From Candidatus Asgardarchaeum abyssi (GTDB lineage: Archaea > Asgardarchaeota > Asgardarchaeia > Asgardarchaeales > Asgardarchaeaceae): DNA of 38,229 bases. Location: positions 1 to 38,229 of the forward strand of contig JBECUL010000017.1 in NCBI GenBank assembly GCA_040225955.1. Reading direction: 5' to 3'. Made by a program: the position numbers and the translations under genes. The notes under the pieces were generated by a model. That model ran no database searches. It saw only the letters and a program-made list of their open reading frames with translations, and was not told the origin of the DNA. Shown here piece by piece: positions 1 through 38,229 of this stretch. Positions within the stretch are counted from its first letter, which is position 1, and every line of letters starts with the position of its first letter.

Positions 1-354
1 ATGCAATAAGACACCTGTCTTAGCGTCTCTTTTAGCAAGAATCAATAAAATAGCTACACCAACGCGTCCTACTAGAATATACCCATCGTCTCCATGAACA
101 AATACTCCTTCCAAATTCCCCTTCTCCATGTCATTAACTGTATCATTCCCTAGCTTATAAAGAACTGCTGCAGCAGCAGCAATATTAGGAATCTCACTCT
201 CTTCTGCAATGTCTCTTGAAAGAGTGTGTGATATAATAATACCATCTTCAGTAGCCAACACCAACCCATCTATTTGAGCATCTGGAAACATCCTATTTGC
301 TTCTTCCATTATACGTAGGAGTTCCTTATAGAGTGGGTTGTCGGCCATACTCAT
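1..354 (-). CDS. Roadblock/LC7 (MglB-like) domain protein, 3' end runs off the window
   Basis: Not in ORF track. Manual translation from ATG at 354: MSMADNPLYKELLRIMEEANRMFPDAQIDGLVLATEDGIIISHTLSRDIAEESEIPNIAAAAAVLYKLGNDTVNDMEKGNLEGVFVHGDDGYILVGRVGVAILLILAKRDAKTGVLLH, open to position 1. Shows the roadblock pattern (GxVLxTxDGxxI, IAAxxAxL, LExVxVxGxxGxI, AKxGxL). Confidence 0.88.
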   Translation of the reverse strand, partial: MSMADNPLYKELLRIMEEANRMFPDAQIDGLVLATEDGIIISHTLSRDIAEESEIPNIAAAAAVLYKLGNDTVNDMEKGNLEGVFVHGDDGYILVGRVGVAILLILAKRDAKTGVLLH

Positions 355-479
355 TTATGCTACACCACTTCCAATTCTCTTCTTGAAAATAATAAACTTT
401 ACTTGTTATTAATAAATAATATATGAATGAATGACCTAAGTATACATAATATATAAAAAATATTTAGTTTATAAAGCTT

Positions 480-2174
480 CTATGTTTTACCGATTTCTTT
501 TGATCTTATTTCATTTAAATCAACATCTTTTGGTATCTTTTTAAATAATGTTACTGGCTTATTTATTTTATGCCCTTCCTTTAATATCGGTGTTTTAGCC
601 CTTTCCCAATTTTGTTCGTGAACACTACCCGGCATATTAAGAAGCTCTTTCCATATTCTCTCAGCGGTAAATGGCATGAATGGTTCAATTAAAATCGCGA
701 ATGATGCAACTAGTTGGGCACATATATTTAGAATTGTACTAGCACGCTCCTTATTTTTCTTAATTAGAGCCCATGGTTCCGTATTACTTAGGTATTGATT
801 CCCAGTATGCATAAGAGACACTACAGTACTTAAGGCATCCTTATATCTAAACTTCTCAAGCAATTTGCCACTTTCCTCAGTGACTATTTCCATCCTCTTT
901 AAAACTTTTTTATCATCCTCTGTTAAGTCCCCCAACTTCGGAATCTCGCCATTAAATCTATTATAGATAAATGTCAGGGTTCTATGAATGAAATTTCCAA
1001 TTATGTCATTAAGTTCGTCATTGACTAGTTGTTTGAAAACATCCCACCTAAAGCTCGTATCGTGTTTTTCTGGTCTAATTGAAATTAGAACATATCTGAA
1101 ATAGTCCACTGGAAATAGTTTGAGTGCTTCGTCAGCCCATATGCCTATTCCTCTACTTTTTGAAAACTTTTCTCCTTCAAACTGTAAATATTCTGTTGAA
1201 ACAACATTCCAAGGAAGCGTGTAATTTTCATGAGTTGCCATCAGCAATGCTGGAAATATCAATGTATGGAAAGGTATATTATCTTTTCCTATAAAGTAAA
1301 CCGATTTTGTACTGGAATCAAACCAATATTCTTTCCATTTCTCGGGCTGCCCTGTTTTTATGCTCCATTCTATAGTGGCGGATATATATCCTAATACTGC
1401 TTCCATCCATACATATATGGTTTTATCTTTGGCACCTTCAAATGGAGCTGGGATTCCCCATTTATTATCTCTAGTTAAAGATCTGGGTTTAAGGCCTTCT
1501 TTAATTAACTGCAAGCTAAAGTTTTTAGCATTATCTGGAAGGTTTTTATTATTTTCAATATACTCCTTTAGCTTATCTTGAAAAGCGGATAGATTGAAAA
1601 ACCAGTGTTTTGTTTCTCTAATTTCTGGTGTTGCTCCACAAATTACGCAGTGTGGATTTACTAGTTGAATTGGCTCCAATAGCCTACCACAATTATCACA
1701 CTGGTCTCCACGAGCTTTTTCATAGCCACAATATGGACAGACTCCCTCAACAAACCGATCTGGTAGGAAACGTTTACAGTTGGGGCAATACGGAAGTTGT
1801 TGAATTTTCGTGAAAACATAACCATTTTTCTCTATTTTTTTATAGAATCCTCTCACGAACTCTATATGAATTGGGTTCTCAGTTCTAGTATAGTTATCGA
1901 AAGAGATACCCCATTTCTTAAATAGATCACTAACGATTTCATGCATTTTATCGGTATATTCTTTTGGCGAAATATTTCTCCTTATAGCTTCAACTTCTAT
2001 CGGTGTTCCATGCTCATCTGAACCTGAAACATATACAACGTCTTCGCCTTTAAGCCGTAAATATCGTGCGAATACATCCGCTGAGAGAACGCTCCCTATT
2101 AATGTTCCTAAGTGAGGAATAGCATTAATATACGGCCATGCAGCACACACTAACCACTTACCCAACTTTCTCAC
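480..2174 (-). CDS. metG: Methionyl-tRNA synthetase (lacks C-terminal Trbp111/EMAPII domain)
   Basis: AWPYINAIPHLG (HIGH-like), GSDEHGTPI, Zn knuckle CPNC/CPYC/CDNC/CVIC, GKDNIPFH, KFSKSRG (KMSKS-like); purine-rich SD-like GGAGGAGG at the start. Confidence 0.97.
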   Translation of the reverse strand: MRKLGKWLVCAAWPYINAIPHLGTLIGSVLSADVFARYLRLKGEDVVYVSGSDEHGTPIEVEAIRRNISPKEYTDKMHEIVSDLFKKWGISFDNYTRTENPIHIEFVRGFYKKIEKNGYVFTKIQQLPYCPNCKRFLPDRFVEGVCPYCGYEKARGDQCDNCGRLLEPIQLVNPHCVICGATPEIRETKHWFFNLSAFQDKLKEYIENNKNLPDNAKNFSLQLIKEGLKPRSLTRDNKWGIPAPFEGAKDKTIYVWMEAVLGYISATIEWSIKTGQPEKWKEYWFDSSTKSVYFIGKDNIPFHTLIFPALLMATHENYTLPWNVVSTEYLQFEGEKFSKSRGIGIWADEALKLFPVDYFRYVLISIRPEKHDTSFRWDVFKQLVNDELNDIIGNFIHRTLTFIYNRFNGEIPKLGDLTEDDKKVLKRMEIVTEESGKLLEKFRYKDALSTVVSLMHTGNQYLSNTEPWALIKKNKERASTILNICAQLVASFAILIEPFMPFTAERIWKELLNMPGSVHEQNWERAKTPILKEGHKINKPVTLFKKIPKDVDLNEIRSKEIGKT

Positions 2175-2386
2175 CTCCTCCTAAAAATAGTATCGAGAGA
2201 ACTATCTGTAACGTTTTGAAAAAGTAAAGATTTGTCAGTATAATATTTTCATCAATACAACTTCCTGCAGATATAATTTCTTCCACTAAAAATATCTCTT
2301 TTTCCTGTTCTAGCGGAGATTCCTCCTTAAGTTTGGATTATGTCTTCTTGCTATACTTTTTAAGAAAATAATAAAAATATTTCGAA

Positions 2387-2797
2387 TTAACCAATCACCC
2401 GAATTTGTGTCGCTAAAGCTTGGCCAGGAAGCCCTTTACTAAAACGAACCAAAAGATGACCTGCTCTGCCGTGTAGTTTAATCACTTTGCCAATAATCCT
2501 TTTAGAGATATTTTTCGGATGAACCCACTCAATAGTAGATCCAATTAGATATGACTTATGTGATAGTGGGATTTCAGGAAAGTCTACAGCAGCCCTACGT
2601 GTATCAGAACGATAAAAGTTTAGGATTACGCCGGTTTTACCAATAAACTTTGGCTTAATAAATACAGATTTTATAACTTTCTTTTTTTTAGGGCGAACTT
2701 GTCTTGCTTTTCGTCTTCCTTTTACCTTGTTTCTTTTTTCCAGCTGGTTTTTCTTTTACATCGTTTGTGGTATCACTTTTTTCTTCTTTCGAGGCAT
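2387..2797 (-). pseudogene. rpl35ae: Ribosomal protein eL33 (L35Ae) with a basic N-terminal extension, interrupted by an in-frame TAA (pseudogene, recoding or assembly error)
   Basis: Not in ORF track. ATG at 2797 gives MPRKKKKVIPQTM*KKNQLEKRNKVKGRRKARQVRPKKKKVIKSVFIKPKFIGKTGVILNFYRSDTRRAAVDFPEIPLSHKSYLIGSTIEWVHPKNISKRIIGKVIKLHGRAGHLLVRFSKGLPGQALATQIRVIG*. The C-terminal GKVIKLHG..G....RF.KGLPGQAL is the archaeal L35Ae signature. Internal TAA at 2758-2756. Confidence 0.85.
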
Positions 2798-2901
2798 AAT
2801 AATCACTTGTTGATGCCTTTAATTTTATTATAATGAATAGCAAAGTAATACCTCAAAAATAAGAGAATATAATTATTTTAAAGTTTGCGCTTAAAATGAA
2901 A

Positions 2902-3612
2902 TTAAAGTCTTCTTTTGCTACCCGTCTTATTAACAGTCTCTTTCTCATATTTAAAGAATGGTGAAAGGAAAGATGGTCCCTCTAAAACTTCTTCAAAAAC
3001 AGCTTGCAAATATTCCAGTCCTGCATCTATTTCCCTTTTTGATTGTTTGATGGCTTCTGTATCAATATACGGTTCCACTCTCCAAACCGTAAAATAATTA
3101 GTTAGCTCTATAGGTGTTGGTTCTGTATTTATAATAGCATCTCTTATTGCTGTTTTTACCTCAAAGCTTTTCTCATACATGTTAATAATACGTCTTATCT
3201 CTTTAATTATGACTCTAACTATATCTACTACTTTATCCCCAATCATACTGATGTTTGAATATTTATCAAGTAATGATTCAACAGCATCTAAATGAGCCTT
3301 AATCTCACTTGTCATATTAAGAAGGTGTGAAAATATGTTATATGCCTTATCGAGAGAAGGGACAAGCTGTTCATAAAGAATCATATAAAGCTTAGCTTTT
3401 AATTTCTCTGAAAGATCAGGAAACTCTTCTAGAACTCCTAACTCCTTCTCTGAGTACAAAAGTTGAAAACCTATGTCGGTAATGACTCTAACAGTACCAA
3501 TAGACTCTCTTACAGTCTCATTCCATTTCTCAGTAAATGTATCTAACTTTTCAACAGCTAGTTCCAAACTTCGTATGATCTCTCTAAGTACTTCTCGTTC
3601 AACATTTTTCAT
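2902..3612 (-). CDS. All-helical protein, putative C1orf109(AIRIM)/CINP-like family
   Basis: 236 aa, helical/coiled-coil character. Motifs EKWNETVRES, GVLEEFPDLSEKLKAK, INMYEKSFEVK and WRVEPYID resemble, in order and spacing, human C1orf109 (LWQSALRD, ALRAFPDLKERLRRK, ERHYRKSYLKR) and the CINP C-terminal WxxQPYI, as recalled. Confidence 0.6.
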   Translation of the reverse strand: MKNVEREVLREIIRSLELAVEKLDTFTEKWNETVRESIGTVRVITDIGFQLLYSEKELGVLEEFPDLSEKLKAKLYMILYEQLVPSLDKAYNIFSHLLNMTSEIKAHLDAVESLLDKYSNISMIGDKVVDIVRVIIKEIRRIINMYEKSFEVKTAIRDAIINTEPTPIELTNYFTVWRVEPYIDTEAIKQSKREIDAGLEYLQAVFEEVLEGPSFLSPFFKYEKETVNKTGSKRRL

Positions 3613-3632
3613 ATTATCAATCCCTCACAATG

Positions 3633-3696
3633 AGGCTCGGCTACCCCAGGTGAGAATCATTGTCTCACTCAAGGGAGGTGACTTTCATCATCGCCT
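3633..3696 (-). ncRNA. Box C/D methylation-guide sRNA (predicted 23S rRNA targets near the peptidyl-transferase region)
   Basis: Minus strand: AGGCG-ATGATGA(C box)-AAGTCACCTCCC-TTGA(D')-GTGAGACA-ATGATT(C'-like)-CTCACCTGGGGTAG-CCGA(D variant)-GCCT. Terminal stem AGGC/GCCT; GC-rich island within an AT-rich intergenic space. Confidence 0.75.
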
Positions 3697-3744
3697 AATA
3701 ATTCTATCTCGTGCTTCTTTTTATTCTTTTCTATACCTTTTAAC

Positions 3745-4443
3745 TCATATATTAGTTTCTTTAGAAAGCTTCCATCTCATTTCTAAGAATTGGCCGAAGT
3801 GTTTTGCTATTAGTGGATTACTTACCCACCCACAGACCGAAAAATCTGGCATAGAGATTAAAGATTGATTATTATCTGCCAGCAGATCTAATGCTAAAAG
3901 TGGACTATAGATTCTTAAGCGGATGTTCTTATTCCTAAACTTAACTTCTTTATCGGATATTATACGAATTGGAATATCTTTTCTTTCTTCAATTTTCTCA
4001 ACTATTTTTATAATGACTTCTGAAGGTGCTGATAATATGATTAACTCTCTAGCGCCATCTATCACTTCAAATATTTTTGCTAAAACACGCTTTTCTCCAA
4101 AGATTGTATAGATTATTTCAGGTCTCTCTTCAGCTTCGATGCTTCGATGAATCTCTTTTAATTTATCAAAGAGTCTCGAAATTTCATCAATGACTTGCTT
4201 TTTAACAATTTCTGGATCTATTGCGCTGTATATTGTTGGTCTGCCCCTTGCAACAACTATCCATCCTCTTCGTAGTAATTTATCAAGGGCCCTATACACG
4301 CTTGTTTCAGGAATTTTAGCTACTTTAGCTATATCAGCACCTGCCCCAGATCCAAGCATTATCAATGCAACATATGTTTTTGCCTCATAGGATGAAAGGC
4401 CTAAAATGCTAATTTTCTCAACCAGTTCATTTGGAACATACAT
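3745..4443 (-). CDS. TrmB-family transcriptional regulator
   Basis: N-terminal wHTH LGLSSYEAKTYVAL...DIAKVAKIPETSVYRALDKLLRRGWI...GRPTIYSAIDP, followed by a C-terminal effector-binding domain. Confidence 0.92.
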   Translation of the reverse strand: MYVPNELVEKISILGLSSYEAKTYVALIMLGSGAGADIAKVAKIPETSVYRALDKLLRRGWIVVARGRPTIYSAIDPEIVKKQVIDEISRLFDKLKEIHRSIEAEERPEIIYTIFGEKRVLAKIFEVIDGARELIILSAPSEVIIKIVEKIEERKDIPIRIISDKEVKFRNKNIRLRIYSPLLALDLLADNNQSLISMPDFSVCGWVSNPLIAKHFGQFLEMRWKLSKETNI

Positions 4444-4481
4444 GAAAAAACACCAACAAAAATTTAATATATCATGAAAAA

Positions 4482-4503
4482 ATTAGTAGTAATTGCTACT
4501 AAT
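4482..4503. promoter_or_regulatory. 22-bp near-perfect palindrome, candidate operator between divergent trmB and GGR genes
   Basis: ATTAGTAGTAATTGCTACTAAT: 10 of 11 positions pair. Lies between a TATA-like TTTAATATA (~4463-4471) and the GGAGG SD of the GGR gene. Confidence 0.6.
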
Positions 4504-4523
4504 AATTTTTGTGGAGGTAAAAA

Positions 4524-5897
4524 ATGGATAAATACGATGTAATAGTAGCAGGTGCTGGACCAGCTGGTGGTATAGCTGCTTATTTCGCGGCAAAACACGG
4601 GCTTAAAGTTTTACTAATAGAAGAAAAACCTAAAGAAAAAGTGGGACATAAAACTTGCGGGGATGCTGTCGGGCATCACCACTTTGAAAGAATCGGCTAT
4701 CCTCCACCAACCAAACCGCCTGAATTAGAGAGAGTTGTAAAGGGCATTGATGTTTATTCTCCAGATAGGGAAACAGTATTTAGAGTTGCTAGCCCCGAGC
4801 TTCAAGGATATATAATCGATAGACCATCATTCGGACAAAGGAGACTGAAGATGGCCCTGAATGCAGGTGCTGAATTTTTAGACAAAACAAGAGTTATAGA
4901 GCCTATTTTTGATAATGGTTACGTTATTGGAGTGAAAGCAAAAACTGCAAGCGGGATAAAAGAATTTTATGCAAAAGTGACTATTGATGCAACAGGGATG
5001 GTTGCAACATTAAGAAAATATGTTCCCGATTCATGGGGAATAGAGAAAAATATTCTTCCTGAAGATAGTATTATAGCTTATAGAGAAATACGAGACATTG
5101 AAAAGCACGTTGATGAGCCAGAATACCAGAGAATATACTTATCACAAGAATTAGCACCAGGCGGTTATACTTGGGTATTCTTTAAAAGAGATTTAGAAGA
5201 TGGCAGAATACGAGTAAATGTTGGTTTGGGAATTTCAATGTCTCTTAAAATGAATCCGAAGCAAGTATTTTATGATAAGATCATTAAGTGGGACCTATTT
5301 GAAAATTCTAAGTTAGTTCATGGTGCAGGCGCGCCTGTAACAGTTAGACGTCCTATAGATACTTTAGTTGGTAATGGGTTCATGGTAGTTGGAGATGCCG
5401 CCTCAGCAGCTAATCCGGTACATGGAGGGGGAATAGGATCTTCTATGCTTTCTGGAAAATTAGCTGCAGAGACGATAGTTGAAGCTCTTGAGATTGGCGA
5501 TGTTTCCCAAAAGGGTCTCTGGCAGTATAATATTAAGTATAATGAACAATATGGGGCTAAACAAGCATCGTTAGATGTTTTCAGAATATTCCTTCAAACA
5601 CTAAAGGATACTGACTTAAATTATGGTATGCGTGCGAAGCTTATAACAGAACAAGATTTACTAAAAGCAAACCTTGGTGAAGACCTAAGGTTAAATATTA
5701 CTGAAAAAGCAAAACGCTTACTTAGAGGTTGGCGAAAGCTTAATCTGCTAAACGACTTACGATACGTTGCAGAAAAAATGAAGGAAGCAAAGAAACTATA
5801 CTTGAACTATCCAAGCTCACCTGCTGACTTTAACAAATGGAAAAAAGATAAAGATCGGTTATTCAAGGAAGTAAAAGCAAAATTCTGGAGTAAATAA
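4524..5897 (+). CDS. Digeranylgeranylglycerophospholipid reductase (geranylgeranyl reductase family)
   Basis: FAD-binding GAGPAG, KTCGDAV, IDATG, PGGYTWVF (PxxYxWxF), VGDAASAANPVHGGGI. Confidence 0.92.
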   Translation: MDKYDVIVAGAGPAGGIAAYFAAKHGLKVLLIEEKPKEKVGHKTCGDAVGHHHFERIGYPPPTKPPELERVVKGIDVYSPDRETVFRVASPELQGYIIDRPSFGQRRLKMALNAGAEFLDKTRVIEPIFDNGYVIGVKAKTASGIKEFYAKVTIDATGMVATLRKYVPDSWGIEKNILPEDSIIAYREIRDIEKHVDEPEYQRIYLSQELAPGGYTWVFFKRDLEDGRIRVNVGLGISMSLKMNPKQVFYDKIIKWDLFENSKLVHGAGAPVTVRRPIDTLVGNGFMVVGDAASAANPVHGGGIGSSMLSGKLAAETIVEALEIGDVSQKGLWQYNIKYNEQYGAKQASLDVFRIFLQTLKDTDLNYGMRAKLITEQDLLKANLGEDLRLNITEKAKRLLRGWRKLNLLNDLRYVAEKMKEAKKLYLNYPSSPADFNKWKKDKDRLFKEVKAKFWSK

Positions 5898-5921
5898 TTT
5901 TTAATTTTTCTTTTACTTTAT

Positions 5922-6317
5922 TTATTCTGTTTCCGATAGCCTTTTGCGTATAGCTTTTGTAAGATCTATCATTTCTTCTCCTCTACGTTTAATAAATATC
6001 TTGCTTTCTTCACCAGTAATTTTTCGCTCTATTAATTTAACTTCTAGTCTTGAGAGAACATGGTCAATATATCCAAATCTGAATGCATTTACTATTACGA
6101 TTTTAATTTTATCTGCAAGTGATGGGGAACTCTTCTCAAGGCTTTTAAGATAGCTATAAGCTTCATCATCTAATAGGTTTCGAATTATCGCCTCAACAGC
6201 TCTACGGATATCTTGCTTTTCAGCCTTCTTTTTTTCTTCTTCTCTGGTTTTCAATCTTTCCATGAGTTCTCTTATCTTTTTCTGCCGTATAGCCTCAAGC
6301 TCATCCATACTGAACAC
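5922..6317 (-). CDS. PDCD5/TFAR19-like double-stranded DNA-binding protein (divergent; probable start ATG 6308)
   Basis: MDELEAIRQKKIRELMERL...IIRNLLDDEAYSYL...P.LA..I...KIFIKRR follows the PDCD5 pattern (DELEEIRRRKL; ILxxEARERL; KIxIxR). Confidence 0.7.
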   Translation of the reverse strand: MFSMDELEAIRQKKIRELMERLKTREEEKKKAEKQDIRRAVEAIIRNLLDDEAYSYLKSLEKSSPSLADKIKIVIVNAFRFGYIDHVLSRLEVKLIERKITGEESKIFIKRRGEEMIDLTKAIRKRLSETE

Positions 6318-6472
6318 CAGCTAATATCTCTGACCTAATTTTTCATTCTAATAATAAAAATTTAAATTTAATGAATGCATAAGTAAGCTATCATTTATGC
6401 ATTTAAAGGTATGTATTTCACTAAAAAACACAGCTCTAATTGATATATATTATGTTGTGTAATTTAAAATGC

Positions 6473-6537
6473 GGGCCATTCAGCGTAACTTTGATTAATC
6501 ATCAAATTCATCCTCGTCGGGTATTCATCATCGGCCC
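6473..6537 (-). ncRNA. Box C/D methylation-guide sRNA (predicted 23S rRNA targets in domain IV)
   Basis: Minus strand: GGGCCG-ATGATGA(C)-ATACCCGACGAGG-ATGA(D')-ATT-TGATGA(C')-TTAATCAAAGTTACG-CTGA(D)-AT-GGCCC. Terminal stem GGGCC/GGCCC; BRE/TATA-like GCAAAAATTATAT about 25 nt upstream. Confidence 0.92.
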
Positions 6538-6701
6538 TATCTATATAACCTAATTAGGCACATATAATTTTTGCTATATATTTTGCTCTTTGAAGAAAAA
6601 TCGGTAAGATAACGCAAAAAATTAAATTAAACATTGTAACATTATTATCGCTGTATAATTACAGAATAATGTTATTTTGTTGCCTATAGAGCAGATTATT
6701 A

Positions 6702-7001
6702 TTGTGTAAGGAGATTAACAATCCTAGATTATTATTATGCAAGGGTGGTGATCTTATCTTGAAGGATATCGGTGCTTATATTTTCATAAAGGTAGCTATA
6801 GGTAAGTTACAAGATGTTGTTGAAAAACTTAGGGAAATAGGGTGTGCTGAAAGTATAGCAGTAACAACTGGAGAATTTGACATTGTTCTTCGTGTTAAAG
6901 TAAAAGATCTAGAGGAGTTATACGATGTTACAACTAATAAAATTCACAAAATAGACGGTATTATAAGTACATTGACACATATAATTGAGAAAGAGATTTA
7001 G
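6702..7001 (+). CDS. Stand-alone Lrp/AsnC ligand-binding (RAM) domain protein; true start probably downstream (~6747-6759)
   Basis: AYIFIKVAIGKLQDVVEKL...VTTGEFDIVLRVKVKDLEELYDV....IHKIDGIISTLTHI; no HTH. Confidence 0.88.
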   Translation: MCKEINNPRLLLCKGGDLILKDIGAYIFIKVAIGKLQDVVEKLREIGCAESIAVTTGEFDIVLRVKVKDLEELYDVTTNKIHKIDGIISTLTHIIEKEI

Positions 7002-8262
7002 CTGGGTTGTTGCGAATATGGTCTCCCTCCGGTTTCCTCAAAGATTAAAACTAGTCATACTTTGTCTTTTATCAGGAGTTTTCTCATCAATCTTTGTAGC
7101 AATGGATATATATTATCTGAATATTGTTATGCCGGATCCTATAGTCTACGGCCTTCTTACAGAATGGATAGGATTGGCATTTTCGTTTCTTCTTATGATA
7201 TTTTTTAGTATCCCATTCAAGGAAGGGAAAACAATAGGATATTTTTTAGATCCAACCTTTGATAGGGTTAAATTACCACGTGGTAAAATTCTTCTATATC
7301 TCATTGGAGCTGGACTCTCTGCATCTTTTTCCACTTTTAGCTATTTCATTTTAACTAGTATAACAGACCCATCTACGATTTTACCTTTATCTAAGCTAGT
7401 AATAGTCTATTTGTTAGTTGCAGAAATATTTTATGAAAAGGATGCTCCAACATACATAGAGATAATTTCTATTTCTTTAATCATTATGGGAGTTTTTCTT
7501 GTCTCATTTGTAAAAGCAGGTTTTGGATTTATGGAGACATTAATTATATTAGGACCGTATAATCTTGGACTTACCTTTTATACGTATTTCCAGAAGCTAG
7601 CTAGAGATTGCAGAGAAGAGGGAATTACCAATGATTCACTCAACTTAAGAATCTGGAGTTTATTCTTTTTAACACTGTTTATGTCTATTTTTTCAATACC
7701 ACTAATCGATGATACCCGTTGGAACCTTATTATTAGATATGGACAGGATACGTACTCTTTGATTTTTATAATCATAGATATGTCTTTTGCATTTTTTGCA
7801 TACATATTTTATCTTCGCGCACTAGGTATGGGTAAAATGAGCGTAGTTAATTCCATAACATCTATATCTGTAGTACTGGGCATCCCACTAACTTTAATTG
7901 GAAATATAATATACCCAGGAGCGTTTGGAGTAATACCTACAGAATTAGAAATATGGGTATTTAAGACTATAGGTTCAATTTTGGTAATAGAAGGAATTGT
8001 TGCCTTATCTATTACTCAAGAGAGATCATATATTCTAATAAAAATGAAATATCCTTATGAATTGGACATAATGCCCTTACTTAAACAAATAAAAGGAGTA
8101 GAAAGTGTCGCGGCGGTCGCTGGAAATTACGATTATATTCTTCGAGTTAAGATTCGAAGTATTGCAAAAGTATATAACATGTTGGTTAGGAAGATTGAAA
8201 AACTTCCAGCAATCAAAGAGATAACCACTATGAAGATAATAAAAGAATGGGAGAAAATTTAA
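6985..8262 (+). CDS. EamA/DMT-like multi-pass transporter fused to a C-terminal Lrp/AsnC ligand-binding domain (probable start ATG 7018)
   Basis: About 10 hydrophobic segments with EamA-like motifs (DPSTILPLSKLVIV..L..FYEK; YLRALGMGKMSVVNSI). Soluble C-terminus SYILIK...IKGVESVAAVAGNYDYILRVKIRSI...IEKLPAIKEITT is a RAM domain. Confidence 0.8.
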   Translation: MRKRFSWVVANMVSLRFPQRLKLVILCLLSGVFSSIFVAMDIYYLNIVMPDPIVYGLLTEWIGLAFSFLLMIFFSIPFKEGKTIGYFLDPTFDRVKLPRGKILLYLIGAGLSASFSTFSYFILTSITDPSTILPLSKLVIVYLLVAEIFYEKDAPTYIEIISISLIIMGVFLVSFVKAGFGFMETLIILGPYNLGLTFYTYFQKLARDCREEGITNDSLNLRIWSLFFLTLFMSIFSIPLIDDTRWNLIIRYGQDTYSLIFIIIDMSFAFFAYIFYLRALGMGKMSVVNSITSISVVLGIPLTLIGNIIYPGAFGVIPTELEIWVFKTIGSILVIEGIVALSITQERSYILIKMKYPYELDIMPLLKQIKGVESVAAVAGNYDYILRVKIRSIAKVYNMLVRKIEKLPAIKEITTMKIIKEWEKI

Positions 8263-8268
8263 TTGCTC

Positions 8269-8949
8269 TTACCTTAATCCTAATCCAAATTTAATCTTGG
8301 TCTTTAAGGCCTCTTCCAGCGCCTTTCCTGTAAATAATAAAACAATTGCTATTTCATCTTTCAACAAGAAACTTTTTGCTAATCTACTCCGAAAAATGCC
8401 AAAACCAAGGCCGAAAATCAAACCTGAAAACCAAAGAATGAACATTAGTGAATTTGTACTAAGTCCAAAAGCTACTTTGATTGTTAAAGACAAGAACTTG
8501 TACAATAATCCCCAAGCGAGCAAAAATAATACTTCGACTATTAGACCCAGCTTAAAAGCAAAGGAAACCACGCCTATTAAAGTAGCATCAGAAGTTGCTT
8601 CATGTATTAATCTGGAATCATGAAATCCAAAAACCGTGCGTTTTCCGAGGTTAGCACCTCCTCTAAATGCAATAAAGACCATAAATCCTCCTAAAGAGAG
8701 CGGATTATCTAGCATGAGAACTCCCACAATTCCAATGACTAGCCAAATTACTGTATATATTAAAGTAAACGTCCTTTCTTTTTCCTTTTCGTACGGTATT
8801 TCTATTTTTAGAACTTTCCTCGCGAATTCTGTAATCCTACCTTCTAAAAATTTACCTAATATTAGTGCTATATTTAATAGAATAAACGGAACCAATATCA
8901 CATACGCTAGGATAACCATCCAGTCAATAGCCAATATAAGCACCCCCAC
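8269..8949 (-). CDS. Hypothetical integral membrane protein
   Basis: 226 aa with about 5-6 hydrophobic segments; no recognised motif. Confidence 0.75.
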   Translation of the reverse strand: MGVLILAIDWMVILAYVILVPFILLNIALILGKFLEGRITEFARKVLKIEIPYEKEKERTFTLIYTVIWLVIGIVGVLMLDNPLSLGGFMVFIAFRGGANLGKRTVFGFHDSRLIHEATSDATLIGVVSFAFKLGLIVEVLFLLAWGLLYKFLSLTIKVAFGLSTNSLMFILWFSGLIFGLGFGIFRSRLAKSFLLKDEIAIVLLFTGKALEEALKTKIKFGLGLR

Positions 8950-9044
8950 TTTTTTAAAGTTATTACAGCTATTATATATAAAATAATATTTAAAACAACA
9001 GTAATAACTTACTTTAATGGGGTATATTATTTTTTCTTGGAGGA

Positions 9045-10451
9045 ATGTTAATGGAGGATTACATAGAGAAAGCCTTACAATTTCTTATGGATAATGGTGC
9101 GTGCTTTGCTGATGCTAGATTCCAACGAAGAGTTGTAAACTCAGTCCTCGCTGAAAACAAGGAATTAAAAAGATATGAGGCAAATAGTTTTTCAGGACTT
9201 GGTATAAGGGCGCTCTATAGAGGAGCTTGGGGGTATGCAGCAACTACAAAATTATCGAAAGAAGACATATTAACGGCTGCAAAAATAGCATTAAATATCT
9301 CTAAAAATCTATCAGAAAAACAGCTAAATGAGCCTTTTGAAATCTCACAAGAAGTAATCAATGACAATTTTTCACTAAAGGTAAGAAAGAAGTTAGAGGA
9401 TATATCTTCAGAGGAACGAATCAAACTAGCGGTTGAATCTAACAAATTATCTTTTATTAACAAAAATATAAAAAATAGTAGAACAATAGTAGCTGATTTT
9501 TCAGAGGAAAGATTGATTATGAACACTCTTGGTACTAGAGTAAAAATAAAAATAGCTATGGTTGGCATCGGCCAGTCTGTTGTTGCAAAAGTTAATGATA
9601 GATACGAGAAAATTTTTGAACAAAAATCAAGATGCTCAGGGTTTGAGTTTTTTGATAAAATTAACATAGAAAATTTCATTGTGGAGTTATCAAAATTGGT
9701 AACCGACGTGCTGCATGCAAGAGCTGCAAAAGCTGGAACATACCCAGTAGTTCTCGACCCAAAAATTGTTGGACTTTTTGCTCATGAAATGGTTGGACAT
9801 GCAACTGAGGGCGATTTAATATTACGAAAAGAATCGATACTTCAGAATAAATTAAACATGAAAATAGCTAATGAAAACGTGACAATAATCGATGATGGCC
9901 TTGTAGATACGGGTTATATTGTTCCATATGATGATGAGGGGACAAAAAAGAATAGAACATTTGTTATTGAAAAAGGAATCCTTAAGAGATTTTTGACTTC
10001 ATTGGAAACATCAATAAAACTGGGTATGGAGAAAACTGGAAATGGGAGAGCGGAGGGGATCTTCAGCGCACCTCTTGTAAGACAAACAAACTATTTTCTT
10101 AATTCTGGTGATGCAAACTTTGAAGAGATGATCGAAGATATAGATTTTGGATATTATTTACTGGGTAGAGGAGCTGAAGGAGGAGAAGTTAATGTTACCC
10201 AAGGAACATTTACTTTTAACACAGGACCAAGCTATATAATTGAGAAAGGAGAGGTAAAAGATTTGATTAAAAGTACATCAATAAGTGGGAATATTATAGA
10301 TACTCTAAAGAATATAGAATTAATAGGTAAGGATTTGGAAGTTAGTACTAGTATTTTTGGTGGTTGTGGGAAGGAGGGGCAGCTTGTAAAAGTTGGTGAT
10401 GGTGGCCCTCATGTCAAAGTACGACAAATGATTGTAGGGGGAATAGAGTGA
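9045..10451 (+). CDS. tldD: TldD metalloprotease subunit
   Basis: GLGIRAL..GAWGYA, HEMVGHATEGD (HExxGH), YDDEG, TGNGRA, C-terminal CGKEGQ..VGDGGP. Confidence 0.93.
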   Translation: MLMEDYIEKALQFLMDNGACFADARFQRRVVNSVLAENKELKRYEANSFSGLGIRALYRGAWGYAATTKLSKEDILTAAKIALNISKNLSEKQLNEPFEISQEVINDNFSLKVRKKLEDISSEERIKLAVESNKLSFINKNIKNSRTIVADFSEERLIMNTLGTRVKIKIAMVGIGQSVVAKVNDRYEKIFEQKSRCSGFEFFDKINIENFIVELSKLVTDVLHARAAKAGTYPVVLDPKIVGLFAHEMVGHATEGDLILRKESILQNKLNMKIANENVTIIDDGLVDTGYIVPYDDEGTKKNRTFVIEKGILKRFLTSLETSIKLGMEKTGNGRAEGIFSAPLVRQTNYFLNSGDANFEEMIEDIDFGYYLLGRGAEGGEVNVTQGTFTFNTGPSYIIEKGEVKDLIKSTSISGNIIDTLKNIELIGKDLEVSTSIFGGCGKEGQLVKVGDGGPHVKVRQMIVGGIE

Positions 10452-11797
10452 TGATGGAACATGTGGAAGATATTGGAGATATTGTTTTTAGTGAATTAAA
10501 GAAATATGATTTTACAGAAGCTGATGCATTCGTATCTTTTAAAAAGAGTTGGCAGATCGTTGGAGGAGCAAATAAGATAGAACATGTTAATTTTAGACAA
10601 AATATAGGATTGGGTATTAGAGTTATAATTCGTAAGAAAATTGGATTTTTTGCGACAACTGTATCTAAGAGAGAAGATATCCAGTATGCTATCAATAAAG
10701 CGTATAAAATTGCGAAAACAGTTAACGAGGATAAAAATTGGGTTTCCCTTCCAAGAAATCTTGGATCTACCCATGTTGAAGGTATTTTTGATAAGAAAAT
10801 TGATGAGCTGTCATCTGATGAGCTAATAAAATTGTTTTTAGTAGGGCTTGAAGTTATAAAGACTGATAAAAATGCATACCTTGCAAGAGGAAAAATTGGT
10901 GGAGGAGTAGCAAGAATAGGCATTTTTACTTCGAATGGAGATTCCTTGGTAAAAAAAGAGTCTCTGGCATCAACTATGTTTGAGATTAACTATAAGAAAA
11001 ACGGTATAGTAGGTATGGGTTATGAGTATGATTATTCAAGAATGTGGAATTTATCAATAGAAAGCGTAGCCGAAAAGGCTCTTTCTTACGCGAAGAAATC
11101 CGCTGAAGCAACAAAAATAAAAACTATTAATAAGTTATCAGTGATTTGGCATAATCGGTTTTCCCTTAAAATATTAGACAACATGTTATCTACAACTATA
11201 ACAGCAGACTCTGTACAACAAAAAAGATCTCCATATATGAACAAAATAGGTGAACAAATATTTGATGAGAATCTTACAATAATAGATGAGGGATTAAGAC
11301 CAGCTGGCTTAGGAACAGCACCGTTCGATGATGAGGGTATTCCACAGCAGAATACAACAATAGTAGAGAAAGGAGTTTTAAGAAACTTTCTATATGATAC
11401 TTACACTGCAAATAAGGATAAATGCAAATCTACTGGAAATGCAAGTAGGTCATATAAATCATTACCTAGGCCATCACCTCACGACATAGTAATAAAACCA
11501 GGCACAGCCACACTAGAAGATATGATATGTAATATTTCAGAGGGAATACTTATTATAGATACAATAGGGGAATGGTTAAGTGATCCAGTATCAGGAGCTA
11601 TAAACGCTACGGTCACTCTTGGTGCATATATTAAGAAAGGTGAAATAAAAAATTTTGTTAAGGGTTTCATAGTTTCTGGAAATTGGTTTGAAATTGCAAA
11701 AAGTGGAATAAGAACTATAGGTAGGGATATAAGGCACGATTTAGGAGTTAGTACTCCAAGTATTTGGATTGATAAAATGGTCATTGCTTCAGACTGA
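10448..11797 (+). CDS. pmbA: PmbA/TldE subunit
   Basis: GLGIRV..KKIGF, PFDDEG, STGNASR, STPSI; lacks HExxH; overlaps the tldD stop (GTGA). Confidence 0.9.
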   Translation: MMMEHVEDIGDIVFSELKKYDFTEADAFVSFKKSWQIVGGANKIEHVNFRQNIGLGIRVIIRKKIGFFATTVSKREDIQYAINKAYKIAKTVNEDKNWVSLPRNLGSTHVEGIFDKKIDELSSDELIKLFLVGLEVIKTDKNAYLARGKIGGGVARIGIFTSNGDSLVKKESLASTMFEINYKKNGIVGMGYEYDYSRMWNLSIESVAEKALSYAKKSAEATKIKTINKLSVIWHNRFSLKILDNMLSTTITADSVQQKRSPYMNKIGEQIFDENLTIIDEGLRPAGLGTAPFDDEGIPQQNTTIVEKGVLRNFLYDTYTANKDKCKSTGNASRSYKSLPRPSPHDIVIKPGTATLEDMICNISEGILIIDTIGEWLSDPVSGAINATVTLGAYIKKGEIKNFVKGFIVSGNWFEIAKSGIRTIGRDIRHDLGVSTPSIWIDKMVIASD

Positions 11798-11800
11798 GTA

Positions 11801-12553
11801 TCACTTTTCTGAATATTTTTCCTTAAGTGATGTTATTTCTTTTATTATCATGTCACAAAGTTTTTTAGGTCTCGACGGCTCTCTGCATACACCTTCAGAA
11901 ATACAACTTGGCCCAGCATACTGAAAAATTGTGGGAGCTATTGGAAGAACAAGCTTAAGTATCTCATAGGCTAGTTCTCTTATTTCCCATTGGGCTTTTG
12001 CACAAAGTCTTAGTTTTAGGAAGTGAAGCAATTCACGTGCATTCATTGTCATTACAATATAAGTTTCAATAGCGTTTGGTAAAACAAAACGAGCATCTTC
12101 AGCAGGAATTCCCTCTTTTAAAAGCTCTTTGTAGATATTTAGAGTTGTTTTCATTGCTTGATCAAATAATTTCTTGGCTTTAGAATTGTTTGCAATTGTG
12201 TGAGGTACTATGAAATGTGGAGATTCCCACTTGACATATCGTTGCCCTCTCTGGGAGAATGAAGCTATTCTATGACGTGTTAATTGTTGACTAATTATCC
12301 TAGAGAAATCCCATATAAGAAAAGTGAATGAAAGATGTTCAATCACCGAGTAATGACCATAACTCATGACAGCTTTTATTGTACCCTTTACTTTTTTAGG
12401 TGGAATTCTAAGTAGATTATCAGGATCTGCAGAAGATATTGTATTCCTTCCTGCAATAGCGCAGATGTATTCACCCTCACTTATACCTTCAGGTATTATG
12501 CTTTTGAGCTCATTAGAGACTTGTGTATATGCTAGCAGTTTAACTTTAACCAT
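11801..12553 (-). CDS. thyX: Flavin-dependent thymidylate synthase (RHRx7S serine replaced by Gly)
   Basis: GHYSVIEH, QLTRHRIASFSQRGQRY, EDARFVLP, MNARELLHFLKLR, AQWEIR. Confidence 0.93.
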   Translation of the reverse strand: MVKVKLLAYTQVSNELKSIIPEGISEGEYICAIAGRNTISSADPDNLLRIPPKKVKGTIKAVMSYGHYSVIEHLSFTFLIWDFSRIISQQLTRHRIASFSQRGQRYVKWESPHFIVPHTIANNSKAKKLFDQAMKTTLNIYKELLKEGIPAEDARFVLPNAIETYIVMTMNARELLHFLKLRLCAKAQWEIRELAYEILKLVLPIAPTIFQYAGPSCISEGVCREPSRPKKLCDMIIKEITSLKEKYSEK

Positions 12554-12654
12554 AACTGCATCTCCTTAACTCTCTACTTACAAAATTATTTATGTAAGGA
12601 AGTATTTTTTCTTTTTGAGAATATAAAATTAAAATGAGGAGAGAGACGAAGCTC

Positions 12655-13689
12655 TTATTTAAAGAAGATATTCCCTATTCCGAGAGAGTTATCAGTAATT
12701 TTCATACTCTCCTCTTGAGATTTCAATTCAAACATCGACCTTACTGCATCTATGTTTTCAGGAACTACAATAGCTTCTTGATGAACAGCATATATAAGGT
12801 AAACCCATGCACCATCTACAAATATTGACTCTTCCCACACCGCAACTTCATATAAGTCATTTCGCTTCCTTCCTAAATCTCTTGCAAATTCTATTAACTG
12901 GGCTGTGTCACTAAAGCCCATAGATTTACTTACAACTAATGTTCTTGGGTTCTCTTTTAAGATAGAAATTATATCGTCCTGCGTTACGTTTCTTGATAAT
13001 TTAACCATAAGGGTGTGAACATGCATCAATGTAGTTGGTACAACATATGCAATACTTACAATATCTATATCCGAAATTATCGTTTTCAAGTCAAATGCAT
13101 GATGACTGGGAATTCTAAAGTCTGGTTTTATGCAATTTATTGGTCCTTTTTTTGTCTCTTTTGGGTCTGCAGCACGACGAATTAGTATCACCTTAGCCTC
13201 CTTTATTTTAAAGTTCTCATGTAATGGGTATATAATACGTGCCAATCCTGTTGTATTACAAGAAACCACTCGTACAACGTTTTTACCCAGTGCACTGTTA
13301 TAGTTTACTTGAGCTACAAAACTTACTTCAGCTATGTCAGCATCTTCGCCTCCTTGAAAGATCATCTTTAAGCCTTGCTTTTCATAGAGGGTTTTATTGT
13401 TTTTCCCCATACCGCCAGGGGACGTGTCAATTACTATGTCTGCCTTACTAAGTAACTCTGAAAGGGAACCCTTATACGGAAAATTTGCATCTTCGAAATT
13501 CTTTTCTGACCCATCGACAGCAAAAACATCTATGTTGCTCTTATAAGCTAAAAAAGCAAAGTAGTCTGGTTTTGTTTTTGCTATTCCTACAAGTTCCATA
13601 TCTGGTTGTAATTTAATAGCATCAGCAACCCTTTTCCCTATAGTTCCATATCCACTTATAGCAACTTTAACTTTCATCTGAAAATACAC
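12655..13689 (-). CDS. gap: Archaeal (type II) glyceraldehyde-3-phosphate dehydrogenase
   Basis: GYGTIGKRVADA, FQGGE, catalytic RVVSCNTTGL, PSHH, VHQEAIVVPENIDAVR. Confidence 0.97.
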   Translation of the reverse strand: MYFQMKVKVAISGYGTIGKRVADAIKLQPDMELVGIAKTKPDYFAFLAYKSNIDVFAVDGSEKNFEDANFPYKGSLSELLSKADIVIDTSPGGMGKNNKTLYEKQGLKMIFQGGEDADIAEVSFVAQVNYNSALGKNVVRVVSCNTTGLARIIYPLHENFKIKEAKVILIRRAADPKETKKGPINCIKPDFRIPSHHAFDLKTIISDIDIVSIAYVVPTTLMHVHTLMVKLSRNVTQDDIISILKENPRTLVVSKSMGFSDTAQLIEFARDLGRKRNDLYEVAVWEESIFVDGAWVYLIYAVHQEAIVVPENIDAVRSMFELKSQEESMKITDNSLGIGNIFFK

Positions 13690-13720
13690 CCCTTATTAAT
13701 ACAAGAGATTAATTAAAAGA

Positions 13721-14335
13721 TTAACGACTTATATACCTTCTCTCAATTGTTAATACAGTGAGTATTAAAATTAACAATAAAATTGCTAAAAATGGAGGTA
13801 TAGCAAACGCTATTTGTTCAACGTACATTTTAATAAACTCAGGAGTTGGAGAGAACTGAGCTCCGTAAATTTCATACATTGTAAGAAGGCCATATAACGT
13901 GAAAACGGGCCACACAATATATCCACCAGATAATAATAAAATTAAGCTTGCTAATCCTATACCGCTTTTAGTTGGATCTAATGCCTCATGAGGAAGATCT
14001 TTATCTGGATCAAAAAGAAAGTAATATATTAATAGAACTGGTGCTGGTTTTAATCTAATTAATTCATGAATTGCAACACCCAACTGAATTGCTATTAGTG
14101 GAATTAGTATGACAATTGCATATAGAACAGGAATATAAAGAAGTCGCTGAGGGGGTAAAACGAGGGGAAGAAATATAATAATAGAATACAATGTTAGATA
14201 AGACAGTACATAAACAGCGATATGAGAGAATATAAATTCAAGAACCTTCTTGAGCGATACTGTCAAAATAATCACCCCCAGATATATAAAATGTTTTTTG
14301 CGAAGCGGATACGCTGAAAATTGGTGATAATCCAT
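13721..14335 (-). CDS. Hypothetical integral membrane protein (start uncertain)
   Basis: About 4-5 hydrophobic segments; no recognised motif. Confidence 0.7.
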   Translation of the reverse strand: MDYHQFSAYPLRKKHFIYLGVIILTVSLKKVLEFIFSHIAVYVLSYLTLYSIIIFLPLVLPPQRLLYIPVLYAIVILIPLIAIQLGVAIHELIRLKPAPVLLIYYFLFDPDKDLPHEALDPTKSGIGLASLILLLSGGYIVWPVFTLYGLLTMYEIYGAQFSPTPEFIKMYVEQIAFAIPPFLAILLLILILTVLTIERRYISR

Positions 14336-14480
14336 GTTCAGTAGAGAAAATTATTGCTTCCATTTCGATCACCATTATTCGATGAACTTAAATAGATAAA
14401 ATAGAGACAAAATATAAATGTGCTTTGTATCATATAAATTATCTTAATGATAAAACTTTCTATATTAGAAGATCACTATA

Positions 14481-15554
14481 TTGAATAAGAAGATATTGCT
14501 AAAAGGGTTGAGAAATATGTCTGATATTATGCAATCGCCAGAGAAAAGAATTCCCGGAACATCATACTATGTGAAGATTGTATCAAAGAAACTTATTGTT
14601 AGTAGGTATGGTAAGATAGTTGAGGAAATCCCTGTTGAGGTTAATGTTAATGATGTGGCAAAAGCATTGGAGCACTTCCTAAGAAGCCATGAATTTTACC
14701 ATTCTAAAGAAAGTATTAAGAGCTTCGCAGAAGAGCTTGTAGGAAAATATGGAATGATGCCAAAGCCATTACCACAGATTAGAAAAATTGAGGAAAAAGC
14801 CGAAGTTGCTGAACCTGAACGTATTATAGAGCGCCCACCACCTACTCCACCACCCACAGCTGAGAAAGTTGAGGCACCCGAAGTAGCTGAAGAGATAAAA
14901 CCTCCAGAGGAAATAAAACCTGAAGCCCCTGAGGCCGTTACGGAAGAGAAAATTGAAGAAAAAGTTGAGGAAATACCAGCACCTCCTCTTAAAATAGAAG
15001 AAATGAAATTTGTAACAATAATTGGTTGTGAAGATAGTATACGAAAGTTTTTAGAAGAGCTGCAATTTGAAGATGAAAGTTTCTTCAAAGCGTTCGAGGA
15101 AGAAAAGACGGCAATTCTTCAGTTTGATGTAGAAGAAAAGCCGATAAAGGCTAGGCTTGTTGAATGCAGCGCTACTGATCAGTTAAGTAAAGCTTTGGAA
15201 AACTCCCTTTCTATAATGTTAATTGAATATAGGAAAGCAGATATTTTTGCAGATAACATTTTGCCTATCGTCTTAGAACATGTAGGTGCAAGAGACAAAC
15301 CAATTTTAATTGTTGATAGAACTGAAGAGGGATTTCCTATAGACAAAATAAGAGAAGTCATAAGGAAATATCCAAATGTAGCATACATACGTCCAGACGT
15401 TAATGTGTCAGTGGCATTTAATGACCTTCTAATTATACTTTCCGAGAAAACTAAAGAAGGGAAAGAGAAAATAATTAAGGAAATAAACGAGGTCTACCTT
15501 CCAAAAGAAGAGAAGAAAGAGAAAAAAGGATTCCTCAAGAGGCTCTTCGGCTAA
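14481..15554 (+). CDS. Hypothetical protein: small N-terminal domain, Pro/Glu-rich linker, degenerate Ras/Rab-like domain, C-terminal amphipathic helix (probable start ATG 14517)
   Basis: Linker PERIIERPPPTPPPTAEKVEAPEVAEEIKPPEEIKPEAP; domain KFVTIIG...FDVEEKPIKARLVECSATDQL...KPILIVDRTE...NVSVAFNDL; ends EKKGFLKRLFG. Confidence 0.7.
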   Translation: MNKKILLKGLRNMSDIMQSPEKRIPGTSYYVKIVSKKLIVSRYGKIVEEIPVEVNVNDVAKALEHFLRSHEFYHSKESIKSFAEELVGKYGMMPKPLPQIRKIEEKAEVAEPERIIERPPPTPPPTAEKVEAPEVAEEIKPPEEIKPEAPEAVTEEKIEEKVEEIPAPPLKIEEMKFVTIIGCEDSIRKFLEELQFEDESFFKAFEEEKTAILQFDVEEKPIKARLVECSATDQLSKALENSLSIMLIEYRKADIFADNILPIVLEHVGARDKPILIVDRTEEGFPIDKIREVIRKYPNVAYIRPDVNVSVAFNDLLIILSEKTKEGKEKIIKEINEVYLPKEEKKEKKGFLKRLFG

Positions 15555-15626
15555 CACTCTAAATATCAACTTATCTACAAATTTTTATTTATGACACTCA
15601 CAATTCTCATGAATTAATTTTTATTA

Positions 15627-17972
15627 TCATCTTTTTCTTTTTGCACTCGATTCCCTTTTCTTATATAGATGGTTAGCTATGATAAATATCTTTTCAGCTA
15701 TTTTTTTGCCAATACCAGGAACCTTCGTCAACTCATCGATGGACGCATTAAAAATACTTCTTATAGAACCAAAGTGTGATAATAAAGCGCGAGATCGAGC
15801 TAAATCAACCCCAGGAATACTAGCAATAACAAATTCTAAGACGTCATCCAACAAAAGAGGTTTCTCACCCGCTCTAATTACGGGTTTTCGTTTATGTTCT
15901 ATCTGCTCTCTTTTAGCAATTATATATATTATCTCAGCAGTTTCTTTAGCATTTTCACTCCAAATTATTGGAACATTGAAATCTACAGCTACAGCAGCAA
16001 TAGCTGAGTAAATAGATTTTGATGTAACATTTCTATGTGAAAAAAGATCGTACCCTTCAATTATTAAAATTGGCTTCCTGTAGTTTTCCTTTAACTTTTT
16101 AATCTGTGGGAATAATCTATTATCAATTATAGAGTTAACAAAATCAGATGATGTTTTACGCTCGATAATTACATCATCCGAAAGAATATAATCACCTACA
16201 TCTAAGCGTTTTATAGTAATTTTGCAATCATAATCAGACAGGTATCGAACGACTTCAGATAGGAACTCACGAGAGTCAATTATTATTTCTATTTCGTTAT
16301 CGGTTTCACTTTTTTCCGTTTTCATTATTTTCATATCTGGTTTTTCTTTAATAATATATTCTTCTATGAGACCTTGAGATGCTTCAAACGCTACCTTACT
16401 TCGCTCAATTTCTTTCACACTTAGCTGCTTTTTAAGCTTCTTTAATATTTCTTTCATTTTCTTCTCCTTTCTAACGGATGCCCAATAATAGCCTTCATCG
16501 CGTGTTCCTTTTGCAATTAATACTATGACCGTCCCTTCCCTCTTTCGTCCAGTCCTACCCATTCTTTGTATTCGTCTGATAGCGCTTGGTACTGCATCAT
16601 AAAAGATTACTAAATCGCATTCGGCGATATCTAATCCCTCTTCAGCGACACTCGTAGCAACTAGGATATTATAAATACCGAGAGAGAAGTTTTCTAGTAT
16701 TTCAAGCTGCTGTTTTTGAGTCAAACCTTTAACATCAGACCTTTTCTGCTGACCGACAAACCACATAGCATTTAAACCATGTTCTCTTAACTTTTCAGAA
16801 ATGTACTTTGCAGTCACTCTATAATGTGTAAATACTAAAATACGCATATTCTCATTTCTTGAAAGATACTCATCAAGAATTTTTATTAAATGCTCCAGTT
16901 TGGGATGCTCGATTCCTTTCTGAATTAAATAATTAGCTAACATTTTCAATTCCATAAATTCATTTGATGAAACAAATTCTTTCAAAGTCTTAGGCGCTCC
17001 TTGTCTTGTAGACTTTTCTTCCAGTTTCTTTAAGTGTGCATAAAATGATGTTACACCTTGGGTCTCAATAAGTTCAAGAAGATGTGATATCCGAATAGCA
17101 TTAGTAACCATTGCTAAAAGCCTATAGTATTCATTAGATATAGTATTAGTTTTTTCATGAATCAACTTCTGGATTTTTTCTTTAACTAAGATGAGGTCTT
17201 TCCTTTTAATTTTTCTAATATCAGTAGTAGATATCAGATCGTATTCCTTTAAAGAACTAATAATATCTTTAAGCAGAGTATTAAGGATTTGGATTATTCT
17301 AGTGAACTCTTCTGGTAGATCTATGTGATGCCATTTTAGGATTCTTTTTTGAATATATGGTGCTACGTCGGGGCTGTGCTCGTCCCTAACTTCTACTTGT
17401 TGTATGAATAGATTTTTCTTAATTTCCTCTATTTTCTCTAATTCGGATCCAGGGCTTGCTGTTATTCCTAAGATTAAAGGATATTTAGACGTACTCATAT
17501 ATTTCTTAGCTATGAAGACATATGGATAATCACCAACAGCCCTATGGCATTCATCAAATATCATCAGAGATACATTCTCTAAGGTATATCTTTTTGCAAT
17601 AATGTCATTTTGTAATACTTGTGGTGTCATAATTGCAACCTTAGATTGGTGCCATTTTTTCTCTCGTTTGGATGGACTATCCGCTCCTGTGAACACATTA
17701 ATAGTACCAGGAATTAAGTCCAATATCTCCTCAAATACTTTTTTATGTTGCTCAACAAGAGGACGTGTTGGAGCCAGAAATATTACTTTTGAATCAGGAT
17801 AACGATGCAATCTATTAGCAGTTACTAGTGCTGCAATTATTGTTTTACCAAGTCCAGTAGGGAGCACTACTAATGTATTCTTTCTGGAACTTATAGCAGC
17901 TATTACCTCTTGATATAATCTATACTCAACGGCATCTTTCTTGATTAAAGGATGCTCAAAATATTTTGTCAT
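15627..17972 (-). CDS. hef: Hef: FANCM/Mph1-like DExH helicase fused to an XPF/ERCC4 nuclease and HhH domains
   Basis: LPTGLGKT, FDECHRA, TASPG, ATSVAEEGLDI, QRMGRTGR; nuclease GDYILS...IERKTSSD; C-terminal VPGIGKKIA. Confidence 0.96.
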   Translation of the reverse strand: MTKYFEHPLIKKDAVEYRLYQEVIAAISSRKNTLVVLPTGLGKTIIAALVTANRLHRYPDSKVIFLAPTRPLVEQHKKVFEEILDLIPGTINVFTGADSPSKREKKWHQSKVAIMTPQVLQNDIIAKRYTLENVSLMIFDECHRAVGDYPYVFIAKKYMSTSKYPLILGITASPGSELEKIEEIKKNLFIQQVEVRDEHSPDVAPYIQKRILKWHHIDLPEEFTRIIQILNTLLKDIISSLKEYDLISTTDIRKIKRKDLILVKEKIQKLIHEKTNTISNEYYRLLAMVTNAIRISHLLELIETQGVTSFYAHLKKLEEKSTRQGAPKTLKEFVSSNEFMELKMLANYLIQKGIEHPKLEHLIKILDEYLSRNENMRILVFTHYRVTAKYISEKLREHGLNAMWFVGQQKRSDVKGLTQKQQLEILENFSLGIYNILVATSVAEEGLDIAECDLVIFYDAVPSAIRRIQRMGRTGRKREGTVIVLIAKGTRDEGYYWASVRKEKKMKEILKKLKKQLSVKEIERSKVAFEASQGLIEEYIIKEKPDMKIMKTEKSETDNEIEIIIDSREFLSEVVRYLSDYDCKITIKRLDVGDYILSDDVIIERKTSSDFVNSIIDNRLFPQIKKLKENYRKPILIIEGYDLFSHRNVTSKSIYSAIAAVAVDFNVPIIWSENAKETAEIIYIIAKREQIEHKRKPVIRAGEKPLLLDDVLEFVIASIPGVDLARSRALLSHFGSIRSIFNASIDELTKVPGIGKKIAEKIFIIANHLYKKRESSAKRKR

Positions 17973-18214
17973 GCTATATCATCAACTATTTTTTAATTTT
18001 TAATATTTAAAAAATGGCAGATTAGGATTTTGATCTAACTTTGAACTTTTAACTGTATTTAAATAAGCTTTTTGTAAAAATATTGTTAGGAAAAATATCT
18101 CTAATTGAGTAATTAAAGATTTTTGCAAATAAATAAATATAAATGCTTTAATAGTGGTTTCACTAAACTGTTCTACAGTAAAATATCTTTTTTACTAACT
18201 AAGGAGGTTAGTCA

Positions 18215-19108
18215 ATGGAGCAACTTGAGGTCCATGATATTGAGTTTTTAACACCAAAAACAGAAGATGAATTACTTGATATTCTTGATAGATATAAGGA
18301 AAAGGCAAAGGTGCTTGCTGGAGGCTCAGACTTACTTCTTCTTATAAGAAGAAACCTCATTGCAAGGCCTAATTATATAGTTAATATAATGGAGATACCA
18401 TCACTGAAGTATATCAATGAAGATGAAGAAACAGTAAGAATTGGCGCAACAGTAACGCATACCGAGGCTATTGAAAATCAAATCATCAATAGGGAGTTCC
18501 CCTCACTTGTAAAAGCCTTAAAAACGATAGGATCTACTCAAATAAGAAACTGGGCTACTATCGCTGGGAACCTTGCTAATGCTTCACCGGCTGCAGATTC
18601 AGCACCCATTCTTATAGCCTTGGATGCCAAGCTAAAAATAAAATCGGCTAAGGATGAGAAAATAATTCCAGTTGAGGAACTCTTTGTTGGAGTGAAAAAA
18701 ACGATTCTAAAACCAAACGAGATAATTAAGGAAATAATTATTCCTAAAAAGAGAAAGAATTTCGCAGCAGATTTTATTAAACTTGGTAAACGTAATGCTC
18801 TTGTCTTAGCGGTTGTTTCAGCAGCTGCTGGAATAGAAATGTCTGAAGACGGAAAGATAAAGAATATACGAATTGCGTTAGGTTCTGTAGCTCCTACTCC
18901 CTTAAGAGCCAAAAAAGCAGAGGATGTGCTTAGGGGTAAAGAGCCAAAAATGGATTTAATAGACAAATGTGCTAAAGTGGCAAAAGAAGAAAGCAAGCCC
19001 ATTTCAGATGTTAGAGCATCAGCAGAGTATAGAAGAGAAATGGTTTATGTTTTGACAAAAAGAGTCATACTTAATGCTTTAAAAGAGTTAGGGGTTGATG
19101 TTGAATGA
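18215..19108 (+). CDS. Xanthine-dehydrogenase-family FAD-binding (medium, CoxM/CutM-like) subunit
   Basis: LAGGSDL, RIGATVT, QIRNWATIAGNLANASPAADS, PISDVRASAEYR. Confidence 0.93.
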   Translation: MEQLEVHDIEFLTPKTEDELLDILDRYKEKAKVLAGGSDLLLLIRRNLIARPNYIVNIMEIPSLKYINEDEETVRIGATVTHTEAIENQIINREFPSLVKALKTIGSTQIRNWATIAGNLANASPAADSAPILIALDAKLKIKSAKDEKIIPVEELFVGVKKTILKPNEIIKEIIIPKKRKNFAADFIKLGKRNALVLAVVSAAAGIEMSEDGKIKNIRIALGSVAPTPLRAKKAEDVLRGKEPKMDLIDKCAKVAKEESKPISDVRASAEYRREMVYVLTKRVILNALKELGVDVE

Positions 19109-19581
19109 AAAAGCAACTCCTTAGAATGAGAGTTAATGGGAGAGATGTTGAAGTTTATGTAAGACCTGATGCCAGGCTTATAGATGTTCTTAGAGATTTG
19201 GGGTATCTTAGTGTTAAAGAGGGGTGCGGTACTGGTGAATGTGGCGCATGTACAGTTATCATGGACGGAAAAACTGTTCTTTCTTGTATTACGTTTGCAC
19301 TACAAGCAAATGGGAAGGAGATTATTACAGTTGAGGGGTTAGCTAAAAATGGAAAGCTTCATCCAGTTCAAGAAGCTTTTATAGAGAAAGGTGCAGTCCA
19401 ATGCGGATATTGTATTCCAGGTTTCATTATGAGCACGGTATATTTACTTAATGAGAATCCTAATCCGACATATGAAGATATTCTGGACGCACTAGAGGGA
19501 AATTTATGTCGTTGTACTGGATATGTGAAAATAATCGAAGCTGTTAAAGAAGCTGCTTCACGACTAAAAAAGGAGGCGTAG
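19105..19581 (+). CDS. 2x[2Fe-2S] small subunit (CoxS/CutS-like), copy 1
   Basis: GCGTGECGACTV..SC; QCGYCIPG..GNLCRCTGY. Confidence 0.95.
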   Translation: MKKQLLRMRVNGRDVEVYVRPDARLIDVLRDLGYLSVKEGCGTGECGACTVIMDGKTVLSCITFALQANGKEIITVEGLAKNGKLHPVQEAFIEKGAVQCGYCIPGFIMSTVYLLNENPNPTYEDILDALEGNLCRCTGYVKIIEAVKEAASRLKKEA

Positions 19582-19582
19582 T

Positions 19583-21898
19583 ATGTCGAAAGTTATTGTA
19601 AAAGAAAAAGAGAGAGTCTTAAATGTTGTTGGTCATCCTGTAAATAGAGTAGATGCCCTAGCAAAAGTTACGGGGACTGCAAAGTTTACAGCTGATTACT
19701 ATGTTCCAAACATGCTTTATGCCGTAGTTAAACATGCAGACATTCCACACGGATACATAAAGAAGATCGACACTTCAGAAGCTGAGAAAGTTGAAGGAGT
19801 GGTGAAAATAGCTACTGGAAAAGATATACCTGGTGTAAAAAAAGTTGGATTCCCAATTCCTGATGAGGAAGTTATTGTTCAAGAAAAGGTTAGATATATT
19901 GGTGATGTAGTAGCGATTGTTGCAGCAGAAACTTTAGAAGCAGCAAGAAAAGCTGCAGAAAAAATAAAAGTTGAATATGATCCACTCCCAGTTGTTTTGG
20001 ATCCAGAAGAAGCTATGAAAGAAGATGCCCCGAAAATTCATGACTCCGGCAATATAATAACACATTTTAAGATCAGAAAGGGAGATGTTGAAAAGGGCTT
20101 TAAAGAGGCCGATTATGTTATAGAACGAGAGTATAGAACTCAATTTATTGAACATTCATATTTAGAACCAGTAGCAGCTCTCGCAATTCCGGTTGGAGAT
20201 ATGATTGAAATCTATGGAACAGTTCAGAATCCACATAATGCAAGAAGAATTACCTCACTTACATTAGGAATACCAATGCATAAAGTGAGAGTGATTCAAC
20301 CAGCACTTGGTGGTTCCTTCGGTGGTAAAGATGATACAGCAAATTTTGTTGCTGCACGTGCTGCATTGATGGCTAAACTAACTGGACGACCAGTTAAGAT
20401 GGTTTATACCCGAGAACAAGACATGAGAGAAAGTTACAAGAGACATCCATATATTATGCGTTATAAAGTTGGTTTTACAAAGGATGGTAGAATAACTGCT
20501 ATGGAGATAAAAGTTATCACAAATGCTGGGGCTTATTCGTCGTCGTCTCCATTAGTCTTATATAGATCTACCGTTCAATGTACTGGAACATATGAAGTAC
20601 CAAACATAAAAGGAGACTTCTATACAGTATATACAAATACTGTATTCTCTGGAGCTATGCGAGGTTTTGGAGCGCCCCAAATAAATTTCGCAGTTGAATC
20701 ACTTATGGATGAAATTGCAGAAATACTGGGAATGGATCCAGTTGAAATTAGATTGAAAAATGCCTATAAGGAAGGATCAGTAACACCTACTGGGCAAGTA
20801 TTAAAAGGACATGTAGTTAGCATTAGGGATATAATAAAGAAACTTGCAGAAATTGCGGATTGGAAGAAAAAGCGAGAGGAATACAGTAAAGATAAGGGAG
20901 ACGTCCGTAGAGGTATTGGGATATCTTGTGCATTTAGAGGAGTTAGCTTAGGTGCAGAAGGAGCAGATTATGCTGGTGCCATAGTAGAAGTTTTCGAGGA
21001 TGGACATATATCGATTACAAGTGGGATATCAGAAATGGGGCAAGGTGCAAAAACTGTTATGTCTCAAACCGCTGCAGAGGTCCTTGGTGTTCCTATAGAA
21101 TACGTCACGTTTGTTGGTCCAGATACCTCATTTTCTCCAGATAGTGGACCCACTGTTGCATCAAGAGGGACACTAATGGGATGCGGAGCGGTAAAAGTCG
21201 CTGCTGAGGTTGTAAAGGAAAGAATGGCTAAATATGCAGCTAAACTATTTAACACAACATACGAGAACATAGTATTTGAGAATGGTTATGTTTACTCGAA
21301 AAAGAATCCAGAGAACAAAATATCATTTCCAGAGCTAGCTAAAAAATGCTATCTTGATAGAGTAAATCTTAGCGCGGTAGGGTGGTTTCTAGCACCAGAG
21401 ATACATTGGGATCCAGAGACTGGTGAAGGTGAACCATATTTTACATATACATATTATGCAGATATAGCGGAAGTTGAGGTTAATGTAAAAACTGGTGATG
21501 TAAAAGTCAAAAAAGTATACGCAATGCATGATCCAGGAAAGGTTGTAAATCCAAAAACAGCAAAAGGACAAGTCTATGGAGGAGTTGCCATGGGTATTGG
21601 ATACGCATTAAAGGAAGAGTATAAGATAGATGGGAAAGGATATCCAATTACATTAAACTTTGATAAGTATCAAATTGTAAGAGCTCATGAAATGCCTGAT
21701 GTTGAAGTATATTTCCTAGAAAATCCAGATCCTTCTGGTCCCTTTGGAGCTAAAAGTCTTGGAGAGCCTGCCTTTGATACGGTTGCACCTGCAATAACAA
21801 ATGCTATTGCACATGCGACAGGTGTTAGAGTAAGAAGTTTACCTGCGACAAAAGATAAAATCTTAAAATTACTTAAAGAGAAGGAGGAGAGAAGATGA
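19583..21898 (+). CDS. Xanthine-oxidase-family molybdopterin-binding large subunit, copy 1
   Basis: GGSFGGK, GAMRGFGAPQ, EMGQG, ASRG, GQVYGG, GAKSLGE (catalytic Glu). Confidence 0.94.
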   Translation: MSKVIVKEKERVLNVVGHPVNRVDALAKVTGTAKFTADYYVPNMLYAVVKHADIPHGYIKKIDTSEAEKVEGVVKIATGKDIPGVKKVGFPIPDEEVIVQEKVRYIGDVVAIVAAETLEAARKAAEKIKVEYDPLPVVLDPEEAMKEDAPKIHDSGNIITHFKIRKGDVEKGFKEADYVIEREYRTQFIEHSYLEPVAALAIPVGDMIEIYGTVQNPHNARRITSLTLGIPMHKVRVIQPALGGSFGGKDDTANFVAARAALMAKLTGRPVKMVYTREQDMRESYKRHPYIMRYKVGFTKDGRITAMEIKVITNAGAYSSSSPLVLYRSTVQCTGTYEVPNIKGDFYTVYTNTVFSGAMRGFGAPQINFAVESLMDEIAEILGMDPVEIRLKNAYKEGSVTPTGQVLKGHVVSIRDIIKKLAEIADWKKKREEYSKDKGDVRRGIGISCAFRGVSLGAEGADYAGAIVEVFEDGHISITSGISEMGQGAKTVMSQTAAEVLGVPIEYVTFVGPDTSFSPDSGPTVASRGTLMGCGAVKVAAEVVKERMAKYAAKLFNTTYENIVFENGYVYSKKNPENKISFPELAKKCYLDRVNLSAVGWFLAPEIHWDPETGEGEPYFTYTYYADIAEVEVNVKTGDVKVKKVYAMHDPGKVVNPKTAKGQVYGGVAMGIGYALKEEYKIDGKGYPITLNFDKYQIVRAHEMPDVEVYFLENPDPSGPFGAKSLGEPAFDTVAPAITNAIAHATGVRVRSLPATKDKILKLLKEKEERR
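20008..20055 (+). repeat. 48-bp exact direct repeat, copy A (within large subunit 1)
   Basis: AGAAGCTATGAAAGAAGATGCCCCGAAAATTCATGACTCCGGCAATAT is identical to 22796-22843. Confidence 0.9.
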
Positions 21899-22374
21899 AA
21901 CTCACGATTTTTGTAAATTCGAAAAAGTATGAATTTGAGGAAATAGACCCAAATATGAGATTAGTGGATCTCCTTAGAGATAAACTTGGAATTACGAGTG
22001 TAAAAATAGGTTGCGAGAATGGAACTTGTGGAGTGTGTACAGTACTAGTTGATGGTGTTCCTGTGAGGTCTTGCATAACCCCCGTATCAAAAGTGAACGG
22101 GAAAAAAATTTTAACAGTTGAGGGATTAGGAACCCCCGAGAACCCACATCCACTTCAAAAGTTTTTTATTGAGTACGATGCTGTTCAATGTGGATTTTGT
22201 ACACCTGCAATGATTCTTTATGGATATTATATTGTAAAGAAAAATCCTGATGTAACGAAGGAAGAAATAAAGAAAATGATTTCTCCTGTCTTATGTAGAT
22301 GTACTGGGTATATTCCAATTATTGAGGCCATAAAAGCTTATGCTGATTTTGTGAAAAGGAGGCGTGAAAAATGA
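21895..22374 (+). CDS. 2x[2Fe-2S] small subunit, copy 2
   Basis: GCENGTCGVCTV..SC; QCGFCTP..LCRCTGY. Confidence 0.95.
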   Translation: MKLTIFVNSKKYEFEEIDPNMRLVDLLRDKLGITSVKIGCENGTCGVCTVLVDGVPVRSCITPVSKVNGKKILTVEGLGTPENPHPLQKFFIEYDAVQCGFCTPAMILYGYYIVKKNPDVTKEEIKKMISPVLCRCTGYIPIIEAIKAYADFVKRRREK

Positions 22375-24683
22375 GCATTGGTATTCAAATGGAGAAAACT
22401 GAGATGCTTACTATTGTTGGAAAACCAGTAAAGAGAATAGATGCCTATGAAAAAGTGACAGGGTTAGCGAGGTATGTTAGAGATTTAAGGTTTCAGAATA
22501 TGCTATATGGTTTTGTATTTAGGAGCACGGAGCCTCATGCAAAAATTAAGAAATTGGATGTTAAGGAAGCGAAAAAGGTTCCCGGAGTATATGCAGTTGT
22601 GACAGCAGATGACATCCCTGGAGAAAATATCGTGCCAATAATATTAAACGACCGCCCACTTTTAGCAAAAGATAAAGTTAGGTATATAGGCGAAGCTATT
22701 GCACTTATTGCGGCGGAAACGAAGGAAATTGCAAAAATCGCGGCTAGTAAAATAAAAGTTGAATATGAACCGCTTCCAGCAATTTTTGATGCCTTAGAAG
22801 CTATGAAAGAAGATGCCCCGAAAATTCATGACTCCGGCAATATCTTTACTCACTATAAGATAAGAAAAGGTGATGTAGAAAAGGCATTTAAAGAGGCAGA
22901 TTTAATAATTGAGAACGTCTATCAAACTAACTATCAGGAACATGTATATATCGAGCCACAAGGAGCCTTGGCTGTTCCAGAGGGTGATGGCATAACTGTT
23001 TATTCCAGTACGCAATGTCCATATTATGTGCAGAAAGCAGTAGCAAATGTTCTTGGACTGCCAAGAAGCAAAGTTAGAATAATAGTTACAACAGTTGGCG
23101 GAGGTTTTGGAGGAAAAGAAGATGTACCTTCATGGGTATCTGCGGAAGCTGCTGTTCTGGCTTGGGTTACTAAAAGGCCCGTACTGTTAGAGTATGATAG
23201 AGAGGAGGATATGGAAACTAGCAGTAAGAGACATCCAGGGTATGTAAAATATAAATCAGCTTTTAAGAAAGATGGAACATTAATTGGAATAAAGGTTGAA
23301 TACGTAATTGACGCAGGAGCATATTCAACATTATCCCCACCAGTAATATTTAGAGGCACAATCCATGCTCCAGGTCCTTATAAAATTCCTAATGTTTGGG
23401 TTGATGGATACGCAGTTGCTACAAATAAAGTACCAACAGGTGCATTTAGGGGTTTCGGTTCACCACAAGTCATCTTTGCATATGAACAACAAATCGACGA
23501 AGCTGCGTATAAATTGGGGTTAGACCCTGCTGAGATTAGGTTAAAAAATGCTCTCGACTTAGGAGACGAAACTGCCACGGGGCAAATTCTTAGATATAGC
23601 GTTGGAGTGAAGGAAACTATAAGAAAAGCCATAGAAGTGTCGGACTGGTATAGAAAACGAAAAGAGTATTCATTAATGGAAGGCACTAAACGTCGAGGAA
23701 TTGGAATGAGTACAATAATATATGGGGTTGGTCTGGGAGCTGCAGGAAAGATACTAGAACGATCTGGAGCTACCGTTCAAATCACAACAGATGGTAGTGT
23801 CATTGTCTTAGTAGGAACATCAGAAATGGGTCAGGGAATGAGAACAGTGCTAGCACAAATAGCAGCAGAGGCTCTTGGAGTTACAATCGATAAAATATAT
23901 TTACCAGAAGTAGACACACTTGCTGTGCCAGATAGTGGTCCTACCGTAGCATCAAGAGCTACTGTTATGTCTGGTAATGCCATAATTGATGCTGCTGAGA
24001 AGATAAAAGAAAACCTATTAAAGGTAGCATCTGAAGAGTTAAATGTACCTCCAGAGAGATTAGACATTAAAGATAATGTTATCTTTGATACCGATAATCC
24101 AAATGTGAAGGTGGAATTTGATAAAATAGTAGAAATTGCCTATGCAAAGGGAGTAAAGCTAGCAGCTGTTGGTTGGTATCACGCTCCTGATACGACGTTT
24201 AATGAACAAGGCCTTGGTGATGCATACTATGTTTATTCCTATGCAACTCATGTGGCAGAGGTTGAAGTTGACCTTGAAACTGGAAAAGTTAATGTAATAG
24301 ATTACTATGCCGTTCATGACTCAGGCAAAATTATAAATCCAGTAACTGCTGAGGGACAAGTTCAAGGAGGAGTAGCCCAGGGGATAGGCTATGCGTTATT
24401 AGAGGATTTAGTTGTTGAAAACGGAAAAATTATGAATCCTAATCTTACCGATTATCTCATACCATCTATCAAGGATGTGCCTAATATTAAGGTCTATTTC
24501 GTTGAAGCAGAGTATCCCGAAGGGCCATTTGGTGCAAAGGGTCTTGGAGAACCTTGCTTAATGCCAGTTGCAGCAGCAATAGCAAATGCTATTAGACATG
24601 CAACTGGAGTTAGAATAAAGAAATTACCAATGACAGCAGAAAAGGTCTTTTTTGCACTTAAGGAGCATGGAGTAAGAGGATGA
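22371..24683 (+). CDS. Xanthine-oxidase-family molybdopterin-binding large subunit, copy 2
   Basis: GGGFGGK, GAFRGFGSPQ, EMGQG, ASRA, GQVQGG, GAKGLGE. Confidence 0.94.
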   Translation: MSIGIQMEKTEMLTIVGKPVKRIDAYEKVTGLARYVRDLRFQNMLYGFVFRSTEPHAKIKKLDVKEAKKVPGVYAVVTADDIPGENIVPIILNDRPLLAKDKVRYIGEAIALIAAETKEIAKIAASKIKVEYEPLPAIFDALEAMKEDAPKIHDSGNIFTHYKIRKGDVEKAFKEADLIIENVYQTNYQEHVYIEPQGALAVPEGDGITVYSSTQCPYYVQKAVANVLGLPRSKVRIIVTTVGGGFGGKEDVPSWVSAEAAVLAWVTKRPVLLEYDREEDMETSSKRHPGYVKYKSAFKKDGTLIGIKVEYVIDAGAYSTLSPPVIFRGTIHAPGPYKIPNVWVDGYAVATNKVPTGAFRGFGSPQVIFAYEQQIDEAAYKLGLDPAEIRLKNALDLGDETATGQILRYSVGVKETIRKAIEVSDWYRKRKEYSLMEGTKRRGIGMSTIIYGVGLGAAGKILERSGATVQITTDGSVIVLVGTSEMGQGMRTVLAQIAAEALGVTIDKIYLPEVDTLAVPDSGPTVASRATVMSGNAIIDAAEKIKENLLKVASEELNVPPERLDIKDNVIFDTDNPNVKVEFDKIVEIAYAKGVKLAAVGWYHAPDTTFNEQGLGDAYYVYSYATHVAEVEVDLETGKVNVIDYYAVHDSGKIINPVTAEGQVQGGVAQGIGYALLEDLVVENGKIMNPNLTDYLIPSIKDVPNIKVYFVEAEYPEGPFGAKGLGEPCLMPVAAAIANAIRHATGVRIKKLPMTAEKVFFALKEHGVRG
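22796..22843 (+). repeat. 48-bp exact direct repeat, copy B (within large subunit 2)
   Basis: Identical to 20008-20055. Confidence 0.9.
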
Positions 24684-25285
24684 TAATTGCCATAATTTTA
24701 GCAGCTGGTAAGTCAGAAAGAATGGGAAGACCGAAACTCATCTTACCAATAATAAATGGCAAAAGCATAATAGAACATGTAATTGAGTGTGTTAAATCTT
24801 CAAAGGTTGATGAAGTATTAGTTATTCTTGGTCATGAACCACACAACATTATTCCATATGTTCAGAGAACCAATACTCCCTTTATTGTCAATTTCTTTTA
24901 TGAATATGGCATGACTAGCTCTTTTAAGAGAGGTATCATGGAAATCGCAGATAGAGCGGATGCAGCACTGTTAGTGTTAGGGGATCAACCGCTAATATCT
25001 ACAGAGCTAATTGATCAAATCATTGACATTTATGAACATACATCAGCGCTTATAGTTTCGCCTAAATATAAAGGAAAAAAGGGACACCCCGTTTTATTTG
25101 ATAAAAAAGTGTTTACAGACATTATCAACTTGCCATGGTATGGCATTATTAGGACAGTAGTACATAAATATTCTTTACAACATGTGACCTTTGATTGGGA
25201 AAAGTCAGTTATTATTGATGTTGATACGCCTGAAGATTATAAGAAGTTAGTAGAGATCATTAAAAGATCACATAAAAAGAATTAA
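24680..25285 (+). CDS. mocA: Molybdenum cofactor cytidylyltransferase (MocA-like)
   Basis: ILAAGKSERMGRPKL, GMTSS, LGDQP, GHPVLF, DVDTPEDY; in an operon with MCD-dependent hydroxylase genes. Confidence 0.87.
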   Translation: MIIAIILAAGKSERMGRPKLILPIINGKSIIEHVIECVKSSKVDEVLVILGHEPHNIIPYVQRTNTPFIVNFFYEYGMTSSFKRGIMEIADRADAALLVLGDQPLISTELIDQIIDIYEHTSALIVSPKYKGKKGHPVLFDKKVFTDIINLPWYGIIRTVVHKYSLQHVTFDWEKSVIIDVDTPEDYKKLVEIIKRSHKKN

Positions 25286-25287
25286 GA

Positions 25288-26073
25288 TTAATCCGGACCT
25301 AGATGCCTATATTTTATTATTTCAGCCATTACACTAACAGCTATTTCTTCAGGAGAATCCGCGCCGATATCGATACCCATAGGAACTCTAATTCTATTTA
25401 CTACGTTTTCAGGATAACCATCTTTTATTAATTTATTTTTAATAGTAATTCCTTTGTATTTGCTTCCAATAATGCCGATATATGCAGCTGGCATTTTTAT
25501 AATTTGCCGCAAAATTTCCTCATCTGTTACAGCATCTCTAGTTGCAATAATGATAAATGTGTTAGAATCTATTTTTAGCTTTTTTACAATCTCTGAAGCT
25601 TCACCTATCAAAATCTCCGCACTTGGGTATTCAGACTTATCTATCTTCTTTTCATCTTTTTCTATAATAATTACATCGAAACCAACCATTTGAGCTATCT
25701 TATTAATAGCAATACCTATATGACCATGTCCAAATATTATAAGCTTGGGCTTCGGCTTTATCGGATTCAACAACACTTTTATAGTGCCTCCACATATTTG
25801 TCTTAGCTTACCCCTTTCAGTAAGCTCAAATTTTAATACTTTAGGCTCAAGTTTACCTTCTTTAAACATTTGCATTGCAGTACTATATACATTTTCCTCA
25901 ACAGGTCCTCCACCAATAGTTCCAACTTTTGTTCCATCCTCTTTTATCAGCATCATTACTCCAAGGTCACGCGGACCAGATCCTATCTTTTCTGAAATTA
26001 TGCAAAGTATTACAGAGCGCCCGTTTTTTAGCTCATTTAACGCTTCAGATAATATTTCAATCATTACATTCAC
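25288..26073 (-). CDS. xdhC: XdhC/CoxF-family Moco sulfuration/insertion chaperone
   Basis: GSGPRDLG..M, GTIGGGPVE, ICGG, LIIFGHGHI, YIGIIGS, PMGIDIGADSPEEIAVS. Confidence 0.9.
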   Translation of the reverse strand: MNVMIEILSEALNELKNGRSVILCIISEKIGSGPRDLGVMMLIKEDGTKVGTIGGGPVEENVYSTAMQMFKEGKLEPKVLKFELTERGKLRQICGGTIKVLLNPIKPKPKLIIFGHGHIGIAINKIAQMVGFDVIIIEKDEKKIDKSEYPSAEILIGEASEIVKKLKIDSNTFIIIATRDAVTDEEILRQIIKMPAAYIGIIGSKYKGITIKNKLIKDGYPENVVNRIRVPMGIDIGADSPEEIAVSVMAEIIKYRHLGPD

Positions 26074-26252
26074 CTTGAAAAAATTATGATTTAAAGTTTA
26101 TAAACCCTTATACTAATTATATATACTGTTAATCTCTCTTACTATACTACATTTTAGTAATAATCCACAATTGAAAAAATACAGCAAAATAAATTTTTTA
26201 AACAATAAAGCCATAATGGATTTTTAGCCAATAAAGCATGGTAGTGTAAATA

Positions 26253-27332
26253 ATGCCTATCGATGAAATGGAAATTCCCAGATATGTAGTTATGGGAGAA
26301 AATGCAACTTCTTATTTACCTAAAATAGTCAAAAAGCTAAATTTAAAAAAAGTGCTCATAATAACAGGAAAGAAAAATACTAAAAGGATAACAGAAAAAA
26401 AAGTCGTACCCCTTCTTACAGATGAAATCAATATTGAGGTTATTTCAATTGACTCTAAAATAGATTTTCATACTGTAAAGGAGATTTTTGAAAATTGCCA
26501 AGGAAAGAGATACGACGCAATACTAGCAGCGGGTGGCGGTGGCGTTATCGACTGTGGAAAAATTACCGCAAGTTGGTTAGATATACCTTTTATTAGTTAT
26601 CCGACAGCTGCTTCTCATGATGGGATTTCGTCCCCCTCAATTTCATTTCTCCTCAGAGAGGAAATAAAAAGATATGGAAAGTTCTCTAATATTGTAAAGT
26701 CTCCTATTGCAATAATAGCAGATACAGAAGTGATAAGCCAAGCCCCAAAAAGGCTATTAATTTCTGGTTTTGGAGACATGATAGCAAAATATACGGCCGT
26801 TAGAGATTGGAAATTAGCACATAAACTAAGAAATGAACCATTTAGTGAATATGCAGCATCAATGGCATTAATGAGTGCAAAAGTAGTTAGAAATAATATT
26901 CCTATAATACGACATGGCGGTGAAAAAGCTGCTCGTGTGATAACAAAAGCGTTAATAGGGAGCGGAGTCAGTATGGCAATAGCTGGTAGCAGCAGACCTG
27001 CTAGTGGAGCAGAACATATGTTTAGTCATGCATTAGATTTATTATCGGAGAAATACAATTTTAAAAGAGCTTTGCATGGTGAACAATGTGGTGTAGGATC
27101 TATAGTTACAGCATACCTTCATGGAATGAATTGGAGAAAAATTAAAAATGCTCTTAGAGCCGTTGGTGCACCAACAACATCAAAAGAATTAGGAATTGCA
27201 GATGAATATCTTATAGAGGCTCTTCATATAGCGCATACTATAAGGCCGGAGAGATATACTATTCTTGGTGATAAGGGTATTTCAAGGGAAGCTGCTGAAG
27301 AAGCTTTACGTGTAACAGGGATTATTAAATAA
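26253..27332 (+). CDS. egsA: sn-glycerol-1-phosphate dehydrogenase
   Basis: GGGGVID..K, PTAASHDGISSP, GDMIAK.TAV.DW, SSRPASGAEHMFSHALD, HGEQCG, IRPERYTILG. Confidence 0.96.
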   Translation: MPIDEMEIPRYVVMGENATSYLPKIVKKLNLKKVLIITGKKNTKRITEKKVVPLLTDEINIEVISIDSKIDFHTVKEIFENCQGKRYDAILAAGGGGVIDCGKITASWLDIPFISYPTAASHDGISSPSISFLLREEIKRYGKFSNIVKSPIAIIADTEVISQAPKRLLISGFGDMIAKYTAVRDWKLAHKLRNEPFSEYAASMALMSAKVVRNNIPIIRHGGEKAARVITKALIGSGVSMAIAGSSRPASGAEHMFSHALDLLSEKYNFKRALHGEQCGVGSIVTAYLHGMNWRKIKNALRAVGAPTTSKELGIADEYLIEALHIAHTIRPERYTILGDKGISREAAEEALRVTGIIK

Positions 27333-27356
27333 GTTTCTTAGGTTTTATCATAATAA

Positions 27357-30300
27357 TTAAAACTCAACAGCTCTAGTTTCAGGTTTTAGAATTTCTGCTT
27401 TTTCTCTATATAATATATTCACTATTTCATTATAGGTTTCTTGTAATATCTGTTGATAATCCGCCTCATTTGTTTCAACTTTATCCATTTTTTCATACAG
27501 TACTTTTGTACGTTCGTCAGAAACCAACTTATAGAAGTTATCTGTTAAATACTTTGCAACCGATATCCCCTTTGGTGTAGGTTTTATTCTTCCATTAACC
27601 TCTTGTATATATTTCCTGTCAAATAGCTTCTTCACAATTATAGCATATGTACTAGGTCTTCCGATGCCTTTTTCCTTCATCTCACGTATGATCTCAGCTT
27701 GAGTATATAATTCGTAGGGTGATCCTATCCATTTACGTATATTGGTTACAGGATATGCTGCCCCTTCTTTTAATTCGACAATTCGTTTAGGTAAATGTAA
27801 ACTATAAACTTTTGTAAACCCTTCAGACCCTTCTATTACTTTTATAATCCCTTCTACATCTAAACTTCTATCAGCAATTTTTACTCTTGCTCTTTGATGA
27901 ATTACTTTAGCTGCTTTCATTTGGCTAGCAATAAATCTTCTAAAAATGAGACCATAGAGTTGGAGATGCTGAGCAGTTAGTCTTATATTTAGTACACCTT
28001 CACGTATCAACTCAGCCAGCTGTGACTGATCCAAAGGCTTAACAGGCCTTATACACTCATGAGCCCCACCAACACCCCAAGACCTAGGGGTAAACTCATT
28101 TTCAGAAAACTTGTCTGTAATATAATCCTTAGCTACTTTTATACCTTGACTACTTACTCGGGTACTATCCGTACGATGATATGTTATAAGACCGCTTTCA
28201 AAGAGATCCTGAGCCAGCTTCATAGTTTGAGCTGCAGAGATTTTCATTATAGTTGTTGCATCATAAAGCATTGAATCTGTTGTATATGGCGGAAGTGGCT
28301 TTATTTCTCTTTCTTCTTTTTCGACTTTTTCTACAATTATTTTTTCGTTTTTAAGTTTTTCAAGAAGTATTTCAGCATCTCTATTTTCCTTTACATCTGG
28401 AAAATCAATAATTATGTCGAAACCCTCAGAGAATATTCTAAAGTAGAAATGAAGAGTTTCTCTCCATTTAAGATATCTATCAATTATCCATCTAAGCACT
28501 GCAGATTGAACTCGGCCAGCAGAGAGATTTACATCATTGAATCTTTTCCAAAGCATTTTACTTAACTCAAAGCCTATCCATCTATCTTCTATTCTTCTTA
28601 CAAGTTGAGCTTTTACTAAGCTCATGTCTATTGAGCGGGATTCCTTCAATCCACGATCTATTGCAAGCTTACTAACTTCATGAAATTCCATCCTACGAAT
28701 ATCATTCGTGAATAGAAATACAACATTCTTTGTATCCCAAGCGATCTTTTCGCCTTCAACATCAGGATCCGATGCCAGAAAAACTACATCAACTTCCTTA
28801 GTTAGTTCTTGTAATCGTCGCACAACATCTCTAGCGTCAATTATGTCTGTAGAACCACATTTTGGGCATTTCTTCTCTGAAAGAACAAACTGCGTTCCAC
28901 ATTTTTTGCATCTTTTAATTGTATCATAAACTGGTATATAATAGCCATCGTGCTTTTCAACTCCACAGAGAAGATCTTTACCTTCAACTGTTAGATCAAA
29001 CATATGCCCCTTTGTAGCAACAATGTTCAGAACATAATCACCGCTTGTTACTTCATAGACTAGACCTTCTTCAAACCGTCTAATAGTTGGGCGTCCAAAA
29101 AACATAGATATAGTTTTAGCCTTATTTGGTGATTCAACTATAAGGACAGCAGACTTTATAGGATCTACAAATTCGGCTTTTTCCTTTCCTTCGTATATAG
29201 ATCTTACTTTATATCTATCCTCATCTATTTTATGAATAATTTCATCTAAGTTTACTTCTTCTATTGGAACCAAATCACAATGCTCATAACGCCAAATTAA
29301 CTGCCTTCTTAGTCCATTGATGAGATATTTATCAGAAGTGAGTATGATAGATAACCCTGTAGTTACACCCCCTGGATAGAGCCGACTAGTTCTACCAGAA
29401 GCTTGAATATATGAGTCTATATCGGGATATATTATGGTGAAAGATCCTGTTTCATCTAATAGTAATCTGACATACGGATATTGCTCCACTTTTGAAAACA
29501 CGTCAGGTTGCTTTAATAAGGAGATGCAATATCTCGCATTTTTTAGAATCTCTTCTTTCAATCGCTTTAGATAACCCTCAACCTTTTCCTCATTTAATAT
29601 TGCACGTGTTAACAATTTGAAAGTCTGCGGTTCTAATCTTCTTAATTTATCAGAAAGAGCTTTTCTTCGCTTATCCAATTCAGCATTCCCAGTAGCATCA
29701 GAAATTATACCCATTATAGCAAGAAGAGATATAGGGGATATTCTTTCACTCGCTAAGGAAATAATATGCCTTGGGATATCATAGAATATGGCATATCTTA
29801 CTCTTGCAGGCAGATCCAAACCACGGACTAACAGACCATGGTGAAAAGCAACCCCTACGAGAATATCTATTTCGCCATTGGCAAAAGCTTCAATAAGTCC
29901 TTTTTTCTTCTCAGCATGAAAAGCTTCAGCTTTAATGCCATGAGAACGTAGCAATTCAGCAATCTGTTCAGTTTTCTCTACACCTAAGTCTTTAGGTACA
30001 AAAACTAATCCACCAGTTCCAAGTCTCTTAATATGCTCTAAAAGAAGCTCATCAAATTTTGAAGGATCGGATAATATATAGACATCATATATTTTACGAA
30101 TCCCCTCGCCAACACCACCTACTTGAAAACCTAGGAGCTCCTTGAATAGTCTAATTCTTTTACCTTTTGGTCTAGCAGTAGCAGACGCTATAACGATCTG
30201 CCCTATTTTATTCTTCTTTTTCCACCTACTAATTTCGTTTTCTAATTCTTCTATTTTGTTCTTGATACTATTTATTACACTCTCATCTTTAATGTTCTGT

Positions 30301-31166
30301 GATAATATTAATCGTGATAAGCGTAATTTGTTATCTATCAATTCAATAGTTTTAGTAACAATTTCTTCAGTAAAGCCAATAAGAACCAACAGTCTATCTA
30401 TATTCTTTGAAGACTTCATAACAGCGTCTACATCATCAACGAAAACTAAATCAAATTTTATATTTTTCAGAATTTCATAATTTTTTGCGAGAAATTGAGC
30501 AGTGGTAATTAATATATCAAAATCCTTATTCTTTATTAGATTTATAGTTTCATCTCTCTCCTTCTTTGGAAGCCCATGATGATATGAAATAATTCTTAGC
30601 TTACCAAGCTCTTTCTTATTCTTCTCAACTATATCAAGCATATTTTTAGTGACTTGAATAACAAGAGGAGTTGTAGGAAGAATTATGTATACTCGTTTCT
30701 TTTTCTTTTTTGCAAGATAAAGTGAGATAACGTATCCGAAAAAGGTTTTTCCCACACCTGTTGGAGCTGATATTGAAAAACTATAGCCTAAGAGAATTCT
30801 TTTCGCCCAGGTTCTCTGAGCGCTCCATAAGCGCTTCCCAGTAACTTCTTCAAAAAACTTACAGACTTCATCTGTCTTGAAAAATAGATTAATATAGTCA
30901 TCATACTTTTTTAGTTTTCCTTCCTTTCTCAACAGATTAATAATAAGTTTTTTACCCTCTATTGTTGGAGTATATCCTGGAGGGATTATTGGTAAGCAAT
31001 TTCTACAAGGCAAACCTAGAGATAATCTATCATCATATATATCTCCACCACAATTAGGGCACATTCCAACAAACTTAGCAATGGGCCGTTCCATGATTTT
31101 TCCCCTTTTTACTTTCACTTTTAAAATAATTTCTATTTTTAATAAAATTTGCCTATTTTTTGACAT
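27357..31166 (-). CDS. rgy: Reverse gyrase (probable start ATG 31094)
   Basis: N-terminal Zn finger CPNCGG...PCRNC, APTGVGKT, DDVD, QASGRTSRL, Toprim IVESPNKA, second Zn finger CKKC..CPKC, catalytic ITYHRTDS, GIGRPSTYA. Confidence 0.98.
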   Translation of the reverse strand: MSKNRQILLKIEIILKVKVKRGKIMERPIAKFVGMCPNCGGDIYDDRLSLGLPCRNCLPIIPPGYTPTIEGKKLIINLLRKEGKLKKYDDYINLFFKTDEVCKFFEEVTGKRLWSAQRTWAKRILLGYSFSISAPTGVGKTFFGYVISLYLAKKKKKRVYIILPTTPLVIQVTKNMLDIVEKNKKELGKLRIISYHHGLPKKERDETINLIKNKDFDILITTAQFLAKNYEILKNIKFDLVFVDDVDAVMKSSKNIDRLLVLIGFTEEIVTKTIELIDNKLRLSRLILSQNIKDESVINSIKNKIEELENEISRWKKKNKIGQIVIASATARPKGKRIRLFKELLGFQVGGVGEGIRKIYDVYILSDPSKFDELLLEHIKRLGTGGLVFVPKDLGVEKTEQIAELLRSHGIKAEAFHAEKKKGLIEAFANGEIDILVGVAFHHGLLVRGLDLPARVRYAIFYDIPRHIISLASERISPISLLAIMGIISDATGNAELDKRRKALSDKLRRLEPQTFKLLTRAILNEEKVEGYLKRLKEEILKNARYCISLLKQPDVFSKVEQYPYVRLLLDETGSFTIIYPDIDSYIQASGRTSRLYPGGVTTGLSIILTSDKYLINGLRRQLIWRYEHCDLVPIEEVNLDEIIHKIDEDRYKVRSIYEGKEKAEFVDPIKSAVLIVESPNKAKTISMFFGRPTIRRFEEGLVYEVTSGDYVLNIVATKGHMFDLTVEGKDLLCGVEKHDGYYIPVYDTIKRCKKCGTQFVLSEKKCPKCGSTDIIDARDVVRRLQELTKEVDVVFLASDPDVEGEKIAWDTKNVVFLFTNDIRRMEFHEVSKLAIDRGLKESRSIDMSLVKAQLVRRIEDRWIGFELSKMLWKRFNDVNLSAGRVQSAVLRWIIDRYLKWRETLHFYFRIFSEGFDIIIDFPDVKENRDAEILLEKLKNEKIIVEKVEKEEREIKPLPPYTTDSMLYDATTIMKISAAQTMKLAQDLFESGLITYHRTDSTRVSSQGIKVAKDYITDKFSENEFTPRSWGVGGAHECIRPVKPLDQSQLAELIREGVLNIRLTAQHLQLYGLIFRRFIASQMKAAKVIHQRARVKIADRSLDVEGIIKVIEGSEGFTKVYSLHLPKRIVELKEGAAYPVTNIRKWIGSPYELYTQAEIIREMKEKGIGRPSTYAIIVKKLFDRKYIQEVNGRIKPTPKGISVAKYLTDNFYKLVSDERTKVLYEKMDKVETNEADYQQILQETYNEIVNILYREKAEILKPETRAVEF

Positions 31167-31172
31167 AGGATT

Positions 31173-31460
31173 TTACAATCTCTTTTTAAATCTATGGTAT
31201 GCACGCTTCAAGATAATCTCTCCAGTAATCGAATTTCCAATCTCGACTATTCTATGATATGGAATTGTCTTCTTATTCAATACGAACCAAAATTGCTCGA
31301 GCGATATGTCTGATACTCTAGCTTTGAATATTTGTTCGTTAGTCCCTCTAAAAAGTATATAGAAATCTTCAGGAGACAATCTTCTATCGTATACAATTTG
31401 TTTTAATATTGACTTTATTGTTCGTTTTTTCTCTTTCTCGAAGATAGTCATGTATATCAC
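31173..31460 (-). CDS. UPF0248/MJ1316 (DUF504) RNA-repair-associated domain protein
   Basis: TIKSILKQIVYD..LSPEDFYILF...IPYHRIVEI...GEII..R matches the MJ1316 family pattern IPxHRI. Confidence 0.82.
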   Translation of the reverse strand: MIYMTIFEKEKKRTIKSILKQIVYDRRLSPEDFYILFRGTNEQIFKARVSDISLEQFWFVLNKKTIPYHRIVEIGNSITGEIILKRAYHRFKKRL

Positions 31461-31520
31461 TAAAAATAAAAATATGATTATTACTTTTTAATTTGTCTAA
31501 TAATAGCATGTGGTGAAAGC

Positions 31521-32087
31521 ATGAGTATAAGGACATTTATCTCGATTGATATAGAGGAGCCTCTTGTGGTAGGAAAAATAGTGAGCATTCAGGAGTCTCT
31601 GAAAGAGCTAGGGATAGATGCAAAATTTGTAGAGCCTCAGAATTTGCATTATACATTAAAATTTCTGGGTAACATAAACGAGGGACTAATAAATGAAATA
31701 AGTGATGTTCTCTCAGGGATTACAGCAAAGTCTTTTGAAGTTGAAATTGGAGGTATTGGAAGCTTTCCAAACTTAAGAAGAATCAATGTTATTTGGGTAG
31801 GAGCTAAAACAGGAGGCGAGCATTTAGTGTCTTTAGCTAAACAAGTCGATGATGCTCTTTCAAAATTAAGATTTCCTAGAGAAGCACGTCCATTTACACC
31901 ACATTTAACAATTTGCAGAGTGAAAAGCAGCCGCAATAAAGAAAAGATTGTCAAATTTTTATTGGACAATCAAGATATTAAGATAGGTAAAATAAAAGTA
32001 ACTGAATTTAGGTTAAAAAAGAGCACACTCACTCCAAAAGGGCCAATATATGAAACTTTAGCTAGCTTTAAACTTGAGGAGTCATAA
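31521..32087 (+). CDS. thpR: RNA 2',3'-cyclic phosphodiesterase (2H family, '2'-5' RNA ligase')
   Basis: RTFISID, NLHYTLKFLG and FTPHLTICRVK (two HxT motifs), STLTPKGPIY. Confidence 0.95.
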   Translation: MSIRTFISIDIEEPLVVGKIVSIQESLKELGIDAKFVEPQNLHYTLKFLGNINEGLINEISDVLSGITAKSFEVEIGGIGSFPNLRRINVIWVGAKTGGEHLVSLAKQVDDALSKLRFPREARPFTPHLTICRVKSSRNKEKIVKFLLDNQDIKIGKIKVTEFRLKKSTLTPKGPIYETLASFKLEES

Positions 32088-32089
32088 AT

Positions 32090-32797
32090 ATGAAATTTGC
32101 AATAATTGGGGATTTGCATTTACCTAAGTCTGACTATTATCCTGAAGGATATTTCACTATTATCAGAAGACATATTGAAGATGAAAAGCCAGATGTTTTT
32201 TTAATAACAGGAGATTTGGCTTGGGGGAAGGAGTATCGTGAGGCGGTTCGTTACTTGAAACCTATATTTGATTTAAAAGTAAACTATAAGATTGCTGTTC
32301 GTGGGAATCATGATAAATGGTTTTCTATCGAAGTAAAAAGATTTTTTAGAGATCCTAAAAAGCTATTACTGTTAGATGGCGATTCATTTATTTTAAAAAG
32401 CAATTTAAAGAGGATAGGCATAGCTGGGATCATGGGATGGTATGATTTTAGTTTTAGTGATGCAGATATAACACCATCACCAGCTGATATTATAATGACG
32501 AGAAATGAGGCAAAAAAGCTTAGAGCCGCATTAAGAGAAATTAATGACTGCGAAATAAAGATTGTTATAATGCACTTTAGCCCCATTAAGGAAACAGTTG
32601 AAGGAGATCCTCTTATTTCAAAGGCTGGAAGCTTCATGTTTTTTGAAATAGCTAAATTATATGATGTGAATTATATTTTTCACTCACATACACATAGCAT
32701 AGTAAAAAAAAGTCATGTAAAAAGAGAGAATATTAAAATTTATAATACATCTGCTGTTTCTTTGAATTTTAAACCTCTGATTTTAAATATTTCTTAA
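32090..32797 (+). CDS. Calcineurin-like metallophosphoesterase
   Basis: GDLH, TGDL, RGNHD, MHFSP, HSHTH. Confidence 0.9.
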   Translation: MKFAIIGDLHLPKSDYYPEGYFTIIRRHIEDEKPDVFLITGDLAWGKEYREAVRYLKPIFDLKVNYKIAVRGNHDKWFSIEVKRFFRDPKKLLLLDGDSFILKSNLKRIGIAGIMGWYDFSFSDADITPSPADIIMTRNEAKKLRAALREINDCEIKIVIMHFSPIKETVEGDPLISKAGSFMFFEIAKLYDVNYIFHSHTHSIVKKSHVKRENIKIYNTSAVSLNFKPLILNIS

Positions 32798-32799
32798 AG

Positions 32800-35607
32800 T
32801 TATGGAGGTGGACCAAACAAATATTGGGGATCATAATAAAAGTATGGTGGCGGTTTTTCTCTTCTTCGATGCATAAAGATTGCAACCCCTATTAGCATTA
32901 TCCCAATCGCTATTAAGATTATTAGAAGAGGAAGAGATAATAAGCTCTCGAGCCTAAGGTGTATAATTCTTGATGACTCATTGTAGTCGGTTATTACAAT
33001 AAATACATCATAACTGAATATGGAGTCTGGAATTGCTGAAGCGTAAGAGAAGCCGTTATCAGAAGTTAGTGTCTTATTATCCCAACTACCGTCAAAGTTA
33101 AGAATTGCGAGAGTAACTTGCTTGATACCTACTTTGCTAAATGTTTGAAAGTTTATGAGATATCCATTATTTGCTTGAGCAATTGCGAAATCATATATTA
33201 CTGGGCGGTTTGGTATAGAAAAGCTGGCAATATTTTTAAGCAATGCAAAATTGCTATCATTTCTTAAGAAAGAGGCATATACAATGTCATCCCAGAATAA
33301 ATTATCATCCCCTAATGCGATTACACGGCCTTTTCCACTATAAGCTACTGCGACTAGAACATCTTCATCATTAATATATACCAGTCCTTGTGCTTTATTC
33401 GGATCTTTAATTCCAAGAGCCGTACCTAAAACTACATATAATGATGAAACATTTTTTGTAAGCTGAGAGTCAACTACATATCCACCATAGCCAATACCAT
33501 AGGATTTCCCTTCAAGCGTATAATTGCCAACTCCAATTGATTTATTTTTAATCTCGATTCCAAAATAATTAAGCAGTTCATTTAATGATTCAAAAGCAAA
33601 CGCCGCTTCTCCACTGGTTTCATTATAAAATCCAGTCATCACTATTAATGTTCCACCCTCATTTACCCAGTCAATTATCTTATTTATCTCAAGCGATGTA
33701 AAAGATTGTTCTATATCATTGATAACTAATACATCCGTAAATTGAAGAACTTCATCATCAATAGGATTATTGTACACCTCAACGCTCATATCCAATCTTG
33801 AAAAAGCATCAATAAATATGGGCTCGGGAGAATCACTATCCATTTGCGATTGATGATAAAGATCCCAAACAACTCTGCCACCATATGGGTTTATGTGTAT
33901 TTTTATAATGCTATTAACATAAATTGTTCCATTAATGGCTATAGTAAAGTTCCCGATGAAAGTTCCTATAAGATCAGTAGTAACCTTTTTGTTAAATGTA
34001 CTATTAATAGCATAATAACCATTTCCAATGTATGAGATTTGAGAGTAATCATAAAGCTGTGATATGTTTCCAGTTAGGGTATATGTAATTGATGATACGT
34101 TTTCATAAATGCCAATTAATACATTTATTGGGCCGTATCCCACTTCAGGAAGTATATAACTAATTTCTAAATTTTCTGGAAATGTTTGAACGAATATAGA
34201 TGATGGTTTTGATAAATATTCAAAAGCCGCACTAGCATTTACCAGTCCAGCTCCTTCTTCAACCCAAGAAAATCCCAAGGATTTAGCTGTTTTTACCAAT
34301 GCGATTTTTATCTTGAGAGGAGAGGAGGAGGGATAAGCTTGAAGAAGAAGCGCTACAACACCACTAACAAATGGCGTAGCGGCGCTTGTTCCACTGAATA
34401 AAGTATAATATCTATCTTTATCAATTGGTTTGAGATACAGAGTCTCCTTAGCCCTTGTGGTTATTACGTTTACACCAGGAGCTGTGATATCTGGTTTTGC
34501 ATAATGAGTTAAAATTGTGGGGCCACGGCTACTCCAGCTAGCAAGGGTTATGTTGCCAAAGCTAGCTGCAACTGTGATAGATGCTGGAGCAATACCTGGA
34601 GAATTTACTGTTCCAAAGTATGGTCCATCGTTCCCAGCTGCTGCAACTACAACTATTCCAGAAGAAACAGCAAGAGATACAGCTTCTAATATAGGATCTG
34701 ATTTAGTTTCAGGTGCACCTAAAGACATAGATAAAACATTTACATTTCTTTTCATTGCAAAATCAATACCACTTAATAGATCAGAAATATTGCCATTTCC
34801 CTCAGAATCTACTACTTTAATTGCTAGGATTTTAGAATGAGGAGCCACACCTTTGTATGTTCCATTTGATGCAAAGCCTGTTCCACTAATAATGCCCGCA
34901 ACAGCAGTACCATGGCCGTTATCGTCATAAGCATCAATACCATCGGATAAATTTAAGTCGTCTCGCCCATTTATAAAATCTTTAAATCCAATTATCTTGT
35001 AGTCAGGAGTTGATTCATTATCGTCTAAATCATCCAGATCAGGATGTGACGAGTCAACACCAGTATCTAGAATTGCAATTGTAATATTGTCGCCCAAAAA
35101 ACCTTTTTCCCACAATTTTGGGACATCGATTGTTGAAACAGCATTCGCCCAAACAGAAAATTGTTTCGTATCGAAAGAAGGCCATGTTATGTGAAATGAT
35201 TTATCAAAATAAAGATTGTCAATGTATGGCAAATTAGATAGTTTTTCTAATTCATAGATAGTATTTACTTTAATTAAAATGAATGGCAGCCTGTCATATA
35301 TCCTGATTATTTTTATATTATTGGAAAAAAGTTCAAATAGCATATTAGCAACAAGGAATTTTGATATACCGTGTTTAATTTTTAGTATTAAATAACTGTT
35401 AGTTGAATTTGGATCTCTATATTTAAAGTGAACAAGATTATCATAATTATGTATTTTTTTTGGCGTGATAATATCTTTAAGGTTATCATCTTTAAAACTC
35501 TTAATTTGATATGGAGATACATATAATAATAAGGGTATTCCAATAAGCCAAAGAACTAGGGATATAGAAAGAAGCTTTTTAAAACGTGAATATATCATTA
35601 AGTTCAC
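32800..35607 (-). CDS. Membrane-anchored S8 subtilase with Site-1-protease-like C-terminal GIFT/GATase-like domain
   Basis: N-terminal hydrophobic signal; catalytic triad ILDTG, HGTAVAG, GTSAATP; AAGNDG oxyanion Asn; then RVVWDLYH...LNELL...GRVIALGDDNLF; C-terminal TM helix and tail HRRREKPPPYFYYDPQYLFGPPP. Confidence 0.88.
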   Translation of the reverse strand: MNLMIYSRFKKLLSISLVLWLIGIPLLLYVSPYQIKSFKDDNLKDIITPKKIHNYDNLVHFKYRDPNSTNSYLILKIKHGISKFLVANMLFELFSNNIKIIRIYDRLPFILIKVNTIYELEKLSNLPYIDNLYFDKSFHITWPSFDTKQFSVWANAVSTIDVPKLWEKGFLGDNITIAILDTGVDSSHPDLDDLDDNESTPDYKIIGFKDFINGRDDLNLSDGIDAYDDNGHGTAVAGIISGTGFASNGTYKGVAPHSKILAIKVVDSEGNGNISDLLSGIDFAMKRNVNVLSMSLGAPETKSDPILEAVSLAVSSGIVVVAAAGNDGPYFGTVNSPGIAPASITVAASFGNITLASWSSRGPTILTHYAKPDITAPGVNVITTRAKETLYLKPIDKDRYYTLFSGTSAATPFVSGVVALLLQAYPSSSPLKIKIALVKTAKSLGFSWVEEGAGLVNASAAFEYLSKPSSIFVQTFPENLEISYILPEVGYGPINVLIGIYENVSSITYTLTGNISQLYDYSQISYIGNGYYAINSTFNKKVTTDLIGTFIGNFTIAINGTIYVNSIIKIHINPYGGRVVWDLYHQSQMDSDSPEPIFIDAFSRLDMSVEVYNNPIDDEVLQFTDVLVINDIEQSFTSLEINKIIDWVNEGGTLIVMTGFYNETSGEAAFAFESLNELLNYFGIEIKNKSIGVGNYTLEGKSYGIGYGGYVVDSQLTKNVSSLYVVLGTALGIKDPNKAQGLVYINDEDVLVAVAYSGKGRVIALGDDNLFWDDIVYASFLRNDSNFALLKNIASFSIPNRPVIYDFAIAQANNGYLINFQTFSKVGIKQVTLAILNFDGSWDNKTLTSDNGFSYASAIPDSIFSYDVFIVITDYNESSRIIHLRLESLLSLPLLIILIAIGIMLIGVAIFMHRRREKPPPYFYYDPQYLFGPPP

Positions 35608-35735
35608 CCTATTCTAAACTTATTAAAGAAGCTCTAGAGCTTTTTGTTAATATATAATTATAATTTGAATCCAGATATAAATTAATTTTGATGAATAAAA
35701 AAAGATAAATTCTTAATTATATACTAAAGCTTATA

Positions 35736-37766
35736 TCAACTAATAGAGTGGGGATTATTCACTAGGTAGTATCTATATGGTTTCATATTGTTAGTTTTTA
35801 TTAAACCATTTTTGACTAATATGTTTAATTTTTGCCTTATATATACTACATGTTTATCTAGCTTCTTTGCGATCTCACTTGCAGTAATGCCTGGATTTTC
35901 CCTAATTATTTCCAAAATCGTATTTGAAATTTTAGTGAGTAATTTTCCACTTAAAGCTTCCTTTACCTTTTCAACAAACTCTTTATTTTGAATATCAATG
36001 TCTTCTATGAAACGTATACTTGATTCTTTTGTCAATCTAATTTGGTACTGCATTATTTTGAGAATTTCAATATCGATGAGTATATTTTTATCGCCATCAT
36101 ACTCTGTTATTTCGATATCTTTAGTTGTATCATTTATTTTAAACATCTTCTCATATATCACGTTTCCATTCTTTAACAAGCGTACTACAGCAAAGTCAAC
36201 AGGATATGGATTCTTAGTTAAGTTATGATAATTTTCTAAATGAATCTTTAATTTACCATCAAATATTTCAGCACTTATAATGCAATTAAGTGTTCTAGTA
36301 TTCGCATTCTTTTGCTCACCAGGATTAAGTTGAACAGCTACTTTGTGCTTATTGACAACAACCTTACTTTCATATCCTAGTGAGTTTAATAATTTATTTA
36401 CGAAACGAGCTTTCTTAACATCCTTTCCAATAGTCAGTACTATGACAGATTGAGAAATTGTACCTTTAATGTCAGTGTATCCTCGTAGGAATGCTTTTTT
36501 CACGCTATCAGGAGACTTGTCTAATAATTCCGGGATTTTACTAATTATATTTGAAAGTATATATGCTTGAGGAGTCAAATATATAACCATCTGTCCAGCA
36601 ATTTTTTTGGTGAAGTGAAGCCCTTTTGTTATTATTGTTACATTCTCAGGTAAAAGTCCGAGCTCAGAAATCCATTCTTGCTTTATTTTTTCTATATCTT
36701 CTTTACTTTTTATATGGTGAGGAGGTATATGGAGGTAGAAGTTAACATCCTCCGGTGATACATCAAATACTTTAAGTCTCTCTAATCCAAGCTTATGTAT
36801 TTCTTTGCTGGTATTAGTAAGGACTATATGTCCACCTCTTATTTTTGATAGATAAAACATTCCACAAACTTCAGCCATTTTCTCATTAAATGTTAAATAG
36901 AAGGGGAGTTTAGCAAATTTTTTTCCAATACCTATTTTTATCTGTGGCCAAATTTCTTCTAATGAAATACCAGCGATTTCACAACATTTTACAAAATTAT
37001 TAAATTTCATATGCGAAAAAGATGGACTTTCATGATCTCTTAACCAGAACAAGATTATTGTTTCTTCACTAACGCCTAGTATTTCCGCTAGCTTTTTAGC
37101 TCTAGGCCTTAAATTTAAAGTTACAGTGCCGTATTTTATAAGCTCTTCTATAGGTAAACCAGTTAGTTTTTGAGCTATATCAATTCGTATACCTCTCTGT
37201 CTCTTGATAGTATCGTCCTTAAAGTATTGATAATAGTATAGTATAATTGTATTTAAAGACAGGTTTGATTTTTCTGCTATCATTTTTAGTGCTTTACGTT
37301 TGCTTAGATTTGGAAACTCCTCTTCTATTCGTTTATCTATTAACTTCTTAAAGACTTCTTGATCAAAGTATATGTACTCGCCCTTTATGGTACCATATTT
37401 TTTCAGATCTTCTTCACTAAGTTTTGTTAATTCAATAGCCCTCTTTAGTAATATTCTTCTTAGTCTTTTAGGTGTTTTAAAAGCGGAATAGTAGTATCTC
37501 TCAACACGCCTATATGGGATTCCAATTTTTTTGGCTAAAAATTTGAACTTCGAGATCGTATCCATTTCTTTTGTTTCTGGAAAGCTTTCTAAGTACTTAT
37601 CAATTAATTCTTGAAATGTTTTTTGAGGCATTATAATGAAATCATCGGGAGATATAGGAAATGCCTTCAGCACATTTAATAGGAAAGTTCTTTGGTCAGG
37701 AAGCATAACGGACATCTTATCTGGTATTAGATCGGGCACCTTTAATTTTAAGTAATCTTCGTTCAT
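35736..37766 (-). CDS. Multi-HTH protein with a degenerate double LAGLIDADG domain and a C-terminal winged HTH
   Basis: Three N-terminal HTH-like repeats; LAGLIDADG-like helices NEKMAEVCGMFYLSK..IVLTNTSKEI and VKKAFLRGYTDIKGTI...VNKLLNSLGYESK; C-terminal ILEIIRENPGITASEIAKKL...LNILVKNGLI...YRYYL. Confidence 0.72.
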   Translation of the reverse strand: MNEDYLKLKVPDLIPDKMSVMLPDQRTFLLNVLKAFPISPDDFIIMPQKTFQELIDKYLESFPETKEMDTISKFKFLAKKIGIPYRRVERYYYSAFKTPKRLRRILLKRAIELTKLSEEDLKKYGTIKGEYIYFDQEVFKKLIDKRIEEEFPNLSKRKALKMIAEKSNLSLNTIILYYYQYFKDDTIKRQRGIRIDIAQKLTGLPIEELIKYGTVTLNLRPRAKKLAEILGVSEETIILFWLRDHESPSFSHMKFNNFVKCCEIAGISLEEIWPQIKIGIGKKFAKLPFYLTFNEKMAEVCGMFYLSKIRGGHIVLTNTSKEIHKLGLERLKVFDVSPEDVNFYLHIPPHHIKSKEDIEKIKQEWISELGLLPENVTIITKGLHFTKKIAGQMVIYLTPQAYILSNIISKIPELLDKSPDSVKKAFLRGYTDIKGTISQSVIVLTIGKDVKKARFVNKLLNSLGYESKVVVNKHKVAVQLNPGEQKNANTRTLNCIISAEIFDGKLKIHLENYHNLTKNPYPVDFAVVRLLKNGNVIYEKMFKINDTTKDIEITEYDGDKNILIDIEILKIMQYQIRLTKESSIRFIEDIDIQNKEFVEKVKEALSGKLLTKISNTILEIIRENPGITASEIAKKLDKHVVYIRQKLNILVKNGLIKTNNMKPYRYYLVNNPHSIS

Positions 37767-38101
37767 CTGTCATACACCACAGCGATGATTTAGTAAAAAT
37801 GAAAAATTTATATAATGATAAAACTTATAGTTTATAAATTTTACTATAAAATATAACTCTTGAAAAAGCGTCCGTAAATATCTATCGTTAATAACTTATA
37901 TATTTTATATTTTTTGTTTATATCAGTACTTCCGCACTATTTTCGAAATGAGTACGCTCCCTAGACACCAAGATCCGCCTCAGTCATCCATGATTTTCAA
38001 AATTCCCCAATAAAAAATATTCCGCGCACACACCAAAAAGTCATGTGAAAGCATCGTACGCATCAAATATTAGAATAACCAGTAGACATCACAATCACAA
38101 G

Positions 38102-38229
38102 TCATATTGCTATCATCACCGGCGGCGGCCAGCTCTCACGCTCACACTTGTACGGGATATCACGAACCCCACTAATAGTAATAACCTCAGTAACCTCAAA
38201 CTCGACAACTCCCTCCCAAACCAGCACAA
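38102..38229 (-). CDS. 3' end of an unidentified ORF entering from the right edge
   Basis: Open frame from the edge: VLVWEGVVEFEVTEVITISGVRDIPYKCERESWPPPVMIAI*, with TGA at 38104-38102. Higher GC and strong strand skew compared with the rest of the window. Confidence 0.5.
   Translation of the reverse strand, partial: VLVWEGVVEFEVTEVITISGVRDIPYKCERESWPPPVMIAI

Follow-up and report, generated by a model that had tools for sequence, protein, structure and literature searches.

Our analysis indicates that the box C/D sRNA, the CINP-like gene and the eL33 gene that stand side by side in Candidatus Asgardarchaeum abyssi are three genuine, loosely linked genes in an ordinary arrangement and, because they are linked so loosely, that the cluster is not a dedicated large-subunit biogenesis operon. 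The three elements lie within positions 2387-3696 of the window, by which we mean the whole stretch of 38,229 nt under analysis (GCA_040225955.1, contig JBECUL010000017.1, positions 1 to 38,229), and the host is an Asgard MAG of 2.6 Mb with 34% GC and 93% completeness. A direct reading of the minus strand from 3696 to 2387 agrees with an earlier sequence-only reading of this DNA in that the elements are tandem and co-oriented, in the order sRNA, CINP-like gene and eL33, and in that the sRNA ends about 20 nt before the next start codon, the gap being exactly 20 nt (3633 to ATG 3612-3610; Table 1). The same reading had drawn from this neighborhood guilt-by-association support for a C1orf109-like function. 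That argument is not supported, as gene order is largely not conserved in relatives: the link to the sRNA is found only in the window species and in one relative whose helical protein is 76% identical, and the link to eL33 in two of the clade's four lineages and in none of nine genomes of other families. It is homology to CINP and C1orf109, and not the neighboring genes, that hints at the role of the helical protein. Taken as a whole, the locus is probably best explained by an sRNA with its own promoter, read-through from the sRNA into the CINP-like gene, and a separate unit for eL33.

Table 1. Features of the sRNA, CINP-like gene and eL33 locus, in window coordinates.
Feature	Positions	Strand	Basis or remark
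TATA/BRE-like block ATAGAAAAGAATAAAAA, 17 nt	3718-3734	minus	Candidate sRNA promoter; invariant in the 76% relative
Dual-guide box C/D sRNA, 64 nt, variant CCGA D box	3633-3696	minus	Box layout read directly, Rfam, conservation
sRNA 5' stem AGGC	3696-3693	minus	Direct reading
sRNA C box ATGATGA	3691-3685	minus	Direct reading
sRNA D' guide AAGTCACCTCCC, 12 nt	3684-3673	minus	Direct reading
sRNA D' box TTGA	3672-3669	minus	Direct reading; GTGA in the 76% relative
sRNA C' box ATGATTC	3660-3654	minus	Direct reading; degenerate; ATGATAC variant
sRNA D guide TCACCTGGGGTAG, 13 nt	3653-3641	minus	Direct reading
sRNA D box CCGA	3640-3637	minus	Direct reading
sRNA 3' stem GCCT	3636-3633	minus	Direct reading
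Hairpin CCTCA-TTG-TGAGG	3623-3635	minus	CCTCA 3635-3631, TGAGG 3627-3623
Gene for 236-aa all-helical CINP/C1orf109-family protein	2902-3612	minus	ORF, start ATG 3612-3610
T-rich run TTATTTTTG after the helical-protein gene	2854-2862	minus	Candidate archaeal terminator; direct reading
TATA-like TTATAATAAAA, 25 nt upstream of the eL33 ATG	2823-2833	minus	Candidate separate promoter; direct reading
eL33 (L35Ae), Lys-rich N-terminal extension, interrupted in this assembly	2387-2797	minus	PF01247

We regard the 64-nt element as a real, lineage-specific dual-guide box C/D sRNA that would guide rRNA methylation. It has a C box of the form RUGAUGA and a short terminal stem (5' AGGC with 3' GCCT), and its internal D' and C' boxes are accompanied by guides of about 12 nt (12 and 13 nt). 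The D box reads CCGA and not CUGA, which leaves the GA for the sheared pairs in place and replaces U2 by C, and all four related sequences have the same variant. Boxes and guide cores are kept in the near-identical locus L042 and in the 76% relative (L024-26); both guide cores are conserved at the 76% protein divergence of the latter, while the flanking bases vary. At gathering thresholds, Rfam gave no match anywhere in the window. Below these thresholds, five archaeal C/D families (sR44, sR43, sR17, sR55 and sR39) match positions 3635-3695 of the minus strand weakly, with 12-15 bits for the window sRNA and 21.8 bits in L024 against gathering values of 35-50, and the orthologous sRNA of the relative matches sR17. 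Because the Rfam C/D models are guide-specific, a score below gathering says little. A strict C/D pattern is found at seven sites in the host genome and at none in a reversed control, and of 400 Asgard genomes one has the exact dual-guide pattern. The host genome also encodes the C/D RNP proteins, namely fibrillarin (E 3e-95), Nop5 (E 9e-72) and two members of the L7Ae family.

No rRNA genes were found when the host MAG was searched, for which reason the pairing tests used rRNAs from other Asgard families only. In a first test, which allowed G.U pairs, 6.6% of shuffles hit with both guides within 100 nt; since shuffles matched too often for this to be informative, we used a Watson-Crick-only test, with at least nine Watson-Crick pairs covering N+5 and both sites within 100 nt. 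By this measure each guide finds one single site in a 3.1-kb Asgard LSU rRNA, with 9 Watson-Crick bp per guide, and of 5000 shuffled guide pairs none placed two qualifying sites within 100 nt of each other. The D' guide pairs with GGAGGUGAC and the D guide with UACCCCAGG plus one G.U pair, in the layout GGAGGUGAC, 8 nt, UACCCCAGG, so that the sites are 17 nt apart. The target, (C/U)GGAGGUG(A/U)CAGAAAAGUUACCCC(A/G)GGG(A/G)UAACAG, is present in eight of the ten Asgard LSU rRNAs read; the ninth (L041) keeps the D-guide site alone, and the region could not be placed in the tenth (L039). Alignment places the D target at E. coli 23S positions 2438-2446, with N+5 at 2441, and the D' target at about 2419-2427, in LSU domain V, directly 5' of G2447-A2451 and adjoining the peptidyl-transferase ring. 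The complementarity of both guides to adjacent conserved LSU sites, which no shuffled pair reproduced, supports the earlier claim that the sRNA acts on the large subunit. Together with the sRNA, L7Ae, Nop5 and fibrillarin would direct 2'-O-methylation at these two adjacent domain V sites, the predicted methylated bases being the fourth of GGAGGUGAC and the fourth of UACCCCAGG, and the sRNA would probably also aid the folding of both sites.

We take the Asgard target region GGAGGUGACAGAAAAGUUACCCCAGGGAUAAC to be the equivalent of the eukaryotic stretch that carries yeast Gm2793 and Gm2815, and the N+5 base of the D' guide would presumably align with Gm2793. The D-guide target (E. coli 2441) is not known to have a counterpart in yeast. 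Methylation of yeast 25S rRNA at Gm2793 (snR48) and Gm2815 (snR38) is established (PMC5199042). With known archaeal dual-guide C/D sRNAs (Rfam sR17, sR44 and sR39, and those of Pyrobaculum; PMC6009581), the window sRNA shares the C, D', C', D layout, guides of 12-13 nt, a short terminal stem, and two targets less than 100 nt apart, as is usual for the rRNA sites of archaeal dual guides (Lui et al., 2018, PMC6009581). Its position is also familiar, as a sense-strand sRNA just 5' of an ORF is a category described in Pyrobaculum (PMC6009581). It is unlike typical archaeal C/D sRNAs in its CCGA in place of CUGA, its degenerate C' box, and a guide set limited to 1 of the 400 Asgard genomes searched. 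In addition, it overlaps no ORF and both of its guides keep rRNA targets, whereas 88% of the Pyrobaculum guides lying across an ORF 5' end no longer have theirs (PMC6009581).

The signals around the sRNA would fit a transcript that does not end with it. The ATAGAAAAGAATAAAAA block ends 21 nt before the sRNA 5' end in the window and 23 nt before it in the 76% relative, and is invariant between the two amid otherwise diverged intergenic DNA; from this spacing and its composition, it is likely to be the promoter of the sRNA and probably also that of the downstream helical-protein gene. Direct reading of the 20-nt gap between sRNA and gene finds no run of more than two T and no TATA-like box, and a terminator scan of the same interval was also empty, the scan being of the bacterial type and uninformative for an archaeon. 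With a TATA-like block upstream and neither a T-run nor a promoter-like box in the gap, read-through is the simplest reading, and co-transcription of the sRNA and the CDS is plausible. We infer that the sRNA would be transcribed from its own TATA-like promoter and that transcription would most likely continue into the helical-protein gene 20 nt downstream. Since the gap lacks both a T-run and the room for a promoter, the sRNA would form the leader of the mRNA; once the RNP had assembled on it, trimming would release the sRNA in its mature form. Sense sRNAs at mRNA 5' ends, and their excision, have been described in Pyrobaculum (PMC6009581). A conserved SD-like GAGGG stands 9 nt before the ATG of the helical-protein gene, within CATTGTGAGGGAT, which is conserved in the 76% relative, and the D box (3640-3637) is about 10 nt from the GAGG at 3626-3623. 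An effect of the RNP or of L7Ae on this nearby Shine-Dalgarno box is possible, as a side consequence and not as a demonstrated switch.

Between the helical-protein gene and eL33 the signals are of another kind. The TTATTTTTG run after the helical-protein gene, which has a comparable T5 run as its counterpart in L024, is followed by the TATA-like box 25 nt before the eL33 ATG, and for this reason eL33 is probably a separate unit, which would lie within an older block of helical-protein gene, eL33 and MetRS. The hairpin that had been proposed at the sRNA end does overlap both the sRNA 3' stem and the GAGG, as claimed, but it folds no better than chance (-5.4 kcal/mol, z -1.08; equaled by 28 of 200 shuffles) and is unconserved, since L042 (CCCCA-TTA-TGAGG) and L024 (CC-CA) have both lost its middle pair and neither makes up for this by a second change. 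It is not a structure kept by selection.

Comparison of gene order across relatives separates older from younger parts of the neighborhood. A search of metagenome contigs with a 4-row alignment gave 4 loci. The window and L042, with helical proteins 98-100% identical, have the order TrmB, sRNA, helical-protein gene, eL33, MetRS, and L024-26 (76%) have TrmB, sRNA, helical-protein gene, 228 nt, MetRS, without eL33. L027/L028 and L047 (42%) are without the sRNA and continue from the helical-protein gene to eL33 (241-270 aa, with a long K/E-rich extension) and MetRS, and L029-31 (41%), likewise without the sRNA, have the helical-protein gene next to RNase HII and MetRS 2.3 kb upstream. In nine genomes of four other Asgard families, the neighbors of the helical-protein gene vary, no C/D motif lies upstream and eL33 is on another contig. 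The sRNA is absent upstream of the orthologous gene in the 41-42% lineages and at 11 loci of other families. In the 76% relative, DNA alignment of the spacers between helical-protein gene and MetRS (window against L024) shows no recognizable remnant of eL33. Where eL33 does stand next to the helical-protein gene, in two of the four clade lineages, the order is always helical-protein gene, eL33, MetRS. It follows from this lineage-by-lineage gene order that these three genes would be an old block of the clade that has decayed twice, and the sRNA a recent addition upstream. That the pair of helical-protein gene and eL33 persists in two lineages with different outer flanks could reflect selection for linkage.

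Membership of the helical protein in the CINP/C1orf109 family, also proposed from the sequence earlier, is supported by the family profile and by the predicted fold. On its own, the window protein reaches 15.1 bits against PF15011 (CA109-like; cut-off 27), with E 0.022 and over residues 20-96 only; among the aligned homologs, 18 of 20 match this family at a loose E of at most 0.1, the best with E 1.6e-14. Searched against the PDB, the family profile finds CINP with E 8e-7 in a match that covers nearly the full length (profile positions 9-183), and C1orf109/AIRIM with E 3e-3, and its seven best matches are CINP and C1orf109 chains. The shared motifs are a W near the N-terminus, MYE-K-E-(F/L)L-K, and YL-x-W-x-(E/Q)-PY-(I/V)-E. 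An AF2 model of the protein (pLDDT 87.7, pTM 0.80) has CINP or C1orf109 chains at all of Foldseek PDB ranks 1-8, with TM 0.4-0.7, the best match being 9gwj_A (E 8e-4, TM 0.61/0.70). The likeness to human CINP and C1orf109/AIRIM (PDB 8rhn, 9lgo, 9gwj and 8cih) lies in a helical fold of about 200 aa (TM 0.6-0.7) at about 15% identity, a homology known from sequence and predicted fold. In contrast to the human pair of CINP plus C1orf109, the Asgard protein is single-copy in its genome.

CINP and C1orf109/AIRIM are the adaptor pair of the SPATA5-SPATA5L1 (55LCC) AAA+ complex, and a full functional counterpart would be expected to serve 60S maturation as the adaptor of an AAA+ ATPase of the AFG2/SPATA5 type. 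To our knowledge, Cdc48-type ATPases are ubiquitous in archaea, and the presence of one would not discriminate an adaptor role. We found homologs of the helical protein in Asgard MAGs only. Its link to eukaryotic CINP and C1orf109, adaptors for the 60S subunit and the replisome, is correct and already known for Asgard archaea, as Asgard homologs of CINP have been published and CINP-like proteins are, among prokaryotes, confined to Asgard archaea (Nat Microbiol 2026, PMC12962969).

Other readings of the locus deserve consideration. Perhaps it is a functional large-subunit module after all, with L7Ae or the RNP bound at a C/D k-turn in the leader and translation of the helical protein thereby adjusted to snoRNP or ribosome status. 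All three elements do relate to the LSU, the short distance from D box to SD lies in a conserved, SD-bearing spacer, and the helical-protein gene and eL33 have stayed together in two lineages despite different outer flanks. Moreover, this sRNA is the only one of the seven strict-pattern sRNAs with a co-oriented ORF starting within 60 nt. There is precedent from Sulfolobus and other archaea in L7Ae repression via 5'-UTR k-turns beside the SD (PMC5539422), and interference by L7Ae was raised by Lui et al. for sense 5'-end sRNAs (PMC6009581). We nevertheless consider such a module unlikely, given the many relatives that have no sRNA upstream (the 41-42% lineages and the 11 loci of other families), the single Asgard genome in 400 with the exact dual-guide pattern, and the 76% relative that keeps the sRNA without eL33 at this locus; the conserved block also includes MetRS, eL33 has a TATA-like box of its own after a T5 run, and the proposed hairpin is unconserved. 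Known L7Ae autoregulatory leaders likewise have a k-turn near the SD (Daume et al., 2017, PMC5539422; Huang and Lilley, 2019, PMC6298567), and the window would resemble them, with its motif about 10 nt from the SD, if the sRNA is part of the leader. Those leaders, however, are simple stand-alone k-turns in mRNAs of C/D RNP proteins, whereas the window has a complete guide RNA, known here from sequence, before a gene that encodes no RNP component. Coupling mediated by L7Ae is speculative. It is quite improbable that L7Ae, Nop5 and fibrillarin on the nascent leader would choose between mature sRNA and mRNA, and so tie output of the helical protein to free C/D RNP capacity; in that case the D' guide, which is anti-SD-like, could also pair with the SD in cis.

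A different possibility is that sRNA and gene are independent units, the sRNA ending alone and the mRNA of the helical protein starting from a second promoter that overlaps the sRNA or its 5' flank, in which case the tight spacing would reflect genome compaction only. The AT-rich stretches directly 5' of the sRNA, GATAGAATTATT in the window (3710-3699) and TAATATTTAAA in L024, might act as another TATA box; transcripts initiated some 25 nt downstream would begin inside the sRNA, in the D' guide, and have a leader without the C box. Pyrobaculum sRNAs, for their part, mostly favor promoters of their own, and where they lie with respect to ORFs is fluid (PMC6009581). This reading is doubtful, as neither direct reading nor the bacterial-type scan finds a T-run or terminator-like signal between sRNA and CDS, an SD-led mRNA leader must overlap the sRNA anyway, and the interior of the sRNA is not TATA-like. 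There is also very little to recommend the view that the 64-nt element is a degenerate C/D-like relic or a purely cis-acting leader with no working guide. Its variant CCGA D box, its degenerate C' box, Rfam scores far below gathering, and a minimum-energy fold in which the two guides pair with each other would be in keeping with such decay, but the guide cores are conserved at the 76% protein divergence amid variable flanks, the guides are complementary to adjacent conserved LSU sites in the typical dual-guide pattern (PMC6009581), and the genome has genes for the C/D RNP proteins.

With an own-promoter sRNA, read-through and a separate eL33 unit as our preferred reading, the finding is mainly corrective: the link to CINP and C1orf109 rests on homology and not on neighbors. 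Of modest value is a concrete Asgard C/D sRNA with two defined LSU targets by the peptidyl-transferase ring. A complete guide RNA standing 20 nt before an SD-led gene is also a clean natural setting in which one could examine the published proposal that binding of C/D or L7Ae influences how downstream genes are translated. If the coupling were true, it would tie the capacity for rRNA modification to a eukaryote-like assembly factor in archaeal relatives of eukaryotes.

The third gene is eL33, as had been stated earlier, its core matching PF01247 above the cut-off of 27 with 29 bits (28.5 in a second search). It is the only copy in the host genome, and the core ends at the stop TAA 2389-2387, co-oriented with the sRNA and the helical-protein gene. 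In this assembly, an in-frame TAA (2758-2756) interrupts the frame opened by the ATG at 2797, and between that stop and the eL33 core there is no ATG, GTG or TTG that could act as a start. Relative to L042, where the 142-aa ORF is intact, the window shows 2 nt more in the A run 2782-2777 and 20 nt less near 2696/2695; the net effect of the two indels is in frame, yet the TAA is created. An alternative genetic code or an intron was rejected as the cause of the stop, because these two indels relative to intact near-identical copies suffice to explain it, and the interruption may be either a real variant or an assembly error. The gene is intact in L042 and in contig L045, whose helical protein is 100% identical; in both, eL33 has 141-142 aa, begins MPRKKK and carries a Lys-rich extension of 55 aa.

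The eL33 proteins of this clade carry a low-complexity, Lys/Glu-rich N-terminal extension that begins with MPRKKK in every case and is highly variable in length, from ~55 aa in the window species to ~150-185 aa in the lineage whose CINP-like protein is 42% identical. Only the window copy of eL33 is broken, by indels of +2 and -20 nt within the A-rich stretch of the extension.

The neighbours of the CINP-like gene differ among lineages. Both the 41% and 42% identity lineages share a divergent gene pair ahead of it, which encodes an unannotated protein of 132-135 aa and a small GTPase of the Arf-like type. In one Asgard family (loci L002-L005; genomes G026, G036, G004, and G015) it consistently follows a gene of 180-190 aa and one resembling archaeal SAM synthetase, both named by eye from their N-terminal sequences alone. 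By eye, the 180-190-aa gene looks like one for an HTH protein.

The D' guide of the box C/D sRNA, (A)GUCACCUCC(C/U), is very similar to the 3' end of 16S rRNA, the anti-Shine-Dalgarno region. The LSU site that this guide targets, GGAGGUGA, is in its own right a perfect SD-like sequence. The predicted fold of the leader in the near-identical locus L042 pairs UCCCUU, a part of the guide, with GAGGGA of the CINP-like gene. No gene for LSU or SSU rRNA was found across the whole genome of the MAG from which the window comes, although its estimated completeness is 93%; its contamination is 7.8%.

The D box variant of this sRNA, CCGA, is unchanged across the window, L042, and the 76% identity relatives L024-26. 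CCGA is uncommon among archaeal C/D sRNAs, and the variant would convert the U.U pair that the k-turn usually has to U.C. A strict C/D pattern scan also detected another canonical C/D sRNA in the window, with a CTGA D box, and a co-oriented PDCD5-like dsDNA-binding gene lies ~160 nt downstream of it.

Coordinates of features in the window and in related loci
Feature	Location	Strand
eL33 with extension	window 2387-2797	(-)
eL33 copies in related loci	L042:3816-4244; L045:1932-2354; L027:4802-5614; L047:1477-2202
132-135-aa protein and Arf-like GTPase pair	L027:2830-3849; L029:2651-3670
D' guide	window 3673-3684	(-)
SD-bearing stretch of CINP-like gene	window 3621-3627	(-)
CCGA D box	window 3637-3640	(-)
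Second C/D sRNA	window ~6480-6531	(-)
PDCD5-like gene	window 5922-6317

Follow-up and report, generated by a model that had tools for sequence, protein, structure and literature searches.

A single-copy Asgard archaeal homologue of the 55LCC adaptors CINP and C1orf109, and its possible role as an ancestral Cdc48 adaptor

The human AAA+ unfoldase SPATA5/SPATA5L1 (Afg2) is a double-ring enzyme that carries the proteins C1orf109 (AIRIM) and CINP on its N-domains (PMC12019325). Two T-shaped C1orf109-CINP heterodimers join the SPATA5/SPATA5L1 N-domains to make an N-terminal ring, and the helical bundles of the adaptors form the inner wall of that ring, a funnel for the substrate; within each heterodimer, the loop between helices alpha1 and alpha2 of C1orf109 binds CINP through a hydrophobic contact (PMC12019325). 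In plants, OPNR and OAP1, homologous to C1orf109 and CINP respectively, occur in a complex with CIP111 and CDC48D (PMC12332008). The substrate of the eukaryotic machine is Rlp24/RSL24D1 (PMC12332008). A gene in the window, by which we mean the whole 38,229-nucleotide stretch of Candidatus Asgardarchaeum abyssi DNA that was analysed, raises the question of whether an archaeon possesses a relative of these two adaptors, whether such a relative could stand for the ancestor from which both arose, and whether it could serve a Cdc48-type enzyme. A sequence-only reading of the locus had proposed all three.

The interval from 2902 to 3612 proved to be open on the minus strand only, ORF analysis finding stops throughout the plus strand. 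The encoded protein, P0001, carries W30, DIGFQL from residue 46, GVLEEFPDLSEKLKAK at residues 59-74, INMYEKSFEVK at 143-153, and WRVEPYID at 177-184, the last beginning with W177. An AlphaFold2 model built with 12 homologues is all-helical (pLDDT 85.5, pTM 0.79), comprising four long helices (residues 2-54, 67-121, 125-162 and 185-211), two short ones (59-63 and 167-179) and a disordered tail (214-236). From this model, P0001 is predicted to be a five-helix bundle of about 210 residues followed by the tail. The open reading frame, the motif positions and the model thus bear out the initial description of a 236-residue all-helical protein with every quoted motif in place. The gene and the segments of its product that matter for what follows are these.

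2902..3612, minus strand: coding sequence of the CINP/C1orf109-like protein P0001, 236 aa, stop codon included (ORF and translation)
3451..3609, minus strand: helix alpha1, residues 2-54, W30 (codon 3523-3525) invariant and S37 nearly so (AlphaFold2 model and alignment A3)
3391..3450, minus strand: residues 55-74 ('LGVLEEFPDLSEKLKAK'), covering the alpha1-alpha2 loop and the first part of alpha2, a C1orf109-like signature (aligned to AIRIM 'LRAFPDLKERLRRK')
3154..3189, minus strand: 'I-x-MYE-x-x-x-x-K' block in helix alpha3, residues 142-153, M145 and E147 invariant (alignment A3)
3061..3102, minus strand: 'LTNYFTVWRVEPYI' block, residues 171-184, a CINP-like signature, W177 and E180 at least 90% conserved (alignment A3; aligned to CINP 'LSYLSMWLHQPYVE')
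2905..2973, minus strand: basic C-terminal tail, residues 214-236, disordered and poorly conserved (pLDDT <50; no alignment among homologues)

As a single sequence, P0001 had the Pfam family PF15011 (CA109-like, C1orf109-like) among its best Pfam matches, at E 0.022 and 15.1 bits, below the curated gathering cut-off of 27 bits, and had no match among PDB sequences; a five-sequence profile of its sub-family returned from the PDB a weak TRF2 match and noise, with CINP and AIRIM absent. Homologues in Asgardarchaeia-type metagenome-assembled genomes share 98%, 76%, 42% and 41% identity with P0001. PF15011 is the best Pfam match of the 76% identical P0003 (E 8e-4), and it scores 26.6 bits in the 41% identical P0005, over profile positions 13-157 of 161. 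An exhaustive phmmer search over 1.84 billion representative proteins recovered 11 relatives, with members at E 1e-19 to 5.6e-5, and five of these relatives exceed the PF15011 cut-off (P0007, 54.5 bits; P0008, 52.1; P0011, 50.9; P0012, 50.4; P0014, 46.7). Among the 22 members of the alignment, 18 match PF15011, and no other family recurs. When compared by hhalign, the P0001 sub-family (A1) and the Hodarchaeales family (A6) aligned over 179 columns with 95.6% probability and E 1.1e-8. Because P0001 itself falls short of the cut-off while its relatives pass, we class it as a remote homologue, outside the Pfam-defined membership.

Profiles of the archaeal family led to the same two human proteins. 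Searched against all PDB sequences, a 12-sequence profile had as its seven best matches, counted as distinct sequences, four CINP (E 1.6e-5) and three AIRIM constructs (E 0.014), with noise thereafter. A profile of 22 sequences reached CINP at E 5.1e-6 and AIRIM at E 2.1e-3, the next unrelated match lying at 0.018. These alignments to the human proteins are near full-length and keep the invariant residues in register. The predicted fold agrees: the seven best chains found by Foldseek with the P0001 model were all CINP or C1orf109 (probability 1.00, TM 0.65-0.70, rmsd near 4 A over some 205 columns), and were followed by generic bundles at rmsd >20 A. Human CINP (8cih, 9gwj_B, 8rhn_C, 9lgo_J) has, like P0001, five helices in about 200 residues and superposes at TM 0.68; C1orf109 (9gwj_A, 8rhn_A, 9lgo_H) and plant OPNR have the same fold, at TM 0.70. 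The HMMER and Foldseek searches that the sequence-only reading had called for therefore placed CINP and C1orf109 at the top of both the profile and the structure matches. VIA-align likewise put C1orf109 at the top of its list (Z 15.2), aligning 191 of 202 residues. Designed helical bundles, however, reached Z 15.1, so the fold Z by itself is not decisive, and we do not count it as evidence of homology. A structure search of the ESM Atlas returned matches below TM 0.5 only. In a language-model feature search, eukaryotic PF15011 clusters made up 19 of the 30 nearest named clusters, with 214 of 256 features in common.

Could the resemblance be no more than a chance or compositional likeness between unrelated bundles of long helices? 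The single-sequence scores are weak, and the high structural Z of unrelated designed proteins shows how readily helical bundles superpose. Yet the scores climb with the size of the profile, the alignments run the full length with invariant residues in register, and Pfam, the profile searches of the PDB, Foldseek and the language-model features all converge on the same two proteins, which belong to one complex. We therefore regard a chance likeness as extremely improbable. Given the sequence profiles, the Pfam scores of its relatives, the modelled fold and the features shared in the language-model search, the archaeal protein is very probably homologous to both CINP and C1orf109/AIRIM, as had been proposed.

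W30, M145 and E147 are invariant among the 22 archaeal homologues, of which at least 90% also keep S37, L75, L87, F94, I142, W177 and E180. In the HMMER alignments, W30 stands in register with the tryptophan of 'ILKWETL' in human CINP and of 'GLWQSA' in AIRIM, and conserved archaeal blocks are matched by AIRIM 'LRAFPDLKERLRRK' and 'RHYRKSYLKRK' and by CINP 'EMYRKELLLKRT' and 'YLSMWLHQPYVE'. The 'I-x-MYE' block (residues 142-153) pairs with 'EMYRKELLLK' of CINP and with the same 'RHYRKSYLKRK' of AIRIM. The human motifs quoted in the sequence-only reading are therefore accurate. The expectation that the archaeal motifs would themselves be conserved held in part: the WxxEPY block is kept, whereas in the FPDL block the phenylalanine and the flanking leucine and glycine are moderately conserved and the proline and aspartate vary.

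Each human protein shares a different part of this pattern. CINP has in common with the archaeal family the N-terminal tryptophan, a 'MY-x-KE-x-x-x-K' block and a 'YL-x-x-W-x-x-PY' block, at an identity of about 14%, but it lacks the 'LG-x-L-x-x-F' loop between alpha1 and alpha2. C1orf109 shares the aligned tryptophan, a 'FPDL-x-ERL' loop block and a 'Y-x-K' block, but the HMMER alignment with AIRIM ends before the C-terminal W/PY block. The likeness to C1orf109 is strongest in the N-terminal half of the archaeal family, at the alpha1-alpha2 loop block, and the likeness to CINP in the C-terminal half, at the W/PY block. The 'LG-x-L-x-x-F' loop is the most conserved loop of the family and corresponds to the dimerisation loop of C1orf109, which suggests a conserved protein-protein contact. 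For E147 of CINP, which contacts SPATA5, the alignment with the archaeal protein is of low confidence and the residue is unconserved, and we drew no inference from it.

In the searches made here, the family was seen in Asgard archaea only. A profile search of genomes returned a match in 131 of 400 Asgard genomes, almost all with exactly one. A single copy is present in the source genome (93% complete). Almost every genome of Hodarchaeales, of Thorarchaeia-type families and of some further families carries the gene: in f9 (21/22), which is Hodarchaeales/Heimdallarchaeia by source names, in f10 (2/2), f12 (17/19) and f28 (5/5), and in f29, f30 and f31 (80/86); other members come from Kariarchaeaceae, Thorarchaeota and Asgardarchaeia. 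Within the limits of profile sensitivity and genome completeness, it was undetected in f20 (0/135), f6 (0/31), f8 (0/12) and others. All named matches among the 1.84 billion representative proteins and 5.8 billion clusters were Asgard, as were all 92 proteins that the 22-sequence profile retrieved through a word index at E <= 10.

The PF15011 model, which derives from eukaryotic sequences, landed independently on the same loci as the archaeal profile. It scored above its cut-off in f9, f10, f28 and f29, and below it in f12 and f31; Asgard scores rose to 54.7 bits, and 21 of the 22 genomes of the Hodarchaeales family f9 were included. Against the source genome it had no match at E 1e-3, and against the 14 control genomes it gave none above cut-off and a sub-threshold match in one ring only. 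In a maximum-likelihood tree of 42 members, the sequences followed the families of their organisms, with 14 label changes where 12 would be the minimum, and P0001 stood in a long-branched Asgardarchaeia clade beside Thorarchaeia-type sequences. This clade is a divergent Asgardarchaeia-class branch missed by Pfam. In f28 (G305-G308), four of the five matches are listed with one in-frame TAA or TAG within the matched span, and these proteins have an insertion of about 30 residues between helices.

The central discovery, that Asgard archaea have CINP homologues, has been published before. Koestlbacher et al. reported such proteins ('CINPL') from five major clades of Asgard archaea, with none in other prokaryotes, and found eukaryotic CINP to be monophyletic and sister to Hodarchaeales with 99% UFBoot support (bioRxiv 10.1101/2024.07.03.601958; PMC12962969). 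Their CINPL and P0001 belong to the same family, with full-length matches, a distribution seen so far in Asgard archaea only and a CINP-like structure; P0001 differs in coming from the long-branched Asgardarchaeia clade undetected by Pfam. Since these homologues appeared in print in 2024/2026 and a precomputed PF15011 match is on record for most members from Hodarchaeales, P0001 is not the unrecognised eukaryotic signature protein that it had been taken for. Koestlbacher et al. treat CINP only, leaving C1orf109, the single-copy state and an AAA+ partner unmentioned (PMC12962969), and our literature search found no other paper naming both Asgard archaea and C1orf109. What is new here is the divergent Asgardarchaeia-class member, the explicit link to C1orf109 and the evidence for a single-copy state.

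That state bears on how the archaeal gene is related to the eukaryotic pair. Human 55LCC and plant OPENER contain two distinct paralogues as a heterodimer, so that CINP pairs with a paralogue of its own, whereas the source genome, like nearly all positive Asgard genomes, has one gene. Structural papers state of C1orf109 and CINP only that their five-helix secondary structures are similar (PMC12019325), and we found no statement calling them paralogues. The single copy, the match of the archaeal profiles to both human proteins, and the division of the two signals between the N- and C-terminal halves are, as sequence comparisons, consistent with a pre-duplication origin, in which the pair CINP/C1orf109 would derive from such an archaeal gene by duplication. 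Two results call for care: of the two human proteins, CINP gave the better match every time, and a profile of Hodarchaeales sequences alone reached CINP in the PDB and missed AIRIM.

The same two findings, the former amounting to 29 against 21 bits, favour the alternative of orthology to CINP only, in which the likeness of the archaeal protein to C1orf109 would reflect an older and remoter relation between CINP and C1orf109, C1orf109 would have a separate history, and the protein would be no mosaic ancestor of the two. The monophyly of eukaryotic CINP as sister to Hodarchaeales, reported by Koestlbacher et al., points the same way. Such a history does not sit easily with the scores that a C1orf109 model of eukaryotic derivation gives to Asgard proteins, up to the maximum noted above and in all but one genome of f9. 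Nor does it fit an alpha1-alpha2 loop block that is like that of C1orf109 and unlike that of CINP, or the absence of a second paralogue from the Asgard genomes searched. We consider orthology to CINP only rather unlikely, and place a pre-duplication, co-orthologous relation of the archaeal gene to both eukaryotic proteins at about an even chance.

If the archaeal protein is a relative of both adaptors, a single protein would perform an ancestral version of the job shared in eukaryotes by C1orf109 and CINP. It would form a homo-oligomer, bind the ring of N-domains of an AAA+ unfoldase of the Cdc48/VAT type, and select or guide the substrates of that enzyme. The source genome has three full-length Cdc48/VAT paralogues with canonical N-domains. 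By PDB matches, all three are closest to VAT and then to p97, with Afg2/SPATA5 weaker and over D1-D2 only. A search among them for an Afg2-like Cdc48 paralogue by best PDB match found none, all three being VAT/p97-like. No AAA+ gene or recurrent neighbour lay beside the family gene in any Asgard lineage examined, and these results point to no particular partner. The self-association prediction for P0001 (two copies, residues 1-213, alignment A3) gave no answer at a score of 0.02, and we read nothing from it in either direction. AIRIM functions in the release of RSL24D1/Rlp24 from pre-60S particles; in the source genome, eL24 is a single short gene with a 65-residue frame and there is no Rlp24-like paralogue, so this eukaryotic substrate is absent here.

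The main rival to the Cdc48-adaptor mechanism is a role apart from any AAA+ enzyme, in which the archaeal homologue would act as a small helical scaffold elsewhere, for example in replication or genome maintenance, where CINP was first given a role, and the link to Afg2 would be a eukaryotic innovation. Such a role would account for the want of an AAA+ neighbour in every lineage examined and for a source genome without either an Afg2-like Cdc48 paralogue or Rlp24, and at one Heimdall-type locus the gene is divergent from a family-B DNA polymerase gene. This adjacency carries little weight, however, because neighbourhoods vary between families. Against a role outside AAA+ biology stand the three Cdc48/VAT enzymes of the source genome, with their canonical N-domains, and the fact that both homologues are stable subunits of Cdc48-family ATPase complexes in animals and in plants, which argues that the partnership of adaptor and ATPase was present in the last eukaryotic common ancestor. 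We consider an AAA+-independent scaffold rather unlikely. By analogy with the eukaryotic complexes, a Cdc48-adaptor role in the archaeon is a tentative proposal, to which we would give somewhat less than an even chance.

Taken as a whole, the best explanation is that P0001 is a divergent member of the Asgard CINP-like family, homologous to both human proteins, and would represent an ancestral Cdc48 adaptor from which the eukaryotic pair would have arisen by duplication; we hold this to be slightly favoured by the evidence. The strongest version, in which the Asgard gene would be the direct pre-duplication ancestor of both 55LCC adaptors and its product would, as a homo-oligomer, already cap the N-domain ring of a Cdc48/VAT enzyme in archaea, appears unlikely. 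Were it true, the adaptor-funnel architecture of the Afg2/SPATA5 60S-maturation machine would predate eukaryotes, and the adaptor complex would have become heteromeric later, once adaptor and ATPase had both duplicated. A preprint on 55LCC describes CINP and C1ORF109 as late eumetazoan additions and the complex as eumetazoan-specific (bioRxiv 10.1101/2025.11.07.687187); from the plant OPENER complex and the Asgard proteins it is evident that the adaptor goes back much further. A single-copy archaeal relative of both subunits offers a simple system in which to study the original adaptor function, and it bears on whether Cdc48-family unfoldases had helical N-ring adaptors before eukaryotes.

The surroundings of the gene differ between lineages. 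In the window its neighbours are a TrmB regulator, MetRS, an eL33-like ORF and a geranylgeranyl reductase, an arrangement common to the closest relatives only; in other families the neighbours are unrelated (SAM synthetase, HypF, RtcA, PGM, PolB and unknown proteins). At all seven of the Hodarchaeales-type loci examined, the CINP-like gene lies between two conserved large proteins of about 730 and 529 residues. These flanking proteins, for instance L047:3821-6010:+ and L046:1362-2948:+, have no Pfam match at E 1e-4, and could be lineage-specific partners or reflect plain synteny.

Directly upstream of the P0001 gene and on the same strand, a 64-nucleotide element (window 3633-3696, minus strand) resembles a C/D-box sRNA. 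It has a terminal stem (aggc...gcct), GATGATGA as its C box, ATGATTC as a C'-like and CCGA as a D-like box. An Rfam search with this element gave no match, and a search for guide targets yielded chance 10-11-mers only, no rRNA genes being recognisable in the assembly. The 76% identical relative (L032) retains the stem, the boxes and both guide regions, and L034 does not.

Directly downstream (window 2390-2755, minus strand) lies the only eL33 (L35Ae) gene of the genome, which matches PF01247 with 29 bits and is missing from this position in the locus of the closest relative. A neighbourhood for large-subunit biogenesis is therefore not conserved, and we give it no weight as a clue to function. 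The open frame of the eL33 gene, 122 codons long, is without an in-frame ATG, GTG or TTG start; before it come A-rich runs and a 13-codon ORF (MPRKKKKVI...) that echoes an in-frame 'RPKKKKVI'. These features suggest that translation begins at a non-canonical start, or that a frameshift or sequencing indel is involved.

Elsewhere in the window, eukaryote-flavoured genes encode a Roadblock/LC7-domain protein (1-354, minus strand), a PDCD5-like dsDNA_bind protein (5922-6317, minus) and a 781-residue Hef-type helicase-ERCC4 nuclease (15627-17972, minus). Two very large ORFs, of 1269 and 935 residues, occupy 27357-31166 and 32800-35607, both on the minus strand. On the plus strand, positions 18215-25285 hold a molybdenum hydroxylase cluster of the xanthine or CO dehydrogenase type, in which the small (2Fe-2S) and large (MoCo-binding, 770-771 aa) subunits are tandem-duplicated, with an FAD subunit before them and a MobA-like nucleotidyltransferase after.
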